A DNA stretch of 62,574 nt, filler included. It is 3 parts of 3 records of this genome, joined end to end, with 100 filler letters (N's around TTAATTAATTAA, not from the genome) between each part and the next. Parts side by side here need not be neighbours in the genome. Positions count along the whole stretch, not along the records: positions 1 to 22,973 come from SRR20825010_74; 2 more parts are not named here. The stretch is one strand, 5' to 3'. Positions 1-62,574 of the stretch are shown one piece after another. The translations under genes and the position numbers were made by a program. How positions within the stretch are numbered: the stretch's first letter is position 1; each line of letters starts with the position of its first letter. The notes under the pieces were generated by a model that saw only the letters and a list, made by a program, of their open reading frames with translations, was not told the origin of the DNA and ran no database searches.

Positions 1-2
1 CC

Positions 3-30
3 GTTTCGGGGAAGAATTCTTCCCCGAAAC
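3..30. terminator. Perfect 28-bp palindrome, probable terminator hairpin
   Basis: GTTTCGGGGAAG-AATT-CTTCCCCGAAAC, 54 nt downstream of the last gene of the minus-strand operon; any U-tract would be cut off by the window edge. Confidence 0.55.
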
Positions 31-84
31 AGACCACTTTAATGATAATTTTATGAATTTAGCGATATACTAAAATGGGTAAGG

Positions 85-978
85 CTACAATTGTTCAGGC
101 ACTATGACGGTCAAGGCTTTCTTTTCAATACCGATGAAAATGGTATTGTCCTCCACGGCATGGAACTCCCCATCAATCTGGGAATCAAAATGGGTACCTG
201 GGAGAGTTGACAGAGCTAGGGTCGTAGTTTGAAAATACCTTGCCTCCTTGAGCAAGTGCGGCCGGTTCATCAAGAGCAAGACACCCAACACCAACATTTT
301 GACCCTGTTGACCTTGGTAACGACCAACACATCCAAAAGTCCGTCCTGCAAGGATGCTTGGGGTGTAAGGCTCAGATGGTACCCCATCACATTGGTATTG
401 GAAACAAACACCAAAAAGGGGGTCGTCTTCCATTTCCTGCCATTCGCCTTTATTTCGATCTCCTGGGGTTTCGTCAATTGCTTTAAGGAGGTTATGCACG
501 CAGCCAGATACCCAGATAGGGTACGCCTATTGGACGATTCGTAATTCTTGATGACACTGGCATCAAAACCAACTCCCGTATTACTGAAAAAAAAGCGACC
601 GTTCATCCGCCCCACATCAATTTTGGTCATATGGGCATTCCGCAAAAGTCCCAGTGCCTCACACAAGTTCTTAGGGATATCGAGGTTGGAAGCCAAACCA
701 TTTCCGGAACCAAAAGGTATGATGCCCAAGGGGATGTTGGTTCCCACAAGACAGGAAGCCACCTCGTTTATGGTCCCATCTCCGCCGCAGGCCACTATAA
801 TATGGGCTCCTTCGTGCAAGGAAGCCTTGGTCAATTCCGTGGCATGCCCTGGATAATTGGAAATTTTAAGACATAAATCAAAGTGTTTCGCCTCAAAATA
901 CTGCGACAACAATACTTCGTTGATCGTGGAGTCGCCCTTGCCTGCAATGGGATTTACAATAAAATGGACATTCTTCAT
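85..978 (-). CDS. Diacylglycerol/lipid kinase family protein (DgkB/YegS-like)
   Basis: Motifs IVNPIAG, ACGGDGTINEV, PFGSGNGLA, QIDGE. Confidence 0.9.
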   Translation of the reverse strand: MKNVHFIVNPIAGKGDSTINEVLLSQYFEAKHFDLCLKISNYPGHATELTKASLHEGAHIIVACGGDGTINEVASCLVGTNIPLGIIPFGSGNGLASNLDIPKNLCEALGLLRNAHMTKIDVGRMNGRFFFSNTGVGFDASVIKNYESSNRRTLSGYLAACITSLKQLTKPQEIEIKANGRKWKTTPFLVFVSNTNVMGYHLSLTPQASLQDGLLDVLVVTKVNRVKMLVLGVLLLMNRPHLLKEARYFQTTTLALSTLPGTHFDSQIDGEFHAVEDNTIFIGIEKKALTVIVPEQL

Positions 979-2942
979 AGGTTTACTTTTAGATCCAGCC
1001 CATTATGGTTGTAGAGGTAATCGGCAAGTTGGTAATAGGAAATGGTCTCGTTTAAAAACGCAGTGTCCATTGGTTCTTTCGATAGGCTGTTATTTTTTTT
1101 GTCCCAGTTATATTGATTGGCGGTCTTTCCATCGCCCAACACCATCAATTCATCCTTCTTTAATAGGCCCAATTTTCTGTAATTGCCCACAAATGCACGT
1201 TGGTCTTCTGGTTTCATACTGAACACATCGCGACCAAAAAAATTGTTTTTATAGTTCCAGCCCAACAAGGAGAAGAGCGTTGGCATCACATCTATCTGGG
1301 AACATTGCCGGGTAATCTTATATCCTTTACCCCCTTCCAGATTTACAATAATGGCAGGGATGTGATAGTTGTCCACATCCAATTCCCACTTTCCTGCACT
1401 GCTTGCACAATGGTCTGCCATAATCACAATCACCGTGTTGTTATACCACGATTTGGCCTTGGCCTGTCTTAAGAATTGACCAATGGCGAAATCGGTATAT
1501 TTTACGGCCCCACTTCGCGATGTGCCCGAGGGGATATCGATTTTACCTTCTGGGTAGGTATAGGGTTTATGGTTGGATGTGGTCATGACAAAATCAAAAA
1601 AGGGAGTGCCCTGCTCTACAGATTTGTCCGCTTCATTCAAAACCTTATTGAAAATATCCTCATCACAAACGCCCCAAGCATTTTCAAAAGTGACCTCATC
1701 ATCTTCAATGTTTTTGCGTGAAGTGACAATATCCCGAGAGGGTAAAAATCCACGTCCTCGGTCCACAATGTCAAACCCATTACCACTGAAGAACTTGTCC
1801 ATATTGTCAAAATACCCATCGCCGCCATAAAAAAAGGTTCTACTGTACCCCTTTTCTTTGAAAACCTCACCGATGGTGAACAGGTTTTGGTTATGCTTGC
1901 GTTTTACAATGCTCCTGCCCGGAGTTGGGGGAATGCTCAAGGTAATGGCCTCCATGCCCCTCACGGTACGGGTGCCGGTGGCATACAGGTTAGAGAAATA
2001 GGTCTCCGCCTGTGCAATGGAATCCAAATTTGGGGTCAGCTGTTTTTTATTTCCGAAAATGCCCAGATAGTTGGCACTCAAACTCTCCACACAAATCAAG
2101 ATGATATTCGGTTTTTTTTCAACACCCCCTTTTATGGCGCGAAGAATATTGTCTTCGGGTTCCAGCAGACTGTCCAAAGGACCTGTTACCTGCTTTTGCA
2201 CCTTGTTAAGGGCTTCTTTTTCAGAAATGGTTTTGTAAAAATCGGTGTAGCTGAGCTCATTGTTCCGAAACGCTGCGAAGAAGGAATATATCCCTGCTTT
2301 CGAAAGCTCATTGTTATATCTGTTTTCTGAGGTTTCTGCAGAATCGTTATCAATGGAAGCGGTATAAAACGATACAACCAAAATAGCCGCCAAAAAAGGA
2401 ACCAACTTCACTTGAAATCCATCATGTGCCGAAAATACCTTTTTGAAAAACCCTTTACGTGCGAAAAGCCAAACTGTCGTTGTAACTAAAATGACCATAC
2501 CACCGATCAAAAGTGGTAAGGGATAGGATTCGTTAATGTTTTTGACCACTTCGTAGGTGTAGATGAGGTAATCCACCGCAATAAAATTGAACCGTCTTTG
2601 GAATTCATCCCAAAAGGTGATTTCGGCAAAAAAGGAAAAGTAAACAACGAGCAATGCCAGGGAGAACCCAAAGTAGACCAAGATTCTATCCAACAAAGAA
2701 CCATAAAACCGTTTGGGAAAGAACAAAAAATACAGGGAGGCCACTACGTAGAAAAATGACACTGTACCCAAATCAAAAAACAATCCTGTAAAAAATATCT
2801 TCAGCAAACTAAATAGGGAGTGTTCCACTTCCGTAAAATCCAGGATCAGAAAAGATAGTCGTATCAAAAATGACAGTGCCAAAAAAAGAAGGGCAAAGGC
2901 ATTGATCAGGGCGTAACGCGAGGGAAATAGTTTTAACTTCAT
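975..2942 (-). CDS. LTA-synthase family membrane sulfatase / phosphoglycerol transferase
   Basis: Five N-terminal TM segments, then an alkaline-phosphatase-fold domain (PNIILICVES, ATGTRTVRG, TTSNH, YTD, ADH). Confidence 0.85.
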   Translation of the reverse strand: MKLKLFPSRYALINAFALLFLALSFLIRLSFLILDFTEVEHSLFSLLKIFFTGLFFDLGTVSFFYVVASLYFLFFPKRFYGSLLDRILVYFGFSLALLVVYFSFFAEITFWDEFQRRFNFIAVDYLIYTYEVVKNINESYPLPLLIGGMVILVTTTVWLFARKGFFKKVFSAHDGFQVKLVPFLAAILVVSFYTASIDNDSAETSENRYNNELSKAGIYSFFAAFRNNELSYTDFYKTISEKEALNKVQKQVTGPLDSLLEPEDNILRAIKGGVEKKPNIILICVESLSANYLGIFGNKKQLTPNLDSIAQAETYFSNLYATGTRTVRGMEAITLSIPPTPGRSIVKRKHNQNLFTIGEVFKEKGYSRTFFYGGDGYFDNMDKFFSGNGFDIVDRGRGFLPSRDIVTSRKNIEDDEVTFENAWGVCDEDIFNKVLNEADKSVEQGTPFFDFVMTTSNHKPYTYPEGKIDIPSGTSRSGAVKYTDFAIGQFLRQAKAKSWYNNTVIVIMADHCASSAGKWELDVDNYHIPAIIVNLEGGKGYKITRQCSQIDVMPTLFSLLGWNYKNNFFGRDVFSMKPEDQRAFVGNYRKLGLLKKDELMVLGDGKTANQYNWDKKNNSLSKEPMDTAFLNETISYYQLADYLYNHNGLDLKVNL

Positions 2943-2995
2943 GGGTATTCCAATTAATTCAATATGTAAATGAGCTTTGTTTTATAGCTTACTCT

Positions 2996-4489
2996 CTAAT
3001 TCATTTCAAATTTGAATCCGAGACCAAAATAGTTGGCCTTTAGGCCCGTGGTCCGGTGGTAGTTGTTGTACTTCACATCAATGCTCTTCAATCCAAATCC
3101 CAAGGTCTTGAATTGGGTAAAAATGTCCGTATACGTGATTCCAAAACCAATCTGATGGGCGTCGTAAGCCGAAAGATCATAGTCTGAGGTATAATATTGA
3201 CTTGTGGACAAATGCTCATCAAAAGGAGCGAAATAATCTATCTGGTTCTGGGTGTAATAGCGATAGGATGGATAGAAGGTAAAATTCTGCCCTACTTTCA
3301 CCGGGATTTCCACACTCGCTGTATGCGACTGCAATCCCCAGTCATCAAAATAGTAGCGATAATAGGTGCGAACCGTCAAAATCTCATTGATATAATGATT
3401 CAAACGGATGCCCACGGGTATTTTGAACCGGGTATCGGGCAGTCGTTCCATATCATCGGCCAACATAAACACATCCCTGTTCTCTGCAGAGGTGTAGAAC
3501 GGAATACTGGCAGGATTTCCAATAAAATAGTTGGGTACATCGGCAAAATAGACCCGCTGCATGGGGTTAGAGAGCCATCCCTGCTGTTGGACCACATCGG
3601 CGAAGATTGAAATTTGGGTGTTCTTGCCCAATATCTGCGACAAAGAGACCGACAATGCGAAACTGTTCCGCTTTTTGTCCGAAATCAAACTGAAATTCTC
3701 CACAGGACGCCAAGTCAATGAACCACTCTTATTGGTAACCAATCCATTTCTATTCAAAATATCCACTCCAGAAAAGAAGCCGGCGTTCAAATTGCCATCC
3801 ACTTCCACATAGCTGTCCAATTCAGTAGGGTATCTAGGATTCCATTGGTCCAAAAACACACTACCCTTGAGGCTTAGCTCCGTATTTTTTTCGTTGAAAA
3901 GTCGCGTATACCCTCCACCAAAACCAATGGAGGTATAATCATACTCCGTGGCAAAAGACACATTGCCACTCACTATTTGATCACGGTCTTCCGAACTATG
4001 GGAATACCCAATATTAACACTGCCCCAAGTATCCTGTCGGGATGCGCCGGAAGAGGCCACCCACGGACTTCCAATAGCACCGGAATAGCTTCCTCCATTG
4101 TTGTCGTCATCCTCTTCGTCGTCGTCATCTCCGCCACCACCTCCACCGCCACCGCTGGAAGCTCCGCTTAAACCACCGGAACCAGTTACGTCAAACGGGT
4201 TTAAATTGCTGGAAGAGGCAGAAGTGTATGTTGAAATGCCCACATCTACACTCAGCACATCGTCGTCATTTAATGGAACGCTCACCACAATGGATGGTGC
4301 CACATCCGTAAGCCGCTCATTTCCGATACCACCGGTAACGGATGCATTGTTTCCAGTTTGTTCATAGTAACTGGAGAGGATATCCACTTCGGTGGTTTCC
4401 AAGACCCGTTTTTTATAGGAGTTGACATTTTCCTGTTGGGCCATCCCAAGCATTGGGATACATAAAAGTATTAGCCAAAATCTATTCAT
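2996..4489 (-). CDS. DUF3570-type outer-membrane protein, putative flavinylation substrate
   Basis: Start reassigned to MNRFWLILLC (signal peptide). Contains TSAS/SGAS motifs, ERLPDTR and a beta-barrel-like aromatic C-terminus; context apbE-DUF4266. Confidence 0.75.
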   Translation of the reverse strand: MNRFWLILLCIPMLGMAQQENVNSYKKRVLETTEVDILSSYYEQTGNNASVTGGIGNERLTDVAPSIVVSVPLNDDDVLSVDVGISTYTSASSSNLNPFDVTGSGGLSGASSGGGGGGGGDDDDEEDDDNNGGSYSGAIGSPWVASSGASRQDTWGSVNIGYSHSSEDRDQIVSGNVSFATEYDYTSIGFGGGYTRLFNEKNTELSLKGSVFLDQWNPRYPTELDSYVEVDGNLNAGFFSGVDILNRNGLVTNKSGSLTWRPVENFSLISDKKRNSFALSVSLSQILGKNTQISIFADVVQQQGWLSNPMQRVYFADVPNYFIGNPASIPFYTSAENRDVFMLADDMERLPDTRFKIPVGIRLNHYINEILTVRTYYRYYFDDWGLQSHTASVEIPVKVGQNFTFYPSYRYYTQNQIDYFAPFDEHLSTSQYYTSDYDLSAYDAHQIGFGITYTDIFTQFKTLGFGLKSIDVKYNNYHRTTGLKANYFGLGFKFEMN

Positions 4490-4496
4490 GCTCTTG

Positions 4497-4706
4497 TTAA
4501 TTGCAACCACAACCGCCTCCTGTTTTTCCTCCATTTCCGCCAGAAGCACCCTCCCGGTATACTTGATAACTCGTCTCAAATTTTGCCAGTTTCTTATCCG
4601 CCAAAACCATGTCTGGATCATTGATGTTGACCTTTTCATACTCGTGCAGGACCGCACAAGACGACAGGCTTAACAAACTGTATAGGGCAATTGCTATTTT
4701 CTTCAT
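4497..4706 (-). CDS. DUF4266-type small lipoprotein
   Basis: Lipobox LSSC; C-terminal REGASGG...GGGCGCN. Confidence 0.85.
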   Translation of the reverse strand: MKKIAIALYSLLSLSSCAVLHEYEKVNINDPDMVLADKKLAKFETSYQVYREGASGGNGGKTGGGCGCN

Positions 4707-4714
4707 AGTTGGGT

Positions 4715-5746
4715 TTATCTACTTTGGGTTTCCACGCCTTTCAAGGCAATATTTTTGGAAGTGATGATTTTATTATTGTCGTCCACTAGGATACATTCCA
4801 CGCCTTTTAATTGATTCACGAAATCCAAGCCGGTATCCACGCCCATCACAAAAATTGAGGTGGCAAGGGCATCGGCCAATTCAGCATTTGCCGTAAAAAT
4901 GGTGGCGCTCCGCACTCCTTTGCTGGGATAGCCTGTTCTTGGGTCGATGATATGGGTATAGCGTTCCCCGTTTAGAATGACGAACTTCTCATAATTACCA
5001 GATGTCACCACCGCTTGGTCCTTTACCGGCAACCAAGAGAAGACCTTATCCTTGTTGAGCGGGTTTACGATGGCCACCATCCAATCCTTGCCATCGGGTT
5101 GTGCGCCCCACGCATTTAAATCGCCAGAGGCATTGATGATTCCAGAGGCAACCCCATTTTTCACGAGTAATGCCTTGGCCCTATCCGCTGCATATCCCTT
5201 TCCAATGGCTCCGAATCCAATCTTCATGCCTTCATTCTTCAGGAATACGGTCCCATTTTCTTGATTCAAGACAATATTTTGATACCCCACTTTGGCAACG
5301 GATTGCCTTATGGCTTCCTCCGAAGGCATTTTCATGACGGAACCGTCAAATTTCCAGATGCGGTCCATGGAAGCATAGCTGATATCGAATGCCCCTTGGG
5401 TCAATTTTGATATTTTGATGGCCCTTGCAATCAGATTGAAAAGTTCTTGGTCCACTTTCACAGGAGCCACTCCAGCGTTTTGATTGATTTTAGAGGTCTG
5501 CGAATTGGGGTCCCAAGACGAAATCAAGCGCTCAATTCTTGAAATCTCAGCAATCGCCATGTCTAAATAAGCATCGCCCTTGGTTTGATTTTCGGTTACC
5601 ACGGTAAGGTCAAACCGGCTACCCATCAATTTTAGGGTACGCTGAAAGACTTGGAGCTGAGTTCCATCATCAATCCCTTGGGAATACCCAGAAATCACAA
5701 AAAGGAAAAGGGTCGCACTCAATAAAAATCGATTTATCTTAGGCAT
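4715..5746 (-). CDS. apbE: FAD:protein FMN transferase ApbE
   Basis: LMGS, GAFDIS, FGAIGKGYAAD, VTSGNYE, HIIDPRTG, ADALAT. Confidence 0.95.
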   Translation of the reverse strand: MPKINRFLLSATLFLFVISGYSQGIDDGTQLQVFQRTLKLMGSRFDLTVVTENQTKGDAYLDMAIAEISRIERLISSWDPNSQTSKINQNAGVAPVKVDQELFNLIARAIKISKLTQGAFDISYASMDRIWKFDGSVMKMPSEEAIRQSVAKVGYQNIVLNQENGTVFLKNEGMKIGFGAIGKGYAADRAKALLVKNGVASGIINASGDLNAWGAQPDGKDWMVAIVNPLNKDKVFSWLPVKDQAVVTSGNYEKFVILNGERYTHIIDPRTGYPSKGVRSATIFTANAELADALATSIFVMGVDTGLDFVNQLKGVECILVDDNNKIITSKNIALKGVETQSR

Positions 5747-5756
5747 CTTCAGATTA

Positions 5757-6200
5757 TTAGAAGGCGTTCAACTTGTTGAAGTAGGCTTTTGGTGTAGTTT
5801 TTTCATACCCAGCTTCGCCCAACACCTTTCCAGAAGCATCCAACACCACCACAAAAGGGAAGTATCCATTAGGGTTGTATTTGGAAGCCAACATTTTGTT
5901 GTGCTCCTCTTGTGCTTCGGGCAATCTGTTTTTCTGCTTTCTGGGGAAATCGGCCTTGAGCATCACAAATCGGTCCTTGGCCAAATTTTGGAATTCATCG
6001 GTACTCCAAACCTCGCGATCCAACTTAATGCAAGGCGCACACCAGTCAGAACCTTGAAAGACCAAAACAATATTATTATCGTTCTTTTGGGCCAAGTCTT
6101 TGGCCTTTTCAAAATTGATTTGCCACTCTTGGGCCGAAAGATTTTGTATCAGTAAAAAACAGCCTATCATCAAGGCTGTCAACCATTTTTTGCAATGCAT
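5757..6200 (-). CDS. Periplasmic thioredoxin-family protein
   Basis: Signal peptide; FQGSDWCAPC (CxxC) and a cis-Pro YFP loop. Confidence 0.9.
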   Translation of the reverse strand: MHCKKWLTALMIGCFLLIQNLSAQEWQINFEKAKDLAQKNDNNIVLVFQGSDWCAPCIKLDREVWSTDEFQNLAKDRFVMLKADFPRKQKNRLPEAQEEHNKMLASKYNPNGYFPFVVVLDASGKVLGEAGYEKTTPKAYFNKLNAF

Positions 6201-6233
6201 AGTTCAGATGTTAAAATTCTTTTTCATTACTAA

Positions 6234-6260
6234 GACAGGCAAAAAACCATACACCCTATT
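6234..6260 (-). promoter_or_regulatory. Putative ECF sigma promoter for the thioredoxin-apbE operon
   Basis: AATAGGGTG-N13-CTGTC on the minus strand, identical boxes and spacing to 6831-6857. Confidence 0.7.
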
Positions 6261-6310
6261 TTTTCTAATTATTTTTGTGCCTTATAAAATAGTTTCGCCC
6301 TAATCAGCAC

Positions 6311-6832
6311 ATGACAGAGGAAGAACCATCCATTTGCGAGCAAAAAATCTACAATCGAATTTTTCGCACCCATTATGCGGCGGTGACCCGATACATTTAT
6401 TATAAATGTGGCGATCTGCAACAGGCGGAGGACATTGTTCAAAATGTTTTTGTAAAGCTTTGGAAATTGTGTGCCACCGTTTCCTTTTCCAAAGTGAAGG
6501 CGTACCTCTACCGCGCGGCCAACAACTCATTTCTTAATGAAAAAGAGCATGAAAAAATCGTAGTAAAGCACTTAAAAAGTACCAATGCTTCCGTGGACCA
6601 TGAAAGTCCGGAATATTTGATGCAGATGGACGAGTTCCATGAAAAACTGAAGCAGGCCATTGCCTCTTTGCCTCCAAAAGAAAGGGAAGTGTATCTATTG
6701 AGCCGAATAGAAAAGAAAACCTATCCCGAAATTGCCGAAATGACCGGGGTCGGTGTAAAGGCCATTGAACGAAGAATGGGCAAAGCTTTGCTTCAACTCC
6801 GTGAAGTTTTGGGAAAAGAATTAAAATTTTAA
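6311..6832 (+). CDS. ECF RNA polymerase sigma-70 factor
   Basis: AEDIVQNVFVKLW (region 2) and SLPPKEREVY...EIAEMTGV (region 4); upstream of fecR. Confidence 0.92.
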   Translation: MTEEEPSICEQKIYNRIFRTHYAAVTRYIYYKCGDLQQAEDIVQNVFVKLWKLCATVSFSKVKAYLYRAANNSFLNEKEHEKIVVKHLKSTNASVDHESPEYLMQMDEFHEKLKQAIASLPPKEREVYLLSRIEKKTYPEIAEMTGVGVKAIERRMGKALLQLREVLGKELKF

Positions 6833-6857
6833 TAGGGTGAAAAAGAAATCAACTGTC
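6831..6857 (+). promoter_or_regulatory. Putative ECF sigma promoter for fecR-TBDR
   Basis: AATAGGGTG-N13-CTGTC between the sigma stop codon and the fecR start. Confidence 0.7.
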
Positions 6858-6875
6858 CTATAAATAAGAGCGATT

Positions 6876-7796
6876 ATGCCTATGGATGAAAATTACGCCA
6901 ACGAAGATTTTTTGGCCCGATGGATTGCCGGAGCGTTGACTCCGGAGGAACAGGCAGGGTTCGAGGCATCCGATGTCCACAAGCAACTTATGGCTATTGA
7001 TAATGCTGCCAGCTCGCTTAATGGCCCAGACATAGATGTGGAAAAGGCATTGGCTTTGGTGATAGAAAAAAATCAAAACGTCCAAAAAGAATCCAAGGTA
7101 AGACGCTTATGGTGGGTGGCAGCAGCGGCTGCATCCATTGCATTGTTATTTGCCGGGTACACCTATTTCTTCGGATATAAAACCTATTCCACTAGTATTG
7201 GCGAAAAAGAGACCGTACTTCTTGCGGATGGCTCTCTAATTGAGCTAAATGCCAATTCCAAATTATCCTACAAGCGATTTGGTTGGGAGGAAGACCGCAT
7301 CGTGGATTTTGAAGGGGAAGCTTTTTTTGATGTACAACCCGGTGGGGATTTCAAGGTAAGGATCAGCAAAGGAACAGTTTCCGTATTGGGCACCCAATTC
7401 AACGTACGGGACCGGAAAGATTTCAAAGTGCAATGCTATGAAGGTGCCATTATCTTCACGCCATTGACCAAGTCCAACCCCACCGAACTCTCGCAAGGAA
7501 TGATGCTTGAAATTAAAGAAGGTCAAATTCAGCAAACGGAATTTTCTGGTGATGCTCCCGATTGGAAAAAAGGGTATTCATCTTTTGTAGAACAGCCTTT
7601 TTCAACAGTTCTGGAGGAACTTTCCGTTCAATTTCCGGTTACTTTTGAGCTAAACTCCGTGCAAACAGACCGACTTTTCACTGGAAGATTTACGCATAAG
7701 AATCTTGAAAGCGCCCTTAAGGCTACCATGGAACCCATGGGCATCAAATATCATATTTCGGCAGACAAAAGAATTGTTACCTTGTCTGGTGAATAG
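6876..7796 (+). CDS. fecR: FecR-family anti-sigma factor
   Basis: Single TM, LADGSLIELNANS, GEAFFDV, VLGTQFNV, FTGRF. Confidence 0.92.
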   Translation: MPMDENYANEDFLARWIAGALTPEEQAGFEASDVHKQLMAIDNAASSLNGPDIDVEKALALVIEKNQNVQKESKVRRLWWVAAAAASIALLFAGYTYFFGYKTYSTSIGEKETVLLADGSLIELNANSKLSYKRFGWEEDRIVDFEGEAFFDVQPGGDFKVRISKGTVSVLGTQFNVRDRKDFKVQCYEGAIIFTPLTKSNPTELSQGMMLEIKEGQIQQTEFSGDAPDWKKGYSSFVEQPFSTVLEELSVQFPVTFELNSVQTDRLFTGRFTHKNLESALKATMEPMGIKYHISADKRIVTLSGE

Positions 7797-10364
7797 ATGA
7801 GGTACTTTAAAATCCTATTGTCATTACTCTTTTTGGGCATTTCCATGACCTATGCCCAAGAAAATCTATTTTATGAATTTGAGAACACCTCACTCAAAGA
7901 AGTAATTCAGCAATTAGAAGCGGACACCCAACTCAGTTTTTCTTTCGCAGAGGATGTGGTGGACGAAAAAAAGATTACGGTTCAAGTGGACGGACTCACC
8001 TTGTTTGAACTCCTTGCCGTACTCGAAGCACAAACCGGACTTCATTTCGAGAAAATTGAGGGACAGCCCCAAGTCATCGTTACGCCAATTTCAAATTCAA
8101 ATCAAATCTGCATTTCTCTGCTAGACCAAGAAACCCGATTGCCCATTACGGAAAATCAGGTTGTGGTCGACTCAATCTTGGTGCTTGAAACCAATCAAAA
8201 AGGGTTGCTTCAATTTGAAAATACAGAACAATCCAGTTATTTGCTTCACGTTTCGGGTTATGGTTCTGTGAGTGTTCATTCTTCGGAGGATTGCGTCCCG
8301 ATTTATCTTTCTCCCGTCTACAAGCAACTCAAGGAAGTGGTGGTCACTTCCTACATCACCACAGGGATAGACCGAAATCAGGATGGCTCTATCACCCTCA
8401 CCCAAAAACCTTTGGGGCCCATTCCCGGGCAGACCACGCCAGATATTTTACAAAGCATTCAAATGATTCCTGGGGTTTCCAGTTTGGATGAATCAGCTTC
8501 GGAGATTCAAATCCACGGGGGAACTTCAGACCAGAATCTGGTGCTATTTGACCATATTCGGGTGTTCAATTCAGGGTATTTGTATGGGATGTTCTCAAGG
8601 TTCAATCCGTATGCCACCGAAAAGGCGATAATCTACAAAACCGGGACCAGTACTGTTTATGGAGACCGCGTTTCCGGGGTTATTGATATCACTACCGACG
8701 ATACCATCGCCCAAAAGGTTTCCGGAGGGATTGGGATTGATGGCTTGAGTGCGGATGGCTATTTAAAAATACCCTTGTCCCAAAAATCCTCACTGTCGCT
8801 TTTTGCGCGAAATGCCTATCTGGATGTATTTGAAGGACCCACCTATGAAGCCTATGAACGAAAAATTTTCAACAATACCGGCATCATAACCGACAGCCGC
8901 GGCAATCCATTGAATGTGAATACGGATGATGATTACACCTACGAGGACAGTGACAATGACTTTCGGTTCTATGACCTGAATGCCAAGTATGTGTATCAAC
9001 CTTCGCTGAAGGACAAGATTGCCATCAGTGCCCTCATGACCCGAAACCGCACCCAATTTTCCTTTATGAATGATGGAGAAACCAAAAAGGACTCGCTTAC
9101 CACTGGGAATGGTGGGGTGAGTGCCAACTGGACGCATCATACCTCCCCAAACCAAACGGAGGAAATCACTGCCTACTTTTCTTCATATGACTCTTATTAT
9201 AAAAACGAAGAACTCTTGGACAATGAATTGGAGGAGACCAATATTCGTGGTAATAGGATCAGCGATTTTGGCTTGGAACTGAAATCAGATAGAACTTTTA
9301 AGAATGATGACCGATTGAGCTTTGGATACCAACTCTCCAATACCAATTTGGAAATTGACCTGAGTGCCATATCCAACGTTGAACGGGAAAACAACATCAG
9401 TCTCCCCGTACACGAGAGTAATTTTAAAAACGTACTGTTTGGCGAATACACCATTACCAAAGCCAATTCGGGCATCTATAAATTGGGGATTAGGGCGGTG
9501 CATTATGGAAGTTTAGGAAATATCTATCTGGAACCTCGTTTGAATCTGGAACTTCCCATTTCCAAATCTTCGCGGATTCGGGCTGGATTGGAAAGACGGA
9601 ACCAACCCATTTCACAGCTGATTGAATTCAATCAAACTGAACTTCGATTGGACAACAACATTTGGCGGCTTTCGGACGATGTCAATTTTCCGCTTTTACA
9701 AAGTAACCAGATTTCAGCAGGGCTTCTTTTTGATAAAAAGGGATGGACCTTGGATGCGGAAGTTTTCCACAAGCGGCTCACTGGGCTAACCACCTATAGC
9801 CAAGGGTTCAATTTACCCCGGCCAGAACTCAGTGAAGGCAAAAGTCGCATTTTAGGAATGGACTTGCTCGTTAAAAAACGTATCCAAAACTATCGATTTT
9901 GGATGGGCTATTCTTTCAATGATGTCAATTTTACCTTTGATGCGGTTCAAGAAGACAGTTTTTCCGGAAACAATGACATCACCCATAGTTTTCGAATATC
10001 CAACAGCATACAATTCAATGGTTTACAATTATCGTTGGGCTGGCAATACCGCACTGGTCTTCCTGTTACCCTCATTGAAAATTATGATGAAGAGACCCAG
10101 CAAGTCAATTTTGGCCCCTTAAATGCGGGTCGTTTGCCCGATTTTCATCGCTTGGATGCCTCGGTGGTCTATCAGTTTGGATTGGGAGAACGTAACTCCA
10201 GAATGCAATTGGGCTTTTCAGTACTCAACATTTACAATCGTATTGTTCCGCTTTCCATCATTCACCGCACCTCTCAACAAAATGGTGAACTTATTTTGGA
10301 ACAGGTGATCCACAGGCGTTCGTTGGGGCTTACCCCAAACTTTACGTTAAGGGTCTTTTTTTAG
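7797..10364 (+). CDS. TonB-dependent receptor with N-terminal signalling extension
   Basis: Signal peptide, STN-like SLKEVIQQLE..SFSF, plug (DILQSIQMIPGV, GGTSDQNLVLFD), RLPDFHRLD, terminal Phe. Confidence 0.88.
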   Translation: MRYFKILLSLLFLGISMTYAQENLFYEFENTSLKEVIQQLEADTQLSFSFAEDVVDEKKITVQVDGLTLFELLAVLEAQTGLHFEKIEGQPQVIVTPISNSNQICISLLDQETRLPITENQVVVDSILVLETNQKGLLQFENTEQSSYLLHVSGYGSVSVHSSEDCVPIYLSPVYKQLKEVVVTSYITTGIDRNQDGSITLTQKPLGPIPGQTTPDILQSIQMIPGVSSLDESASEIQIHGGTSDQNLVLFDHIRVFNSGYLYGMFSRFNPYATEKAIIYKTGTSTVYGDRVSGVIDITTDDTIAQKVSGGIGIDGLSADGYLKIPLSQKSSLSLFARNAYLDVFEGPTYEAYERKIFNNTGIITDSRGNPLNVNTDDDYTYEDSDNDFRFYDLNAKYVYQPSLKDKIAISALMTRNRTQFSFMNDGETKKDSLTTGNGGVSANWTHHTSPNQTEEITAYFSSYDSYYKNEELLDNELEETNIRGNRISDFGLELKSDRTFKNDDRLSFGYQLSNTNLEIDLSAISNVERENNISLPVHESNFKNVLFGEYTITKANSGIYKLGIRAVHYGSLGNIYLEPRLNLELPISKSSRIRAGLERRNQPISQLIEFNQTELRLDNNIWRLSDDVNFPLLQSNQISAGLLFDKKGWTLDAEVFHKRLTGLTTYSQGFNLPRPELSEGKSRILGMDLLVKKRIQNYRFWMGYSFNDVNFTFDAVQEDSFSGNNDITHSFRISNSIQFNGLQLSLGWQYRTGLPVTLIENYDEETQQVNFGPLNAGRLPDFHRLDASVVYQFGLGERNSRMQLGFSVLNIYNRIVPLSIIHRTSQQNGELILEQVIHRRSLGLTPNFTLRVFF

Positions 10365-10365
10365 G

Positions 10366-10640
10366 CTAATTGCATCTTGTCCCAATGTGCAACTCCCTAT
10401 GAACATTGAGGATTTCCCCATACACGGTATCGAGGTATGCGTTCAAATCCTCCATGATTCTACTGGTCGGGAACGCTTTTCCACGAATTTTGTCCCAATT
10501 GCACACCGGAATGTCCCGCTTGATACTGATTTCTGCACGCTCCTTTTTGACCGTTATGCGAACATATATATCGTATATGCTCGGGTCATTGCGCTTTTTC
10601 CTGACGAAGAAATTGATTCCTAAAGTACTGTCTGTCCCAT
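10366..10640 (-). pseudogene. Truncated Bacteroidota tyrosine integrase (N-terminal arm-binding domain only)
   Basis: STLGINFF...IYVRITVKKERAEISIKR...WD...LNAYLD. The nearest ATG (10640) is out of frame with this sequence; SAM-like and catalytic domains are absent. Confidence 0.75.
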
Positions 10641-10735
10641 GTGGTAATAATTTTAATTGAACAATTGTCATTGGTCAGACTGCCCTTTGACCTCAATCGT
10701 TCATACCTAAAATTACAACAATCAGTGTACCAGTG

Positions 10736-10947
10736 TGCACACCTTATTGCACACCAAAAATATGGTTTCAAATGATATCAGATGGAATCATAAAAAATGA
10801 GAAGCAGTGATAATCATACAATTAACAGTGCTTTGTTTCTGCCTATAAGGCGGTTCGTCGGAATGACTGAACCCCCCATATGGTCGTAAGTTATTGTAAA
10901 CCAGAAACAAGCACTGAAAATTCAGAACCTGCACACCTTATTGCACA
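10736..10947. mobile_element. att-like site: 18-bp direct repeats and an inverted repeat around a tRNA-3'-end-like core
   Basis: TGCACACCTTATTGCACA at 10736-10753 and 10930-10947; IR CAGTGCTTTGTTTCT (10826-10840) / AGAAACAAGCACTG (10903-10916); core CAGTCATTCCGAC on the minus strand at 10857-10869. Confidence 0.6.
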
Positions 10948-11155
10948 TTTATCATGAAAATGAGAATAAGAACATATCCAATAATTATTAAAATTACTGA
11001 ATTCATTTCAAATGAAGGCAAATCCCTTGGAAAATTCGAAAATACCCCAATGCTACATTCTGAAGAAACCACAAGGTCAAACTGAATCTAAGACTAGAAA
11101 TATTCAAATCGATTACTTTTCACCAAACTATTATCCTAACTCTTTTCATGAAGTA

Positions 11156-12295
11156 TTAACCGCCTAAAACACTGCTGAGCTTGAACATCGGAAGGTACAT
11201 GGACACCAAGATCACCCCTACAAATACACCAATAACGACAATGATAAGCGGCTCCATAATAGTAGAAAGCATCTTGGAATTACGCTGCACCTCCATTACA
11301 TATTGTTGGTTCAATTTTTTGAAAATATATTCGGTCTGATTGGTTTCCTCCGCTACCTTGACCAATGATACCATCTTATGGTCAAAGACCTTGTTTCCCT
11401 TTAAACTTTCATGAAGGCTCGTACCTTTCAAGATCCTTTTCTCCATGGTATCCAAAGCGTCTTGTAAGGGATAGAACCCCATCATCTTTTTTGCCATTTG
11501 GACACTGTTCAACATGGGCACTTTGGAAGTGGTCAATAAGGCCACCGCTTGGGTAAACTGTGCCATATAGATCAATCGCAAGAAGTTGCCAAAATATGGG
11601 GCCCTCAGAATAAGATAATCCCGCTTTCTTCGGATGGATTCTTTTCGCATCAAGGGTTTTCTTAACAGAATCAAAACAAGCATCATTAAAAGTACGGCAA
11701 GACCATACTGTTCGATCAGATTGGATATACCAATGATATATTGGGTAATCGTCGGCAGTTCCACATTGTTCTGCCTAAATATGTCCTCGAACATGGGAAC
11801 TACCATCCGAAGCATAAAAATAACTACAAGTATAGCGGTACATAATATGATCAAGGGATAGGTAAGGGCACTTATAAGGTTCCTGCGCTGCTCGTTCTTT
11901 TGGGCAAAGAAGGTCGCCAATTCCTGTAGTATGGTTCCCAGATTGCCGCTTTCTTCCCCTATTTCAACGGAATAGTATTCATATTCCGTAAACTCTCGGC
12001 GTCTTTTCAGCACTTCGGAAAAACTTGATCCACTGTCCAATTCCTTGACCATGTCACCATAAAACAACTGTAGGTTATCCTTTTTTTGGTTCCCTGACAA
12101 TAGTTCAAGGGCTTCTCTCAATTGAAGTCCTGCCTTTAAAAGTATCGCCAGTTCACTATAAAAACCCTCCTTTTTCTTGGAGTTGAAAAAGGAACCGAAA
12201 AGGGTGATCTCCTTTTTTAACCACTTATCCAATCCCTCCTTTTGAGTGGGAACCGTATTCGCTTTTTCCAAGGTCTGGTCCAATTTGAATCCCAT
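11156..12295 (-). CDS. gspF: Type II secretion / type IV pilus platform protein GspF/PilC
   Basis: ELAILLKAG, GEESGNL, ALTYP, MYLPMF; two T2SSF repeats. Confidence 0.92.
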   Translation of the reverse strand: MGFKLDQTLEKANTVPTQKEGLDKWLKKEITLFGSFFNSKKKEGFYSELAILLKAGLQLREALELLSGNQKKDNLQLFYGDMVKELDSGSSFSEVLKRRREFTEYEYYSVEIGEESGNLGTILQELATFFAQKNEQRRNLISALTYPLIILCTAILVVIFMLRMVVPMFEDIFRQNNVELPTITQYIIGISNLIEQYGLAVLLMMLVLILLRKPLMRKESIRRKRDYLILRAPYFGNFLRLIYMAQFTQAVALLTTSKVPMLNSVQMAKKMMGFYPLQDALDTMEKRILKGTSLHESLKGNKVFDHKMVSLVKVAEETNQTEYIFKKLNQQYVMEVQRNSKMLSTIMEPLIIVVIGVFVGVILVSMYLPMFKLSSVLGG

Positions 12296-12298
12296 AGT

Positions 12299-12766
12299 TT
12301 ATCGATTGATATAGCTTGTTGCCGCGTTACGTTTGTATATGAATATCCGAGTCCTGTCCTTCTCTCCAATGAACAGGTCCATAGCATCGATTTCTCCTTC
12401 ATTGACACTACCCGCACCGAAGTAAGGGCTTAATTCATTTATTTTTATATGAAAGGTGTCAAGTTCCCTGACCACCATATCCTCTTGGAACCGGTAATTG
12501 ATCTCGCTGATTCCATTGACCAGCAACAGATTTCTGTCCTGGGTTTTGTACCATATCCTATCATGGGCATTAAAATCCATCCATAGGCGCTGACGCAATA
12601 AGCGTAGTTCGGTGTTCCTTTCATAATTGGATAAAATCCCGTTCATCTGGACTTGTACCAAACGTAAAACACTAAAGGCCATTCCAACGACCAAAGCGGT
12701 GATCAACAAGACCACCAACATTTCGTGCAGGGTAAATGCCTGTATTTTTTTCAGTGCTCTACTCAT
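12299..12766 (-). CDS. Prepilin-type minor pseudopilin (GspJ-like)
   Basis: KKIQA|FTLHEMLVVLLI class III signal peptide. Confidence 0.8.
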   Translation of the reverse strand: MSRALKKIQAFTLHEMLVVLLITALVVGMAFSVLRLVQVQMNGILSNYERNTELRLLRQRLWMDFNAHDRIWYKTQDRNLLLVNGISEINYRFQEDMVVRELDTFHIKINELSPYFGAGSVNEGEIDAMDLFIGEKDRTRIFIYKRNAATSYINR

Positions 12767-13091
12767 GGTTCAATGAAAATATGATCTCCTTATCGTTTCT
12801 TGTATTCATTGCTGAAAAAATCACCTGCTCCCTATCGTGCCAAGTTTGCTGCTCTACCTTGATTTCCCAGTGTTCTTGTTCATCATAATGCGGTAGTGAC
12901 AATTTTCCATGGGCATATCGATATTGCAAAAACAAGAGCTCTTGCCTGATCGGACCGTCATTTTGTTCAATTGAGGTCACGAACAAGGTATTCAAGGTCA
13001 TACTGGCCATCATAAAGACCACCACTATTAATACGGTGGCCACGAGGGTTTCCATGAGTGTTGATCCCTTTATTTTTTTTAATACAGCCAT
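12759..13091 (-). CDS. Prepilin-type minor pseudopilin (GspI-like)
   Basis: KKIKG|STLMETLVATVLI class III signal peptide with E5. Confidence 0.75.
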   Translation of the reverse strand: MAVLKKIKGSTLMETLVATVLIVVVFMMASMTLNTLFVTSIEQNDGPIRQELLFLQYRYAHGKLSLPHYDEQEHWEIKVEQQTWHDREQVIFSAMNTRNDKEIIFSLNHE

Positions 13092-14350
13092 TTTGCTATT
13101 CCATTGGTAGTCTCACAGTCATACACTAGGCCACAATATTCATCTGGCAACAATTCCGAATTGATGGTTCCATTGAACAAATGGTTCAAATAGGTGTTCC
13201 CATTTTCAAAAGAGATAAAGGATCCTGTGGTCACGCTTCCATATATGCTCCCTTTAAGCTCGAGCGCTTGATCGCAATACACTTCACCGGTGATTGTTGC
13301 CTCTCTGTCTATCCCGATGTACTTGGGCAGTCCCTTTGTTTTCCCTTTGCTACTAAAGATAATGGCACCAGCGATGCTTGATCCACTCTCTATTGCTATC
13401 ACCGGATCTCTAAGGATATTGACCGCGTGGTCTGAGGTATTTGCTTCCTGCACGGCCAATAAGGTTGGATATTCCAGTTCACATCCTTTGCCCACCACTA
13501 TCCGCTCGCTGGCAATAGCTTGAAAAGACCCTCTTGTCCCCTGCTCTATTTCAATCTGGGGCGCCACTAGAATCACGTCCCTTAATTGGCTGGTTGCCCT
13601 TACATGGATCTTGTCCATGGCCCAAACCACAACGTTGCCGATCAAGGTCACTTTGTCAAGATCCAGATAATCACTTCCTTGAACCACTATGGCCTCTCCC
13701 TTAAAACTGTTTTTGATCAGCAGACCCTGTTTTAAAGTGACGGTGTTGCCTTTCGGCCTGTACGTGGAACTTGTCATCAATTTCAACTGTTGGTCCACTT
13801 GACTGCAAAGCTCAGGCAATTGAGCATTACTTTGAAATGTATTTCCATAGACCAATTGGGGCCTTGGATATCCATGGCCCTGAATGTTGCCTATCTTGAT
13901 GCCCCGTTCGGGCAAATAGGCATTGCCGGATATTTTAGCATCGCCTACGATGACAATCGGACGGTTGTCATCCCTTAAATATAATGCAGGTAGGTCAGGG
14001 TTTTTATAGCCTACGAAAGCTGATTTCTCAAACTGGAGCTTTCCCTTTTTGGAAACCGAGTTCCTTTTCTCCAGAAGCCCCCAATATTCCTTGGTAACCT
14101 TGGATTTTATTCCCAAATCGGGGTTCCCTGCCACATCCACGCCGTTTCCTTCCTGAACGGTCATTGAAAACGATTCGAACATTGCATTGTCCGAAACTCT
14201 AACAAGGTCCACCATTATGTACGTTTGTTTATCGAACAGCGAATGGCTTTGGTTGATCAGGATAAAGGCGAAGAGCAACAGGACAATGATGGTCCCTATA
14301 AAAAGTACGAACTGGAGCGCACCGGCCTTTATTTTTGAAAAAATGATCAT
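13079..14350 (-). CDS. Large pilin-like protein (GspK/PilX-like)
   Basis: KIKAGALQFVLFI, hydrophobic N-terminus lacking E5; overlaps the neighbouring pseudopilin gene. Confidence 0.55.
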   Translation of the reverse strand: MIIFSKIKAGALQFVLFIGTIIVLLLFAFILINQSHSLFDKQTYIMVDLVRVSDNAMFESFSMTVQEGNGVDVAGNPDLGIKSKVTKEYWGLLEKRNSVSKKGKLQFEKSAFVGYKNPDLPALYLRDDNRPIVIVGDAKISGNAYLPERGIKIGNIQGHGYPRPQLVYGNTFQSNAQLPELCSQVDQQLKLMTSSTYRPKGNTVTLKQGLLIKNSFKGEAIVVQGSDYLDLDKVTLIGNVVVWAMDKIHVRATSQLRDVILVAPQIEIEQGTRGSFQAIASERIVVGKGCELEYPTLLAVQEANTSDHAVNILRDPVIAIESGSSIAGAIIFSSKGKTKGLPKYIGIDREATITGEVYCDQALELKGSIYGSVTTGSFISFENGNTYLNHLFNGTINSELLPDEYCGLVYDCETTNGIAKWLY

Positions 14351-14802
14351 TGTAATACGATGGTTTCCGACCTACCATCATAGTGGACCGTAATATGCTG
14401 GCCATTTCCTTTCAATAGCTTTACCCCATTGATTTCCTCATTTTTGGACATGATGTGTTGCTGTCCATCGATCGATACAAAGTACATGGTGTTTCCAGAG
14501 CCCGTCTGTGATACCAGACCCGAGTATCCAATATTCCTTTTGGAAATGGGTTTCTTTTGAACCGCTCTTTTGATGGGTTTCTTTTTTGATATGGGTAGCG
14601 TTCCCAAAAAGGGGTCACGGTAATCGGCCATCAACTCAAAGGTATCTCTCTTTTCAGTGCTCTTTGGGATCAGGGTGGGTTGCGTTGCTACCATGGGCAT
14701 TTCAGGATCTTTGGATATGGCATGGATCACCTTAAAGCCAATAATGCCCCAGATCAAGAGTACCAAGGCCAACAGCAGATATGTCCTTAGGTTTTTGCTC
14801 AA
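14347..14802 (-). CDS. Bitopic T2SS-associated protein (GspC/PilP-like)
   Basis: N-terminal TM, YRDPFLG motif, C-terminal beta domain; operon context. Confidence 0.55.
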   Translation of the reverse strand: MSKNLRTYLLLALVLLIWGIIGFKVIHAISKDPEMPMVATQPTLIPKSTEKRDTFELMADYRDPFLGTLPISKKKPIKRAVQKKPISKRNIGYSGLVSQTGSGNTMYFVSIDGQQHIMSKNEEINGVKLLKGNGQHITVHYDGRSETIVLQ

Positions 14803-15497
14803 TCGTTGATGGTAAAATTAAAAGTGCTGCTATCCCCGCTTTCATTGCCGGCGGTATCAATGGCCCTTACCAACCAATAGTAAGTGCCTGCGCTCAAGGT
14901 TGTCGTATAGCTCTTATTGGCCCCAACGGCCTTGGTGGTCAATTCCTGTAAGTTCTCATCGGAATATATGAATATGCTGTCTCGCTCAGCTGTACCCGGA
15001 ACATCCTCCCGGCTCCATGTAAACCCGATTTCCGTATCGGAAGTATCACTTCCATTGTTAGGAGATATCAATTGGGGCGTATTGGGAGGGGTCAGATCAA
15101 GATCTTCATCTCCATTGACCTGAAAACCATTACTGGAATATATGGTTTCAAAACCACTGTTAAAGGCTTTGACCCGCCATTCATAATTCCCGTTGAAAAG
15201 GTTTTGACTAATTTGGTTCGGTAAATATCCCAGAGTATCCATTTCAATGACACTGTCCAATAGGATCTGGGCGGTATTTTCAAAATTGGGAGATGCCACT
15301 TGAATGCTATAGCCCGAAGCCTCTTCCACTCCCTCCCAGTTAAGGTTGACCGAGTTATCGTCCAGGACAGACCCATCGGAGGGGGCCAACAACTTCACGG
15401 ATTTCCCGGAAATATCGGGTACCTCCAAAATATCCTCACAGGCCACAAGACCGAACGAAAAAATCATGGTCACTGCAATAAAAGTTCTTGTTTTCAT
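14799..15497 (-). CDS. Lipoprotein with two fibronectin-III/Ig-like repeats
   Basis: Lipobox LVAC; LLAPSDG..LNW..YEWRVKA and LISPNNG..FTW..YYWLVRA. Confidence 0.7.
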   Translation of the reverse strand: MKTRTFIAVTMIFSFGLVACEDILEVPDISGKSVKLLAPSDGSVLDDNSVNLNWEGVEEASGYSIQVASPNFENTAQILLDSVIEMDTLGYLPNQISQNLFNGNYEWRVKAFNSGFETIYSSNGFQVNGDEDLDLTPPNTPQLISPNNGSDTSDTEIGFTWSREDVPGTAERDSIFIYSDENLQELTTKAVGANKSYTTTLSAGTYYWLVRAIDTAGNESGDSSTFNFTIND

Positions 15498-16219
15498 AAC
15501 TTCAAATAATCCGGGGTTCTGTTCAACTTCTCCGGGGTCGCTTTGGTACTACCCGGGCAGGTGATGCCATCCATTAAGATCTGGGCAATATTTATCCTTC
15601 CTCTATTATCCATCTTCCAGCAGAAATTGGCCCGCTCAAAATCAAAGATTTCCAAGCTTGATTGCTTTATGGGTTTTCCATCTTGAGTACCCCCTGCTAT
15701 TTGGAGGAACAACGCCCCATCGGAACCGGTCTTCAATAATAGTTTCTCGGCCATATCCAATTTTTGGGACATTGTCTGATTCACTACAATCGACATGGAG
15801 GACAAAAGGACCAGTTCCACATCTTCCTGGAGGTATTTTTTTAGGTTCAAATTCTTATCTGAATTGAGCTGCTCCACTAGACTGACAACGTCGCTAATCT
15901 CCAACTGATAATAGGCAAGTTTTGCCATCTGGGTGCTGTCCATGGTCTTGGCCAAGGGTTGCATGCCCAAATGTTCCCGATATTTTTCGTATCTCGATTT
16001 CATTCTACCCGATAAGGGAACGGGCTCTATGGTGACACTAATAGGTCGGTCCAATTCCGGTTCCCCCATCTTCTGGAAGCCTTTTTCAAATAATGAAGAT
16101 TGATGTTTGCCAATGGATCCCAGTACAGGGACTTGTGATTGTACTTTCTGCATTTGGCGCATAGGCCCACAGGCCTGTAGCATAAATGCCAGAAGGAGTA
16201 TGGTCAGTGTAGGTCTCAT
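15494..16219 (-). CDS. Hypothetical lipoprotein
   Basis: Lipobox LQAC; 241-aa ORF translationally coupled to the next gene. Confidence 0.65.
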   Translation of the reverse strand: MRPTLTILLLAFMLQACGPMRQMQKVQSQVPVLGSIGKHQSSLFEKGFQKMGEPELDRPISVTIEPVPLSGRMKSRYEKYREHLGMQPLAKTMDSTQMAKLAYYQLEISDVVSLVEQLNSDKNLNLKKYLQEDVELVLLSSMSIVVNQTMSQKLDMAEKLLLKTGSDGALFLQIAGGTQDGKPIKQSSLEIFDFERANFCWKMDNRGRINIAQILMDGITCPGSTKATPEKLNRTPDYLKL

Positions 16220-16290
16220 GAATAAGATTCTGGTAAGGTTTTAACGCACTTTTCCCTATAATGTTGTACGAAAAGGCTTAAGTTATATTT

Positions 16291-19200
16291 TCATCTCCGT
16301 AATGAAAAATGACCGGCATAGGTCTTTCCATTGTCGTAGACATATTTGAACCAATAGTCCGTTGAGGGCATTCGTCTTCCCAAAATGGTACCGTCCCAAC
16401 CTTGACCTTGCGGAGTCAACTGTCCAAGTAGTTTTCCGTACCTATCGTACAAAAACAGTTGGGCATCCGGGTACAGTTCCCCGCCGATGATGTTCCAATA
16501 TTCATTGATACCATCGCCGTTAGGGCTAAAGAATTTTTGATAGCCGATGGCAATTAATTCTTTACTTATGGTCCGGCATCCTAACAGATCCCGAACGAAT
16601 ACGGTATACTTCCCGGGAAATACCTCAAACTGGTTTGAACTTTGATAGCTCCGTCCATCAATTGAATATTCAAAATCCCCTGTCCCAACGGCATCCACGG
16701 TAAGGGTAACCCTATCAGACAGGCCGTCCGTGGTGACCTCAAAACTCTCGGGAGCCCCTGATGACAATACTTCAAAACCAACGGTGTTGGAACAGCTCAG
16801 GCCATTTTTGGTTTCAATTACCGTTAGGGTGTATTTCCCTAAATCGGTGACATCAATGGTTTGTCCATTGCCAATCAAACTTCCATTTTCGTCTTCCCAC
16901 CGATAACTTTCAAAGATTCCTGCATCCAAAACAAGTTCAGGGCTATCCGGACAGATAACGTATACTTCCTCCAGACCGGGGTCGGGCAAAGGATTGATGG
17001 TCAATTCAAAACCAATGATGTCATAACATGAAACCAATTCACGATGTTGGATCCTTGCATAAATCCTTTCGCTCATTGCTGTGTTCAAATAATTCTCTTT
17101 GACCAGCGAACGCTCCCCATTTAAAGCGTCCACTTCACTGGAATGATAACTTACTTCATAAGACAGGGCATCCTGTCCATTGAGCACTTCCGTATCTTTT
17201 TGGGAGATATCGATAGTATTGACCCCCGTTTCATCCATAGCACAGACAACCATATTCATTGGGCCATATGCCGTTGGTACATCAAATACTTCCAAATCAA
17301 AACTCCCCGTTGTGTAGCAGGTAGTATTTTGGGTGTTGTTCAATCGAAAATAGATTGTTTGGGGATTTTCCGTATTTTGATAGTTTCCGGAAATCGGGTT
17401 TTGCTGGGATCCCGCATCGGCTTCGGATTCATAAAAAGCAATGGAGGCACCACTGGTTTTGTTCAAAATTTCAGTTGCCTTTTCAGTAAGATCAAATATA
17501 TAATGCCCATCATTGTCCGAATCACAGACCTGCCAATCTGATACCACGGGTACTACCGGCACCTCGTAACTGTTCAATTGGAACGAACCCGTATCGTAAC
17601 AGGAAGCATCGTTGGCATTGGTGACCCTAACGTAAACTGTCTCTTGAAAGCTATTGCTGGAATATGAAACAGGCAAGGGGTCCGTATTGCTATCGGCATC
17701 CACTTGGGAACCATGGTAACTTATGATCACACTACTTGCACTTTGTCCTCCCAAAATTTCATCTTCCGTTAGCGATAGGTCGAACTGGGCAGCGCCATCA
17801 TTGTCCTGATCGCAAACCTCCATATCAGAGGCCTGATGGGCCACCACTTGATCAATGACCCCCAAGGTAAAACTCCCCGTTTCAAAACATTCGGGATACG
17901 CCGTATTCACTATACGATAAAAAACAGTTTCGTCAAGAACCGAAACGCTATGGGCCGTATTCAAAGGGTTGGTCCCATTGTCCGCGTCCAACTGTGAACC
18001 ATAGTAGGACACACCAAAAATATTGTCATCCTGCCCATTAAGAACTTCACTGTCCTTTGTGGTCAGGTCAAAAAGATAGGCTCCGTCCCCGTCGTCATCG
18101 CAGACCACCCAATCCGTCGGGACGAACAGTTGAGGGGCTTGTTTTACAATGATATCAATACGGGTCGTATCAAAACACAGGATATTGTTGCCATTGGATA
18201 CACGTGCATAAACGGCATTCGTTCCCAAATCAAAAACCATCTGCTGTGGTAAGGGATTGATTTGGGCATCGGCATCTGCTTGGCTGTCGAAATAAGAGAC
18301 TTGAAATATACTGGGATCTTGAGGACCCAGAATAAGGGCATCCAAACTTTTTAAATCATAATCCATGGTTTCCGATGGGATACATGCTTCCACATCGGCC
18401 ACGGGATTTGCCACAGGAACCTCGGAAATTGTCAATGCTACGGATTCGGTACTGGAACGGGCGGCCTCGGTAACCGTTAAGGTCACTTGGTATGTACCCG
18501 CAGCAGCATAGGTATGGGACGGGTCTGCATCGGTTGACGTGGCCCCATCCCCAAAGTCCCAAAGAACCGTTGCCGAGGGGTTTTGTACAGCCCCGGAAAA
18601 ATTGGTCTGTTCTCCCAAACAAGTATTCTCAAAAGAAATATTTCCGGTCAGTGTACTTATATTGGAAATAAATGTCGGGAGTCCCAAAAATCCCATTCTA
18701 CCGTTTAGGTAAAAATCATTATATCTATAATCACAGGCAGTTCCCAAACCATTGGGATTATGGATGACATCCAAATACTCCTTACGTACCTTAACCCCAT
18801 ATATTTTTCCATCCGGTGCCAGTTGAAGGGAGCCAAATGATTCATTAGCCGACATCAACACTACCCTTGAATTCGCTATATCAGTTGCAGAACCCGCCTT
18901 AAGATTTAATTGGGATACACCTCTCATATATGCGATATAAATTAAATTTCCATCGGGCGAAAATTCAATTCCAAAAGGGTTAACCCCGGGAATGGTAATA
19001 GGATTTGATATTTTTCCTGTAATCTCATCAAAATCAAAAATTTCCAATTCACTTACATTGGCAGTCGCAAGTCTAGTTCCATCCGGCGATATCTTTATTT
19101 GCCCAGTAGTCCTGTAATCCGGTCCGTTTCCAATTCCGGCCGAGCTTATCACAGGTGTATTGCTTATGCCCGCTGCCGTTACTTCAAAGGCTACAAACTC

Positions 19201-19758
19201 ATTACTGTTGTAGTTTTGTGAAATCACCCAATAATCATTGGAACCACTTTTTTTGTATGCCACTACCTTTTCTGGAGTTCTACTGATAAGTTGGATATTT
19301 TTTGTGGAAATATCTCCCATACCTCCATCCAATGACATATCCACTATTGAATATTGTAAACCATTCGTGGGCACTATTCTATTAAAAACCCTAATAACAT
19401 CTACGGTAAAAATATAATACAACGTACTACTGCCTGGAAAAGGCACAATTACAGCTGAATGGGTACTGGAAGAATCCCCAAATAGCCCTGTGCCGTTGGG
19501 CATAAGTTGATGGTTTTTGTTATATACATTGACTCCATCAGTGTAAAAAAGGAGATTTCCTCCATTGTCCGAAATAGTGGCACAACCTTCATTGGTATAT
19601 AACTGGCCATCGGTAACGGCCATGGGAGCCCCACTGTTAAAATCAATTCCTGCATTATACCCAAAATACCAATGGTTGGCCCTATTCTGGGCTTGGGTCC
19701 CTACAGACAGTAACAACAGAAAAAGAACGGAAACAAATTTGGCAAGGCGTAGGTTCAA
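16291..19758 (-). CDS. T9SS type B sorting-domain protein with beta-propeller, PKD and Asp/Cys-rich repeats
   Basis: NHWYFG N-terminus, PKD (WDFGDG..PSHTY), about five CDxDxDG..FDL-type repeats, C-terminal FFSPNGDGINEYW...DRYGK...GWDG...DYWF...GHFSLRR. Confidence 0.9.
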   Translation of the reverse strand: MNLRLAKFVSVLFLLLLSVGTQAQNRANHWYFGYNAGIDFNSGAPMAVTDGQLYTNEGCATISDNGGNLLFYTDGVNVYNKNHQLMPNGTGLFGDSSSTHSAVIVPFPGSSTLYYIFTVDVIRVFNRIVPTNGLQYSIVDMSLDGGMGDISTKNIQLISRTPEKVVAYKKSGSNDYWVISQNYNSNEFVAFEVTAAGISNTPVISSAGIGNGPDYRTTGQIKISPDGTRLATANVSELEIFDFDEITGKISNPITIPGVNPFGIEFSPDGNLIYIAYMRGVSQLNLKAGSATDIANSRVVLMSANESFGSLQLAPDGKIYGVKVRKEYLDVIHNPNGLGTACDYRYNDFYLNGRMGFLGLPTFISNISTLTGNISFENTCLGEQTNFSGAVQNPSATVLWDFGDGATSTDADPSHTYAAAGTYQVTLTVTEAARSSTESVALTISEVPVANPVADVEACIPSETMDYDLKSLDALILGPQDPSIFQVSYFDSQADADAQINPLPQQMVFDLGTNAVYARVSNGNNILCFDTTRIDIIVKQAPQLFVPTDWVVCDDDGDGAYLFDLTTKDSEVLNGQDDNIFGVSYYGSQLDADNGTNPLNTAHSVSVLDETVFYRIVNTAYPECFETGSFTLGVIDQVVAHQASDMEVCDQDNDGAAQFDLSLTEDEILGGQSASSVIISYHGSQVDADSNTDPLPVSYSSNSFQETVYVRVTNANDASCYDTGSFQLNSYEVPVVPVVSDWQVCDSDNDGHYIFDLTEKATEILNKTSGASIAFYESEADAGSQQNPISGNYQNTENPQTIYFRLNNTQNTTCYTTGSFDLEVFDVPTAYGPMNMVVCAMDETGVNTIDISQKDTEVLNGQDALSYEVSYHSSEVDALNGERSLVKENYLNTAMSERIYARIQHRELVSCYDIIGFELTINPLPDPGLEEVYVICPDSPELVLDAGIFESYRWEDENGSLIGNGQTIDVTDLGKYTLTVIETKNGLSCSNTVGFEVLSSGAPESFEVTTDGLSDRVTLTVDAVGTGDFEYSIDGRSYQSSNQFEVFPGKYTVFVRDLLGCRTISKELIAIGYQKFFSPNGDGINEYWNIIGGELYPDAQLFLYDRYGKLLGQLTPQGQGWDGTILGRRMPSTDYWFKYVYDNGKTYAGHFSLRR

Positions 19759-19961
19759 GTAAAATAGCTAATGGTTATAACAGCAAAATAAGATTTTTCC
19801 TTCAAATATGAAATCTTATTCTATGAACTACATCAAATCTAAGTTTATATGAAAGTGAATAAAAGTCGTCTAACCAATAGTCCGAGAAAAGGGAGGGTTA
19901 CATTGAATATTGTGATTAGTTTAAACAACTATTTTACTAAATTCCCGTTTAAGACAATTAT

Positions 19962-20597
19962 ATGAATATCCAAAAATCACTACTATATACATTTTTTTTC
20001 TTCTTATTTGTTCAGGTAACAGCCATTTGGGTTTCCCTAAATTCTATTACGGATATACAATTTCTCATAGATGATTACAATTATTTTGTATCTGCTACAA
20101 TAGAGTTAATAGGTATAATCATATTCTTTTTTGTAATAAAAGAGCAAAGAAAGTTAATCCCAAAAAGGACATCAATCATATATTACATACTAGCAGTAAT
20201 TTGTGCTGCTTTATACGCCTTCTTTCAAAAATGGCTGAACTATGTATATGATATAATTGCAGGTACGGATTTTGCTAGCAATACCACTTATGATTTTAAT
20301 TTTGAGCCAAACAAATTCACATTTAATTTATTTGCGATTGTAGTTTTATTACCTATTGCGGAAGAGTTGTTTTTTAGAGGCTATATACAAAACGGCTTAC
20401 AAAAAAATTATAAGCCATTAGTTTCTATTGGTACTTCTTCCTTATTGTTTACTCTATTGCATCTACCTAACATCCATCATACTTACCTAGTATTTTTTGG
20501 TGGTTTGATTTCTGCCATACTTTATTTTAAATCTAAATCTATAACTCCATCTATAATCTTTCATATCATCTGGAACTTGCTAGTTAATTTTAGTTAA
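19962..20597 (+). CDS. CPBP (CAAX protease/Abi) family intramembrane metalloprotease
   Basis: EELFFRG, FTLLH, HIIWN motifs; multiple TM segments; AT-rich. Confidence 0.88.
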   Translation: MNIQKSLLYTFFFFLFVQVTAIWVSLNSITDIQFLIDDYNYFVSATIELIGIIIFFFVIKEQRKLIPKRTSIIYYILAVICAALYAFFQKWLNYVYDIIAGTDFASNTTYDFNFEPNKFTFNLFAIVVLLPIAEELFFRGYIQNGLQKNYKPLVSIGTSSLLFTLLHLPNIHHTYLVFFGGLISAILYFKSKSITPSIIFHIIWNLLVNFS

Positions 20598-20610
20598 GAT
20601 TAAACGAACT

Positions 20611-21093
20611 TCATTGTAACCCCAGAGCGGCTTTAGAGTTATAAGCTAACAATATGTTTTTGTTATCAGTATATGATTTCAAAAGTGAATTAAGCTTGAT
20701 TTCATTGAACTTTCCTAAATAATAGAACAACGAAGTTTTGGCATAATCATCATTGACTAATAAAAAATTATCATATGCAACATCCACCATTCTAGTTTTG
20801 TCTTTATTTAGTCTATAAAGACACCAAGCTATTATGATTTTGTCAAAAGGCTCTTTAACTTCGTCTAATCTTTTTTCAATAATTCTTATTGATTTTTCAG
20901 ATTTCATATAAGCTAACGTTTCAATTACTAATAAATCATAACGAGATTTAAGGTCTTCAATCAGCATCTTTTCAATTAACATCTTCTCATCATTTTTGAG
21001 ACTGTCAACTAAATCCTCATTGTTAAAATCCCTTCTATATTTATAATAATCATTTGGTGGGATTATTTTTTTGTATAACCTTTTTATATTCAT
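20611..21093 (-). CDS. Putative immunity protein for the Rhs toxin (alpha-helical, HEAT-like)
   Basis: ATG 1 nt after the Rhs stop; very AT-rich; ETLAYMKSEKSIRII and LLAYNSKAALG helical-repeat-like segments. Confidence 0.65.
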   Translation of the reverse strand: MNIKRLYKKIIPPNDYYKYRRDFNNEDLVDSLKNDEKMLIEKMLIEDLKSRYDLLVIETLAYMKSEKSIRIIEKRLDEVKEPFDKIIIAWCLYRLNKDKTRMVDVAYDNFLLVNDDYAKTSLFYYLGKFNEIKLNSLLKSYTDNKNILLAYNSKAALGLQ

Positions 21094-21094
21094 C

Positions 21095-22972
21095 TTAATC
21101 AACCCAATTATACTTGATTTTCACATTATTCGCTTCAAGAATTGGTCTTTCTATACGATTCCAAGTTGATGAAGCATTTTTAGCTGCTGACCTCGTAATA
21201 TGTACATTTGCTGTACTTCCTGGTTTATATGACCTTGCTAAAGCACCTGATAATCTGTCCCAAAATGGTCCCGATTGACTTCTATTCATTCCTGCTGTTA
21301 GCTTTATCATATTTTTCCCTGCTCTAGTTTGACCTAAAACCATAAAACCAGCTCTCCTTGCTGCCGCTTCTGTTCCTCGACCTGACCAAAATGACATTTT
21401 ACCTAAATTCCTTAAAGTCAAAGCTCTTACACCTAATTTGGCAGGCATAAAATCTAAAAAGGATAAAGGTGTTATCGCTCCACTTTCTTTTGGTACTTGA
21501 CCCCCATAATAATCATAAGCTTGAGAAGCCCATCCAACCATTGCCAATAAAACATCATCAGTAAAATTATAGGTACCTAATATTTCAATAGATGCTTGAC
21601 CTTGACCAATACTTCTAATTGTAGTTCTAAAGGCTTCAAAATATTTATCTTCTGTAGTCCAACCCTTGCCTAGGCCACCAACTCCTCCTGAATGATAAAT
21701 TTGATTTTCGTAAGTGTAACTCTCCATTCCGTCAAGAGCATTAATGTGAGGCACCATTTCGGTTCTTCTCTGTCCTTCTTGCAGGCAATCATCACAAAAT
21801 CCACCTTCGCCGTTAGAGTTCCAAGTACTACTACCATTTTCAGGTGTTGCATCCCAAGCTTCCTGTATAGAACTTACTGTTGTTGTGCCTGATGGGTCTG
21901 CATAATATACAGGATTATTATCGAATGCTGTGTAAGTAGATTGATTAAAATGAGTAACAGGGTCAATCGCAGTAAACCTCCCAATCGCTGCATCATACTG
22001 CCTAAAACCCATTTCATATAACCCTGTAGTCTCATCAAGTTCCACGCCACCAAACTTCCACTTCTGCGCCACATCGTTTCCAAGAGATGACATGGGAACG
22101 TCGTTGTACCCTTTGTGCTTAAGGCCGAAGGGGTAGTAGTTGTTCTCCTCCACTATTTCCAGACCGCCATTTCCGTCATCCACATAGCTCAACCGTATGT
22201 TGCCCAAATGGTCCTTGTATTGGTAGACATAATCATAACCTCCTTGTCCGTCCGGGGTCACATAGCCCTCCGGTTGGCCAAAGAACTGCAACGTTCCTCC
22301 CTGGTAGATATAGTTGCCCGCATAATCTGTCACAGAACTTCCCGTGGACACCGTTTTCTGTATTTTGGTGCCCGCGGCATCATAAACATACGAAATATCC
22401 CCGGAACCCATTTCAATCTTTGTGGGGAGGTTCAGGTGGTTGTACTCGATGCCGTCCGTACTGGCCGTCCCGATTCCTTTATTAAGGTCCCTGGTCAAAT
22501 TGCCGTTGGCATCGTACCAATAGTCCTGGGTATCCCCGGTACCGTCCTTGAACCCGTAGCCGTCACTGCCGTCGTCCCTTACCTTGTAGAGCCTGTTGCT
22601 GGCCCCACCGTTGAAATAGCCATAGTCCAGATCGTCCATGCTACCGGCAAAGGAGGTCACCTGTCCGGTGCCGTCAACAGCCGTATGGCCCTTGCGCTCC
22701 AAACTGCCGATGTTCCCATTTTTATCATATAATATCCCCACTAGGTTATAATGTCCCGTGTTATCGGTAGCCGAGGTTATACGGTTCAGGGCATCATAGC
22801 CGTACGAATACCTTTCACTGACGGTATTGCCGGTTGTGTTCACACTCGCCGTGCTCCACTGTACCTGTGAGATGTTCCCGTTGTATAGGGGTGCCGGGTT
22901 CTCCCCTGTTCCAAAATCGGTAGGGTTGTTGTAGCTTATCCCAAAGGCAAAGAGGTCTATGCGTTTTCTCCA
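21095..22972 (-). CDS. RHS repeat-associated core protein with C-terminal toxin (5'-partial)
   Basis: Frame open to the contig end (DLFAFGISYN..LYNGNISQ); YDALNRI, YDANGN, KDHLGNIR, NNYYPFGL, NNPVYYADPSG, then a divergent tip. Confidence 0.92.
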   Translation of the reverse strand, partial: WRKRIDLFAFGISYNNPTDFGTGENPAPLYNGNISQVQWSTASVNTTGNTVSERYSYGYDALNRITSATDNTGHYNLVGILYDKNGNIGSLERKGHTAVDGTGQVTSFAGSMDDLDYGYFNGGASNRLYKVRDDGSDGYGFKDGTGDTQDYWYDANGNLTRDLNKGIGTASTDGIEYNHLNLPTKIEMGSGDISYVYDAAGTKIQKTVSTGSSVTDYAGNYIYQGGTLQFFGQPEGYVTPDGQGGYDYVYQYKDHLGNIRLSYVDDGNGGLEIVEENNYYPFGLKHKGYNDVPMSSLGNDVAQKWKFGGVELDETTGLYEMGFRQYDAAIGRFTAIDPVTHFNQSTYTAFDNNPVYYADPSGTTTVSSIQEAWDATPENGSSTWNSNGEGGFCDDCLQEGQRRTEMVPHINALDGMESYTYENQIYHSGGVGGLGKGWTTEDKYFEAFRTTIRSIGQGQASIEILGTYNFTDDVLLAMVGWASQAYDYYGGQVPKESGAITPLSFLDFMPAKLGVRALTLRNLGKMSFWSGRGTEAAARRAGFMVLGQTRAGKNMIKLTAGMNRSQSGPFWDRLSGALARSYKPGSTANVHITRSAAKNASSTWNRIERPILEANNVKIKYNWVD

Positions 22973-22973
22973 G

Positions 22974-23073
22974 NNNNNNNNNNNNNNNNNNNNNNNNNNN
23001 NNNNNNNNNNNNNNNNNTTAATTAATTAANNNNNNNNNNNNNNNNNNNNNNNNNNNNNNNNNNNNNNNNNNNN
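22974..23073. other. Artificial contig linker
   Basis: N44-TTAATTAATTAA-N44 (stops in all six frames); abrupt change in GC and gene type. Confidence 0.98.
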
Positions 23074-23102
23074 CGTAGGTTCAAATCCTACCCCCGCAAC
23101 CA
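23074..23102 (+). tRNA. 3' part of tRNA-Met (initiator type), cut by the contig edge
   Basis: CGTAGGTTCAAATCCTACCCCCGCAACCA = T-arm, acceptor strand and CCA typical of tRNA-fMet; anticodon not visible. Confidence 0.8.
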
Positions 23103-23120
23103 AAATATCCAAGATATATC

Positions 23121-23155
23121 AACCGTTTAGTGGCATCCTGCCCTAAGCGGTTTTT
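23121..23155 (+). terminator. Intrinsic terminator after the tRNA
   Basis: AACCGTTTAG-TGGCATCCTGCC-CTAAGCGGTT-TTT. Confidence 0.65.
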
Positions 23156-23273
23156 GCGCTCAGGGCCAAAAATAACGCCGATAATTTCGCGCTCAAAATT
23201 ATATGCTTCATGGTTAAAGGAAGTGTAGAGGCAGGGGAAGTTATTCACCGGCCCCCTACGTGTGTCGTCGAGG

Positions 23274-23302
23274 TTGACCGCTCGGGGCGAGTTCCCTATT
23301 TT
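23274..23302 (+). promoter_or_regulatory. Sigma70 promoter
   Basis: TTGACC-N17-TATTTT followed by GC-rich sequence, directly before the tRNA-like element and wzm. Confidence 0.6.
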
Positions 23303-23304
23303 TC

Positions 23305-23380
23305 GCGCGCGTCGTTCAGTCGGTACAGCAGCTAGAGTGTAATCAGCGGGTCCGATGTTCGAGTTCTCTCGCGCTCAGCA
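23305..23380 (+). pseudogene. Degenerate tRNA-Thr(UGU)
   Basis: Exact 76-nt tRNA spacing: GCGCGCG TC GTTC AGTCGGTA CAGC A GCTAG AG-TGT-AA TCAGC GGGTC CGATG TTCGAGT TCTCT CGCGCTC A GCA; mismatches in all stems, no CCA. Confidence 0.7.
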
Positions 23381-23428
23381 CGCACCCCCAATCCCGGCTC
23401 GCCTTTTGACGAGCTAACTGCTAGATCG

Positions 23429-24301
23429 ATGAGCATGCCAGTTTCTTCCGTCTCAGTGAATGCAGCCGCGGTCAAGGCTCCGTCTTTTTTCGGCGCCGCG
23501 CTTGGACCCTATATCGTGGTCTGGCGTGATCCGTTGCTGTTGATGCGTATGGTTGGCCGCGAGGTGGCGTCGAAATATACCGGCTCGTTCGCCGGGCTGT
23601 TTTGGGCGGTACTGACACCCTTGTTGATGCTCGCGGTTTTCACGTTTCTGTTCGGGACGATGTTCTCGCCGAAGGCGGCAAGGATCGACGCGACGACGGA
23701 TCTGACGACATTCGCGAAATTCCTGTTCGCGGGCCTGGTTCTGCATGGTTTCCTGGCCGAAGTGATCACCCGGGCGCCGAACGTGGTGTTGGGCAATCCA
23801 AATCTCATCAAAAAATTCGTGTTGGCGACGGAGCTGCTGCCTTTGGCGTCGGTGATCAGCGCCGCGACGACGGCATCGATTGGCCTTCTGGTTATGCTCG
23901 TCGTTCATGTGGCGACATCGGGAACGCTACCCCTGACCGCGCTGTTGGCACCTCTGGTCCTGCTGCCCTTCGTGATCATGATGGCCGGGGTTGCATGGTT
24001 TCTTTCGGCTGTTGGCGTGTTCCTGCGTGATATCGGGCATGTGACCGGATTGATGGCAACTGTGCTGCTGTTCCTGGGGCCGGTTTTTTACAAGATCGAA
24101 ACCTTGCCGGAGGTGATGCGTGACGTGGTTTATCTCAATCCTTTGACCGTTCCGATTTTGGGGTTACGGCGCGTTCTGCTGGACGGAATGCCCCCGGAGT
24201 GGGTGGGTTTGACGATTTATAGTGGTGCCGCATTCATTGTTGCCTGGATCGGTTTTTACGTCTTCGTCCGGTGCAAGAGGACTTTCGCGGATGTCATCTG
24301 A
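23429..24301 (+). CDS. wzm: Polysaccharide ABC transporter permease Wzm
   Basis: REVASKYTGSFAGLFWAVLTPL, RDIGH, YLNPL; six TM segments. Confidence 0.9.
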   Translation: MSMPVSSVSVNAAAVKAPSFFGAALGPYIVVWRDPLLLMRMVGREVASKYTGSFAGLFWAVLTPLLMLAVFTFLFGTMFSPKAARIDATTDLTTFAKFLFAGLVLHGFLAEVITRAPNVVLGNPNLIKKFVLATELLPLASVISAATTASIGLLVMLVVHVATSGTLPLTALLAPLVLLPFVIMMAGVAWFLSAVGVFLRDIGHVTGLMATVLLFLGPVFYKIETLPEVMRDVVYLNPLTVPILGLRRVLLDGMPPEWVGLTIYSGAAFIVAWIGFYVFVRCKRTFADVI

Positions 24302-25685
24302 CGGGGCTCTTTTGCCCGACGACGTGGTGATCCGGGTCGAGGATCTCGACAAGGTTTACCGTACCTTCACGACCCCGGTTGACCGGCTCAAGCAATGGGC
24401 GATGGGCGACAAGCGTCAGTACTATCAGGAATCATGGGCGCTTAAGGATATCTCCTTCGATATCCGGCGTGGAGAAGCCGTGGGCCTGGTGGGACGGAAC
24501 GGAGCGGGAAAGTCTACGCTTCTGCAGGTCCTGGCCGGTACGTTGCGCCCCAGCAGGGGGCAGGCGCTGGTGCGCGGGCGGGTCTCCGCCCTGCTGGAAC
24601 TCGGCGCAGGGTTCAGTGGCGACTTCAGCGGCCGTGATAATCTTTATATGAACGCCGCTATTCTCGGCCTCTCTCGCGATGAGATCGATGAGCGCATGGA
24701 TGCGGTCATCGATTTTGCCGATATCGGCGATTATATCGATATGCCCGTCCGGACCTATTCAAGCGGGATGTATGTTCGCCTGGCCTTCTCTCTCGCCATC
24801 AGCGTTCAACCTGACATCCTCATTGTGGATGAGGCACTGTCGGTCGGGGACGAGGGCTTTCAGAACAAGTGTTTCGCGCGGATACGGGACTTCCAGGAAG
24901 CCGGCGGTACCCTGTTCTTCGTCTCGCACAGCCCGCAGGCAGTGATTCAGTTCTGCCGGCGTGCACTCCTCATCGATGATGGCGGAGTGCTGCTTGATGG
25001 CGAGCCGAAATCGGTGATCGACCAGTTTCATCGCCTGGTTTTCGCGCCGGCGGAAAGCCGTCGCGAGATCACTCGCGATATCCGCTCGGGCGGTGCCTCC
25101 AGTGGCGCCATTGAGGATGATACCGGCACCGGATCAGAAACGGCGCCTGAGACCGCAATCGGTGAAAGCCATGACGTCAATCTGACGGCCAAGGGACGGA
25201 CGGAGCTGCCGGAGAACGGCGCCCGGATCCTGAACCCCCGGATCGAAACTCTGGAAGGGGTGCTGGTCAATACCCTGATCCGGGGAAACCAGTACCGGTT
25301 TTGCTTCGATGTCGAGTTTCTCGCCGACGCCTGGCAGGTGCTGTTTCAGATGATGATCCGGACCCATGCCGGATATCCGCTGGGCGGCAGCCGTTCGGCG
25401 CGGCCGTCGGAGCTGACGCTGAGTGTGACCGAAGGGGAGCGCGCAACGGCGTCCTTCACCTTTACCTGCCGGCTGTTTTCCGCATCCCACTATACGATCA
25501 GCTGTGGGGTTATGGGGCGCGCGAACAGTGAATTCGGGTTCCTGCACCGCATCATCGATTCAGTTATGTTCCGCGTGCAGGCCGATCCGGATCTGATGCC
25601 CCAGGGCCTGGTCGATTTTGAACTCGACCCGGATATATCCTTCTCTACAAACCGTGACGATAACCTGAGCGCGAGCGAACCATGA
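24291..25685 (+). CDS. wzt: Polysaccharide ABC transporter ATPase Wzt with C-terminal carbohydrate-binding domain
   Basis: GRNGAGKST, YSSGM, IVDEALSVGD, C-terminal extension; start reassigned to MSSDG. Confidence 0.92.
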   Translation: MSSDGALLPDDVVIRVEDLDKVYRTFTTPVDRLKQWAMGDKRQYYQESWALKDISFDIRRGEAVGLVGRNGAGKSTLLQVLAGTLRPSRGQALVRGRVSALLELGAGFSGDFSGRDNLYMNAAILGLSRDEIDERMDAVIDFADIGDYIDMPVRTYSSGMYVRLAFSLAISVQPDILIVDEALSVGDEGFQNKCFARIRDFQEAGGTLFFVSHSPQAVIQFCRRALLIDDGGVLLDGEPKSVIDQFHRLVFAPAESRREITRDIRSGGASSGAIEDDTGTGSETAPETAIGESHDVNLTAKGRTELPENGARILNPRIETLEGVLVNTLIRGNQYRFCFDVEFLADAWQVLFQMMIRTHAGYPLGGSRSARPSELTLSVTEGERATASFTFTCRLFSASHYTISCGVMGRANSEFGFLHRIIDSVMFRVQADPDLMPQGLVDFELDPDISFSTNRDDNLSASEP

Positions 25686-26578
25686 TCCGACCTAGCGCGA
25701 CATTACTGCCGACCGGGATTGGCCAGACGCTTGCCTGCATGTCTGGGCGGGGCGTTATGGCGGAGCCGGTGATCATCTGTGCGACCGGGGGATCTGGAAC
25801 CCGGGCAATGCGGGTTATTCTGGAACGGGCCGGAGTCTTCATGGGCGATGGCGAAGCCGTCAACAATGTTGGCGACGCGATGCCTTTCGAGCAGTGTCTC
25901 GACGATTACATCAACGCGGTGATGACGGAAACACGCAGTCTGGATTACCGGCTGGACTCGCTGTCTGACGGACTGCGCAAGCGGGTTGTCGGAGATTTCA
26001 GCAGCTGTGTGCGTCACTGGCTTGCCGGGCGACCGAGGGCGGCGGCGCGATGGGGCTGGAAGAACCCGCGCGCCATGTACGTGCTGCCTGTCATCCGCGC
26101 CATATTCCCAAAAATGCGGGTCATTCATATGGTGCGTGACGGCCGTGACATGGCCGTGTCCACCAACCAGTGGCAATTCATCAAGCATTACGAAGCAGTG
26201 CTTGGCAGGGAGAGGGTCGGTGACGACGACCCGATTGAATCATGCCGGCTCTGGAGCAAGGCGAACCTGGACGCCGCGCGCTGGGCGGAGCGCGAGCTTC
26301 ACGGCCGGTATCTGCGGGTGCGTCTGGAAGATCTGGCGCAGCGGCCCTGGGATGTGGGCCGCGAGGTTCTGGCCTTTCTGGATCTTGACCAGAGACAGCT
26401 GGACCATGCCATCGGCGAGATCGCCGAGCCTCCGAGCCTTTTTCGCTGGCGGCGGATCATCCCCGAGGACGTGCTTGAAGCCATCCAGAACGAGAACCAT
26501 ACGACGCTTGAAGCATTTGGGTATTTGGCGGATGGGATGAGCGAGCGCGCGCCCTCCAGAGTACCAGCCGCCCCATGA
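25682..26578 (+). CDS. Sulfotransferase family protein
   Basis: ATGGSGT (5'-PSB-like), WGWKNP, IHMVRDGRDMAVS, VRLEDL. Confidence 0.82.
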   Translation: MIRPSATLLPTGIGQTLACMSGRGVMAEPVIICATGGSGTRAMRVILERAGVFMGDGEAVNNVGDAMPFEQCLDDYINAVMTETRSLDYRLDSLSDGLRKRVVGDFSSCVRHWLAGRPRAAARWGWKNPRAMYVLPVIRAIFPKMRVIHMVRDGRDMAVSTNQWQFIKHYEAVLGRERVGDDDPIESCRLWSKANLDAARWAERELHGRYLRVRLEDLAQRPWDVGREVLAFLDLDQRQLDHAIGEIAEPPSLFRWRRIIPEDVLEAIQNENHTTLEAFGYLADGMSERAPSRVPAAP

Positions 26579-27423
26579 CGGACGGTATGGCGCCGGCCCG
26601 CCGAGCCTTGATCGTGCTGGGAATGCATCGCAGTGGAACTTCCGCGCTGAGTGGCACGCTCTGGCGCCTCGGGCTGGATCTCGGATCCAATCTGATGCCG
26701 CCGGAGGAAGGCTCCAACTCACTCGGTTTCTACGAGCACAACAGTATCGTGCCGATCCACGAAATCCTGTTGCGCGCCATGGGCTCGCACTGGAGCAGTA
26801 CCGATCCGTTTCCGGAGAACTGGTTGGAAAGCGCCGCGGCGGATGAGGCACGGGCTTCTATCCGTGCTGTGTTGGATTACGACTTTCCACGTGACGGGAC
26901 GAGCGATTGGGGTCTCAAGGACCCGAGGCTGTGCCGGTTTGTCCGGCTCTGGCGTCCGCTTCTGGATGGCGTTGAGCCCTGTTTCATTCTGGTGCGCCGG
27001 GATCCGGCCGAGGTTGCCGCGTCCCTGAACACGCGTGACGGTATGGCTCTGGAGGACGCGGCATGGCTCTGGTGGCGCTACATGTCGGAAGCGGAGCGTG
27101 ACACGCGCGGGGCGCACCGCATCTTCGTGGATTATGACCAGTTGCTGAATGACTGGCGGGGGATGATCAAACGGATAGGCGCTGCATTCACGTTGCCGGG
27201 GATGCCGGCTCTGGCTCTTGATCAGAACGGATCCGGAGCGCAGGAGGTCGACCGGTATCTGGATCCGGCGGAACGACATCACCGTGCCCGTACCATGCGC
27301 GACCACACCGGACTGCCGGAGAGGGTTGCATCCTTTGACGCGATTTTCCGGACGGCGGTCCAGGGGAATGCCGGGGAGATAGACGAAGCCTTCGCTGAAT
27401 TGGATCACGACGCTAAAGCATAG
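26575..27423 (+). CDS. Sulfotransferase family protein
   Basis: VLGMHRSGTS, GFYE, LKDPR, RDPAEVAASL, YDQLL. Confidence 0.85.
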   Translation: MTDGMAPARRALIVLGMHRSGTSALSGTLWRLGLDLGSNLMPPEEGSNSLGFYEHNSIVPIHEILLRAMGSHWSSTDPFPENWLESAAADEARASIRAVLDYDFPRDGTSDWGLKDPRLCRFVRLWRPLLDGVEPCFILVRRDPAEVAASLNTRDGMALEDAAWLWWRYMSEAERDTRGAHRIFVDYDQLLNDWRGMIKRIGAAFTLPGMPALALDQNGSGAQEVDRYLDPAERHHRARTMRDHTGLPERVASFDAIFRTAVQGNAGEIDEAFAELDHDAKA

Positions 27424-27551
27424 TGACGGGTGGCCCCGTTAGCGCTGTCACTGCCTGAGAGGTGTGGCAAGGATACGAGGTGGGGGTTAGTTGACAAAAT
27501 TTTAGCGTTCTGTCACTACCCGGCGGCTAACCTTCTTTTTTTATTACTTTC

Positions 27552-28787
27552 GTGGACCCGAGCGTGGCCCTTTCAGTAGTGATCCCGACCTATAACCCGC
27601 GTCGGTCGCTGGCCGACTTGCTCGAGAAATGTATGGAGCACGCGGGAGGGATCGAACTGGAATTCGTCGTGGTAAACGACGGGTCGACGAACGATGCCGC
27701 CGACCAGCTTGAAAAATGCGCAGAGCGTTTCGACAACCTGGTCTGGACAACGATCGATAACAGCGGTGCCGGCGTCGCCCGGAATGTCGGTGCCGACATG
27801 GCACGGCACGATATTCTGTTGTTCCTGGGCGATGATATCACACCGGTCAATGACGATTTCTTTCGCGCTCATGCCGAGTTGCACGAGCGGATGCCGGGCG
27901 ACAATGTTGCGGTTCTCGGCAAGGTCGTCTGGCCGTCATCCGATGACTTCGACGTGTCTTTCGTGATGAGCCATATACAGGGCGGCGGCGGCGAGCAATT
28001 CGGCTATGCGCATATCCCGCCCTATACCGAACTCGACTGGCGGTTTTTCTATACCGCAAACATCTCGGTCAAGAAGTCGGTCGCGAAGAGCTGGGCCAAG
28101 GAAGGATTCAGCGCTTCCTTCCAGACCTATGGGTATGAGGATATCGAGTTCGCGTACCGGCTGTACAACAGGCCTCAAGGCCTCACGACCGTCTACGCGC
28201 CGCTTTCGGTGGGCACGCATCACCACAAGTATGACGTTGCCGGGTTCCTGCGCCGTCAGGTCAGCGCCGGTAACGCGGCGCGGGAATTTGTGCGCATTCA
28301 CCCGGACGTGGCGACGATGGTGGCGCCCGAGCGGGTTTCACAGGCCCTGAGTGAACCGATCTTGCCGGAAGAAGATCTCAAGATCCCCGATCAACTGTTG
28401 TTGATCGAAGGGCTGAAGGCCTGGATTCGTTTGCTTGAGGGAAGCGGCCGGATGGGCAGCGAGCATTGGCATGCGGCGGCACTGTCGGCCATGTTCCGGT
28501 TGGCCTATGCGCAAGGCTATATCCTGGCCGAGACCGATCCCGAGGCCAATCTAGGCGCCGCTTATGAAGTGGCGCTTGCCCGGTTCCGCGATGACATGAA
28601 CCGGACCGCCTTCATCGAATTCACCGGCTCACTTATTCCGTCTGATCAGCTTTATCCGGACGGGCACTCCGGACTGCCGCAGCGCATGGGGCGAGGGCGT
28701 TTCATGTCGTCACTGCGCCTCTGGGCAACGCGCCGCCCCTTCGTGGTTTCAGTCTACCGTATGCTTCGGCGCGCGGTTGGTGGCTGA
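27552..28787 (+). CDS. Glycosyltransferase family 2
   Basis: SVVIPTYN, VVNDGS, ARNVG, LFLGDD, YGYEDIEF. Confidence 0.9.
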   Translation: MDPSVALSVVIPTYNPRRSLADLLEKCMEHAGGIELEFVVVNDGSTNDAADQLEKCAERFDNLVWTTIDNSGAGVARNVGADMARHDILLFLGDDITPVNDDFFRAHAELHERMPGDNVAVLGKVVWPSSDDFDVSFVMSHIQGGGGEQFGYAHIPPYTELDWRFFYTANISVKKSVAKSWAKEGFSASFQTYGYEDIEFAYRLYNRPQGLTTVYAPLSVGTHHHKYDVAGFLRRQVSAGNAAREFVRIHPDVATMVAPERVSQALSEPILPEEDLKIPDQLLLIEGLKAWIRLLEGSGRMGSEHWHAAALSAMFRLAYAQGYILAETDPEANLGAAYEVALARFRDDMNRTAFIEFTGSLIPSDQLYPDGHSGLPQRMGRGRFMSSLRLWATRRPFVVSVYRMLRRAVGG

Positions 28788-28802
28788 ACTGGAGAGCGCG
28801 GA

Positions 28803-29618
28803 GTGTTTAGTGTTCTAATTCCCGTCTACAACCATCAGGACTATGTCGCTGACGCGGTTCAGTCGGCCTTGGCCAGCCCGCTGGTTCATGAGGTTTTGCT
28901 GGCGGATGACGGATCCAGTGACGAAAGCCGCTCTGTGATCGCGCGGCTCGCGGCAGAGCGCTCGGGACGGGTCAGGGATCTTACACCATCCGAAGGCGGT
29001 AATATTGGCGCGCATGCGCGATTGAACCAGTTGGCGGAAGCGGCGGGTCAGCCCTGGCTCGCAGTGCTTAACTCCGATGATATCTTCGTACCGGCTCGTT
29101 TCGAGGCGGTGCAGATGGCGGTGAACCGGACGCGGTATGATTTCGTAACCGGGCATATCGCACTTATGGACGATGGTGGCGCCCCTCTTGGTATCAAGCG
29201 GGGGCCGTTATCGCCGGAATTTCCGTTTCCCCGGGAGATGAAGGTTCGCGATCATCTTGCGGAACACGATCTTCTGCCAATACTGGCTAACCAGAATTTC
29301 ATCGCGACCACGAGCAATATGCTGTTCAGCAAGCAGCTGTATCAAAGGATCGGTGGTTTCCGCGACTATCGTTATGTGCATGACTGGGACTTCGCGTTGC
29401 GGGCTGCATTGCTCGGAAATGTATTGTTCCTTCCGCAAATTCTGGTCCGGTACCGGACACATGCCTCCAACACGATCAAGGAGGATGGTGGCGCTGTCAC
29501 CACCGAGGTCCGTCGCCTATTCAAGAAGATCGCCGGGGAATACGCCGAGTCATTTTCAATGACGGATGTGAAGGCTGGCCTGGCCGGTAATCGTTATCTC
29601 CGTGAAGAGGTCGTGTGA
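28803..29618 (+). CDS. Glycosyltransferase family 2
   Basis: SVLIPVYN, ADDGSSD, LNSDD, HDWDF, YRTH. Confidence 0.9.
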   Translation: MFSVLIPVYNHQDYVADAVQSALASPLVHEVLLADDGSSDESRSVIARLAAERSGRVRDLTPSEGGNIGAHARLNQLAEAAGQPWLAVLNSDDIFVPARFEAVQMAVNRTRYDFVTGHIALMDDGGAPLGIKRGPLSPEFPFPREMKVRDHLAEHDLLPILANQNFIATTSNMLFSKQLYQRIGGFRDYRYVHDWDFALRAALLGNVLFLPQILVRYRTHASNTIKEDGGAVTTEVRRLFKKIAGEYAESFSMTDVKAGLAGNRYLREEVV

Positions 29619-30577
29619 TCATGGCTATTCGCGCCGCGCAGCCGCTTCTGGGGAAAACCTGTCTTGTCCTCGGGGCCGGCGGGTTTATCGGGTGGAATCT
29701 CGTCCATCGGCTTCGCGACGATGGTGCGGTTGTGATCGCGTTCGATATGCGGTCGGCGCCAGACGGATGTCCGGGCGATGTGGAGTGGGTCGAGGCGGGA
29801 CTTGACGACCATGCATGCCTGTCGGCTCTGGTGAAGCGCGTGGATACGGTTTTCCATCTCGCATCATCCTCGACACCCTCCTCGGCGAACGCGGATCCCG
29901 CAGGCGATGTGGGCAATTCCATTCTGCCGGCCCTGGCCCTACTCGATATGTTGGCCGAGTCAGACGCGCGTCTGGTTTTTGTTTCTTCAGGCGGCACTGT
30001 GTATGGCCCGGACGTTCCGGTTCCGACGCCTGAAACCGCGCCGACAGATCCGATCAACGCCTATGGCGTCAGCAAGCTCGCAATAGAAAAATACATTGCG
30101 ATCAGCCGTCGCCAACGTGGTCTGGACGCGATCATTCTCAGGGTGGCCAATCCCTATGGCCCACATCAGAATCCTTTGCGGGGACAAGGCGCAATCGCTG
30201 CGTTTTTGCATCGCGCGCTGACTGGTGAGGTGATCGAGATTTGGGGAACGGGTGAGGTGATTCGCGATTATATCTATATCGGGGACCTGACCGCCGCGCT
30301 CTCTGCATCGGCCATTTACGATGGCCCGCACGGGCTTTTCAATATCGGTGGCGGCAGCGGACTGAGCCTGAACGACATCATTTCCAAAATTGAGCCCCTG
30401 TTCGACACGCCGCTCCAGATTGAACGCAAACCGGGCCGACCTCTCGATGTCCCGGCCAGTATCCTTGATATTTCGCGTGCCTTAGAGCATCTGGGCTGGC
30501 GCCCGGAGACCCGGATCGAAACGGGCCTTTCCCAAACGCTCGACTGGTTGCGAGGGGTGATCGTCCCGCGTTCCTGA
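29615..30577 (+). CDS. NAD-dependent epimerase/dehydratase
   Basis: GAGGFIG, SSGGTVYG, YGVSK, NPYGP, RDYIY. Confidence 0.92.
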   Translation: MIMAIRAAQPLLGKTCLVLGAGGFIGWNLVHRLRDDGAVVIAFDMRSAPDGCPGDVEWVEAGLDDHACLSALVKRVDTVFHLASSSTPSSANADPAGDVGNSILPALALLDMLAESDARLVFVSSGGTVYGPDVPVPTPETAPTDPINAYGVSKLAIEKYIAISRRQRGLDAIILRVANPYGPHQNPLRGQGAIAAFLHRALTGEVIEIWGTGEVIRDYIYIGDLTAALSASAIYDGPHGLFNIGGGSGLSLNDIISKIEPLFDTPLQIERKPGRPLDVPASILDISRALEHLGWRPETRIETGLSQTLDWLRGVIVPRS

Positions 30578-30685
30578 GCTCGCGCCAGGTCTTGGATCCG
30601 ATGCGGTGCGGCCGGCTTTTCTCCGTTGATTTCGGTGCGCCCCGGAGTTTGATATAAACTAGGCTCAAAATGGGGGCAGAATATC

Positions 30686-31420
30686 ATGGCGGCTGAAGTC
30701 TTCGCGATACACGGGGTAGCAGCAACGGAAGCCGGAACGGCAAAGGCCGATGCGCTGATAGCACTCTGTGACGATGCGATGCCGTCGGACAGGCGGTCGT
30801 GGTTGGTTTTTGCAGACGGGATTGACGCCGCCGCCGTCGCGCATATCGACAAAATCATTTCATTTTCGCCATCAACCATCGCCGAAATCGAGCCGGAAAA
30901 GATCGTGGCCTCGCCGCTCGATGGCCCGGCGCTGGCCTTGTTCGAGCCTCTGCCGGAAGCACCGACGCGGGCATTGTCCTCGGTATTGATCGATGCAACG
31001 GGGGATGAGCCCTGGATACGGAGGCTGGTCGAGCATTTGCTCGGGAAATACACATTGACCGCAGCCTCTCGAAACCAGGAAGACCTTGCCGGGATGATCC
31101 GCAACGATGGTGTGTGGTCGTTGGTGGCATCGCGACGCGTGGACTGGGTTGATCTTATCAGCCGGCATGATCTGGTCATCACCGCTGACCCGCTTACGGC
31201 GGCGCTCGCGAACGGAATTCTGAAGCCTGTATTATTGATTGATCATGATCCGGTTGAGGGGCTTCCAGCCTGCTTTGCAGCGGAGTTGGACGGTATTGTG
31301 GATCAGCTCTCCCGTCTGGATATGGTGGCGGCCGGGGCTGATCTTTTGAACGCCAAACGCCGGGCTCATGGGCGCGCCCTTGACGATATGCGCGGCGCGC
31401 TTGGCGGGAGCGGCGCATGA
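30686..31420 (+). CDS. Hypothetical protein in glycan cluster
   Basis: 244-aa ORF coupled (ATGA) to the next gene; DLVIT..KPVLLI weakly resembles a GT-B C-terminal motif. Confidence 0.5.
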   Translation: MAAEVFAIHGVAATEAGTAKADALIALCDDAMPSDRRSWLVFADGIDAAAVAHIDKIISFSPSTIAEIEPEKIVASPLDGPALALFEPLPEAPTRALSSVLIDATGDEPWIRRLVEHLLGKYTLTAASRNQEDLAGMIRNDGVWSLVASRRVDWVDLISRHDLVITADPLTAALANGILKPVLLIDHDPVEGLPACFAAELDGIVDQLSRLDMVAAGADLLNAKRRAHGRALDDMRGALGGSGA

Positions 31421-32994
31421 CGCCGATACTCGACCGGTTCTCCCGGCATGGAGAAGATCCGGCCCCGGGAGCCATCTCGGGAATTCATAGCGGAAATATC
31501 GGCGATATCATTTACGCACTGCCGACGGTCCGTGCGCTCGGCATTACCCATATGATGCTGAACGTTTGCGAGGACCCCGGTGCCGGCGGCCGAATTCTCA
31601 CGGAGGCGATGGCGAAATCCCTGGTTTCCCTGTTGCTGGAGCAACCAGGCATCAAAACGGTGGATATTGTCGGCGCGCCGGTCCGCCTGGGGGCGGGGTA
31701 CGGGCATCAGGCTAAAGTGTCCGCGCTGGTCAAGGGGCTGCCACTTGAGCACATTGCTCCTGCGACATTGGGTGTGGATTATATCCTGGACCAGTTCCGG
31801 TTGCAGCCGCTGGAGCGACGGCATCTGGTTCATGCGCATGCAATGGCTTTTGGAGCCCGTGTCGATCCTGCACGTGCCTGGATAGAGAAACCGGTGTCAG
31901 CAGCGCCGGATCAGGGGATCGCGGTCTCCGTCACACCGCGTTATCGGAACCGTCCGAATGAACGGCTTGCGGAAATCCTGGATGGCTTTGGTCCGGTGAC
32001 CCTGATCGGTTTCAGCAAGGAGTTGCCAAACTATTTTGGTATCGAAGGGGAGCTGCGGGAATTCTCGGACGCCCGGGAGCTGTCCACTTTTCTCGCTGGC
32101 TGTTCAGTTTTCGTGGGCGTCCCTTCGTTTCCCGCCGCGATCGCGGAAGCGATGAAAATACCGCGGCTGATCGATCTTGCAGACGATCTTGTCAATGTGT
32201 TCCCCGTTGGTCCGAACGGATGGGCGATGCCGGAAGCGACGGAAGGTGCGCGCCATCTGCTTGCTGGTCTTTTGCGCAAACCGGGAACGGTTGCCAACCG
32301 GGTCAGGCCCGCCGTTCAAATTGCTCCCCCTGAGCCCAAGACATCCTGTCGGTTCACGCTGGAGTGGGAACAGGCGGGTACGGTGATAGGCGGCACGCAT
32401 CGGGTGAGAGCCGAGGTGGCATTGGGCCGGGCGCCGGTCCGCGTCCATATCGAGGTGCCGCGTCTGGTTGATACCCCGGCTGCTTTTGAGCTGGTGATGG
32501 AGGCGCGCACCGGCGCGCTTGAAATCTCCAATCTCAGATGCGTGGAAGGGGGGCACACATTGTGGACCGCGCGGGAAGCGGGCGCCATGACCATGGTTGA
32601 TGATAACAACGTGTCGGCGCCGCCCGGGATCTTGCGTTGGCTACGCGAGAACGACAGCTCGAACCGCGTTCGGATAAATGTGCCTGAGGCCATTCGGGAT
32701 CGGGTCAGGGAGGGGCATGTTCGTTTCGTATTCGATTTCCGGGTGCCGCAAATCTCTGAGGCCGGGCAATGGGCCGCGCGCACGATCGTCGGGTTGAGAG
32801 ACGCCCTGTCGCGGGAACGGGCCGGGACTGAGCGTCTGCAGAAAGAGTTGTCGGCAGCCCGAGAGGAATTGTCGAATTCCGAGGACAGACTGGTAAATGT
32901 CTATCGATCGACCTCATGGAAAGTAACAGCTCCGCTCCGCGCGGTGGTGGGGCTAGTGAAGCCGCAACAGGGCAAAGTGCGTCATGACAAATAA
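31417..32994 (+). CDS. GT9-like protein with beta domain, coiled coil and C-terminal SxSWxxTxPLR motif
   Basis: HSGNIGDIIYALP, FVGVPS..AIAEAM; C-terminal coiled coil then STSWKVTAPLR. Confidence 0.55.
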   Translation: MTPILDRFSRHGEDPAPGAISGIHSGNIGDIIYALPTVRALGITHMMLNVCEDPGAGGRILTEAMAKSLVSLLLEQPGIKTVDIVGAPVRLGAGYGHQAKVSALVKGLPLEHIAPATLGVDYILDQFRLQPLERRHLVHAHAMAFGARVDPARAWIEKPVSAAPDQGIAVSVTPRYRNRPNERLAEILDGFGPVTLIGFSKELPNYFGIEGELREFSDARELSTFLAGCSVFVGVPSFPAAIAEAMKIPRLIDLADDLVNVFPVGPNGWAMPEATEGARHLLAGLLRKPGTVANRVRPAVQIAPPEPKTSCRFTLEWEQAGTVIGGTHRVRAEVALGRAPVRVHIEVPRLVDTPAAFELVMEARTGALEISNLRCVEGGHTLWTAREAGAMTMVDDNNVSAPPGILRWLRENDSSNRVRINVPEAIRDRVREGHVRFVFDFRVPQISEAGQWAARTIVGLRDALSRERAGTERLQKELSAAREELSNSEDRLVNVYRSTSWKVTAPLRAVVGLVKPQQGKVRHDK

Positions 32995-34081
32995 AACGAC
33001 GGCTGGACTGAACCGCACGGCGGTCTTCACCAGCATTGTCGCGAACTATCTTCCCAAGGCCCGTGTGCTCGCCAAATCCGTCAAACGCCAACACCCGGAA
33101 TGCCGTTTCATCGCGGTTGTTTCGGAGCCATGGCCAGAAGATCTGGACCTTGCTCTGGAACCGTTCGACGAGGTTATCGGCCCAAAGGAACTCATGGAGT
33201 CCGGGCTGGCCCCGGGGCGGTTCGAAGCATGGGTGTTCTCCCACTCGATTGTCGAGGCGTCGACGGCGGTGAAGGGAACAGCGTTGAAGCGCCTTCTCGC
33301 CGATCCACGCCATGACAAGGTCATCTTCCTTGATCCTGATGTTGCAGTGTTTGGAGATCTCTCTCCCATTGCGGAGCGTCTGGAAGAACGCCCGATCCTG
33401 TTAACGCCCCATGACCTGACGCCGATCCGCACCGGTGACAGCGGGGGCGATTATCTTCAGGCGATCCGCGATCACGAAATCATCCTGCTGCGCCATGGTG
33501 TCTATAATTTTGGTTTCTTTGCCGTTGCCGACCAGCCGGAGGGGCGCCGTTTTGCGGAATGGTGGGCCGACCGGCTGACCCATTTCTGTATCGACGATGT
33601 TTCCGAAGGGCTTTTTACGGATCAGCGGTGGGGCGATCTTGTTCCCGTGTTCTTCCCCGATACTGAAATACTGACGGACCCGGGCTACAATGTGGCTGCC
33701 TGGAACCTGATCCACCGTACATTGTCCGGTTCCGTGGAGAGTGGCCTCGAGGTGAATGGAAACCCCTTGCGGTTTTATCACTTCACCGGTTTTGACTCTG
33801 GTGCGCACACGACCGTCAACAAGGCCTATGGCTCGAGCCAAACTGCGGTTGCTCCCTTGTTGGACTGGTACGAGGAGGCTTGCAGGGCTGAAGGACAGGA
33901 AACCGAAGGCAGCCGAGTCTGGGCTTATGCTTGCTATCGGGACGGAACGCCGATCACCATGGCCGAGCGCCGTTTCTTCAGACATCACCCCGATGTCGAA
34001 GCGACCTTCCAAAACCCGTTCCAGGTTGCCCCCGATCCGTCTTTCAAGGACTGGTATCGTGATCATGTCGGCGCGCTGTGA
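32984..34081 (+). CDS. GT-A (GT8-like) glycosyltransferase
   Basis: NYLPKARVL, TAVK, FLDPD, GVYNFGF, FTDQRW, GYNVAAWNL, FYHFTG. Confidence 0.8.
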   Translation: MTNKTTAGLNRTAVFTSIVANYLPKARVLAKSVKRQHPECRFIAVVSEPWPEDLDLALEPFDEVIGPKELMESGLAPGRFEAWVFSHSIVEASTAVKGTALKRLLADPRHDKVIFLDPDVAVFGDLSPIAERLEERPILLTPHDLTPIRTGDSGGDYLQAIRDHEIILLRHGVYNFGFFAVADQPEGRRFAEWWADRLTHFCIDDVSEGLFTDQRWGDLVPVFFPDTEILTDPGYNVAAWNLIHRTLSGSVESGLEVNGNPLRFYHFTGFDSGAHTTVNKAYGSSQTAVAPLLDWYEEACRAEGQETEGSRVWAYACYRDGTPITMAERRFFRHHPDVEATFQNPFQVAPDPSFKDWYRDHVGAL

Positions 34082-35835
34082 GTGCAGGAATTATGATGTT
34101 CAAACGGCTTATTGCCAGGATTTTGCTGTCGCTGCCGGGCGGTGATCGCATGCTTTCGACAGTGCGGGCGCTGGTGCGCGGAGCGCCAATGACACCGGCA
34201 CCAATCGATCATGATGCACAGGTCCCCTTCGCCGTTCTCCTGCCCGGCTCAACCGATCCAACGAGCGGTTATGAAGGTTTCACGATTATCGATGAAGCAG
34301 CACTCGTCACCTTCTCGGGGCTGGTTTATGCGCCGGACCCGAATGCACCACGCCTCAGCGCGGCTCACCTCAGGAACATGACGCTCGCGGCGGAAGTGAA
34401 CGGCCTTGATATCGTCGTTGCCTCTCACGGGTTGGAGGAGCCGCCCGCGATGCGGTGCCTTTCCGGGCCTAATCATTCTCTGCGCCGGCATGGAGCCACA
34501 CCCGGCCCGATGACGGGGCGGGTCTTGCGCCTGTTGCCCGAGCCGGGCGAGGGGGTGGGGAGCACGGCCCTCGACGCATTGTTCCCGGAACAAGCGGTGA
34601 CGCATCCGGCCGGGACAATCGCGGGATTTCGTGTCGGCAATGCTTCGCCGAAAGCAGCCTATTCGGGTGCCTGGAGTCCGACGCCGCTGACAGACGATCG
34701 TCCTGTTGTCCTTGTCCTGCCGATCTTTCTCGCGGTGGGCGGTGTCGAGCGCAATACAATCGAGATCATCCGCGCGCTTCGCGACAAGTATCATTTCGTG
34801 GTCGTGACCACGGAACGTCTGCACAAGGATCAAGGCAGCCTGCATCATCAGATGTCGGCAGTCGCCGAGGTGATCTATGATCTCGCCGAGATTGCGGAAA
34901 ACCATCACCATATGCAGCTGCTACAGAGGCTGAAGGAGGGCTACCGGCCTGATCTTGTCTGGGTCTGTAACGGCTCGCCATGGCTTGCCGACAACGCCAG
35001 AACGCTGCGCACGCTGTTCAGTGATGTGCCCATCGTCGACCAGCAGGTCTATGACACGAATGAGGGTTGGATTCAGCGATACGGTGAAGCAGGCATCCAA
35101 TCCTTCGATCGCTTCATCGCGATCAACAGCCGTATTCGCGATGTCTTTACCGACAGGCTGGGCATGGCACCTGGGAGCATCGATCTCATCTACTCGGCAA
35201 TCGATGCGCCGCGTTTCGACAGACCGGCGCCAAGCGCGGAGGAAAGGGCGGCACTCGCCGGGGCACATGGTCTTCCTGCCGATCGACCGTGCTTTGCTTT
35301 CATCGGCCGGCTTGTGGAGCAAAAGAACCCGATCGCCTTCCTCACGCTCGCGGCAGAGTCCGCCAAGGCTGGAAAGAGCGATCATTTTGTTCTCGTGGGT
35401 GATGGCGTGCTTGGGCCGGACTGCGATGCCTTCATTCGTGAGGAGGGCCTCGAGAACGTGACGCGCATCCCGTTCTGTGACGACCTGACCCGTCTCTATC
35501 CCGTCCTTGCCGGCCTCATCGTGAGTTCACACTATGAAGGGTTACCGATCGCGATGCTGGAAGCTATGGCGATGGGGGTGCCGGTCTACGCGACGGATGT
35601 CGGTGATATCGGCCCGGTTCTTGACGATTATCACACTGGCTTCGTATCGAGCGATATCGCCGGCGGGGCGGAGTTTTGTGCCGGATTTCTGAACTGGCGC
35701 GACCAGCTCCCGGCGTTCACCGTGGCGGCACGCGATGCCGCACCACGCGTGCGCGAAAGGTTCGGCGTTGCCGCAATCGCCAGAAACTATGAGGAATGTT
35801 GGGAAAGCGCCTGGCGCGAACGGCGGCAGGGGTAG
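34078..35835 (+). CDS. Glycosyltransferase family 4
   Basis: GGVER, IGRLVEQKNP, EGLPIAMLEAMAMG (EX7E). Confidence 0.9.
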   Translation: MSAGIMMFKRLIARILLSLPGGDRMLSTVRALVRGAPMTPAPIDHDAQVPFAVLLPGSTDPTSGYEGFTIIDEAALVTFSGLVYAPDPNAPRLSAAHLRNMTLAAEVNGLDIVVASHGLEEPPAMRCLSGPNHSLRRHGATPGPMTGRVLRLLPEPGEGVGSTALDALFPEQAVTHPAGTIAGFRVGNASPKAAYSGAWSPTPLTDDRPVVLVLPIFLAVGGVERNTIEIIRALRDKYHFVVVTTERLHKDQGSLHHQMSAVAEVIYDLAEIAENHHHMQLLQRLKEGYRPDLVWVCNGSPWLADNARTLRTLFSDVPIVDQQVYDTNEGWIQRYGEAGIQSFDRFIAINSRIRDVFTDRLGMAPGSIDLIYSAIDAPRFDRPAPSAEERAALAGAHGLPADRPCFAFIGRLVEQKNPIAFLTLAAESAKAGKSDHFVLVGDGVLGPDCDAFIREEGLENVTRIPFCDDLTRLYPVLAGLIVSSHYEGLPIAMLEAMAMGVPVYATDVGDIGPVLDDYHTGFVSSDIAGGAEFCAGFLNWRDQLPAFTVAARDAAPRVRERFGVAAIARNYEECWESAWRERRQG

Positions 35836-35848
35836 GGCCAGCGAAACC

Positions 35849-37558
35849 TTACCGGTCCGGCACGTCGATTTCCACGGGCTCGGCGGTTGCCCAATCGAGC
35901 AGGCCGACCTTGCACATCCATACAAGATGCCGGGCCAGGAACTCATGCGGCACCTGGCCGACGGCCGCGACCAGCTCCATCAAGGATATCTCGCCGCGTT
36001 CGGTGACCAGGGCGCGGATCCTGTCGGTGGCTTCGGGGGGCAAGCGCCAGATACCGGTGAGGTTGTTCAGCGCTGTATTGTGATGCACCAGACTCTCCGT
36101 TACTGCAGTCGGCGGTGCCGGGCGGAACAGGATATCTCCGTTCAAGTGGGCACTGGCGAAGCTGGCGAACGCGCCGAAGGGATCGTTTCGGACTGGGTTC
36201 GTCCGGGTGGCGCCGTCGGTCTCGTAGGCTGATGCAGACTGGCGGATCGCTTCCAGCTCCTCGAACAATGCCGCATACTGGGCAACCACCACCGGCCAAT
36301 CGAAGGTCTGGCGCGCGTGTTCGGCTGCAGCCGTGCCCATTCGTGCAGCCAGTGCCGTGTCCGTCGCCAGGGCGGTCAGGGCATCCGCGGCCGCCCGGAC
36401 ATTGACAGCCACATGGGCGGCAACCTGGGCGACGTAGATCTGGTAGCTGTCCATGCCGAGAGCATGGCGTTGCGCCATCTGTTTGCCGGTCCCGCCCGGC
36501 GCCATCATCGTGGGGATGCGGAAGCCGGTGACGCCGTGACGTACCGTTGCCCGGTAGCCGTCCCAGTCGCTGACGACCACTGGCAGGCCGGCGGCCATCG
36601 CCTCGATCGGGGTGATCCCGAACGTCTCCTGGATATTGTCGACCAGCGAGACGAAGACATCGGACGCTGCCCAGATCCGTTCAAGCACGCCGCTGTCGTT
36701 TCCGTCGAGGAAACGCACTTTTACTGATGGGGCATACAGAGTTGCCGCAGCCTCCCAGTGACCGCGTCCCTGGTCGCCATCGGGGAACCATCCTGCCATC
36801 AGGAATTCAACGGTCCGGCCGGTGCGCCGCGCGGTCTCCTCGGCGGCGGCGAACATGGCTTGGGGATAAGCCTTTTCGAAGAACGACAGCCGCCCGACCC
36901 AGAGCAGGGTGAAGACGTCCTCGGCGAGGCCAAAATACTCCCGCGCCTCCCGGCGCCGGCTGGTCTCGCCGCGGGCGGCGAAGGCGGCGGTGTCTATCCC
37001 AAGCGGGATCACGGGCAGGTTCGGCAGTGGCAACCGTCGCTGCGCATCGGACCCGGCGAAGCGTGACGTCATGTAGTCGCTTGTTTCTTCAAGCAAGGTG
37101 CGCAGATGACGTTCAACCGCCGGTGAGGTGCATATCATGGCATCCCATGGCTCTATTGGGCTTGTCACGGCTTCAGCCGTATAGGCCCGCATGGCCTGGG
37201 GCGCGAGAGAATGGACCAGTCCGACAAGGCTGTAGGCCCGTTCGCTGGTCTGACGCCGCTGCCACGCCAGGTCGCCAATTTTTGCCTGACCACGGAACAA
37301 GGTGCCGCGAGCAGAGATCTCCCGATGATTCAGGATTGAGGTCGAGAGGATCGGTTTCGGCGCCGGCTCACCGTCAAACAGGTTTGACGTCAGTTTCGCA
37401 TCGTCGATCTTGTTGTGCACAAGAAACAGCTGATCGTCCCATGGGCCGTGTTCTGCAAATGCCCGGAACAGTCCGCGATTCGCGATATCCTTGCCAAATG
37501 GATTGGTCTGTTGCCGCATCGGGTTGTCGCCGATGTAGATGGCGCAGCCGCCTGCCAT
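35849..37558 (-). CDS. Glycosyltransferase family 4
   Basis: VIPLGID, VGRLS, ETFGITPIEAMAAGLPVVVSDWDGY. Confidence 0.9.
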   Translation of the reverse strand: MAGGCAIYIGDNPMRQQTNPFGKDIANRGLFRAFAEHGPWDDQLFLVHNKIDDAKLTSNLFDGEPAPKPILSTSILNHREISARGTLFRGQAKIGDLAWQRRQTSERAYSLVGLVHSLAPQAMRAYTAEAVTSPIEPWDAMICTSPAVERHLRTLLEETSDYMTSRFAGSDAQRRLPLPNLPVIPLGIDTAAFAARGETSRRREAREYFGLAEDVFTLLWVGRLSFFEKAYPQAMFAAAEETARRTGRTVEFLMAGWFPDGDQGRGHWEAAATLYAPSVKVRFLDGNDSGVLERIWAASDVFVSLVDNIQETFGITPIEAMAAGLPVVVSDWDGYRATVRHGVTGFRIPTMMAPGGTGKQMAQRHALGMDSYQIYVAQVAAHVAVNVRAAADALTALATDTALAARMGTAAAEHARQTFDWPVVVAQYAALFEELEAIRQSASAYETDGATRTNPVRNDPFGAFASFASAHLNGDILFRPAPPTAVTESLVHHNTALNNLTGIWRLPPEATDRIRALVTERGEISLMELVAAVGQVPHEFLARHLVWMCKVGLLDWATAEPVEIDVPDR

Positions 37559-37682
37559 AAGCTGTTTTCCGGTTTTGTGGATGCAGGGCGAGGGAGGTTA
37601 GGTGTTTGATATAGTGCCCTAACGCTGGTCCGTAAAGCGTGGCCGGCCTCGGTGGAATACCAGGCCGGGAACAAAATACGTC

Positions 37683-39668
37683 TTACGCTTTCTTCTTTGC
37701 CAACAGCACAATCATCAATACCGGCCCGCCGATCAGTGCACTCAAAAGCCCGGCGGGGAGTTGCCAGGGGAAATAGATCGTCCGGCCGAGGAAGTCCGCC
37801 GCGACCATCAATGTCGCTCCGATCATTGCCGCTCCGGCGATCTGCGGCAGGCATCTTTGCAGGCCTGCTTGCCGGGCGATTTGCGGGGCGATGAGGCCGA
37901 TGAAGCTGAGCGCTCCGACGCCGAGAGAGGCGATGGCTGTCAGCAGACCGGCAAGTGTGAGTGTGAGGAGCTGGATGCGTTCCACCCTTGCACCGGTCGC
38001 GCGTGCGAGGGCGGTGCCTACTGAAAGCAGCTCCAGCTGGCGGGCCAGTAACGGCAGAAAGGGCAGTGTCAGCGCAGCCGCTCCCACCAGCACGGCGGCG
38101 CTCGTCATGTCGGCTTTGTAGGTGGAGCCGGCCATCCAGGTCAGCAGATGCATTGCGCGCGGATCGCCCGTTGCCGTCACGACCGAGAGCAGGGCGAAGA
38201 GGAAGGTAGCGAGCGCAACACCGGCCATCAGGGCCCTGTTGCCCGAGAGCGCGGATTTTCGGATGCTGAAGATCAGCAGGCCGAGAGCCGAGAGGGCGCC
38301 GATGGCGGCGCCGGAGGTCAGTGCGAAATGACCGGGCGCTGCGACACAGAGCAGAACGACAAGCAGCCCCATGCCTGCCCCCGCGTTCACACCAAGGACT
38401 TCCGGGCTGGCCATCGGATTGCGCAGCAGTCTTTGCAGGATGACCCCGGCAATCGCCAGCAACGCTCCCGCCGCACCGGCGGCCACGGAACGCGGCAGGC
38501 GCCAGATCAATAGAGGCTCCAGCATTTCTCCGGTATCCAGCACCCACTGTCCGCTTCCGTCCCGTCCGATGAATGTTGCGGTCAGAAACAGACAGACCAG
38601 CAAGATGCCGACGGGAGCGAGGACACGCACAAGAGGGCGCCGGGCAAAGGTGAGAGCGGCGGCTCCCGTGACAGCTCCTGGCGCGACCGGAAGTTTCCGG
38701 ATGAGCAGGAAAAGCACGGGTGCCCCGAGCACGGCGGTCACGGCGCCTGCGGGAAGGAACATTCCCGTGGCCTTGCTCAGGAGCTGGAGGGATTGGTCTG
38801 TTGTCGTCAGCAGGCAGGCGCCGACCAGGGGGGCTAGGAACAGACGGCTGCGGAATGTCCGGGCTCCGATGGCCCGGGCGATGGCCGGTGCAGCGAGGCC
38901 GAGGAAGCCGATCACGCCAACCGCACTGACGGTGAAGGCAGTGAGGATGACCGCGAGAGCGAGCGCCGCCGCGCGGATTGTGGCGATGCGCAAGCCAAGC
39001 CCGCGCGCGGTCTCATCCAGTTGCAGGGCCGTCATCGGCCGGACAAGCAGGCCCGCCGCAAGCGCGCAAATCGCGACACGGGGGAGCAGATCCCAGAACG
39101 GGCGCCAGTCCTGTTGGCTGAGGGAGCCGCTTCCCCAGATGAACAGACCGGAAAGCCGGTAATCGTTCAGCAGAATGAAGGTGGACGACAAGGCGCTGAG
39201 ATAGAAACCGACGATCAGGCCGGAAAGCACCACGGCGAGGGGGCGGAAGGCGAATTTCCGCGACAGGAAGAAAACGATACCTGAAGCAAAACCGGCGCCT
39301 GTCAGGGAGACCAGATCCCGGCTCCAGCCGAGCAATGCCGGCAGAAACAGGATTGCCAGCGCGATTGCCAACCCGGCCCCGGCCTCGACGCCCAGGGTCG
39401 ATGGCGAGGCAAGAGGGTTGCGCAGGACCTGCTGGAAGAGGGCGCCCGCCATGCCGAGCGCAATGCCGCAGAGGGGCGCCATTGCCAGACGCGGCAGCTG
39501 ACTGAATCGCATGAGCAGCGCGTCGATATCCCTCAGATCTGGCGTTCCAGTCAGACGGGCAAGTCCGAGATCCATCAGGCCTGGGGCAAGGTTTGCCACG
39601 GTGGCGAGTGCCGCCAATGCGGCAAACAACATGGCCCAGAGCATGGTCTGGCGGGAAGTGTCAGGCAT
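37683..39668 (-). CDS. fhuB: Fe3+-hydroxamate ABC transporter permease FhuB
   Basis: Two fused FecCD halves, each with RNPLASP/RNPMASP; start set at MPDTS. Confidence 0.92.
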   Translation of the reverse strand: MPDTSRQTMLWAMLFAALAALATVANLAPGLMDLGLARLTGTPDLRDIDALLMRFSQLPRLAMAPLCGIALGMAGALFQQVLRNPLASPSTLGVEAGAGLAIALAILFLPALLGWSRDLVSLTGAGFASGIVFFLSRKFAFRPLAVVLSGLIVGFYLSALSSTFILLNDYRLSGLFIWGSGSLSQQDWRPFWDLLPRVAICALAAGLLVRPMTALQLDETARGLGLRIATIRAAALALAVILTAFTVSAVGVIGFLGLAAPAIARAIGARTFRSRLFLAPLVGACLLTTTDQSLQLLSKATGMFLPAGAVTAVLGAPVLFLLIRKLPVAPGAVTGAAALTFARRPLVRVLAPVGILLVCLFLTATFIGRDGSGQWVLDTGEMLEPLLIWRLPRSVAAGAAGALLAIAGVILQRLLRNPMASPEVLGVNAGAGMGLLVVLLCVAAPGHFALTSGAAIGALSALGLLIFSIRKSALSGNRALMAGVALATFLFALLSVVTATGDPRAMHLLTWMAGSTYKADMTSAAVLVGAAALTLPFLPLLARQLELLSVGTALARATGARVERIQLLTLTLAGLLTAIASLGVGALSFIGLIAPQIARQAGLQRCLPQIAGAAMIGATLMVAADFLGRTIYFPWQLPAGLLSALIGGPVLMIVLLAKKKA

Positions 39669-40557
39669 GATCAAGCTCAAGTTCGGTCAGAAGCCGGGTC
39701 ATGCGGGTCGCCGCGGGCAGGGTGCCAAAGGCCAGGACGTTCGGGAAACGCCGCACCCGGCCTGCCCGGACGAAAGGAAGGTTCTGCCAGAGCGGGCTGC
39801 CCGCGAGCAGGGCCTCGACATCCGGCGGCACGGGATCAAAGACCAGAACCCAGGCATCCCCGATATCGACCAGACGCTCGATCCCCGCTGTTGCGAACCC
39901 CCAGCTATTGATCGATCCCGGCCAGCCGTTCCGCAGATCAAGCCGGTCGAGCACATCCTGAATGATGCAGTTCGGGCCATAGATACGGACATGCCGCGTA
40001 TCGATGAAATGGAGGAAAACCAGAGGATGGCTGCGCAATCGCGTGAGTTTGGGCCGCGCCGCCTCGAAGGTCTTTTCCGTGGTCGCGATCAGCTCTTCGG
40101 CTGCCGCTTCCCGCCCGGATAGTTCACCCAGCCTGCGCGTTGCCGCCAGAATGTTGGGATAGGGCGAGGTACCAAGCGCATGAATCGGGAAGGATTCGAC
40201 CGGCGCAATGCGCTCAAACTGATGCCGGACATTTTCAAGATAGGGCGTCGACAGAATCAGATCCGGCTGCAGGCGCTGCAGCAGCTCAAGGTTCATTTCC
40301 TGTGCGGTGCCGAGGTTGACCACGTCCTTCGGCAGAGCAGGCTCGATGGTCCAGACATTCCAGTTCGGGATCTGAGCGACGCCGGACAGGTCCGCGCCGA
40401 TTGCAACCAGGGTCTGCGCAAGCCCGTGATCCGGTGTGACAAACCGGGGATTTTGCGGCAGCCCGGTTGAGGCCTTTGCACTGAAGGGCGCAAGGGCTCC
40501 CGCCAGGGCGAAGCTGTTGAAGGCGCGGCGGGAGATCTCCCGTGGCTTACCGGACAT
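39661..40557 (-). CDS. fhuD: Fe3+-siderophore periplasmic binding protein FhuD-like
   Basis: Tat signal SRRAF, NLELLQRLQPDLIL, NSWGF, WQNLPFV. Confidence 0.85.
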   Translation of the reverse strand: MSGKPREISRRAFNSFALAGALAPFSAKASTGLPQNPRFVTPDHGLAQTLVAIGADLSGVAQIPNWNVWTIEPALPKDVVNLGTAQEMNLELLQRLQPDLILSTPYLENVRHQFERIAPVESFPIHALGTSPYPNILAATRRLGELSGREAAAEELIATTEKTFEAARPKLTRLRSHPLVFLHFIDTRHVRIYGPNCIIQDVLDRLDLRNGWPGSINSWGFATAGIERLVDIGDAWVLVFDPVPPDVEALLAGSPLWQNLPFVRAGRVRRFPNVLAFGTLPAATRMTRLLTELELDHA

Positions 40558-41329
40558 AGCTGATTGCCTGTCCGGTATCCGGATGCGGGAAGATACCGAG
40601 CGGAACCCCGAACAGCTCCCGGAGGCGGTCCGGCTGCATCAGGTCGGCGGGCTTCTCGAATGCGGACAGGTTTCCGCTGGAGAGCACGATGATGCGATCG
40701 CAATAGCGGGCGGCGATGTTGAGATCGTGCAGGATGACGATCACGGAGCGGCCATGCTTGCGGCTCAGACCGGAGACGAGATCCATGATTTCGTATTGTT
40801 GCGAGATATCGAGGGCGGAGATCGGCTCGTCGAGCAGCAGGCAGTGCGCGTCCTGGGCAACGAGCATGGCGAGGAAAGCTCTCTGCCGCTCCCCGCCGGA
40901 AAGACTGTCGACGAAGCGGCCGGCAAACCGCGCGGTATCGGTTGCGACGAGCGCCTTTTCGCAGATCTCCTCATCCGCCCGGCTGGTCCGCCCGAACGGC
41001 CCATGCCAGGGATAGCGGCCCAGCGCGACCAGCTCCCGGACGGTCAGGCCGTCCGTGTCCGCGTTCTGTTGCGGCAGATAGGAAAGCCGGCGGGCAAGCT
41101 CCCGTGGCGCGTAATCGCCAAGCGGCCGTCCCTCGAACAGGGCATGGCCGCTGCCGGGCGCAATCTGCCGCGCGAGGATTTTCATCAGGGTCGACTTGCC
41201 GGACCCGTTATGTCCGAGCAGACCGATCACGCAGCCTGCGGGCAAGTCGAGCGTCAGCGGATGCAGGACGGGTTGGCCGTCATAGGCACAGCCGACGTGC
41301 TGAAGAGAGAAGAGCGGAGAGGTGGTCAT
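40547..41329 (-). CDS. fhuC: Fe3+-hydroxamate ABC transporter ATPase FhuC
   Basis: GHNGSGKST, GRYPWHG, LSGGERQR, LLDEP, LHDLN. Confidence 0.92.
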   Translation of the reverse strand: MTTSPLFSLQHVGCAYDGQPVLHPLTLDLPAGCVIGLLGHNGSGKSTLMKILARQIAPGSGHALFEGRPLGDYAPRELARRLSYLPQQNADTDGLTVRELVALGRYPWHGPFGRTSRADEEICEKALVATDTARFAGRFVDSLSGGERQRAFLAMLVAQDAHCLLLDEPISALDISQQYEIMDLVSGLSRKHGRSVIVILHDLNIAARYCDRIIVLSSGNLSAFEKPADLMQPDRLRELFGVPLGIFPHPDTGQAISYVR

Positions 41330-42237
41330 TTCATGCGTTGTCCCGCAGCCCAGTCGAAAGCGGTCTGCACGGCCCGGTTCACGGCCACGGGTAATACGGA
41401 CATGTGGTTTTCACCCGCGAAGAGCTCGAAGCTGGCGGCATCGCTGCGTCCGGTCCGCTCCACGATTTCGGCAGCGAGTTCCTCGGCAAGGCCGACCGTC
41501 CGGATCTTTCGGCGATGGGAGAGACGCTGTTCCTCGTCCTCCCGGCCAATCTCGAAAGGCGCAGGCACGTCGCTTTCATATGCCCCGGCGGAAAGAAGAA
41601 CCCGCCCGGTGAGCTTGCCCCACGCGGCCGCATCCATCCGGTCCAGGCAGGTGCGGACAATCCCGTCTTCCCAGTAAATCGCCGGACTGGCCGCGACCCA
41701 GTTCCGGAATGCGTCCGGGTGTTGGGAAAGTGCATAGAGCGCGAAAAGGCCGCCGAAGGAGTGGCCGAACAGGGTCTGTGCCGACCGGTCGATGGGATAA
41801 TGCCGTTCCAGCCAGGGGCGCAGAGTTTGCAGCAGAAAACCGAGGAACTGGTCTGCTCCGCCGGTCCGCACGACCGGTGTGTTTTCGAAGAAGGGGGGAT
41901 ATTCGGCACCGGGAGGCGGGCTGAGATCCCAGGATCGCCGGAGCGGGTCGTAGGCGTTGTCCGTCGGATATCCGATCGCGACGATCATGCCTTTGCAGAC
42001 ATTCGTGCCCTTGGGATAGCTCGCCTGCGCGCGCAGGGCGTCGGCGGCCGTCGCGATGACGGCATTACCGTCGGTCATGTAGAGCACGGGCCAACCCGCC
42101 GCCGGTGGTTCTCCGTCCGGGACATGGACGAAGATCCGGTACAGATCGCCGCTCCCCCGGAAATCCTGGCACGGAAGGTCGAAATAGCAGGTGCCCGGCT
42201 GTAAGGCCGGGCACCCATTCGTCAGATCGAAGGTCAA
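41326..42237 (-). CDS. IroE/BesA-like siderophore esterase (alpha/beta hydrolase)
   Basis: PVLYMTDGN, RRSWDLSP, GGADQF, GHSFGG nucleophile elbow, ENH; start set at the TTG after the receptor stop. Confidence 0.82.
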   Translation of the reverse strand: MTFDLTNGCPALQPGTCYFDLPCQDFRGSGDLYRIFVHVPDGEPPAAGWPVLYMTDGNAVIATAADALRAQASYPKGTNVCKGMIVAIGYPTDNAYDPLRRSWDLSPPPGAEYPPFFENTPVVRTGGADQFLGFLLQTLRPWLERHYPIDRSAQTLFGHSFGGLFALYALSQHPDAFRNWVAASPAIYWEDGIVRTCLDRMDAAAWGKLTGRVLLSAGAYESDVPAPFEIGREDEEQRLSHRRKIRTVGLAEELAAEIVERTGRSDAASFELFAGENHMSVLPVAVNRAVQTAFDWAAGQRMK

Positions 42238-42248
42238 GTTGCAGCCGC

Positions 42249-44720
42249 CTACCAGCGGTAGTTCAGGCTGGCGATGACCGTCCGGCCGCGACCGATATAG
42301 CAATAGCCGCTTTCGCACATCACCTGGTCCTCGTCCCCGAGATTGGTGCCGTTGACCGCAAAGGTCGCGCCCGGTGCGAACCTGTCGAGGCTGTAGCTGA
42401 TACGGGCATCGAACAGCAGATAGGCGTCGTTCTTCACATTGTTGGCGCTATCCGCATAGTTCTCGCCGGTGTAACGGGCGCCGAAGCCGAGTTCGAGTCC
42501 GTCGAAGGTCGGGTCGGTGAAGCTGTAATTGCCCCAGACGGAGGCCAGATGCTCCGGCACGCCGACGGGCACATTGCCTTCGTTGCCATCGTTGTTCTTG
42601 GTGATTTCCATGTCCGTGTAGGAATAGTTGGCCACCAGCTCGAGGCCCTCGACAATCTCCGTCTTGCCTTCCAGCTCGATCCCGCGTGAACGGACTTCGC
42701 CGGTCTGGATGGTGTTGGTCGGATCATCCGGGTCGGAGGTCTTGGCGTTTTTCTGGACGAGATTGAAGGCGCTGATCGTGAACAGGCTGCGGCTGCCCGG
42801 AGGCTGATATTTCAAACCGAACTCGACCTGCTCACCTTCGGTCGGATCGAGATAGGCGCCGGCCTTGTTGGTTCCGAGTTCCGGAATGAAGGAGGTGGAG
42901 TAGCTCACATAAGGCGCGAAGCCGTTATCGAAGAGATAGAGCAGGCCGGCGCTGCCGGTGGTCGCGCCGTCTTCCTGTGAGGTCTTCGTGTCTGTGAGCA
43001 GATTGTTCTTGGTGGTTTCCGCCTCGTCGTGACGCAGTCCGAGATTGAGCCGCCAGTTCTCGTACGCGATCTGGTTCTGGGCGTAAAAGCCGATCTGGTG
43101 TGCTTCGGTGTTCTGCCAGGTGATCTGGTTCGTCGGCCGGGCGATGTCCTGATCATAGTCCGGATAGCGCATGTCGAGGTCCGGCGCGCTGCCATAGGTG
43201 TATTCGACATTGCCGTCGATATGCAGGTAATCGACACCGGCAATCAGCGTATGCTCGAAGGCCCCCGTGTTGAAGCGGGCCTGACCGGACGTGTCGACGG
43301 TGATGTGCTGGCTGTCCTCGTAGATGCCGTAAGCGGTGCGCGAGAAGGTATATCCATCGCTCTGCAGTGTTTTGCCGACATACTGATTGATCGTGTTGAG
43401 GTCTGTGTAACGCAGGTTTTGCCGTAGCGAGAAAGTCTCGTTGATCTCGTATTTTGCTTCGTAGCCACCTGAATATTGCTGCTGCTTCAGCTTGTCGAAA
43501 TCTTCATCGCCAGTCCAGAAGGTGGTGATCTTCCCGCTCGCATCCTGATAGGGGCGCGGTGAGCCGGCGGTCTCGTATTCCTGCGCGCTGCCGAGCAGGG
43601 TGATTTCCAGCTTCTCCGTCGGTTGCCAGCTGATGGACGGAGCGAAATATTTCACGTTATTGACCACGCCCACGATGTTGGACTCGCTGTCGCGGGCAAC
43701 ACCGACGACGCGATACTGGACGTCGTCGCGGGCGAGGACCGGGCCGCTGAGATCGAACTGGCCCTGGGCATATTCGTCGGTACCGCGCTGGATTTCGACC
43801 TCGTGGCGGGCTTCTTTTGTCGGACGTTTGGTGACACGGTTGACGAGGCCGCCCGGGCTTACCTGACCGTAGAGTACCGAGTTGGGGCCTTTCACCACAT
43901 CAAGACGCTCGAGCCCGTAGGCTTCGGTATGCGGATAGGACAGCCAACCGATATTAGGCTGGCGCATGCCGTCGAGGAAGTCGGCGGTGGTGACAAGGTT
44001 GAAGCCACGGGAGCGGATCTGGTCGAAGCGCATGTCGTTGCCATAGGCATCGACCTGGACGCCAACCGTATAGCGCAGCGCCTCTTCGACGCTCTGCACC
44101 TTGCGGTCGGCGATTTCGTCGGCGGTCACCACGGAGATCGCACGCGGCGTTTCGAGCAGCGGCGTATCCGTCTTGGTGCCGCTGGCGCTGCGGGTGGCGA
44201 CATAACCGTCGACCGGTCCGGTAGCGGTTTGCTCCGTGGCCTCTACGGTGAGCTTCTTCAGCCGGACCGAGCCGTCGCTGCTTTGCCCCAACTTGCTGAT
44301 GGTGACATTGGACGTGCCGGTAAAATCGTGTTGCAGGGGAAGGCCCGTCAGCATGATGCGGAGCGCATCTTCGGCTTTGTAGCTGCCGGATACTGCGCTG
44401 GAAGTAAGGCCTTCGGCGATGGACGGCTCGAACGCTACCTGCAGATTGGCTTGTTGGCCGAAGGTGATCAGTGCCTCGGCCAAAGACTGGGCCGGAATGT
44501 TGAAGTCGTGAGACTCCGTTGCCTGAGCCAGTTCCTGCGCTGCGCCGGGTGCTCCGCTCTGTGCCGGTTTCACGGCTTCGGCGAGCGCGTGCGAGCCAGT
44601 CAACACGACGACGCCCAGTGCCAGAGCGCTCGTTGTTGCAAGCAATCCCCTGCGGTCGCGCCGGATTTTCGGCGCGTTATCGCAAGACGTGGCGCGCGTG
44701 CGTGCCTTTCGGACAATCAT
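42249..44720 (-). CDS. TonB-dependent siderophore receptor with STN signalling domain (FhuA/FoxA-like)
   Basis: FNIPAQSLAEAL (STN), TKTDTPLLETP, KGPNSVLYG, GEVRSRGIELE, terminal YRW. Confidence 0.93.
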   Translation of the reverse strand: MIVRKARTRATSCDNAPKIRRDRRGLLATTSALALGVVVLTGSHALAEAVKPAQSGAPGAAQELAQATESHDFNIPAQSLAEALITFGQQANLQVAFEPSIAEGLTSSAVSGSYKAEDALRIMLTGLPLQHDFTGTSNVTISKLGQSSDGSVRLKKLTVEATEQTATGPVDGYVATRSASGTKTDTPLLETPRAISVVTADEIADRKVQSVEEALRYTVGVQVDAYGNDMRFDQIRSRGFNLVTTADFLDGMRQPNIGWLSYPHTEAYGLERLDVVKGPNSVLYGQVSPGGLVNRVTKRPTKEARHEVEIQRGTDEYAQGQFDLSGPVLARDDVQYRVVGVARDSESNIVGVVNNVKYFAPSISWQPTEKLEITLLGSAQEYETAGSPRPYQDASGKITTFWTGDEDFDKLKQQQYSGGYEAKYEINETFSLRQNLRYTDLNTINQYVGKTLQSDGYTFSRTAYGIYEDSQHITVDTSGQARFNTGAFEHTLIAGVDYLHIDGNVEYTYGSAPDLDMRYPDYDQDIARPTNQITWQNTEAHQIGFYAQNQIAYENWRLNLGLRHDEAETTKNNLLTDTKTSQEDGATTGSAGLLYLFDNGFAPYVSYSTSFIPELGTNKAGAYLDPTEGEQVEFGLKYQPPGSRSLFTISAFNLVQKNAKTSDPDDPTNTIQTGEVRSRGIELEGKTEIVEGLELVANYSYTDMEITKNNDGNEGNVPVGVPEHLASVWGNYSFTDPTFDGLELGFGARYTGENYADSANNVKNDAYLLFDARISYSLDRFAPGATFAVNGTNLGDEDQVMCESGYCYIGRGRTVIASLNYRW

Positions 44721-44772
44721 TATTCGGTATCCCCCTTGACGGATGCGCCGGGCGGCGCAAATGCAATTCCCA

Positions 44773-44793
44773 TGCGAATGAGAACAATTCGCA
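44773..44793. promoter_or_regulatory. Fur-box-like palindrome upstream of the receptor
   Basis: TGCGAAT-GAGAACA-ATTCGCA. Confidence 0.6.
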
Positions 44794-44872
44794 AAAGATC
44801 AGACGGATGGGGGCTTCGTTTTTTAAGGGGCGGGGACGAAATTTTTTTTTCGGCGCTCTGATCCGGCACCGG

Positions 44873-45949
44873 TCAACCCGATGTGACCACGGCGAGAAGG
44901 GAGGGGATTTCATGCACCGAGGCACCGTGCGGATGCAGGGCGGCCCGCAGCGCCTCGATGGGATTACTCAGATCGAACACACCACTGACCCGCTTGTTAG
45001 CCACCCCGCCGGGGGCGAGGAAAATGCGCCCCGGATAATAAGGCTCAATCCGCTCCACGAGATCGCGAATACTTTCCTTGTCGGCAATCAGAAGCCCGCG
45101 GCGCCAGGGGGCGATATGCGAAACGGGAACCTTTGTCCGCATTGCCTCGCCTGTTCCGCGCTCAAGATACAGCCGGTCTCCCCGGGTGAGCGTTGCAACC
45201 GGGTCTTTTCTGCCTGATGCGCCGGAAGCAACCTTAACCCGCCCGCCTTCCACTTCGATGGTGACGATCCGGTCGGCGAGGCGCGTTCCGAATTCCGTGC
45301 CCGTGACGGTCACCACCGTATCGCCCGCCACGACCCTGAAGGGCCGCTTCGGATCGGACCGGACGTCAAAATATGCCTCGCCTGCCAGTATGGTGACCTG
45401 CCGCACCTGTTCGGTGAGGGAGGTTTTCAGGGCGCTGCCGGCATTGAGGGTGACCTGGCTGCCGTCGGAAAGATCGAAGCGCGTGACCTCGGCGACGCCG
45501 CTGGAAAGGTCGGCATCGGCATATTCCGGAGGAGCGGCGACAGTGAAGACAAGCAGGGCGATGCAGGCGGCGAGCGCACCGGTTAGAACGGCGCGTCTGA
45601 CCGGATGCTTCCGGCGTGGTCTGAGAGTGGTGACCGTGGCTGGCGGAGTGGAGGCTTCGGCCGTTGTGATATCGCTGTCCCAGACCCCGGAGAAAGCAGG
45701 CGTCACCGCACCGCTGAGATGCCAAACCCTCTCGGCGCGCCGGAATGCGGCGGCGTGCAACTTGGACGCTGTCAGCCAGCGCGTGAAAGCCTTATGCAAA
45801 TCGGCGTCATCGGGTGACGCACGCAGCTGAAGCAGCCAGTCCGTGGCAGCATCAAGCTGGTCGCCATCATGCCCGGAAGAAATCTCTTCCGGATCCCGTT
45901 TTCCCGCGCCTCTCTGGGCGCGGCGGGGCGCGTCTTTGTCCTGTTGCAT
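44873..45949 (-). CDS. fecR: FecR-family anti-sigma factor
   Basis: AATDWLLQL..FTRWL..H, LSDGSQVTLN, GEAYFDV, PWRRG, VSGVF. Confidence 0.92.
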   Translation of the reverse strand: MQQDKDAPRRAQRGAGKRDPEEISSGHDGDQLDAATDWLLQLRASPDDADLHKAFTRWLTASKLHAAAFRRAERVWHLSGAVTPAFSGVWDSDITTAEASTPPATVTTLRPRRKHPVRRAVLTGALAACIALLVFTVAAPPEYADADLSSGVAEVTRFDLSDGSQVTLNAGSALKTSLTEQVRQVTILAGEAYFDVRSDPKRPFRVVAGDTVVTVTGTEFGTRLADRIVTIEVEGGRVKVASGASGRKDPVATLTRGDRLYLERGTGEAMRTKVPVSHIAPWRRGLLIADKESIRDLVERIEPYYPGRIFLAPGGVANKRVSGVFDLSNPIEALRAALHPHGASVHEIPSLLAVVTSG

Positions 45950-45964
45950 CGGCTCTCCTCAATA

Positions 45965-46549
45965 CTAGACGCGTGAACCGCGCTTTTTTTCAGGGGCATT
46001 TTCGGGCACGGATGTGTCGTGCTCGTTATGCTCCAGTTTTTCCAGATGCAGGGCGCATTTCAGCAGCGCCTGTTTGATCATTTGATGCACCCGGGTGACC
46101 GAGATTTCGAGATGGTCGGCAACTTCCTGCATGGTTTTCCCGCCCAGCCGATGCATCTCGAACGCCATCCGGGTGCGCTCGGGCAGACTGTCGATCACGG
46201 ACTGAACCGCCGCAAGCTCCTGCCGCCACATGGCATCCATCTCCGGCGATGCATCCTGGGACGGATAGGTGGCGAGGATTTCGCTGCTGACCGTGCTGGT
46301 CAGCGTGCGTGCGGGACGGCGGCGCCAGTCAAAGGCGAGGTTGCGGACAATGCGGTAGAGATAGCCGACAGGCTCCGAGACCTGCTCCGCCGTACTGTCG
46401 GTGCCACCCGTATGGGCCCAGTATTTCAGATAAGCTTCCTGAACCACGTCTTCCGCAGTCGCGCTGTTGCCGACGATGCGGCGCGCATAGCTGATCAGCT
46501 CGCTGCGATGCGTGAGGATCAGGTCCATTGCCTTCGGGGTCGCGGGCAT
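45965..46549 (-). CDS. fecI: FecI-like ECF sigma factor
   Basis: AEDVVQEAY, YLYRIVRNLAFD, LPERTRMAFEMHR, EVADHLEIS. Confidence 0.9.
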   Translation of the reverse strand: MPATPKAMDLILTHRSELISYARRIVGNSATAEDVVQEAYLKYWAHTGGTDSTAEQVSEPVGYLYRIVRNLAFDWRRRPARTLTSTVSSEILATYPSQDASPEMDAMWRQELAAVQSVIDSLPERTRMAFEMHRLGGKTMQEVADHLEISVTRVHQMIKQALLKCALHLEKLEHNEHDTSVPENAPEKKRGSRV

Positions 46550-46634
46550 GGGTGCTCATCGAGCTCCGGAAAGTAATGCCATCGTCCGCACGGTGTGATC
46601 GGCGCTTCAGGCGGGAACGACCCAAGCTGTATAT

Positions 46635-46653
46635 GAGAATGATAATCATTTCC
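46635..46653. promoter_or_regulatory. Fur box
   Basis: GAGAATGATAATCATTTCC, 16/19 match to GATAATGATAATCATTATC, upstream of fecI. Confidence 0.85.
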
Positions 46654-46728
46654 ATATTGTTGTTTGCCGGATGCATTGGGCGGTATTGGGATCTGCCGCT
46701 CAGTCGGATCGCGCTTGAGGCGGATTCC

Positions 46729-47178
46729 CTACCAGGAATTATAGCCGAGATATTTCCCTGACATCTCGATCTTCACCCGGTCGCCCTTCGGATTCTCGAC
46801 GCGGGTGACCGACATGTCGAAATCGATGGCGGACATGATGCCGTCGCCGAATTTCTCGTGGATCAGCGCCTTGATGGTCGGGCCATAGACGCCGACGATC
46901 TCATACAGGCGGTAGATGCAGGGATCGGTCGGGATCGCCTGTTCCCAGATCTTGGTCGGGCTTTCCTCGAGCAGGAGGCTGGCTTCCTGCGGCAGGCTGA
47001 GGGTGCGGACAAGGGCTTCGGCCTTTTCTTTCGGCATCGCGTTCATGCCCATGCAGGCTGAATGGGTCCAGACCGGGCTCATGCCGATCTTTTCGGCAAT
47101 CTCTTCCCAGGTCATACCGGTCTGCCGCTTGGCGGACAGGATCAGGGCGGTGATGTCTTCCTTGCTCTGCAGAATCAT
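46729..47178 (-). CDS. cynS: Cyanate hydratase (cyanase)
   Basis: IPTDPCIYRLYE, FGDGIMSAIDF, GDRV..GKYL. Confidence 0.96.
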   Translation of the reverse strand: MILQSKEDITALILSAKRQTGMTWEEIAEKIGMSPVWTHSACMGMNAMPKEKAEALVRTLSLPQEASLLLEESPTKIWEQAIPTDPCIYRLYEIVGVYGPTIKALIHEKFGDGIMSAIDFDMSVTRVENPKGDRVKIEMSGKYLGYNSW

Positions 47179-47204
47179 CGTTCTTCCTCTTCATTGTTCG
47201 GGTT

Positions 47205-48944
47205 TCAGAGTGCTCCGGCGTTTTGGACGAGGAGCAGGACAACGAGAACGGCCAGGATCAGCGAGACGATTTTCCAGAACCGGACCGGATCGCGCTCGGC
47301 GAACGGGCGCCGTTTCCGGGCACGCCAGCCGGTGCCCGGCTGTCGCAGTTCCAGGTCGAACTCTGAAAGGGCCTGCTGGCGCTGTTCCGGATGCGGATGC
47401 ACGGCGCGGCGCAGGGCGTCGTCCATCCAGTCCGGCACATTGTTTTTCTCGTCACAGGCGCTGCGATAGGCGAGACGGCCGAGATCGCGGCGGCTGCGCA
47501 CCCTGGAGACGGCGGTACCGTAGGGCAGGCGGCCGGTCAGCATTTCGTAGGTGATGACACCAAGAGAGAACAGGTCCGCACTCCATGTCACCGGATCGCC
47601 GTTGAAATACTCGGGCGCGGCATATTGCAGGGTCCCGAGAATGTCGTGCTGTTCCGGCTCGGCTTCGTCGACACCGGCAATGTAGGTCGACCCGAGATCA
47701 ATGATTTTCACCGTCCCGTCTCCGTCGATCATGATGTTCTCGGGGCGGAGATCCTGATGCAGCATTTCCTGGCGGTGGAAGGCGCGCAGGCCTTGGGTGA
47801 TTTGCCGGACGATATCCCGAACGAGGTCGAGCTCCGGGTTCGGATTGTCGGCCATCCATTGCCTTAGGGTACGACCCTCGACGAACTCGGAGACCGTATA
47901 GAGCGCACTCTTCGCTTCCGGCGCGGGGACGGCGGCCAGGATATGCGGGTTGGTGAGCCGCCGGGCGACCCATTCCTCCATCAAGAAGCGGCGCAGATAG
48001 GCCGGATCCTCGCGCATGTCCATGGACGGGATTTTCAGGGCAACGCGGGAGCCGTCCGGAGCTGCGGCGAGGAAGATGTGGCTGCGATGGCTCGCGTGAA
48101 TGGAGCGCAGGATCTTGTAGCCGTCGATCTCGGCGCCGGTTTCAGGCAGGGGCGGCGGGATCAGGTGTCCGCCTTCAACGGATGGAACGTCCAGCGCGTT
48201 TTCGGGCAGTCCGTCGATACGCACGATCTGGATCGTCAGATTGTCCGGGCTATCAAGGGCGGTGGCTTCTTCCGCGATGGCTTGGGCGGCGGCATCGAGA
48301 TCCGGCGCGGTGCGCAGGGCGGCGGCGATGGCGCGGGCCGGAACGTGGTCGTGAATACCGTCGGTGGTCAGCAGGAAGATGTCGCCGATCTCGAGATCGA
48401 CCGTGTGGTAGTCGATTTCGAGATCGGCGGCGGCGCCCATGGCCCGGCTGAGGCAGAACTCCCCCGCGGACAGCGCGACATGATGCGCGCGGGTCAGCGG
48501 CTCCAGACTCTCTCCGCTGAGGCGGCTGATCCGGCTGTCGCCGACATGAAACAGATGTGCCGTCCGATGCTTCAGGATCATGGCGGAGAGTGTGCAGACC
48601 CAGCCAAGATCGATGCTCTCGAGATGGGCCCGCCGGCTCTGGGCATGCAGCCAGGAATTGGTCGCGGTCATCACGCGGCTGGCGGCTGTTTTGGCCGTCC
48701 AGCTATCGGTGGTGCAGTAATAGTCGGTCAGCAGGGCCTTGACGCAGGTTTCGGCAGCTTCCCGGCTGACCGGGCTGGTGCTGATGCCGTCGGCGACCGC
48801 CAGAACGATGCCTTTCAGGCGCAGGCTCCTGCCTTCGGGCAGCATGGCGCCATGGAAATCCTAGTTTACGCGTTTGCGGCCTGCGGCCGAATAACTTCCG
48901 ACGCTGACCGTGAGGCCCGGTGCCGGGCTCATGTCGTTGGGCAT
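47205..48944 (-). pseudogene. Bifunctional PP2C phosphatase / Ser-Thr kinase with an in-frame TAG near the N-terminus
   Basis: MPND...GRKRVN*DFHGAMLPEG (TAG at 48861-48863). Downstream frame intact: VADG, HVGDSR, TTDG, DN; VALK, HQDLRPEN, IIDLG, APE; C-terminal TM. Confidence 0.8.
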
Positions 48945-48965
48945 TATGCGTTTCCGGTTGTCGAA

Positions 48966-48989
48966 GAGCCCGGCCATCGGGCCGGGCTC
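48966..48989. terminator. Intercistronic GC-rich hairpin
   Basis: GAGCCCGGCC-ATCG-GGCCGGGCTC just after the FNT stop; weak U-tract. Confidence 0.45.
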
Positions 48990-49005
48990 CCGCGCGATTG
49001 TGTGA

Positions 49006-49854
49006 TTACTCAGCCGGAACGCGGACAGATTTGGCCGGGGTGGCCGCCGGGCCCCGCTTCGGTGAGGTCTTGTAGTGGGTGGCGTAGATCGTGGCGCCGA
49101 CGAAGGTCAGGCCGCCGACCAGATTGCCGATCACTGTCGGGATCTCGTTCCAGAACAGGTAATCCATCACGGTGAAGTCACCACCAAGCAGCAGCCCGGA
49201 CGGGAACAGGAACATGTTCACGATGGAATGCTCGAAACCGAGATAGAAGAAGATCAGGATCGGCATCCACATGGCGATGACCTTGCCGGAGACGGAAGTC
49301 GACAGCATTGCCGCGACCACACCGGTCGAGACCATCCAGTTGCACATGACGGCCCGGACGAAGAGCGTCAGCATGCCGGCGAAGCCGTGCTCGGCATAAC
49401 CGACGGTCCGGGATTCACCGATCACGCCGATCTTCTGGCCGACCGCATTTGGCGCTTCGGAAAATCCGGTGGTGAAGATGATGGCCATGAACACGGCGAC
49501 AGTGAAGGCGCCGGCGAAATTACCGACGAAGACCAGGCCCCAGTTCCGGAGCACGCCGTTCACGGTCACGCCGGGCCGTTTGTCGAGCAGGGCGAGCGGG
49601 CAGAGCGTGAACACGCCCGTCAGCAGATCGAAGCCGAGCAGGTAGAGGGTGCAGAAGCCAACCGGGAAGAGCAGGGCGCCGATCAGAAACTGGCCGGTAT
49701 TCACGGCGACGGTGACGGCGAAAGCCGCCGCGAGCGCGAGGATGGCGCCCGCCATGTAAGCGCGGATCAGGGTATCCTTCGTGGACATGAAGACTTTCGA
49801 CTCACCTGCGTCGATCATCTTTGCCGCGAACTCAGAAGGATTTATGTAAGCCAT
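49006..49854 (-). CDS. Formate/nitrite transporter (FNT) family channel
   Basis: LFPVG, DLLTG, GNFAG, CNWMV, FEHSIVNM, GNLVGG. Confidence 0.93.
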   Translation of the reverse strand: MAYINPSEFAAKMIDAGESKVFMSTKDTLIRAYMAGAILALAAAFAVTVAVNTGQFLIGALLFPVGFCTLYLLGFDLLTGVFTLCPLALLDKRPGVTVNGVLRNWGLVFVGNFAGAFTVAVFMAIIFTTGFSEAPNAVGQKIGVIGESRTVGYAEHGFAGMLTLFVRAVMCNWMVSTGVVAAMLSTSVSGKVIAMWMPILIFFYLGFEHSIVNMFLFPSGLLLGGDFTVMDYLFWNEIPTVIGNLVGGLTFVGATIYATHYKTSPKRGPAATPAKSVRVPAE

Positions 49855-50056
49855 TTCTGGGTCCTTTCATCGGGAAGAAAGCCAGAGGCCGAGCGGTGTA
49901 CTTGAGCGATGAAGGAAGATTGGTCCGGCATCTTGTCTCCGCTCTGACCTGGAAGACGCCGGAACTCCGGCGTCGCACGGTATTCGGTCTGGGAATGCGG
50001 AGATGAATGGACGCCGCACACCCACGCCTCGCCCGGAAATCGGGAGAGTCGAAGTT

Positions 50057-50118
50057 GCAGCATCATTGCTGCTGGCCCCTTTGGAGGCCGCTTGACAGAG
50101 ATACCGCGTCGTTGCGGC
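50057..50118 (-). promoter_or_regulatory. ANTAR dual-hairpin RNA motif in the FNT-kinase-cynS leader
   Basis: GCCGC-AACGAC-GCGGT and GCAGC-AATGAT-GCTGC, hexaloops with A1/G4. Confidence 0.75.
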
Positions 50119-50329
50119 GGAGACTTGATCGTCGCTCTAGTGACGACCAGTCATGCGTGTAGGTTAACGAAAAGATTTTTCGTTTTGCAAGTGCGAAATA
50201 TTTGACCGGCCGGAAAGTTCTCTTTCGGCGGGATGATTGATTGCGGTCTCTTGCCTGGAAAACTGCGGTTGTCGGCACGGTTCGTCTTGCGCTTGGGCGC
50301 GAGGAGGAAGATTTTTCGGGTTGCCCTGA

Positions 50330-50345
50330 TGGCGTGTTTTTTGCA
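50330..50345 (+). promoter_or_regulatory. Sigma54 (-24/-12) promoter of nasTS
   Basis: TGGCGTGTTTTTTGCA (GG-N10-GC). Confidence 0.75.
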
Positions 50346-50400
50346 TTGCGGTATGGAGACTCACCATGAAAGTTCACCGCTGCTGGGTATCTGTCCTTCC

Positions 50401-50976
50401 ATGAAGATCGTTGTCGTTGATCTGCAGAACGAGCGTGCCGGCCTGATAAAGGAGGCGCTTGCAGAGGCCGGATTTCCGGATGTTGTGGTCGTCGCCGAGA
50501 CGGACCGGTTGCTGGAGCGGCTGGGCGAGCTCGATCCCGATGCGGTGCTGATCGATCTCGAGGCGCCGAGCCGGGACATGCTGGAGCAGATGTTCGCGGT
50601 CTCGCGTCAGATCAAGCGTCCCGTTGCCATGTTCGTTGACGATAGCGGCGAGAGTTCGATTGCCGCCGCGGTGGAGGCCGGGGTCGGGGCCTATGTCGTG
50701 AACGGTCTCGCCAAGGCGCGGATCAAGCCGGTCATGGATCTGGCGATCAGCCGCTACAACGCCTTTACCCGTCTGCAAACCGAGCTCGATACGGCCAAGG
50801 CCGCGCTTGCCGAGCGCAAGCTGATCGACCGGGCAAAGGGCATCCTGATGAAGATGCGGGGGATCGAGGAGGAGGAGGCCTACAAGCTCCTGCGCAACAC
50901 GGCAATGAACCAGAACAAGCGGATCGTCGATATCGCCGAAGGCATCGTCACCACTGCGGGACTGTTCCACCAATGA
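50401..50976 (+). CDS. nasT: ANTAR-domain antiterminator NasT
   Basis: REC-like N-terminus, PSRDMLE, ANTAR ERKLIDRAKGILM..EEEAYKLLR..AM; start placed downstream of the sigma54 site. Confidence 0.92.
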   Translation: MKIVVVDLQNERAGLIKEALAEAGFPDVVVVAETDRLLERLGELDPDAVLIDLEAPSRDMLEQMFAVSRQIKRPVAMFVDDSGESSIAAAVEAGVGAYVVNGLAKARIKPVMDLAISRYNAFTRLQTELDTAKAALAERKLIDRAKGILMKMRGIEEEEAYKLLRNTAMNQNKRIVDIAEGIVTTAGLFHQ

Positions 50977-52142
50977 CCGAGATCCGGATTGGTTTTATCC
51001 CGTTGGTCGACGTAGCGCCACTGGTCGCCCTGAAGGAAATCGGCTTCGCCCGCGAGGAAGGCATTGAGGTCTCGCTTCACCGCGAGATTTCCTGGTCCAA
51101 CATCCGCGACAAGCTTGCGGTTGGGCTCTATGACGGCTCCCATCTGCTGGCGCCGATGGCGCTGGCGACGAACCTCGGTTTGGCGGGGCCGCCCGCCGAT
51201 CTGATCGTGCCCTATGTGCTTAATCTCAATGGCGACGTTCTGTGCGCGACCTCCGCGTTTCTGGAGTCTGTCGGGCTTCCGCCGGATGCCGGCGCGACGG
51301 AAATCGCGGAACGTATCCGGTCGGGTGCGCTTGGCCGGAAGGTGACTTTCGGGGTTCCGTTCTTCTTCTCCTCCCATCATTTTTTGCTGCGCTACTGGCT
51401 CGCTTCCGAGGGGGTCGATCCGGTGAAGGATGTCCGGATCGAGGTTATTCCGCCGCCGCTGATGCCGGACGCGATCGGGAACGGCGTTATCGACGGCATG
51501 ATGGTCGGTGAGCCCTGGGGGTCGGTCGCGGTGGACCGTGGGGCGGCCTCCATTTTCCTGTCGGCGACGGAGATCTGGGCCGGGACGCCGGAAAAGGTTT
51601 TCGGCATGCGCCGGAGCTGGGCGGAGTCCCATTCCGGTGCCGTGCAGGGGCTGCTGCGGGCGCTCTACCGGGCTTCGACGTGGGTGCAGGACCCGAGCAA
51701 CCGGGTGACCCTTTCTGAGCTGTTGGCCAAGGAAGCCTATCTCGATCTTTCGGCGGAAGTGATTGAGCGGGCGCTGTCCGGAGAGCTGACCAGGACTCCG
51801 CAGGGACTGCAGGGGAAAATAGACCGTTTCATGGTGTTCCAGGACGGGGCTTCGAGCTTCCCCTGGCTGTCGCAAGCGCTCTGGTTGATGAGCCAGATGG
51901 AGCGTTGGGGATTCGTCGAGGCGACCCCGGAGCAGCGCCGGATCGTGCGCAACACGATGGCGCCTAACCTCTATCGCGAGGCTCTGACGCCGCTCGGCAT
52001 TGCCATTCCCACGGCCAATTCGAAAGTTGAAGGAGCCCTCCGGGAGTCGATGCCCGCAGCCTCCGCGCGCGGCCGTCTGTTCCTTGGTCCTGATGCTTTC
52101 TGCGACGGTGCGGTTTTTGATCCTGCGCAGGGTGATGTGTAG
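50973..52142 (+). CDS. nasS: Nitrate/nitrite sensor NasS (cytoplasmic NrtA-like)
   Basis: GFIPLVDVAPL, SWSNIRD, HLLAP, LRYWL, VGEPW, PEKV; no signal peptide; coupled to nasT. Confidence 0.88.
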   Translation: MTEIRIGFIPLVDVAPLVALKEIGFAREEGIEVSLHREISWSNIRDKLAVGLYDGSHLLAPMALATNLGLAGPPADLIVPYVLNLNGDVLCATSAFLESVGLPPDAGATEIAERIRSGALGRKVTFGVPFFFSSHHFLLRYWLASEGVDPVKDVRIEVIPPPLMPDAIGNGVIDGMMVGEPWGSVAVDRGAASIFLSATEIWAGTPEKVFGMRRSWAESHSGAVQGLLRALYRASTWVQDPSNRVTLSELLAKEAYLDLSAEVIERALSGELTRTPQGLQGKIDRFMVFQDGASSFPWLSQALWLMSQMERWGFVEATPEQRRIVRNTMAPNLYREALTPLGIAIPTANSKVEGALRESMPAASARGRLFLGPDAFCDGAVFDPAQGDV

Positions 52143-52159
52143 GGCTCAATTCGAGCAAT

Positions 52160-52204
52160 TGCCTAAAAAATAACCAAATAAGCGAGTTGACCATTTTTTA
52201 GCCT
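52160..52204. promoter_or_regulatory. Possible tandem NtrC-type sites
   Basis: TGCCTAAAAAATAACCA and TGACCATTTTTTAGCCT, degenerate 17-mers upstream of the nrtA leader. Confidence 0.3.
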
Positions 52205-52259
52205 TTTTGCTCTTGCGTAACTCTGAAATTGGTTTACGCTGCACTGCGAGATACGGACA

Positions 52260-52371
52260 GGTCCAAAGGCGGGCCGTCTGCACATAACACCCCGATGACG
52301 GGGAAAGCCGGGCAAAGCCGCTCGATCCTGAGTACCGCATTTAGCGGACTTTTGGGTCGGCGGCTTTTTTT
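52260..52371 (+). promoter_or_regulatory. ANTAR antitermination leader with intrinsic terminator
   Basis: GGTCC-AAAGGC-GGGCC, CCCC-GATGAC-GGGG, GGGC-AAAGCC-GCTC; the last overlaps terminator AAAGCCGC...GCGGCTTTTTTT. Confidence 0.8.
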
Positions 52372-52440
52372 ATGCCCTCGGACAATTTCCGGCCAGCGGA
52401 TGCGTATCGCCTCCTGCAAGGCCGACGTCGGAGAGACAAG

Positions 52441-52617
52441 ATGCAACTCGTTCGTGGATTGAGACTGCTATCGGCCGCGCTGGTCTGCGCCGCCGCCCTG
52501 GCCGGACCGGCCAGTGCCGAAATGCTCGACGTTGAAAAAGACGAGCTGAAGTTCGGCTTCATCAAGCTGACGGATATGGCCCCGCTCGCGATCGCCTACG
52601 AGAAGGGCTATTTCGAG
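52441..52617 (+). CDS. nrtA: Nitrate ABC transporter substrate-binding protein NrtA/NasF (3'-truncated by contig end)
   Basis: Signal peptide then [28 protein letters not shown]. Confidence 0.82.
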
Positions 52618-52717
52618 NNNNNNNNNNNNNNNNNNNNNNNNNNNNNNNNNNNNNNNNNNNNTTAATTAATTAANNNNNNNNNNNNNNNNNNNNNNNNNNN
52701 NNNNNNNNNNNNNNNNN
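52618..52717. other. Artificial contig linker
   Basis: N44-TTAATTAATTAA-N44. Confidence 0.98.
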
Positions 52718-52718
52718 T

Positions 52719-53213
52719 ATGGAAATGAACACCCGTATTCAAGTAGAACATCCAATTACCGAACAAGTAATTGATTATGATCTTATTCGCGAACAAATTT
52801 TGGTGGCTGCTGGAATTCCAATTTCTGGAAAAAATTACACCCCACAGTTGCACTCTATTGAATGTAGAATAAACGCCGAAGATCCTTACAATGATTTTCG
52901 CCCTTCCCCTGGAAAAATAACCGTATTGCATGCGCCAGGAGGTCACGGAATTCGTTTAGACACCCACGTTTACGCGGGTTACACAATTCCGCCAAACTAC
53001 GATTCTATGATTGCGAAGCTTATTACGACTGCTCAAACGCGTGAGGAAGCAATAAACAAAATGAAGCGTGCTTTGGATGAATTTGTCATTGAAGGTATAA
53101 AAACAACCATTCCATTTCATAGACAGTTGATGGATGAGCCGGATTATGTGGCTGGAAACTACACAACGGCATTTATGAATACATTTCATATGAATGAACC
53201 GGAAGAGGAATAA
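52719..53213 (+). CDS. accC: Acetyl-CoA carboxylase biotin carboxylase subunit (5'-partial)
   Basis: [29 protein letters not shown]. Confidence 0.95.
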
Positions 53214-53291
53214 ATAAAAAAGTGGCAGTATCCTGTTTTTTATGAATGAAAACAGCTGTTTTTTAAAACTGACACTGAATACAATTTAACG

Positions 53292-53337
53292 AGCATCAAA
53301 TTTCAAAATATTTTATTGGAATTTGATGCTTTTTTTT
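53292..53337 (+). terminator. Intrinsic terminator after accC
   Basis: AGCATCAAATT...AATTTGATGCT followed by a T-run. Confidence 0.8.
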
Positions 53338-53369
53338 ATTCCAAAAATTTATGAAGCTGTTTTCCTAAC

Positions 53370-53377
53370 TATATTTG
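53370..53377 (+). promoter_or_regulatory. Bacteroidota housekeeping promoter -7 box
   Basis: TATATTTG matches TAnnTTTG, 17 nt before the ATG. Confidence 0.55.
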
Positions 53378-53394
53378 TTTTTAAATAAAGGGAA

Positions 53395-54525
53395 ATGAAT
53401 CTTTCATTCTGGGAAAATAAAACGTGGTTTTCAGCTATAGATTTTGCAATTATAGGAAGTGGAATCGTTGGTTTAAACTGCGCGCTTTCACTTCGAAAAA
53501 AACACCCTAAAAGTAAAATTGTAGTTTTTGAACGCGGGATTCTTCCAAGTGGGGCGAGTACTAAAAATGCTGGTTTTGCTTGTTTTGGAAGTATTTCTGA
53601 AATTTTAGAAGACCTTAAAAATCATTCTGAGGAAGAGGTAATTCATCTTGTAAAAAATAGAGTAGAAGGATTGCAATTATTGCGAAATACCTTAGGCGAT
53701 ACGCAAATAGATTATCAAGAATATGGCGGATATGAACTTTTCACAAACGAAGATTCTGAGCTTTTTGAAACTTGTAAATTGAAACTTAAAACCGTAAATG
53801 AACTGTTGAAACCAATTTTTAATACCGACGTTTTTTCAGAAAAAGGGAATGATTTCGGGTTTAAAAACATTCAGTCTAACTTAATTTATAACAAATTTGA
53901 AGGTCAAATAGACACTGGAAAAATGATGCTTGGCTTGATTAAAAAAGCTTCAAAAGAGAATATTTTAATTTTAAATTCTTCTGAAATTTCTAATATTTCA
54001 GACAACGGCACTTCTGTTTCGCTAAGCATAAATTCCCACCAACATCCTCAAGGTGATATTACTGTAAAAAAAGTTTTTATAGCTACAAATGGCTTCGCAA
54101 AACAATTTTTGAAGGAAGATATAAAACCTGCCAGAGCACAAGTTTTAGTTACAAAACCAATTGAAAACTTAAAAATAAAGGGTACATTTCACCTTGATAA
54201 AGGGTATTATTATTTTAGAAATATTGAAAATAGAATACTTTTTGGAGGTGGTAGAAATCTTGATTTTAAAAAGGAAGAAACCACTGAAATGGAATTAACG
54301 CAACTAATTCAAAACAAGCTAGAGGAACTACTTAAAACAGTAATTTTACCGAATCAATCTTTTGAAGTAGCGCAACGTTGGAGCGGGATTATGGGCTTAG
54401 GAAAACAGAAGAAACCTATTATTAAAGCTGTTTCAAAAAATGTATTTTGTGGTGTCAGGCTTGGTGGAATGGGTGTTGCTATTGGTAGCTCCATCGGTAA
54501 ACAATTAGCTTCTTTATATGATTAA
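53395..54525 (+). CDS. FAD-dependent oxidoreductase (DAO family)
   Basis: IIGSGIVG, GASTKNAG, ATNGF, WSGIMG. Confidence 0.88.
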   Translation: MNLSFWENKTWFSAIDFAIIGSGIVGLNCALSLRKKHPKSKIVVFERGILPSGASTKNAGFACFGSISEILEDLKNHSEEEVIHLVKNRVEGLQLLRNTLGDTQIDYQEYGGYELFTNEDSELFETCKLKLKTVNELLKPIFNTDVFSEKGNDFGFKNIQSNLIYNKFEGQIDTGKMMLGLIKKASKENILILNSSEISNISDNGTSVSLSINSHQHPQGDITVKKVFIATNGFAKQFLKEDIKPARAQVLVTKPIENLKIKGTFHLDKGYYYFRNIENRILFGGGRNLDFKKEETTEMELTQLIQNKLEELLKTVILPNQSFEVAQRWSGIMGLGKQKKPIIKAVSKNVFCGVRLGGMGVAIGSSIGKQLASLYD

Positions 54526-55228
54526 AAAATTTATAAAATTTCTCTTCAAACTTTTTTTGTGGTTCATTGGGCTCTCAGGTTTATGGGTGCTTATCTATAA
54601 ATTTGTTCCTGTTCCATACACTCCGTTAATGGCAATTAGAGCTATTGAAGGAGACGAAAAATATGAAACGCGTCATGATTGGGTTCCCATAGAAGAGATT
54701 TCACCGTATCTGCAATTAGCAGTTATCTGTGCAGAGGATCAAACTTTTTTAAGTCACAGTGGTTTTGATCGTGAAGCAATAGAAAAAGCGTTAGAAAGTA
54801 ATGAAAAAGGTAAAAAATTACGTGGAGGAAGTACTATTTCGCAACAAACGGCAAAAAACGCTTTTTTGTGGCCAGAAAGAAGTTGGTTTAGAAAAGGTAT
54901 GGAAGCATACTTTACAGTACTCATTGAATTTCTTTGGAGTAAAGAGCGCATTTTGGAAGTATATTTAAATAGTATTGAAATGGGAAATGGCGTTTTTGGT
55001 GCGGAAGCTGCTTCACAATATTGGTTTCATAAGCCTGCAAAAAAATTAAGTACTGAAAATGCTGCTGCAATTGCTGCTATTTTACCAAGTCCACAGCGGT
55101 ATAAGGCCAACCCTGCTAGCGCATATGTGGCGCGAAGAACCCAATGGATTGTTCGCCAAATGCGCTATTATGGCCCTTTTAAACTAGAAGCCCAAAAACC
55201 TAAACCACAGAAGAAAAAGAAAAAATGA
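54518..55228 (+). CDS. mtgA: Monofunctional peptidoglycan transglycosylase
   Basis: AEDQTF..HSGFD, RGGSTISQQTAKN, RKGMEA, ILEVYLN. Confidence 0.95.
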   Translation: MIKKFIKFLFKLFLWFIGLSGLWVLIYKFVPVPYTPLMAIRAIEGDEKYETRHDWVPIEEISPYLQLAVICAEDQTFLSHSGFDREAIEKALESNEKGKKLRGGSTISQQTAKNAFLWPERSWFRKGMEAYFTVLIEFLWSKERILEVYLNSIEMGNGVFGAEAASQYWFHKPAKKLSTENAAAIAAILPSPQRYKANPASAYVARRTQWIVRQMRYYGPFKLEAQKPKPQKKKKK

Positions 55229-55683
55229 CCGTAGTAGAAATAAAATCTGAATTGCTACAACACTGCCAAAAGCAAGTTGATAATCGTTTTTCTAGAATTA
55301 AACAAACAATTGCCGATATTGAAGAGTCTCTTTTGGAAGAATCTAAAAGTAGCAGTGGCGATAAACACGAAACAGGACGTGCCATGCTTCAAATAGAACG
55401 TGAAAACGCTGGAAAACAATTGCAAGAAATTGAAAAAATAATTCCCTTGCTTAAAAAAATTGAAGTGGAAACTACTTCAGATTATGCGCGTTTGGGCAGT
55501 TTGGTTTATACTGATAAATTTAATTATTTTGTTAGCCTTTCTATTGGTGCTGTAACTGTTGAAAAGAAGGATTACCTCTGTGTTGCGCTAAATTCACCGG
55601 TTGGAATATTAATTTCAGGGAAGAAAAAAGGGGAGGTATTTAACCTAAATGGTTCGAGTTATAAAATTACGAGTGTAAAGTAA
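55225..55683 (+). CDS. GreA/GreB-like protein (coiled coil plus C-terminal domain)
   Basis: KSSSGDKHETGRAM, LGSLV, NSPVG..GKKKGE. Confidence 0.65.
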   Translation: MTVVEIKSELLQHCQKQVDNRFSRIKQTIADIEESLLEESKSSSGDKHETGRAMLQIERENAGKQLQEIEKIIPLLKKIEVETTSDYARLGSLVYTDKFNYFVSLSIGAVTVEKKDYLCVALNSPVGILISGKKKGEVFNLNGSSYKITSVK

Positions 55684-55692
55684 TACCGCTTT

Positions 55693-57927
55693 TTAAAAGT
55701 GTGCTTCTTTAACCAATTTTGGCATTTTTTCACTCATTGCAAGTAGCCATTTTAATTGTTCATGAACTAAATGTGCTTCTTCAATTTTTGAATGAAATTC
55801 AGCTAACTCTTCTTTTGTTTTATCAGCTTTTGAAAAGTGGATGTTTTTTTCAAAAGCCTCATTAAGAATCAATTCTGAGTCGATATTTTCTTCGTTTATT
55901 TCGGTAGTACTTTCTATTAAAATAGCTTCTGAAGCCAATAGGTTTTGAGTAATTCTTTTTGAAACTTTATTGAAATTCTTAGATGCTGGTGTTGTTGGAT
56001 TATTCAATATAAACGTACTGAGTGATGCTAAAGAAGATAAAAAAGTATGGTTTAAAACCGCAATTTCATAGATTTTATCTAAGTTTTTTTGCTTTGATTT
56101 TGGTTCCTGCGTCATTCTTTGAAAAGCCGAACTAAGATCGGACATTGCTAAAAAAGCTTGCTTTCGTGCTACTTTATACTCAGAAGAAAGACTTCCTTTA
56201 GTGTTATAAAAACCGACAATTTCTTTTAAATAAATTCTGTTCGATTTTATAGTTTCCATCAATGTATTCTGAATTCCCTGATTTTCCCATGCGGGCCAAA
56301 GCAGTAAATTTCCAAGAGTAGCAAGCCCAGCGCCAATTAAAGTATCCATAACGCGAAACTGGATTACATTAAAAATATCGGGTCTTAAAAGGGCATAAAT
56401 AAAAACGACACTCAAGGTAATAAATGTGGCGGCAGCTTTATAATTTCGTTGCACCATTGAGAACGCAATGACCAAAGTAACAATAGCCAAAATACCATAC
56501 ACAGTTTCATTTTGCGTAATTAAAACGATTCCTACCGCCAGCGCACCACCAATTAAAGTGCCGATAGTTCTTTCTATAGATCGCGTCTTTGTAAGCCCAA
56601 ACGTTGGGCGCATAATTACAATGAGGGTGAGCAAAATCCAATATGGGTTTTGAACCGAAAAAAGCATTCCTACGCCATAGCCAATCATTGTCATAACACC
56701 GAGGCGCAACGAATGTTTAAAAATAGGGGAGCGGAGATTAAAATTTTCAAACAGGATATTTAAGTCGTACTTCTGTTTTGTTAAAAACCTCTTTGAATCT
56801 TCTTTTTTGATCATGGATATTTCACGCTGTGCAGGATTTTTCAGCAACCATTCTATTTTTTCAATTTTCTTTATTTGCTCTTTTTGATATTTAAAAAGGT
56901 TTTTAAGCATTAGCAAATTTTCGTCAAATCCTTCTGTTGTTTTTGATTTATAATGCGCTATTTCTTGATTTATTTTCTCTTGAAATTCTTTAATCTTTGC
57001 ACTTTTCCGAAGTTTTTTTGGTGTTGAAAAAGTTATTGCAATTGCGTTTAATCTACTCGCCATTGCAAAAAGTAAGCTCTGAAAATCTTTTAATTGTTTA
57101 GGATTTTTTTTGAACAGTTCATCCGTTTTAGAATAGTTTACTGGGTTTGCCATTGCCAACTCTAGCATGTCAACCAATTGCACAAAAATGAGCAACCGTT
57201 TTCCTTCATAATTAGATTTTCCAGAAACTGTTCTAGAGGTTATTAAAATATCGCGAAGGGTTTCGTGTGTTGCCGTAAGTTCAGTTTGTATATTCAATAA
57301 AGTTTTTAGAAGTTCCGTTCTATCTTTACTTTCAGCTACAAGTTCGCCACGAATTTTTAAATAATCTGCAGTTAATTTCAGTGTTCTTGAAAGGTAATAT
57401 TCTGTTGGAGCTTTTGGAAAAATTGAATGCCGAAGTAGTGAAAGCAAGGCGTACCAAAGTCCTCCAATTCCAATAAGCAACATTCTTTCATACGGTTGCA
57501 TTCCGTTAGAAATCTCCGAAAAACTTAAAACCAATGCTAAAAGTCCGGAAAAACTTATAAGCGATGCGCGAAAACCATATATGGCAGTATATGATATACA
57601 GAACATTAAAATTCCCAAAATGGGAAATAGTAACCACAGCGAAACATGAAGATAGCCGCCAATTAAACTTACAAGCATTGCCAAAAGTGTGGCGAGTAAA
57701 ACACCTGTAATTTTATGACGAATACTACCACTTACATCACTTGGGGAAGCGAGCAAGGCACCAACGCTAACGGTTATTCCAACTGAAAGTACATTTAATT
57801 TTACACCAATAATTATAGGGATTGTAAGTGCAATTCCCAAAAGAATTGCTTTTGAAAAATCGGTGCTTTTAAAGTACTCCGTTAGGTCTTTAAATGCCGT
57901 TGCGATACTAATTTTTGAAGTTTTCAC
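55693..57927 (-). CDS. FUSC/YccS family membrane protein
   Basis: N-terminal TM block, FKHSLR, YWILLT..MRP, RTIGTLIG, RVMDTLIG. Confidence 0.88.
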   Translation of the reverse strand: MKTSKISIATAFKDLTEYFKSTDFSKAILLGIALTIPIIIGVKLNVLSVGITVSVGALLASPSDVSGSIRHKITGVLLATLLAMLVSLIGGYLHVSLWLLFPILGILMFCISYTAIYGFRASLISFSGLLALVLSFSEISNGMQPYERMLLIGIGGLWYALLSLLRHSIFPKAPTEYYLSRTLKLTADYLKIRGELVAESKDRTELLKTLLNIQTELTATHETLRDILITSRTVSGKSNYEGKRLLIFVQLVDMLELAMANPVNYSKTDELFKKNPKQLKDFQSLLFAMASRLNAIAITFSTPKKLRKSAKIKEFQEKINQEIAHYKSKTTEGFDENLLMLKNLFKYQKEQIKKIEKIEWLLKNPAQREISMIKKEDSKRFLTKQKYDLNILFENFNLRSPIFKHSLRLGVMTMIGYGVGMLFSVQNPYWILLTLIVIMRPTFGLTKTRSIERTIGTLIGGALAVGIVLITQNETVYGILAIVTLVIAFSMVQRNYKAAATFITLSVVFIYALLRPDIFNVIQFRVMDTLIGAGLATLGNLLLWPAWENQGIQNTLMETIKSNRIYLKEIVGFYNTKGSLSSEYKVARKQAFLAMSDLSSAFQRMTQEPKSKQKNLDKIYEIAVLNHTFLSSLASLSTFILNNPTTPASKNFNKVSKRITQNLLASEAILIESTTEINEENIDSELILNEAFEKNIHFSKADKTKEELAEFHSKIEEAHLVHEQLKWLLAMSEKMPKLVKEAHF

Positions 57928-57948
57928 TAGAATGCATTTCTATAGCTG

Positions 57949-57956
57949 CAAAGATA
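57949..57956 (-). promoter_or_regulatory. Bacteroidota -7 promoter box
   Basis: TATCTTTG on the minus strand before the FUSC gene. Confidence 0.55.
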
Positions 57957-58012
57957 TTGCGTGCATTCCTTAAGTTCGTTAATCTTATCAGAAAAGAAAA
58001 ATTAACTTGATT

Positions 58013-58948
58013 TTAGAGATGCTTTTTTAACCAGAATTTCTCACCTAATTTCAAAGAAGATTGGTGATTAAAAAAAATGGATTTATTGTTATAAATTGCT
58101 TCAATAAGAAAGTGATTGCCTTTGTAATAGCATTTTTTAATAACTACATTTAGTTTCGTTTTTTCTTCTGAAATCGTTAATTCATGTGGAAAAACTATGC
58201 TATTTTCAGAAGACAATTTTTTTTGTGATACTAAATTAGCATTGCCAAAAAAACTAGCTTGGTATTCCGTTGAAACATTTTCATAAATATACTGCGGTGT
58301 GCCAAACATTTCTTCAGTACCATTCTTCAACATTAAAATATGATCTGAAAAAGCCAAAGCTTCTTCACTATCATGGGTTGCAGTAATACAACCAATTTTA
58401 TTTTCTTTTAGATAACTGAAAATTTTTCGCTGTAATTTATTTTTTCTAAAGGTGTCTATATTACTGAAAGGTTCATCCAACAAAAGGATTTCGGGTTCGT
58501 TTGCCAATGCTTTTGCAAGTGCAACACGTTGTTTTTGTCCACCACTTAAACTTTTAATTAATGTATGTTTGAAAGTTTCCATTTCAACAACTTCGAGTAG
58601 CTCATTTATTCTTTTCTCGTCCTTTTCTTCATCTAATCCCGATAGGTGAGAACCCAAATTTTCGGCAACAGTTGTAAAAGGCATAATGTTGAATTCCTGT
58701 GCGACAAGCTTCATGAATTTTTCGCCAGGAATGAGTGTTTTTGTTGGGCCGAGTAATTGTTTTTCGTTGAAATAAATACATCCATTTTCTAGATGGAGCA
58801 AGCCGTAAACAATATGCAAAAGGGTAGATTTTCCACAACCACTTTCACCTAAAATACTTAAATGCGCACCAGGATTTAGGGTAAAATGGATGTTTTTTAA
58901 AATGATTTTATCAGCGTATGAAAAGGAATCGATTTCAACTTTTAGCAT
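58013..58948 (-). CDS. ABC transporter ATP-binding protein
   Basis: GESGCGKST, LSGGQKQR, LLDEPF, THD. Confidence 0.92.
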   Translation of the reverse strand: MLKVEIDSFSYADKIILKNIHFTLNPGAHLSILGESGCGKSTLLHIVYGLLHLENGCIYFNEKQLLGPTKTLIPGEKFMKLVAQEFNIMPFTTVAENLGSHLSGLDEEKDEKRINELLEVVEMETFKHTLIKSLSGGQKQRVALAKALANEPEILLLDEPFSNIDTFRKNKLQRKIFSYLKENKIGCITATHDSEEALAFSDHILMLKNGTEEMFGTPQYIYENVSTEYQASFFGNANLVSQKKLSSENSIVFPHELTISEEKTKLNVVIKKCYYKGNHFLIEAIYNNKSIFFNHQSSLKLGEKFWLKKHL

Positions 58949-58960
58949 AGTTTAAAAATT

Positions 58961-59356
58961 TTATTTTGCCAAAATTCCTTCACTTTCCATTACCGGAATT
59001 TCAGTGCCATTTTTTTCAGAAATACTATTTGGCTCAAAAATAAATTTTCGTTCATATAATTTATTTTCAGCAAAGAAAGTCACTAAATATTCATTTGTAA
59101 ATTCTAAAACTTCAGAAGTAATAAATTCAATTTTAGCAGCAGTTTTTGGCGCTATATTCCCCAAATTGTGACGTAATGTTGACGTTTTTTTGTCTTCACT
59201 TTTACCACGAGACAGAACCAATACAGTATTGATAGTATCTTCACGGTTATTTATAAAATATACATTCCATTGCTTTTCTGTAAAATCTTTATCCCATTCT
59301 TTTACAGCGGCAATGTAACTATTTTCAACCTTTGGGATTTCAATATCCTTACGCAT
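58961..59356 (-). CDS. Conserved hypothetical protein
   Basis: 131-aa ORF (MRKDIEIP..KTSTLRH) in operon with pheS. Confidence 0.7.
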   Translation of the reverse strand: MRKDIEIPKVENSYIAAVKEWDKDFTEKQWNVYFINNREDTINTVLVLSRGKSEDKKTSTLRHNLGNIAPKTAAKIEFITSEVLEFTNEYLVTFFAENKLYERKFIFEPNSISEKNGTEIPVMESEGILAK

Positions 59357-59407
59357 CGTTTATTTGTCTTACGTTATAAAGTAGCAGTTTAATGTTTTGT
59401 AGTTATT

Positions 59408-60427
59408 TTAAAGCACACTTTTAAACTGTTCCAAAAAGCGGACATCATTTTCGCTAAACATTCTAATATCTGGAATTTGGTGTAGTAGCATTGCAATTCG
59501 GTCTATTCCCACGCCAAAGGCAAAACCTGAGTATTCTTCAGGGTCGATACCACAATTTTTTAGCACATTTGGATCTACCATTCCACAGCCACCAATTTCT
59601 AACCAGCCTGTTCCTTTTGTAATTCTATAATCTGCTTCCGTTTCTAAACCCCAGTAAACATCGACCTCGGCACTTGGTTCTGTAAATGGAAAATAGGAGG
59701 GGCGCAGTCTAATTTTTGATTTCCCAAACATTTCGGTAGTGAAATACTGTAGCGTTTGTTTCAAATCTGCAAAACTTACGCCTTTATCCACATAAAGTCC
59801 TTCCACTTGGTGGAAAAAGCAATGCGAACGTGCTGAAATGGCTTCATTTCTATATACGCGACCTGGAGAAATAGTACGAATAGGGGGTTTATTTTCTTCC
59901 ATATACCGAACCTGTACCGATGAGGTGTGGGTGCGTAGTAAAACATCTGGATTTGTCTGAATAAAAAACGTATCCTGCATATCGCGCGCAGGGTGATATT
60001 CTGGCAGGTTTAATGCAGTAAAGTTATGCCAATCGTCTTCAATTTCTGGTCCTTCAGAAACGTTAAAACCAATGCGTAAAAAGATGTCTATAAGTTTATT
60101 TTTTACGATTGAAATAGGATGACGCGACCCCAACGGAATTGATTCTCCAGGACGTGAAAGGTCCCCGTAAACACCTTTAGTTTCTGTATTGTTTTCAATT
60201 GCTTCTTTAAGCGAATCTACTTTTTGCTGTGCAGCATTTTTAAGGGTGTTTATAACCTGCCCGAATTCCTTTTTTTGATCGTTAGACACGTTTTTAAATT
60301 CGGCGAAAAAATCATTTAAAAGTCCTTTTTTGCCTAGATATTTTATACGGAAGTTTTCAATTTCTTCTTTGTTTGTTGAAGAAAATGCATTTACTTCTGC
60401 AATATGTGTTTTTATTGTTTCTATCAT
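59408..60427 (-). CDS. pheS: Phenylalanine--tRNA ligase alpha subunit
   Basis: HPARDMQDTF, LRTHTS, FHQVEG, SYFPFTEPS, GCGMV, GFAFG. Confidence 0.98.
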   Translation of the reverse strand: MIETIKTHIAEVNAFSSTNKEEIENFRIKYLGKKGLLNDFFAEFKNVSNDQKKEFGQVINTLKNAAQQKVDSLKEAIENNTETKGVYGDLSRPGESIPLGSRHPISIVKNKLIDIFLRIGFNVSEGPEIEDDWHNFTALNLPEYHPARDMQDTFFIQTNPDVLLRTHTSSVQVRYMEENKPPIRTISPGRVYRNEAISARSHCFFHQVEGLYVDKGVSFADLKQTLQYFTTEMFGKSKIRLRPSYFPFTEPSAEVDVYWGLETEADYRITKGTGWLEIGGCGMVDPNVLKNCGIDPEEYSGFAFGVGIDRIAMLLHQIPDIRMFSENDVRFLEQFKSVL

Positions 60428-60671
60428 TTTACTTTTATTTTTGCCAGAAGTTTCCTGTTGTTTTCTGGCTGAAAGAGCATTAAATACTGCCGTTTTATAT
60501 ATTGTCCCTTTTGTTTTGCAACATTATTAATTTTTCTGTAAAGTTTCTAATATTTTTAAGGTTTTGTAGCTTGTTTCAGACAGTTAGCGTTTAAAATTTT
60601 GTTGAAAACCTGAAACGGTTTTTTAGTGCGACAAAAACTTAATGAAACCTATGTTAAGTTATTGAGAGTAA

Positions 60672-61028
60672 TTATACAATCACTTCCTTTTCAATAAAAT
60701 ATTGTACAATAGCTTCTTTCATTAAAACACTTTGTTCGCCTGCTTTAAGGGTAGGCAATTGTTCTAAAATTTTATAATGCGGCCAACCTTGTTCGTCAAA
60801 ATATTCAAATTCATAATATCCATAAGGTTCTAAAAGACGGCAGATAGCAATGTGCATCAAGTTTAATTTTTCATCTTTTTTGAACTTTCTATGGAGTTGC
60901 CCCAATTCTTGTATGCCTACCAAATAAATGATAGCGTCCAAATCTAAAGTTTGTCCATCAGCAAAACGGTCGCCAAGCATATTCACTACTGCTTCCCATC
61001 GTTCCTTTAATTGTTCGTCGCGCGCCAT
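60672..61028 (-). CDS. Conserved hypothetical protein
   Basis: 118-aa ORF (GIQELG, MHIAIC, GWPH) preceded by TATCTTTG at 61050-61057. Confidence 0.75.
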   Translation of the reverse strand: MARDEQLKERWEAVVNMLGDRFADGQTLDLDAIIYLVGIQELGQLHRKFKKDEKLNLMHIAICRLLEPYGYYEFEYFDEQGWPHYKILEQLPTLKAGEQSVLMKEAIVQYFIEKEVIV

Positions 61029-61132
61029 TTTTCATAAATTAATTAGCTGCAAAGATACATTTTACAATTCTGAATTTTCATTTCAGAAATCAGAATTTGG
61101 AAAGTAGTATATTTATAAAAAATTTATTCTAC

Positions 61133-61690
61133 ATGAACACGATAGACATTGTTATAGGCATCATTTTGATAATTGCATTTTTTATGGGTTTTAGCAAAGG
61201 TTTGTTGCGGTCGCTTGCATCGTTAGTTGGGATTGTAGTTGGCGTTTATTGCGCTATGTTTTTTTCAGGTTTTGTAGGCGAGTATCTTATTGCTTGGTTT
61301 AATTTGAGTGAAGGAACAACAAGTGTCGTTTCATTTATTGTTACTTTTTTATTAATAATGATTTTGTTCAGTCTCCTAGGAAAAATATTGACAAAAGTTG
61401 CCGATTTTGCAATGTTGGGTATTTTTAATAAACTCCTTGGAGGTGCTTTTAACGTGTTGAAATTTGCATTTTTAATCAGTGTAGTTTTTATGTTTGTTAA
61501 CGCTTCAGAAAGCTATAGAATTCTTTCAGAAGAACAACGCGATGCTTCTGTATTATATACTCCAGTAGCAATGATTGCTCCTGCAATTTTGCCTACACTA
61601 ATGAAGGAAGTCGAAGAATTTAACGATAGCGATTATGATATTTTAAATGAAAAAAGCCCCGTAGAAACGGAGCTTGAATCTGAAAATTAA
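61133..61690 (+). CDS. cvpA: CvpA (colicin V production) family protein
   Basis: DIVIGII..GFSKG, NKLLGGAF, four TM segments; start set at MNTID. Confidence 0.85.
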   Translation: MNTIDIVIGIILIIAFFMGFSKGLLRSLASLVGIVVGVYCAMFFSGFVGEYLIAWFNLSEGTTSVVSFIVTFLLIMILFSLLGKILTKVADFAMLGIFNKLLGGAFNVLKFAFLISVVFMFVNASESYRILSEEQRDASVLYTPVAMIAPAILPTLMKEVEEFNDSDYDILNEKSPVETELESEN

Positions 61691-61696
61691 TAAGTT

Positions 61697-62574
61697 TTAA
61701 CTTATATCTTTTACGTTTTCTTTCGCATATAGTAATGCTTCTTCAAAAGTTTCAAATATTCTATCTTTTGGAACTAAATCTGGAATGATATCAATTTTTT
61801 CCATCATAACGCGTGGTTGCGTCTGAAGGTTTTCAAGAATAGTTTTAATTCCTTTTCTTGAAATATTCATCAATACTTCTTCCAAAGCGTACAAACCCGA
61901 TTGATCAATGTATGGTGTTTTCCCCATCCTGATAATTACATGTGTTGCTGTATCAGGAAGTTCATTTGCTAATTTTTGAAAATCTGAGGTATACCCAAAA
62001 AACAATGGTCCTTCCAAACGTTTTATAAACACTTCTTCTTTAAGGTTTTCAGGGAAATTTAATTCATCTTTCCAAGCAACAGAAAGTTCATCCGCATTTT
62101 TAAGTTGAACTAGTTTAGATTGGTCAGCGGTTAAGTCTCCAATTTTTTTCATAAATATAATTGAAGCTAAAACGAGCCCAATTCCTACGGCATATACCAA
62201 GTTCCAAAACACAGAAAGTAGCATTACTACAATCATAATGGTTACTTCGGCTTTTTGCATTTTTGGAATTGCTTTTAGTCCTTTATAATCCATTACACCG
62301 ATCCCAACAGTTATCAAAATCCCTGCAAGTACAGCCGCTGGAATTTGAGAAGCTATTGGGCCTAACGCCAATAAAATAACGAGCAGTAATACTGCGGCTA
62401 CCATTCCTGAAAGTTTGGTTGTTCCTCCAGCATTTATGTTTACAACGGTACGAATTGTTGCCCCCGCTCCTGGAATACCTCCAAAAATTGCAGCTACACT
62501 ATTACCAATCCCTTGCCCCATCAATTCCTGATTCGGGTTGTGTTTGGTTTTAGTCATATTGTCTGCAACTACAG
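61697..62574 (-). CDS. SulP family inorganic anion transporter with STAS domain (5'-partial)
   Basis: NQELMGQG, GAGATIRT, IPAAVLAGIL, GPLFFG, YIDQSG. Confidence 0.92.
   Translation of the reverse strand, partial: VVADNMTKTKHNPNQELMGQGIGNSVAAIFGGIPGAGATIRTVVNINAGGTTKLSGMVAAVLLLVILLALGPIASQIPAAVLAGILITVGIGVMDYKGLKAIPKMQKAEVTIMIVVMLLSVFWNLVYAVGIGLVLASIIFMKKIGDLTADQSKLVQLKNADELSVAWKDELNFPENLKEEVFIKRLEGPLFFGYTSDFQKLANELPDTATHVIIRMGKTPYIDQSGLYALEEVLMNISRKGIKTILENLQTQPRVMMEKIDIIPDLVPKDRIFETFEEALLYAKENVKDIS

Follow-up and report, generated by a model that had tools for sequence, protein, structure and literature searches.

Two predicted ECF promoters bracketing a FecI-like sigma gene face its FecR/receptor genes and a flavinylation operon in marine Flavobacteriaceae

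The locus analyzed here occupies positions 85 to 10,364 of a 62,574-nucleotide stretch of DNA (the window; three parts of three records of one genome, joined with filler). A previous reading of this DNA, made from sequence only, had listed the gene content of the locus and proposed that one ECF sigma factor controls both its own anti-sigma factor and receptor genes and a divergent flavinylation operon. Pfam and NCBIfam profiles confirmed the gene content. The genes and other features are as follows.

1-36, minus strand: GC-rich hairpin about 50 nt past the dagK stop, seen in the sequence at the window edge; probable end of a six-gene operon
85-978, minus strand: dagK, soluble lipid/diacylglycerol kinase of the YegS/BmrU family (DAGK_cat, PF00781; E, 2.5e-28; 98.6 bits)
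975-2942, minus strand: ltaS, LtaS/OpgB-like membrane phosphoglycerol-transferase-type enzyme with a sulfatase fold (PF00884; E, 1.7e-42; 146.2 bits)
2996-4489, minus strand: DUF3570 protein, long form, a predicted outer-membrane beta-barrel (PF12094; E, 8.9e-43; 147.1 bits)
4497-4706, minus strand: DUF4266 small lipoprotein (PF14086; E, 2.1e-18) with a lipobox-like LSSC and a C-terminal CGC (CXC)
4715-5746, minus strand: ApbE, exported FAD:protein FMN transferase (PF02424; E, 1.7e-86; 290.5 bits)
5757-6200, minus strand: trx, exported thioredoxin-like protein (Thioredoxin_7, PF13899; E, 3e-16) with a CAPC motif
6234-6260, minus strand: predicted ECF promoter P(trx), with -35 TAGGGTG and -10 CTGTC, 33 nt 5′ of the trx ATG
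6262-6310, plus strand: sigma gene leader containing a candidate housekeeping-type -7 box, TAGTTTCG
6311-6832, plus strand: ECF sigma factor, Bacteroidetes FecI-like (Sigma70_r2, Sigma70_r4_2; 173 aa)
6831-6857, plus strand: predicted ECF promoter P(fecR), an exact motif copy, 18 nt 5′ of the fecR ATG and overlapping the stop codon of the sigma gene
6876-7796, plus strand: FecR-type single-pass anti-sigma factor (FecR; E, 9.1e-17; FecR_C; E, 1.3e-6)
7797-10364, plus strand: divergent TonB-dependent receptor, putatively with a signalling-type domain at its N terminus, without a SusD partner (Plug; E, 1.9e-7)

The sigma factor has regions 2 and 4 only (Sigma70_r2, E of 5.6e-11; Sigma70_r4_2, E of 1.5e-15). 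It scored 79.6 bits against the NCBIfam model TIGR02937 (sigma70-ECF; cutoff, 42.9) and 121.3 bits against TIGR02985 (Sig70_bacteroi1), slightly below the cutoff of 126.4. Its surroundings, with FecR at +1, the receptor at +2, and SusD absent, are similar to those described for ECF239 in the supplementary text of the ECF classification. The adjoining gene product matched FecR with 61.7 bits (cutoff, 24) and FecR_C with 28.8 bits (cutoff, 24.4), and its translation has one hydrophobic segment near residue 80. The receptor matched Plug with 32 bits (cutoff, 23.9); residues 26 to 90 are FecR_C-like (25.7 bits; cutoff, 24.4) and scored 21.7 bits for STN, under that cutoff of 28.4. No barrel family, NCBIfam family, or PDB sequence was matched by the receptor, the translation of which ends in an aromatic residue. 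The open reading frames that follow encode an integrase arm-binding fragment and then GspF, upholding the earlier statement that susD and glycosidase genes are absent.

The cargo on the other strand corresponds to a known type of gene cluster. Clusters of apbE, DUF3570, trx (PF13899), and DUF4266 genes have been described (PMC8238504), and at this locus genes of all four families are adjacent, with the two [S/T]GA[S/T] motifs, the CXC end, and the PF13899 match. ApbE has a hydrophobic, signal-like N-terminal segment, judged by eye from the translation. The DUF3570 protein begins with a signal peptide (start at 4489) and has two SGAS ([ST]GA[ST]) motifs. The first lies in the long-form insert, which is acidic and rich in Gly, Asp, and Glu. 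In a 24-row alignment of the second, S146, G148, and S150 do not vary, and conservation is at least 90% at S147 and A149, so that one row may differ at each. Flavinylation of DUF3570 at two such motifs has been reported by Meheust et al. (2021; PMC8238504), where it is shown for the Chlorobium luteolum homolog only. An AlphaFold2 model built with 24 sequences has about 20 strands (pLDDT, 75.1; pTM, 0.71). Foldseek returned 449 PDB matches at an E value of ≤0.001, and all those listed are outer-membrane barrels, including FadL (E, 3.3e-9), Occ porins, OmpG, BcsC, and AlgE, with TM-scores of only 0.26 to 0.41. The model thus places DUF3570 in the outer-membrane beta-barrel class and assigns it to no specific family. 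Together with the match to the published cluster, it bears out the description of these genes as an outer-membrane flavinylation operon.

The locus differs from the published clusters in having no DsbD gene (none among the 11 ORFs scanned at 85-12295), a long-form DUF3570 with an extra SGAS insert, and, in this genus, an ltaS-dagK extension. DsbD is not an obligatory feature of such clusters, since 316 clusters without a colocated DsbD are listed in the published tally (PMC8238504). In the extension, the LtaS-like protein scored best in NCBIfam with the OpgB-type model (phosphoglycerol transferase I; 79 bits against a cutoff of 572), followed by LtaS (74.8 bits; cutoff, 970), which shows membership of the superfamily only. 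DagK exceeded the TIGR00147 cutoff (124.7 bits versus 118.65), and its gene shares 4 nt with the 3′ end of ltaS. ltaS lies 3′ of DUF3570 in 11 of 11 other orthologs in the genus, with a gap of just 13 to 16 nt in 5 of them. The hairpin past dagK was not called by a simple terminator scan of the window; L161, the closest ortholog, has the same hairpin 3′ of dagK. The operon is a second, long-form copy; a core copy is also present in all 61 genomes of the genus that were searched.

An exact repeat with identical spacing had been noted on either side of the sigma gene, and both copies proved exact when rechecked: AATAGGGTG-N13-CTGTC occurs at 6831-6857 (+) and 6234-6260 (-), with just these 2 exact copies in the window. 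The first directs toward fecR and the TonB-dependent receptor gene, and the second faces the opposite way, toward trx-apbE-DUF4266-DUF3570-ltaS-dagK. The canonical ECF -35 element is GGAAC, from which the TAGGGT block differs. A third window site with 2 mismatches lies within fecR (7373-7399, -). Shuffled versions of the window had a mean of 0.34 matches with up to 2 mismatches, and 3 matches were attained in 1 of 100. In a 4.4-Mb comparison genome (G001) that is 100% identical to the window over 3,301 bases, the same tolerance gave 31 matches versus 12 for a reversed control, and the only 2 exact copies both flank the sigma gene. We confined a further chance test to the two intergenic stretches (110 and 55 nt), using 2,000 mononucleotide shuffles. 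In 16 of these, the two stretches shared a two-block match of at least 14 nt. Their best gap-free alignment of 27 nt (18/27) was equaled in 160 of the 2,000 and is not significant. We concluded that the motif pair in the window is only moderately beyond chance. The motif observation carries weight because the sites are conserved across orthologs, rather than through this in-window statistic.

An ortholog of the sigma factor at ≥80% identity is present in 12 of 61 genomes of the genus. Both sites are kept in all 12 orthologous loci and in a locus of another genus (G025), i.e., in 13 of 13. The TAGGGT and CTGTC blocks are invariant in all of these loci, and the spacer between them varies freely; on the fecR side, AATAGGGT and CTGTC are invariant throughout. 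The nine-gene layout is kept in each of the 11 genus orthologs fetched. Long-form DUF3570 occurs in 13 of the 61 genomes, and the sigma factor is found in 12 of those 13 and in none of the other 48. The exception, G164, has a long-form DUF3570 and no detected sigma gene in a genome that is 75% complete. The 12 orthologs may form one clade, in which case the co-occurrence of sigma factor and long form may count as a single event. We did not favor the idea of a mobile island, since the flanks, common to 8 of 11 orthologs on one side and 7 of 11 on the other, fit a single clade-level origin equally well.

We also looked for further targets. The looser pattern TAGGGT-N15-TGTY was not enriched across G001 (23 matches versus 26 for the control), and two further TAGGGTG...TGTC matches in that genome overlap long same-strand ORFs. 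In 5 more genomes, TAGGGT-N14-CTGTC had 22 matches versus 4 for the control; 10 of these are at the locus and intergenic, and the other 12 all lie within open frames of at least 100 aa. As candidates for a third regulon member, these 5 genomes thus offered only intragenic extra matches.

The arrangement extends beyond this clade. Among related sigma loci, 41 of 51 sigma-fecR gaps contain a perfect TAGGGT-N15-TGTY, and 37 of the 51 sigma genes have a divergent copy upstream, in most loci 25 to 33 nt ahead of the cargo ATG, a range that includes the 33 nt seen for P(trx). Variants of the motif (such as TGTC, TGTT, GGTT, and GGAT) are matched between the two flanks of a locus: across 16 sigma groups, the rank sum for co-variation was 32, compared with 120 expected, and none of 20,000 permutations was as extreme. 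A motif search in related Flavobacteriaceae had been proposed beforehand, and in it both sites are conserved around a variable spacer in every orthologous locus that keeps the arrangement, and the fecR-side motif recurs among the related loci. The claim that a single ECF sigma factor serves both fecR/receptor and trx-apbE-DUF3570 thereby passes the comparative test, on the 13 loci and on the co-variation across sigma groups. We concluded that the predicted twin-promoter layout is a general design for this sigma family in Flavobacteriaceae, not peculiar to this locus, and that the cargo differs elsewhere. The flavinylation operon is the divergent cargo in this clade only, and the cargo appears exchangeable: the G055 sigma factor, 64% identical, faces an acyltransferase gene instead. 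In other genera, 16 of 20 DUF3570 loci are without an ECF-type motif before trx.

Two other explanations of the paired sites concern what reads them. Both could be ECF promoters that are read, or also read, by a paralogous ECF sigma factor, so that the flavin operon would not be specifically regulated by the adjacent sigma factor. TAGGGT-N15-TGTY is common to many paralogous sigma-fecR loci; a second sigma gene in G001 (G001:C2) is flanked on both sides by TAGGGT...TTGTT, making cross-talk possible; and, within the clade, the base that follows TAGGGT on the fecR side can be G or A. However, all 13 clade loci have an unchanged CTGTC on either flank, whereas most paralogs have TGTT, and a divergent site resembles the fecR-side site of its own locus more than those of other groups (0 of 20,000 permutations). 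We consider reading by a paralog improbable. We give still less credence to the idea that the shared motif is bound by a regulator other than a sigma factor or serves as a terminator or structural element; we regard this as very improbable. The fecR-side copy does lie directly 3′ of a stop codon, the usual place for a terminator, and ATAGG and CCTAT could pair around it in the window. This pairing is not kept in orthologs, where the bases 3′ of CTGTC vary, and we rejected the hairpin/terminator reading of this copy on those grounds. Both copies face a downstream gene at a distance typical of the family, and two short invariant blocks with a fixed 15-nt spacing and a free spacer would be typical of -35/-10 recognition by a sigma factor.

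A third explanation leaves the promoters in place and concerns the function of the unit, which could be to acquire a metal, iron or some other. An oxidized metal chelate would enter through the receptor and be reduced or released by the induced thiol-flavin barrel module, making this an uptake locus rather than one of pure envelope modification. The FecI/FecR/receptor design classically serves iron carriers, and the absence of SusD and glycosidase genes fits such a role. Against it, the Pfam scan of 11 ORFs (85-12295) identified no iron transporter, siderophore, heme, or Fur-related family, no characterized transporter was matched by the receptor sequence, and the ltaS-dagK extension suggests lipid or envelope chemistry. 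We think metal uptake unlikely. The sequence-only reading had gone further in contrasting the locus with iron uptake, a distinction that is not borne out; iron, another metal, or a redox substrate could be involved.

Transcript data were sparse. An identical 496-nt metatranscriptome contig covers 6477-6970, spanning the sigma-fecR junction, and one 271-nt contig lies within apbE; two runs matched small parts of the stretch. Such contigs give no starts, strand, or level, and the libraries may contain DNA. These contigs are neither support nor counterevidence for the promoters.

In gene order (sigma factor, FecR-type anti-sigma factor, and TonB-dependent receptor, whose N-terminal module may be of the signalling type), the locus matches FecI/FecR/FecA signalling, including the Bacteroidetes groups ECF239 and ECF240 (PMC7826278). 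As in those systems, the sigma gene has no cognate promoter in its own direction: no ECF motif in that direction was present in the leader (6262-6310) when the sequence and alignment were inspected. From the published Bacteroidetes housekeeping consensus, TAnnTTTG (PMC7366714), we infer that the TAGTTTCG box may be recognized by sigma-A. Unlike in those systems, a predicted cognate promoter lies between the sigma gene and fecR and would drive the anti-sigma factor and receptor genes, and a second, divergent one points toward nontransport cargo, with no SusD partner.

For the Bacteroidetes sigma group, the reference classification (Casas-Pastor et al., 2021; PMC7826278) lists no conserved promoter motif, because the region examined there was the one upstream of the sigma gene; the TAGGGT-N15-TGTY rule is absent from it. 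In the portions of three further papers drawn on here, the CGT-box is the sole ECF motif described for F. psychrophilum (transcription start site study; PMC9723704), the ECF motif of B. thetaiotaomicron is given as not known (Ryan et al., 2020; PMC7366714), and no motif is given for FecR-linked sigma factors (dCas12f-sigma study; PMC13472631). The words "sigma" and "FecR" are absent from the main text of Meheust et al. (2021; PMC8238504), so that the regulatory link is new relative to that text. Neither the twin-promoter rule nor the link between an ECF sigma factor and DUF3570 was found in the literature searched; the supplementary tables of PMC8238504 might list such neighbors. The cargo cluster and cell-surface signalling were each already known, and the proposed sigma wiring of the flavin operon is well supported by comparison.

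Taken together, these data make it likely that the locus is a sensing unit of marine Flavobacteriaceae in which the sigma factor reads two promoters bracketing its own gene and drives both fecR/receptor and the flavin operon. The sigma gene would be transcribed from a housekeeping-type promoter, without autoregulation, and FecR would keep the sigma factor at the inner membrane until a ligand at the TonB-dependent receptor causes its release. Free sigma factor with RNA polymerase would then start at the two bipartite sites TAGGGT(G)-N14-CTGTC, as the comparison of loci supports. Transcription from P(fecR), just 3′ of the sigma stop, would yield fecR and receptor mRNA and so positive feedback on the sensor; transcription from the divergent P(trx) would yield trx-apbE-DUF4266-DUF3570-ltaS-dagK. 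ApbE is predicted to place FMN on both SGAS motifs of the DUF3570 barrel, which electrons would probably reach via the exported thioredoxin and the CXC lipoprotein DUF4266. In the genus-specific extension, the LtaS/OpgB-like protein may act as a headgroup transferase, with the diacylglycerol kinase recycling its lipid by-product. The flavin operon would thus be an inducible second copy alongside the core copy.

A more specific scenario is speculative, and we consider it unlikely: the receptor would sense an extracellular redox-active or metal-bearing substrate, and the sigma factor would install a two-flavin barrel with a periplasmic thiol relay that passes electrons across or into the outer membrane onto the same substrate, with LtaS and DagK remodeling lipid headgroups in parallel. 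If this is true, aerobic marine Flavobacteriaceae would have an electron conduit across the outer membrane that is inducible by a ligand and based on covalent flavin, not on multiheme cytochromes. A sigma/anti-sigma switch beside the second copy would offer an experimental on-switch for the orphan DUF3570 system: deletion of fecR or overexpression of the sigma gene should induce the operon, and with a P(trx) reporter one could search for the natural ligand. More broadly, the TAGGGT-N15-TGTY rule with its locus-specific variants would make it possible to read, from sequence, the local regulons of numerous systems of this type in marine Flavobacteriaceae.

We first set out the gene content of the locus.

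Thioredoxin-like protein: minus strand, exported, PF13899 with CAPC; first of a six-gene set
ApbE: minus strand, second of the set
DUF4266: minus strand, small lipoprotein with a C-terminal CGC
DUF3570: minus strand, signal-peptide start at 4489, two SGAS motifs
LtaS/OpgB-like membrane enzyme: minus strand, sulfatase fold
Soluble lipid kinase: minus strand, YegS/DgkB-type
ECF sigma factor: plus strand, 173 aa
Anti-sigma factor: plus strand, FecR-type
TonB-dependent receptor: plus strand, a divergent receptor of 855 aa, with a signaling-type module at the N-terminus, a Plug domain and an aromatic final residue

As the sequence-only reading had noted, no SusD or glycosidase gene follows the receptor; the next ORFs encode an integrase arm-binding fragment and GspF. 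The fragment (10366-10671) directly adjoins the receptor stop codon, and the right flank from 10366 onward had no match to any of 11 orthologous loci. The GspF/PilC-type platform protein gene (11156-12295, minus strand; type II secretion or type IV pilus) is unrelated to the sigma/flavinylation finding. Three of the 11 genus loci fetched (L151, L152, and L161), whose sigma factors are the most identical to that of the window, have two further genes after the receptor, one for DUF6799 and one of 301 aa; neither had a match in the window.

A pattern scan of the window identified exact matches to AATAGGGTG-N13-CTGTC at 6831-6857 (plus strand) and 6234-6260 (minus strand), confirming the twin motif with identical spacing reported from sequence alone. 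The first, which shares bases with the sigma stop codon, lies 18 nt upstream of the fecR ATG; the second is oriented toward trx, 33 nt upstream of its ATG. A further site, differing from the pattern at two positions, is present within fecR at 7373-7399, on the opposite strand. Close orthologs have a related TTGGGT...GGTT string at the same place, and this motif-like string is probably a product of coding constraint. The near-identical 4.4-Mb genome G001 (100% identity to the locus over 3301 bases) contains only two exact copies of the pattern, the same two sites. When only the two intergenic stretches were compared, a two-block match of such size occurred in 16 of 2000 shuffles, and the best ungapped 27-nt match was not significant (160 of 2000). 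Hence, the twin motif in the window is real yet just moderately improbable, and the case for twin sites depends on conservation.

The sigma factor was found at a minimum of 80% identity in 12 of 61 genus genomes, and a search of 151 genomes, one per genus, identified an ortholog (66% identity) in another genus (G025). In all 13 loci, trx-apbE and the sigma gene are divergently oriented, and both sites are retained. TAGGGTG and CTGTCT are invariant on the trx side, as are AATAGGGT and CTGTC on the fecR side, and both spacers vary freely; the motif is therefore conserved in orthologous loci. The full nine-gene order, including ltaS-dagK, was present in all 11 other genus orthologs fetched at length. 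In five of these, the DUF3570-ltaS gap is just 13 to 16 nt, which implies that the two genes are cotranscribed. A GC-rich hairpin follows dagK. G025 has trx-apbE-DUF4266-DUF3570 and lacks ltaS-dagK. Across five further genomes, strict TAGGGT-N14-CTGTC gave 22 matches, versus 4 with a reversed control; 10 were intergenic at the locus, and each of the other 12 fell inside an open frame 100 aa or more in length. The two other TAGGGTG...TGTC matches in G001 overlap long same-strand ORFs. Since the off-locus matches lie in or over open frames, the predicted regulon is local.

We extended the comparison to 51 related sigma loci, 30 from a family search (L023 to L052) and 21 from a genus search (L130 to L150); these are nonindependent and fall into 18 clusters when grouped at 75% sigma identity. 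Perfect TAGGGT-N15-TGTY was found in the sigma-fecR gap, after the sigma stop codon, in 41 loci; in 37, a perfect copy precedes the sigma gene and points away from it. By our arithmetic, the chance expectation per 200-nt stretch is ~4 in 10,000. Most divergent copies lie 25 to 33 nt upstream of an ATG. Motif variants are the same on both flanks of a locus: TGTC in this clade (the 12 genus orthologs and G025), L038, L047, and L049; GGTT with TTGGGT in L141 and L143; GGAT in L037; and TGTT elsewhere. With one representative of each sigma cluster having a fecR-side motif (n = 16), the upstream region of each locus was closer to that locus's own fecR-side core than to the cores of other clusters (rank sum, 32 versus 120 expected; reached in 0 of 20,000 permutations). 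Such co-variation would be expected if the sigma factor encoded between the sites reads both. Predicted twin cognate promoters, in locus-specific variants, flank the majority of FecI-like sigma genes in Flavobacteriaceae. We scanned 19 cargo proteins of divergent copies outside this clade against Pfam. Five are transglutaminase-7TM proteins, one is DUF6438, and one is a metallopeptidase-like lipoprotein whose whole-protein score (24.1 bits) is below the Pfam cutoff (25.6). The other 12 had no family above the cutoff, two of them having only a subthreshold GBD_Tenm3 match; several of the 12 start with lipoprotein-like N-termini. The G055 sigma gene, whose product is 64% identical to that of the window, has an Acyl_transf_3 gene as its divergent neighbor.

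DUF3570 was found in 53 of 151 genomes across the family. A short form (~55% identity) is present in all 61 genus genomes, and the long form, with an acidic insert, in 13, of which 12 have the sigma factor; the exception, G164, is 75% complete. The sigma factor was found in none of the 48 genomes lacking the long form. The distribution indicates that the ECF-linked operon is an accessory second copy. Because the locus flanks are common to 8 and 7 of 11 orthologs, the co-occurrence of long form and sigma factor may reflect one clade rather than repeated gain. The core trx-apbE-DUF3570 copy is common to all 61 genus genomes; in G001 (L102, G001:C20), it sits behind a Rieske [2Fe-2S] gene. The single motif of its short form is SGES rather than [ST]GA[ST], and this protein may therefore escape flavinylation. 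Among 20 DUF3570 loci of other genera, four have an ECF-type motif right before trx (G025, G146, G007, and, with CGTT, G079); the sigma gene adjoins in G025 only. In four more of the 20 loci, from four other genera (L092, L096, L097, and L100), a palindrome, TGTAAC-N4-GTTACA, upstream of trx occupies the position of this clade's predicted ECF promoter, suggesting that a dimeric regulator governs the same flavinylation operon there.

ApbE has been shown to flavinylate a DUF3570 protein at two [S/T]GA[S/T] motifs, and the same study described clusters of ApbE, DUF3570, a thioredoxin of family PF13899, and DUF4266 (CXC), some including DsbD and some lacking it, to which no function was assigned (Meheust et al. 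2021, PMC8238504). The window's set has each sequence feature of that cluster. The main text of that study contains neither "sigma" nor "FecR." DUF3570, modeled with AlphaFold2 from 24 sequences (pLDDT, 75.1; pTM, 0.71), is predicted to be a barrel of ~20 strands, and both SGAS motifs fall between strands 3 and 4, where model confidence is low; the Foldseek matches listed were outer-membrane barrels throughout, with modest TM-scores. Between the SGAS motifs, a Gly run precedes an Asp/Glu-rich insert (3996-4120; residues ~112 to 140), a feature of the long form only. The DNA of this insert draws unrelated low-complexity metatranscriptome contigs.

Sequence and comparison establish the parts of the system, the two bipartite sites with their conservation and orientation, and the co-variation of these sites. 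The proposal, made in the sequence-only reading, that one sigma factor controls both fecR/receptor and the flavin/thiol operon is well supported by the conserved sites and their co-variation. By analogy with established FecI/FecR/FecA signaling, a receptor ligand would release the sigma factor from FecR. Iron or another metal is possible as the ligand or barrel substrate. The sequence upstream of the sigma gene has no ECF motif in the gene's own direction; transcription would start from a housekeeping-type promoter, for which a conserved TAGTTTCG box is the candidate. The LtaS-type enzyme would release diacylglycerol, which the kinase would recycle. Such recycling is supported by G006, in which an LtaS-like gene (~50% identity to that of the window) is preceded by a DgkA-type kinase gene; the two kinases belong to different Pfam families (PF01219 in G006 versus DAGK_cat, PF00781, in the window). 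Locus L162 of G006 also has a paralogous sigma/FecR/receptor locus (7298-10254) with ECF-type motifs in both directions, separated by ~540 nt of noncoding DNA from the downstream kinase and LtaS-like genes.

Casas-Pastor et al. 2021 (PMC7826278) state in their supplementary text that ECF240 promoter motifs are not conserved; the motif that they give for ECF239 differs from the present one. Ryan et al. 2020 (PMC7366714) state that no ECF motif was known in B. thetaiotaomicron, and the sole ECF motif described in an F. psychrophilum TSS study (PMC9723704) is a CGT-box. Neither the twin-site rule nor an ECF-DUF3570 link was found in the portions of the literature searched. We conclude that this locus exemplifies a general twin-site design and that its cargo is new and interesting.

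Follow-up and report, generated by a model that had tools for sequence, protein, structure and literature searches.

The chromosome of a marine Flagellimonas strain carries three adjacent modules: an Rhs cassette, a T9SS type-B protein (T9B) and a seven-gene operon that represents the "tip and platform" half of the T2SS-like (T4aP-derived) machine of Bacteroidota. We assign a probability of roughly 45% to the reading that the Rhs protein is functionally coupled to this machine. As the pairing of Rhs gene and operon recurs in most of the related genomes examined, export of Rhs by the pseudopilus machine becomes a testable, but unproven, idea.

Gene organisation of the Flagellimonas contig

The window, that is, the whole stretch of 62,574 nucleotides that was analysed, contains three unrelated contigs (GC 0.43, 0.60 and 0.34) with N-linkers at 23018 and 52662, and all the genes under study reside on contig 1 (1-22974, Flagellimonas). 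ORF and family scans confirmed the places and strands given in a preliminary description for the genes from Rhs to gspF (Table 1), all on the minus strand except the CPBP/CAAX gene. The seven operon genes overlap by 4, 4, 4, 13 and 8 nt or are separated by a 3-nt gap, so that they were correctly called tightly coupled. The statements about missing genes also held: the 21 larger ORFs scanned on contig 1 include no member of the VgrG, PAAR or Hcp families, tblastn gave no relative of GspE, GspD or GspG in the whole window, and the Rhs reading frame is open up to the contig end, its N-terminus lying outside. The term "island" suits only the region of ~19.8-21.9 kb, where the GC is 0.26-0.39 compared with 0.43-0.57 on both sides, and not the remainder of the gene stretch.

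Table 1. Features of contig 1, with positions counted along the window.
Feature	Position	Strand	Basis or remark
Tyrosine integrase remnant, Arm DNA-binding domain only	10366..10671	-	Pfam Arm-DNA-bind_5 2.2e-8
gspF, GspF/PilC-family inner-membrane platform protein, last operon gene	11156..12295	-	Pfam T2SSF 4.6e-44, two stretches
pp155, minor pseudopilin, KIQA/FTLHE, Glu at +5	12299..12766	-	N_methyl 3e-4, alignment A4
pp110, small minor pseudopilin, KIKG/STLME, Glu at +5	12759..13091	-	N_methyl 0.007
K423, large minor pseudopilin, 423 aa	13079..14350	-	AF2 fold, position
C151, bitopic membrane protein, 151 aa, weakly GspC/PilP-like (HR domain)	14347..14802	-	weak matches
Fn232, lipoprotein, two Ig/Fn3-like domains	14799..15497	-	lipobox read by eye
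Lp241, lipoprotein, first operon gene	15494..16219	-	lipobox read by eye
Promoter-like element ACAACA-N15-CGTT (AAC-N16-CGT spacing)	16243..16267	-	~25 nt upstream of Lp241 start
T9B, T9SS type-B cargo protein, 1155 aa	16291..19758	-	TIGR04131, Pfam PKD and CHU_C
CPBP/CAAX-type intramembrane protease gene	19962..20597	+	Pfam Rce1-like 9e-23
Candidate immunity gene, 163 aa	20611..21102	-	8-nt overlap with Rhs stop
Rhs gene fragment, 3' end	21095-22972	-	no internal stop, open to contig end
Private Rhs C-terminal domain, ~270 aa, presumed toxin	21098..21907	-	no named family
Rhs shell, YD repeats and RHS-associated core	21908..22972	-	TIGR03696, TIGR01643, motif

The Rhs shell scored 59.6 bits with the RHS core model TIGR03696 (cut-off 32.5) and 20 bits with TIGR01643 (cut-off 15.8), and is closed by the motif NPVYYADPSG (PxxxxDPxG-type), which was read in translation. 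Beyond it, the presumed private toxin domain at the C-terminus, the HEAT-like candidate immunity gene and the CPBP gene make up a low-GC exchangeable cassette. The C-terminal domain, in whose region the GC drops to 0.34-0.39, matched no Pfam or NCBIfam model and had no relative in 79 related loci; its language-model neighbours, a lead only, were polymorphic-toxin C-termini (best score 0.90). Position and overlap with Rhs agree with the earlier naming of the 163-aa ORF (GC 0.26-0.29) as an immunity gene, but no family match was found in Pfam or NCBIfam and the label is positional only; by atlas features it resembles the small HEAT-repeat proteins found in Bacteroidota (0.97, 212 shared features). 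The CPBP/CAAX gene (GC ~0.29) has no counterpart in the 79 loci and is strain-specific. The T9B protein contains a signal peptide, a PKD domain, repeated ~90-aa modules and a CHU_C domain, and matched TIGR04131 at 7.3e-31 (106 bits; cut-off 35).

The seven-gene operon and its predicted tip

The second half of the machine, comprising GspG, a prepilin peptidase, GspE, the GspD secretin and PilMN- and PilO-like proteins, is located elsewhere in most related genomes. This block is adjacent to the operon in 4 of the 79 loci, and at least 10 named genomes without a gspE next to the operon have a GspE ortholog of 70-85% identity. The GspF protein is 97-98% identical to those of F. abyssi and F. chongwuensis, and its TIGR02120 score of 248.8 bits is under the equivalog cut-off of 424. 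For C151, found in 72/79 loci, the earlier designation "GspC-like" rests on three weak but concordant signals, TIGR01713 (5.8e-4, below cut-off), Pfam T2SSC (0.083) and the best PDB sequence match, the GspC HR domain 2lnv (E 0.31), which do not make a family match. Fn232 (71/79 loci; Pfam Big_13 4.7e-5, below cut-off) has a conserved CEDILEVPDIS sequence following its lipobox, the acidic residues of which may be a surface-export signal, and this Fn3 lipoprotein is probably surface-exposed. Lp241, in which the lipid Cys is not followed by acidic residues, is proposed to be a periplasm-facing lipoprotein in the proposed machine; it was found in 69/79 loci and belongs to a family of 363 clusters, all of ~240 aa. 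The best PDB fold matches of its AF2 model (pLDDT 83) were gasdermins and cholesterol-dependent cytolysins (E 2e-3, TM ~0.3), a weak lead only.

K423, present in 79/79 loci by selection, had been described as GspK-like; it is a positional analogue of GspK, but matched no Pfam or NCBIfam model. Its AF2 model (pLDDT 86.8, pTM 0.84) comprises a pilin-type helix (9-60) and sheet (71-115), then a long beta-helix (~120-420), and its N-terminus, KIKAG/ALQFV, is without Glu at +5. The N_methyl matches of pp110 and pp155 are near or under the cut-off, and M1, T11-T15 and other N-terminal residues of pp110 are invariant in 16 orthologs. The three proteins are predicted to form a minor-pseudopilin trimer, of which the largest member carries the beta-helix. 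The modelled complex scored 0.84, compared with 0.01 for the best of three controls; in the calibration, 51 of 78 solved complexes scored this high, as did 2 of 108 mismatched pairs. The trimer was modelled as three chains, which differs from the calibration, and its high score may owe something to resemblance to pseudopilin complexes already solved. The runs shared at least 79% of contacts with partner pLDDT of at least 84. In the prediction, the C-terminal strand of pp155 (145-154) pairs with residues 417-423 of K423, and pp110 also binds K423.

As a side lead, the model suggests that K423 may be a ComZ-like pilin with a beta-helix, its best PDB fold match being the competence pilin ComZ (6qvi, E 4e-4). 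A T4P-like pilus with a ComZ-like tip, serving DNA uptake or adhesion and linked to Rhs either incidentally or by way of "kill, then take up DNA", would also fit the weak ComGE and ComGF matches of the small pilins, the ComEA-like HHH_3 gene adjoining the operon in locus L076, and the grouping of the Bacteroidetes system with T4aP, not T2SS, in branching (PMC6668835). We nevertheless rank this as the least probable of the explanations considered, because the ComZ match has a TMq of only 0.21 and is based on the shared beta-helix-on-pilin layout, the ComEA adjacency occurs in 1/79 loci, neither a PilT-type retraction ATPase nor ComEC was found in any flank scanned, and C. hutchinsonii mutants have defects in secretion and cellulose use (PMC5553014).

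Alignment of 12 intergenic regions revealed the promoter-like element as invariant blocks. In 1.42 Mb of loci, the strict motif had 46 matches on the plus strand and 9 on the minus strand; 36 of the 46 were located just upstream of Lp241, and another 3 where the ORF start was mis-called. The element resembles an ECF-sigma promoter, and was not found upstream of the Rhs or T9B genes in view. This conserved promoter-like element may drive the operon separately from Rhs, which counts against coupling.

Linkage of Rhs genes to the operon in Flavobacteriaceae

The 79 loci, all from the family Flavobacteriaceae, keep the genes of the seven-gene block in 69-79 cases. A same-strand Rhs gene was present upstream of the operon in 44 of the 57 loci for which 7.5 kb or more of upstream sequence could be inspected (22 shorter loci were dropped), and downstream of gspF in 3 of 65 (14 dropped), with a Fisher p of 7e-18 that is uncorrected for relatedness. 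The preliminary description had stated that linkage confined to single genomes would speak against its proposal; the linkage does recur, and was seen in at least 11 named genera. After the seven operon families, Rhs is the commonest neighbour (46/79 loci, 50 of 51 Rhs ORFs being upstream), followed by T9B (31 loci) and an IS200-like transposase (15 loci). The 13 absences of Rhs require 13 changes on a 75-row GspF tree, and are thus scattered singly. Since the loci belong to one family and fit a single retained ancestral juxtaposition, these counts are not independent events.

A somewhat less probable alternative to coupling is that the Rhs locus and the operon are adjacent by descent only, having been joined once in the ancestor of this clade; Rhs loci would renew in place by recombination, the machine would be a general secretion system, and Rhs would leave the cell by vesicles, lysis or another exporter. 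Adjacency throughout one clade with absences only at the tips fits such a single origin, as do the operon's own promoter-like element and the housekeeping role of the system in C. hutchinsonii (PMC5553014). The frequent IS elements and integrases between Rhs and operon mark the interval as a plastic region, filled with IS200 and IS1 transposases, integrases and orphan cassettes. DUF6443-Rhs genes are multi-copy: further copies are found at other loci, some of them on a different contig of the same genome, and such genes also occur in Tenacibaculum, Aquimarina and Winogradskyella, genera outside the 79 loci. Moreover, in three genomes with protein identity of ~90% or higher the flanks are all different and their breakpoints sharp, which indicates a recombination hot spot. 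On our contig the integrase remnant abuts gspF and marks a rearranged flank where close relatives hold other genes; nucleotide homology to loci L001 and L010 ends at the gspF stop codon (11160-11163), and in L002 intact integrases follow gspF. Further observations count against coupling: the secretin/ATPase half is absent from this contig, Rhs and operon are separated in the window by an opposite-strand gene, a GC break and intergenic gaps, and the 13/57 loci without upstream Rhs include L001, L066 (which holds Rhs-type genes downstream) and L076, the three long loci with contiguous machine halves.

On the other side, descent alone would not readily explain that over equal divergence the downstream families are each found in at most 9 loci, while Rhs is kept in 46, nor that Rhs is on the operon strand in all 50 loci with upstream Rhs matches. 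The linkage also persists where the Rhs N-terminal architecture has been replaced or the intervening T9SS gene lost, and Rhs proteins with a Sec signal still require some outer-membrane route.

Export routes and comparison with known systems

Of the 8 syntenic Rhs ORFs for which a start was called, 6 have Sec-signal-like N-termini, as judged by eye. The architecture at the operon-linked position varies, with DUF6443, LRR+Ig or Ig_7 domains in the four long Rhs ORFs, which implies that the gene was turned over while the linkage was kept. The nearest full-length relatives of the window Rhs, among the matches listed, are DUF6443-Rhs proteins, all 120 of them with DUF6443 (PF20041). PAAR- or VgrG-type N-termini, which had been named beforehand as evidence against export by the machine, were found neither in the four long ORFs nor in any of these 120 listed matches.

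Under functional coupling, the Rhs protein would cross the inner membrane by Sec and its cage would fold in the periplasm, where a short pseudopilus with the K423-pp110-pp155 tip might push it or hand it through the secretin. Rhs would then either leave the cell or stay exposed on its surface, and neighbouring bacteria without the immunity protein would be the target of its C-terminal toxin. A point against this reading is that the secretin channel may be too narrow for the folded Rhs cage. Signal-peptide RHS toxins have been generically assigned to "T2SS" export (PMC3482391, Table 2).

Another route would be T9SS-linked display, in which Rhs reaches the surface with, or attached to, T9B and the pseudopilus operon is unrelated. 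Such a route has been proposed for the TANFOR polymorphic toxins of Bacteroidetes, next to whose genes T9SS substrates are enriched (PMC7073777). A full-length T9B ortholog lies directly upstream of the operon, between it and Rhs, in 26/57 loci, and many Rhs relatives have Ig_7, a "CHU_C-associated" Ig-like domain typical of T9SS cargo. The T9SS-anchored accessory of the preliminary description is present here but optional, and Rhs adjacency is independent of it: of the 44 Rhs-linked loci, 19 lack a T9B gene, and in 3 others the gene is partial or not adjacent. In addition, Rhs ends in a toxin domain instead of the sorting domain of T9SS cargo, a scan of the four long Rhs ORFs gave no match to a CTD family, and no PorP/SprF-like gene was seen beside T9B. 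We hence consider this route unlikely.

The machinery can no longer be called uncharacterised, as the seven genes are half of a system previously described in C. hutchinsonii and F. johnsoniae (PMC5553014). The same study reports that the system is required for cellulose utilisation in C. hutchinsonii, so that it need not be Rhs-specific; this role and the operon's own promoter-like element speak against a machine "dedicated" to Rhs.

Gene content of contig 1 and the Rhs toxin cassette

The window was composed of three unrelated contigs, whose GC content changed from 0.43 through 0.60 to 0.34 and whose joins were marked by N-linkers at 23018 and 52662, each with a TTAATTAATTAA tag, in N runs at 22975-23073 and about 52620-52716; features are not to be read across the joins. 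With Flagellimonas chongwuensis HICW and F. abyssi W52, the proteins of contig 1 shared 90-98% identity, so the preliminary description was correct in calling this DNA flavobacterial. The gene set it had claimed was likewise present, with Rhs, the immunity-like ORF, the T9SS type-B gene (T9B) and the seven operon genes on the minus strand and the CPBP/CAAX gene on the plus strand, and the operon genes all overlapped or nearly abutted one another, as expected from the tight coupling described. A scan of 21 larger ORFs in contig 1 gave no family match to VgrG, PAAR, Hcp, GspD, GspE or GspG, and a tblastn search of the window, queried with a relative's secretin-half proteins, was negative, contig 1 being only 23 kb long; both the lack of T6SS tip genes in this contig and the position of gspD, gspE and gspG outside it were thereby borne out. 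Beyond the operon, an integrase remnant is followed by genes for an ECF sigma factor, a FecR-like anti-sigma protein and an outer-membrane protein, and no tRNA attachment site was found beside the remnant.

Features of contig 1, with positions counted along the window
Feature	Position	Strand	Remarks
ECF sigma factor, FecR-like anti-sigma protein, 855-aa outer-membrane protein	6311-10364		just past integrase remnant; STN, FecR_C and Plug in the 855-aa protein
Integrase remnant	10366-10671	-
Operon: Lp241, Fn232, C151, K423, pp110, pp155, gspF	11156-16219	-	seven genes
Fn232, lipoprotein	14799-15497	-
Lp241, lipoprotein	15494-16219	-	first operon gene
Promoter-like element	16243-16267	-	ACAACA-N15-CGTT
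T9SS type-B protein (T9B), 1155 aa	16291-19758	-	TIGR04131 7e-31
CPBP/CAAX gene	19962-20597	+
Candidate immunity ORF, 163 aa	20611-21102	-	overlaps Rhs stop by 8 nt
Rhs fragment	21095-22972	-	open to contig end; RHS core TIGR03696

The Rhs fragment matched the models of the RHS core (59.6 bits against a cut-off of 32.5) and of YD repeats (TIGR01643, 20 bits against 15.8), and NPVYYADPSG, a motif of the PxxxxDPxG type, was read in its translation at the core/toxin junction. The approximately 270 aa after this motif had no family, no relative in 79 related loci (given L numbers below) and a shifted GC content. With core, YD repeats, junction motif and variable C-terminal domain, the product has the features of a predicted Rhs/YD-repeat polymorphic toxin. 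Pfam and NCBIfam searches with the C-terminal domain and the 163-aa ORF were empty even at E 0.1, and the candidate immunity role of the latter was assigned from its position, its overlap with the Rhs gene and HEAT-like features. The GC content was 0.26-0.39 over the C-terminal domain, the immunity ORF and the CPBP gene, compared with 0.47-0.57 over the Rhs shell and 0.43 over the T9SS gene, and none of the three had a counterpart in any related locus. In composition and distribution, this low-GC trio matches what is typical of an exchangeable Rhs tip cassette.

Because the N-terminus of the window Rhs lies off the contig, syntenic and closest relatives were examined. The long Rhs ORFs carried DUF6443 (L017), LRR and Ig domains (L020 and L040) or Ig_7 and DUF6443 (L065), and no PAAR or VgrG domain was found in those of these four loci. 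Eight Rhs-type ORFs had a called start and a length of at least 900 aa; by eye, five of them had a signal-peptide-like N-terminus and one more had it at an internal Met, whereas those of L041 and L072 had none. Among the matches listed, PF20041 (DUF6443) occurred in all 120 of 120 full-length relatives of the window Rhs core and PF19081 (Ig_7) in many, the PAAR/VgrG family was absent from their precomputed Pfam lists, and the nearest relative was a 76% identical protein of F. marinaquae; in the same list, the DUF6443-Rhs family was multi-copy per genome and extended to other genera. The comparison of Sec signals with PAAR domains proposed in the preliminary description was thus carried out on relatives, in which no PAAR domain was found and six of the eight ORFs read by eye were Sec-like at the N-terminus or an internal Met. 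A T6SS-dependent Rhs effector was rejected, because PAAR, VgrG and Hcp were not found in contig 1, the annotated locus flanks or the 120 relatives listed.

Some DUF6443-Rhs genes were preceded by a gene for a signal-peptide protein of 1150-1270 aa ending in an RHS repeat (L010:10741-17058; L066:15742-21281; L023:1006-4812; L020:3-1742; L017:2-948), and in L010 a small lipocalin-like lipoprotein is encoded between the two. The signal-peptide protein and the DUF6443-Rhs may constitute a multi-gene Rhs module. A Tc-toxin (TcB/TcC) reading of these 1150-1270-aa proteins was discarded, as they gave no SpvB/TcdB family matches and had only the terminal RHS repeat.

Recurrence of Rhs genes beside the operon

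The related loci were collected around relatives of K423, the large pseudopilin, with 10-kb flanks, the best 80 of 130 matches giving the 79 distinct loci, and the seven-gene block kept the same order in 69-79 of them. These loci were scanned with four Rhs queries (E <= 1e-6) where at least 7.5 kb of flank was visible. The results showed an upstream Rhs gene on the operon strand in 44 of 57 loci and on the opposite strand in none, while Rhs lay downstream of gspF in 3 of 65, and the recurrent linkage for which the preliminary description had proposed a neighbourhood check was thereby confirmed. The value of 44/57 is a lower bound, because L023, one of the 13 negatives, had a weak RHS_repeat match and T9B filled much of the visible flank in four others. 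Rhs adjacency was found in Flagellimonas (15/19), Allomuricauda (6/7), Maribacter (5/6), Ulvibacterium (3/3), Spongiimicrobium (2/3), Cellulophaga and Croceitalea (2/2 each), and Arenibacter, Aurantibacter, Pricia and Croceivirga (1/1 each), counts that include six Rhs-positive loci with short flanks. In an all-against-all clustering of ORFs, the seven core families were followed by Rhs (46 loci), T9B (31 loci) and an IS200-like transposase (15 loci); downstream families were limited to nine loci at most.

On a GspF tree of 75 rows, from which five short loci were left out and in which 11 rows were unscored, the 13 Rhs absences corresponded to 13 changes and are therefore single tips. The simplest history is one old juxtaposition of Rhs and operon that was kept through the radiation of the clade, with sporadic recent disruptions, as exemplified by the integrase/Fic/relaxase element in the upstream flank of L001.

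Three genomes with protein identities of about 90% or higher had three different flanks after gspF, namely a stretch with the integrase remnant in the window (up to 11160), the secretin/ATPase half in L001 (13188) and Rhs-type genes in L010 (10208). Nucleotide homology to L001 and L010 ended at the gspF stop codon, and its other end lay inside Lp241 (L001) or T9B (L010). Genes for IS200-like (15 loci, e.g., L027:72-632) and IS1-family (6 loci, e.g., L049:5368-6033) transposases were located between the Rhs array and the operon, and small outer-membrane beta-barrel genes recurred in eight loci.

Alignment of the intergenic regions was used for the search for control elements, a sigma-70 promoter/terminator scan being uninformative for a Bacteroidota genome. 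It revealed an ACAACA-N15-CGTT element, followed by GAATCTTA-N3-ATG, before the first operon gene, and the element stood at the same position in 39 of 69 loci. The strict motif had 46 plus-strand matches in 1.42 Mb, 36 of them just before Lp241 and three more where the ORF start was mis-called; in the other subclade, a TTTCTGTATTTTAG-like box (Bacteroidetes-type, TAnnTTTG-like) took its place. The element resembles ECF-sigma promoters. ECF sigma genes were also present near the operon in other loci, as a downstream cluster in eight and, in L058, as a pair with FecR immediately behind gspF. The motif was not found before any Rhs or T9B gene in view, and a regulon shared by Rhs, T9B and the operon was rejected.

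The proteins of the operon and the two halves of the machine

GspF was a clear T2SSF-family protein (Pfam, 4.6e-44), and it scored below the equivalog cut-off of TIGR02120 (248.8 bits against 424) as well as below those of the HofC and PilC models. Its gene is preceded by a minor pseudopilin block encoding two N_methyl proteins, pp110 and pp155, and K423 with a pilin-type helix and sheet. The prepilin leaders of pp155 and pp110 have Glu at +5, and that of K423 is similar but lacks this Glu. K423, like Lp241, had no match in Pfam or NCBIfam even at E 0.1, and the GspK, H, I and J families had no match among the operon pseudopilins. The AlphaFold model of K423 (pLDDT 86.8) comprises a 50-residue pilin helix, a four-stranded sheet and a beta-helix of about 300 residues; its best fold match in the PDB was weak (ComZ, 6qvi, a Thermus competence pilin with a beta-solenoid; E 4e-4, TMq 0.21), and no GspK structure was among the fold matches listed. 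The earlier designation "GspK-like" therefore holds for the role, that of a large tip pseudopilin by its gene position and missing Glu5, and fails for the family. A three-chain prediction of K423, pp110 and pp155 scored 0.84, compared with 0.01 for the best of three controls, and solved complexes attained that mark in 51 of 78 cases, mismatched pairs in 2 of 108; as a three-chain job it departs from the calibration, and a resemblance to solved pseudopilin trimers may contribute to its passing. The runs agreed in at least 79% of contacts with partner pLDDT of at least 84, and the prediction supports a putative K423-pp110-pp155 complex. C151 gave weak concordant GspC signals with TIGR01713 (5.8e-4; 19.5 bits against 101.6), Pfam T2SSC (0.083) and PDB 2lnv (0.31).

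Of the two lipoproteins, Fn232 had orthologs in 71 of 79 loci, in which the lipobox cysteine is immediately followed by CEDILEVPDIS, a nearly invariant sequence that looks like the surface-lipoprotein export signal of Bacteroidota; many of them have one Ig/Fn3-like domain, not two. Lp241, unlike Fn232, has no acidic run after its lipid cysteine. It is conserved as the first operon gene, with orthologs in 69 of 79 loci, and a profile search of 1.84 billion representatives yielded 363 clusters at E <= 1e-3, 289 of them at <= 1e-10, with a length of about 240 aa. The best 150 of these 363 clusters were listed, and the family has two invariant Cys residues, forming a pair, as well as a YLKL conserved at the C-terminus. 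The top PDB folds found by Foldseek for its AlphaFold model (pLDDT 83) were mammalian, bacterial, fungal and Trichoplax gasdermins and, after them, cholesterol-dependent cytolysins, at weak scores (E 2e-3 to 3e-2, TM 0.2-0.33; none at E <= 1e-3). Sequence searches of PDB and Pfam gave no support for a gasdermin, the profile returning a chance match to mukF (E 1.9). A gasdermin-like fold of Lp241 is thus a lead from modelling. Genes for TPR-CHAT (caspase-like) proteins were located near the operon in three loci (L060:5084-8317; L051:197-3046; L054:13316-16570), and that of L060, whose product has a signal-peptide-like N-terminus, is directly upstream of the Lp241 ortholog. This proximity is notable only given the lead for Lp241, and the idea of a gasdermin with its protease was dropped, TPR-CHAT genes being present in only three loci at inconsistent positions.

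The sorting domain of T9B was well supported (TIGR04131, 106.2 bits against 35; Pfam CHU_C). A PorP/SprF-like partner gene typically adjoins a T9SS type-B cargo gene. No such gene was found beside T9B, whose neighbours, the CPBP gene and Lp241, match no such family. The neighbourhood of this T9SS cargo gene brings up a T9SS-linked route for the Rhs toxins; 19 of the 44 Rhs-linked loci were without T9B, and we consider this route improbable.

The secretin half of the machine was identified in L066 as a divergent block upstream of Lp241, consisting of a GspG-like pilin, a small GxGD-type peptidase-like membrane protein, GspE, the GspD secretin, a PilMN-like and a PilO-like protein, and as a block convergent just after gspF in L001 (F. 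chongwuensis), L076 and L074. It was adjacent in these four of 79 loci and outside the flanks in the others. GspE orthologs with 70-85% identity were present in at least ten of the same named genomes, several of them on the same large contig, and therefore the machine is usually split into two loci. The preliminary description had called the machinery uncharacterised and the role of the Bacteroidota T2SS-like genes poorly defined; the latter stands, whereas the machine is of a known kind, as indicated by the parts list and gene order in PMC5553014, and a dependence of protein secretion on it is known from the literature only for mutants of C. hutchinsonii.

Rhs toxins as possible cargo and comparison with known systems

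Each module, i.e., Rhs, T9SS cargo and T2SS-like operon, is of a known kind. The reading that we weigh foremost is that the Rhs toxins are cargo of the T2SS-like machine, to which we give a probability of roughly 0.45. It is favoured by the oriented Rhs linkage, which was kept while all other neighbours were lost and which outlives both the turnover of Rhs N-termini and the loss of T9B; by the need of these toxins to cross the outer membrane while carrying no signal of another system; and by the fact that Rhs stays with the pseudopilin/GspC-like half where the system is split. In classical T2SS, tip pseudopilins and GspC are the parts that contact cargo. Alternatively, Rhs and operon may be neighbours that were retained without any functional coupling. 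The linkage comes from a single clade and probably has a single origin, the operon has a conserved promoter-like element of its own, which was not seen before Rhs or T9B, Rhs copies also occur elsewhere, and the interval is rich in IS elements. Moreover, L001, L066 and L076, which have a long, contiguous machine, are without upstream Rhs (L066 has Rhs-type genes downstream), and contig 1 is without the secretin half, homology to the two closest genomes stopping exactly at the gspF stop beside the integrase remnant. All these observations speak against coupling, and mere retention, against which the preserved orientation stands, is a somewhat less probable account.

A more specific and unlikely possibility is that the T4aP-derived "T2SS" of these Flavobacteriaceae would, besides any general export, serve to deliver toxins. 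Rhs cages exported by Sec would be carried or expelled through the secretin by a short pseudopilus with a beta-helical spike, the K423-pp110-pp155 trimer, in functional analogy to the VgrG/PAAR-Rhs tip of T6SS, and Lp241, with its possible gasdermin-like pore-forming fold, and the putatively surface-exposed Fn232 might help on exit or at the target. It would be a third, independent route of Rhs delivery in bacteria with two membranes.

In previous reports, Zhang et al. generically listed "T2SS" as the way by which RHS toxins with a signal peptide are exported (PMC3482391, Table 2), and a T2SS role in bacterial competition was reported in Serratia (PMC13729183). Our full-text search, which covered neither subscription journals nor supplements, found no paper linking Rhs arrays or toxins to a Bacteroidota pseudopilin/GspF operon and no mention of "DUF6443". 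Many large Sec-signal polymorphic toxins of Bacteroidota are without a known path across the outer membrane, and the role of the T2SS-like machine in this phylum is covered by one mutant study and one phylogenomic study that we found, the latter calling it a possibly new secretion system; the conserved, oriented linkage of Rhs to a tip/platform operon makes both questions testable together. If the link is functional, T2SS-like filaments would join T6SS and Gram-positive Sec-only export as carriers of Rhs, and marine Flavobacteriaceae would own a previously unrecognised interbacterial weapon. If it is not, the locus still represents a clear case of an Rhs hot spot that became fixed next to a core operon.

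The closest known systems are compared as follows. ComZ-PilA2 (6qvi), the competence pilus tip of Thermus thermophilus, also has a minor pilin with a large beta-solenoid that partners small pilins, but its fold match to K423 is weak with no sequence similarity, and the context here is of the secretion type (secretin, GspC-like), not competence. A ComEA-like HHH_3 gene is divergent beside the operon at L076:6994-7815, in a locus with the contiguous secretin half; a link of ComEA to competence was discarded, the gene being found in only this one locus. A non-secretory pilus is considered improbable as well.

Classical T2SS (Gsp/Pul) shares with the present operon a GspF-family platform, a predicted minor pseudopilin trimer and a large pseudopilin without Glu5 like GspK, and a candidate cargo gene adjoins the machine genes here. 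Substrate genes beside the machine are exemplified by pulA and by sslE next to gsp-beta. Differing from classical T2SS, K423 has a beta-helix in place of the GspK alpha-domain, and GspF is below the equivalog cut-off. The Bacteroidetes T2SS-like system (C. hutchinsonii chu_3191-3201; F. johnsoniae Fjoh_0611-0622) has the same parts list, in which the F gene is immediately preceded by three minor pseudopilin genes, and G, prepilin peptidase, E, D and PilN/M/O-like genes come next (PMC5553014); the present block has the gene order of Fjoh_0611-0614. Both halves are contiguous in L001, L066 and L076, whereas the present system and that of most of the 79 loci are divided between two sites; set beside that parts list, the present loci have two lipoprotein genes and a GspC-like gene before the pseudopilins, and an adjoining Rhs array. 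Denise et al. grouped the Bacteroidetes system with T4aP, not with classical T2SS, and considered that it may have evolved independently as a secretion system (PMC6668835).

TANFOR toxins, whose T9SS link was inferred from neighbourhoods by Jana et al., are likewise toxins of Bacteroidota with Sec signals, no assigned secretion system and a route proposed from enriched neighbours (PMC7073777); the present toxins differ in their Rhs/DUF6443 delivery domain and in having a pseudopilus operon as the recurrent neighbour, with T9SS cargo optional. PAAR/VgrG-linked Rhs of T6SS resembles them in the YD shell, the RHS core with a DPxG-type motif, the variable toxin, a downstream immunity gene, here a candidate, and a toxin gene adjoining the tip genes of a piston-like machine, and is distinguished by the Sec-signal-like N-termini with DUF6443, Ig or LRR domains seen here. 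WapA-type Rhs toxins of Gram-positive bacteria combine a Sec signal, adhesin-like N-terminal domains, Rhs shell, toxin and immunity gene. Judged from relatives, the present Rhs toxins would share this order from a signal-peptide-like N-terminus through N-terminal domains and Rhs shell to toxin, with a candidate cognate immunity gene. Their host, unlike that of WapA, has two membranes, so that they must pass the outer membrane in a further step; the neighbouring machine could fill this gap.
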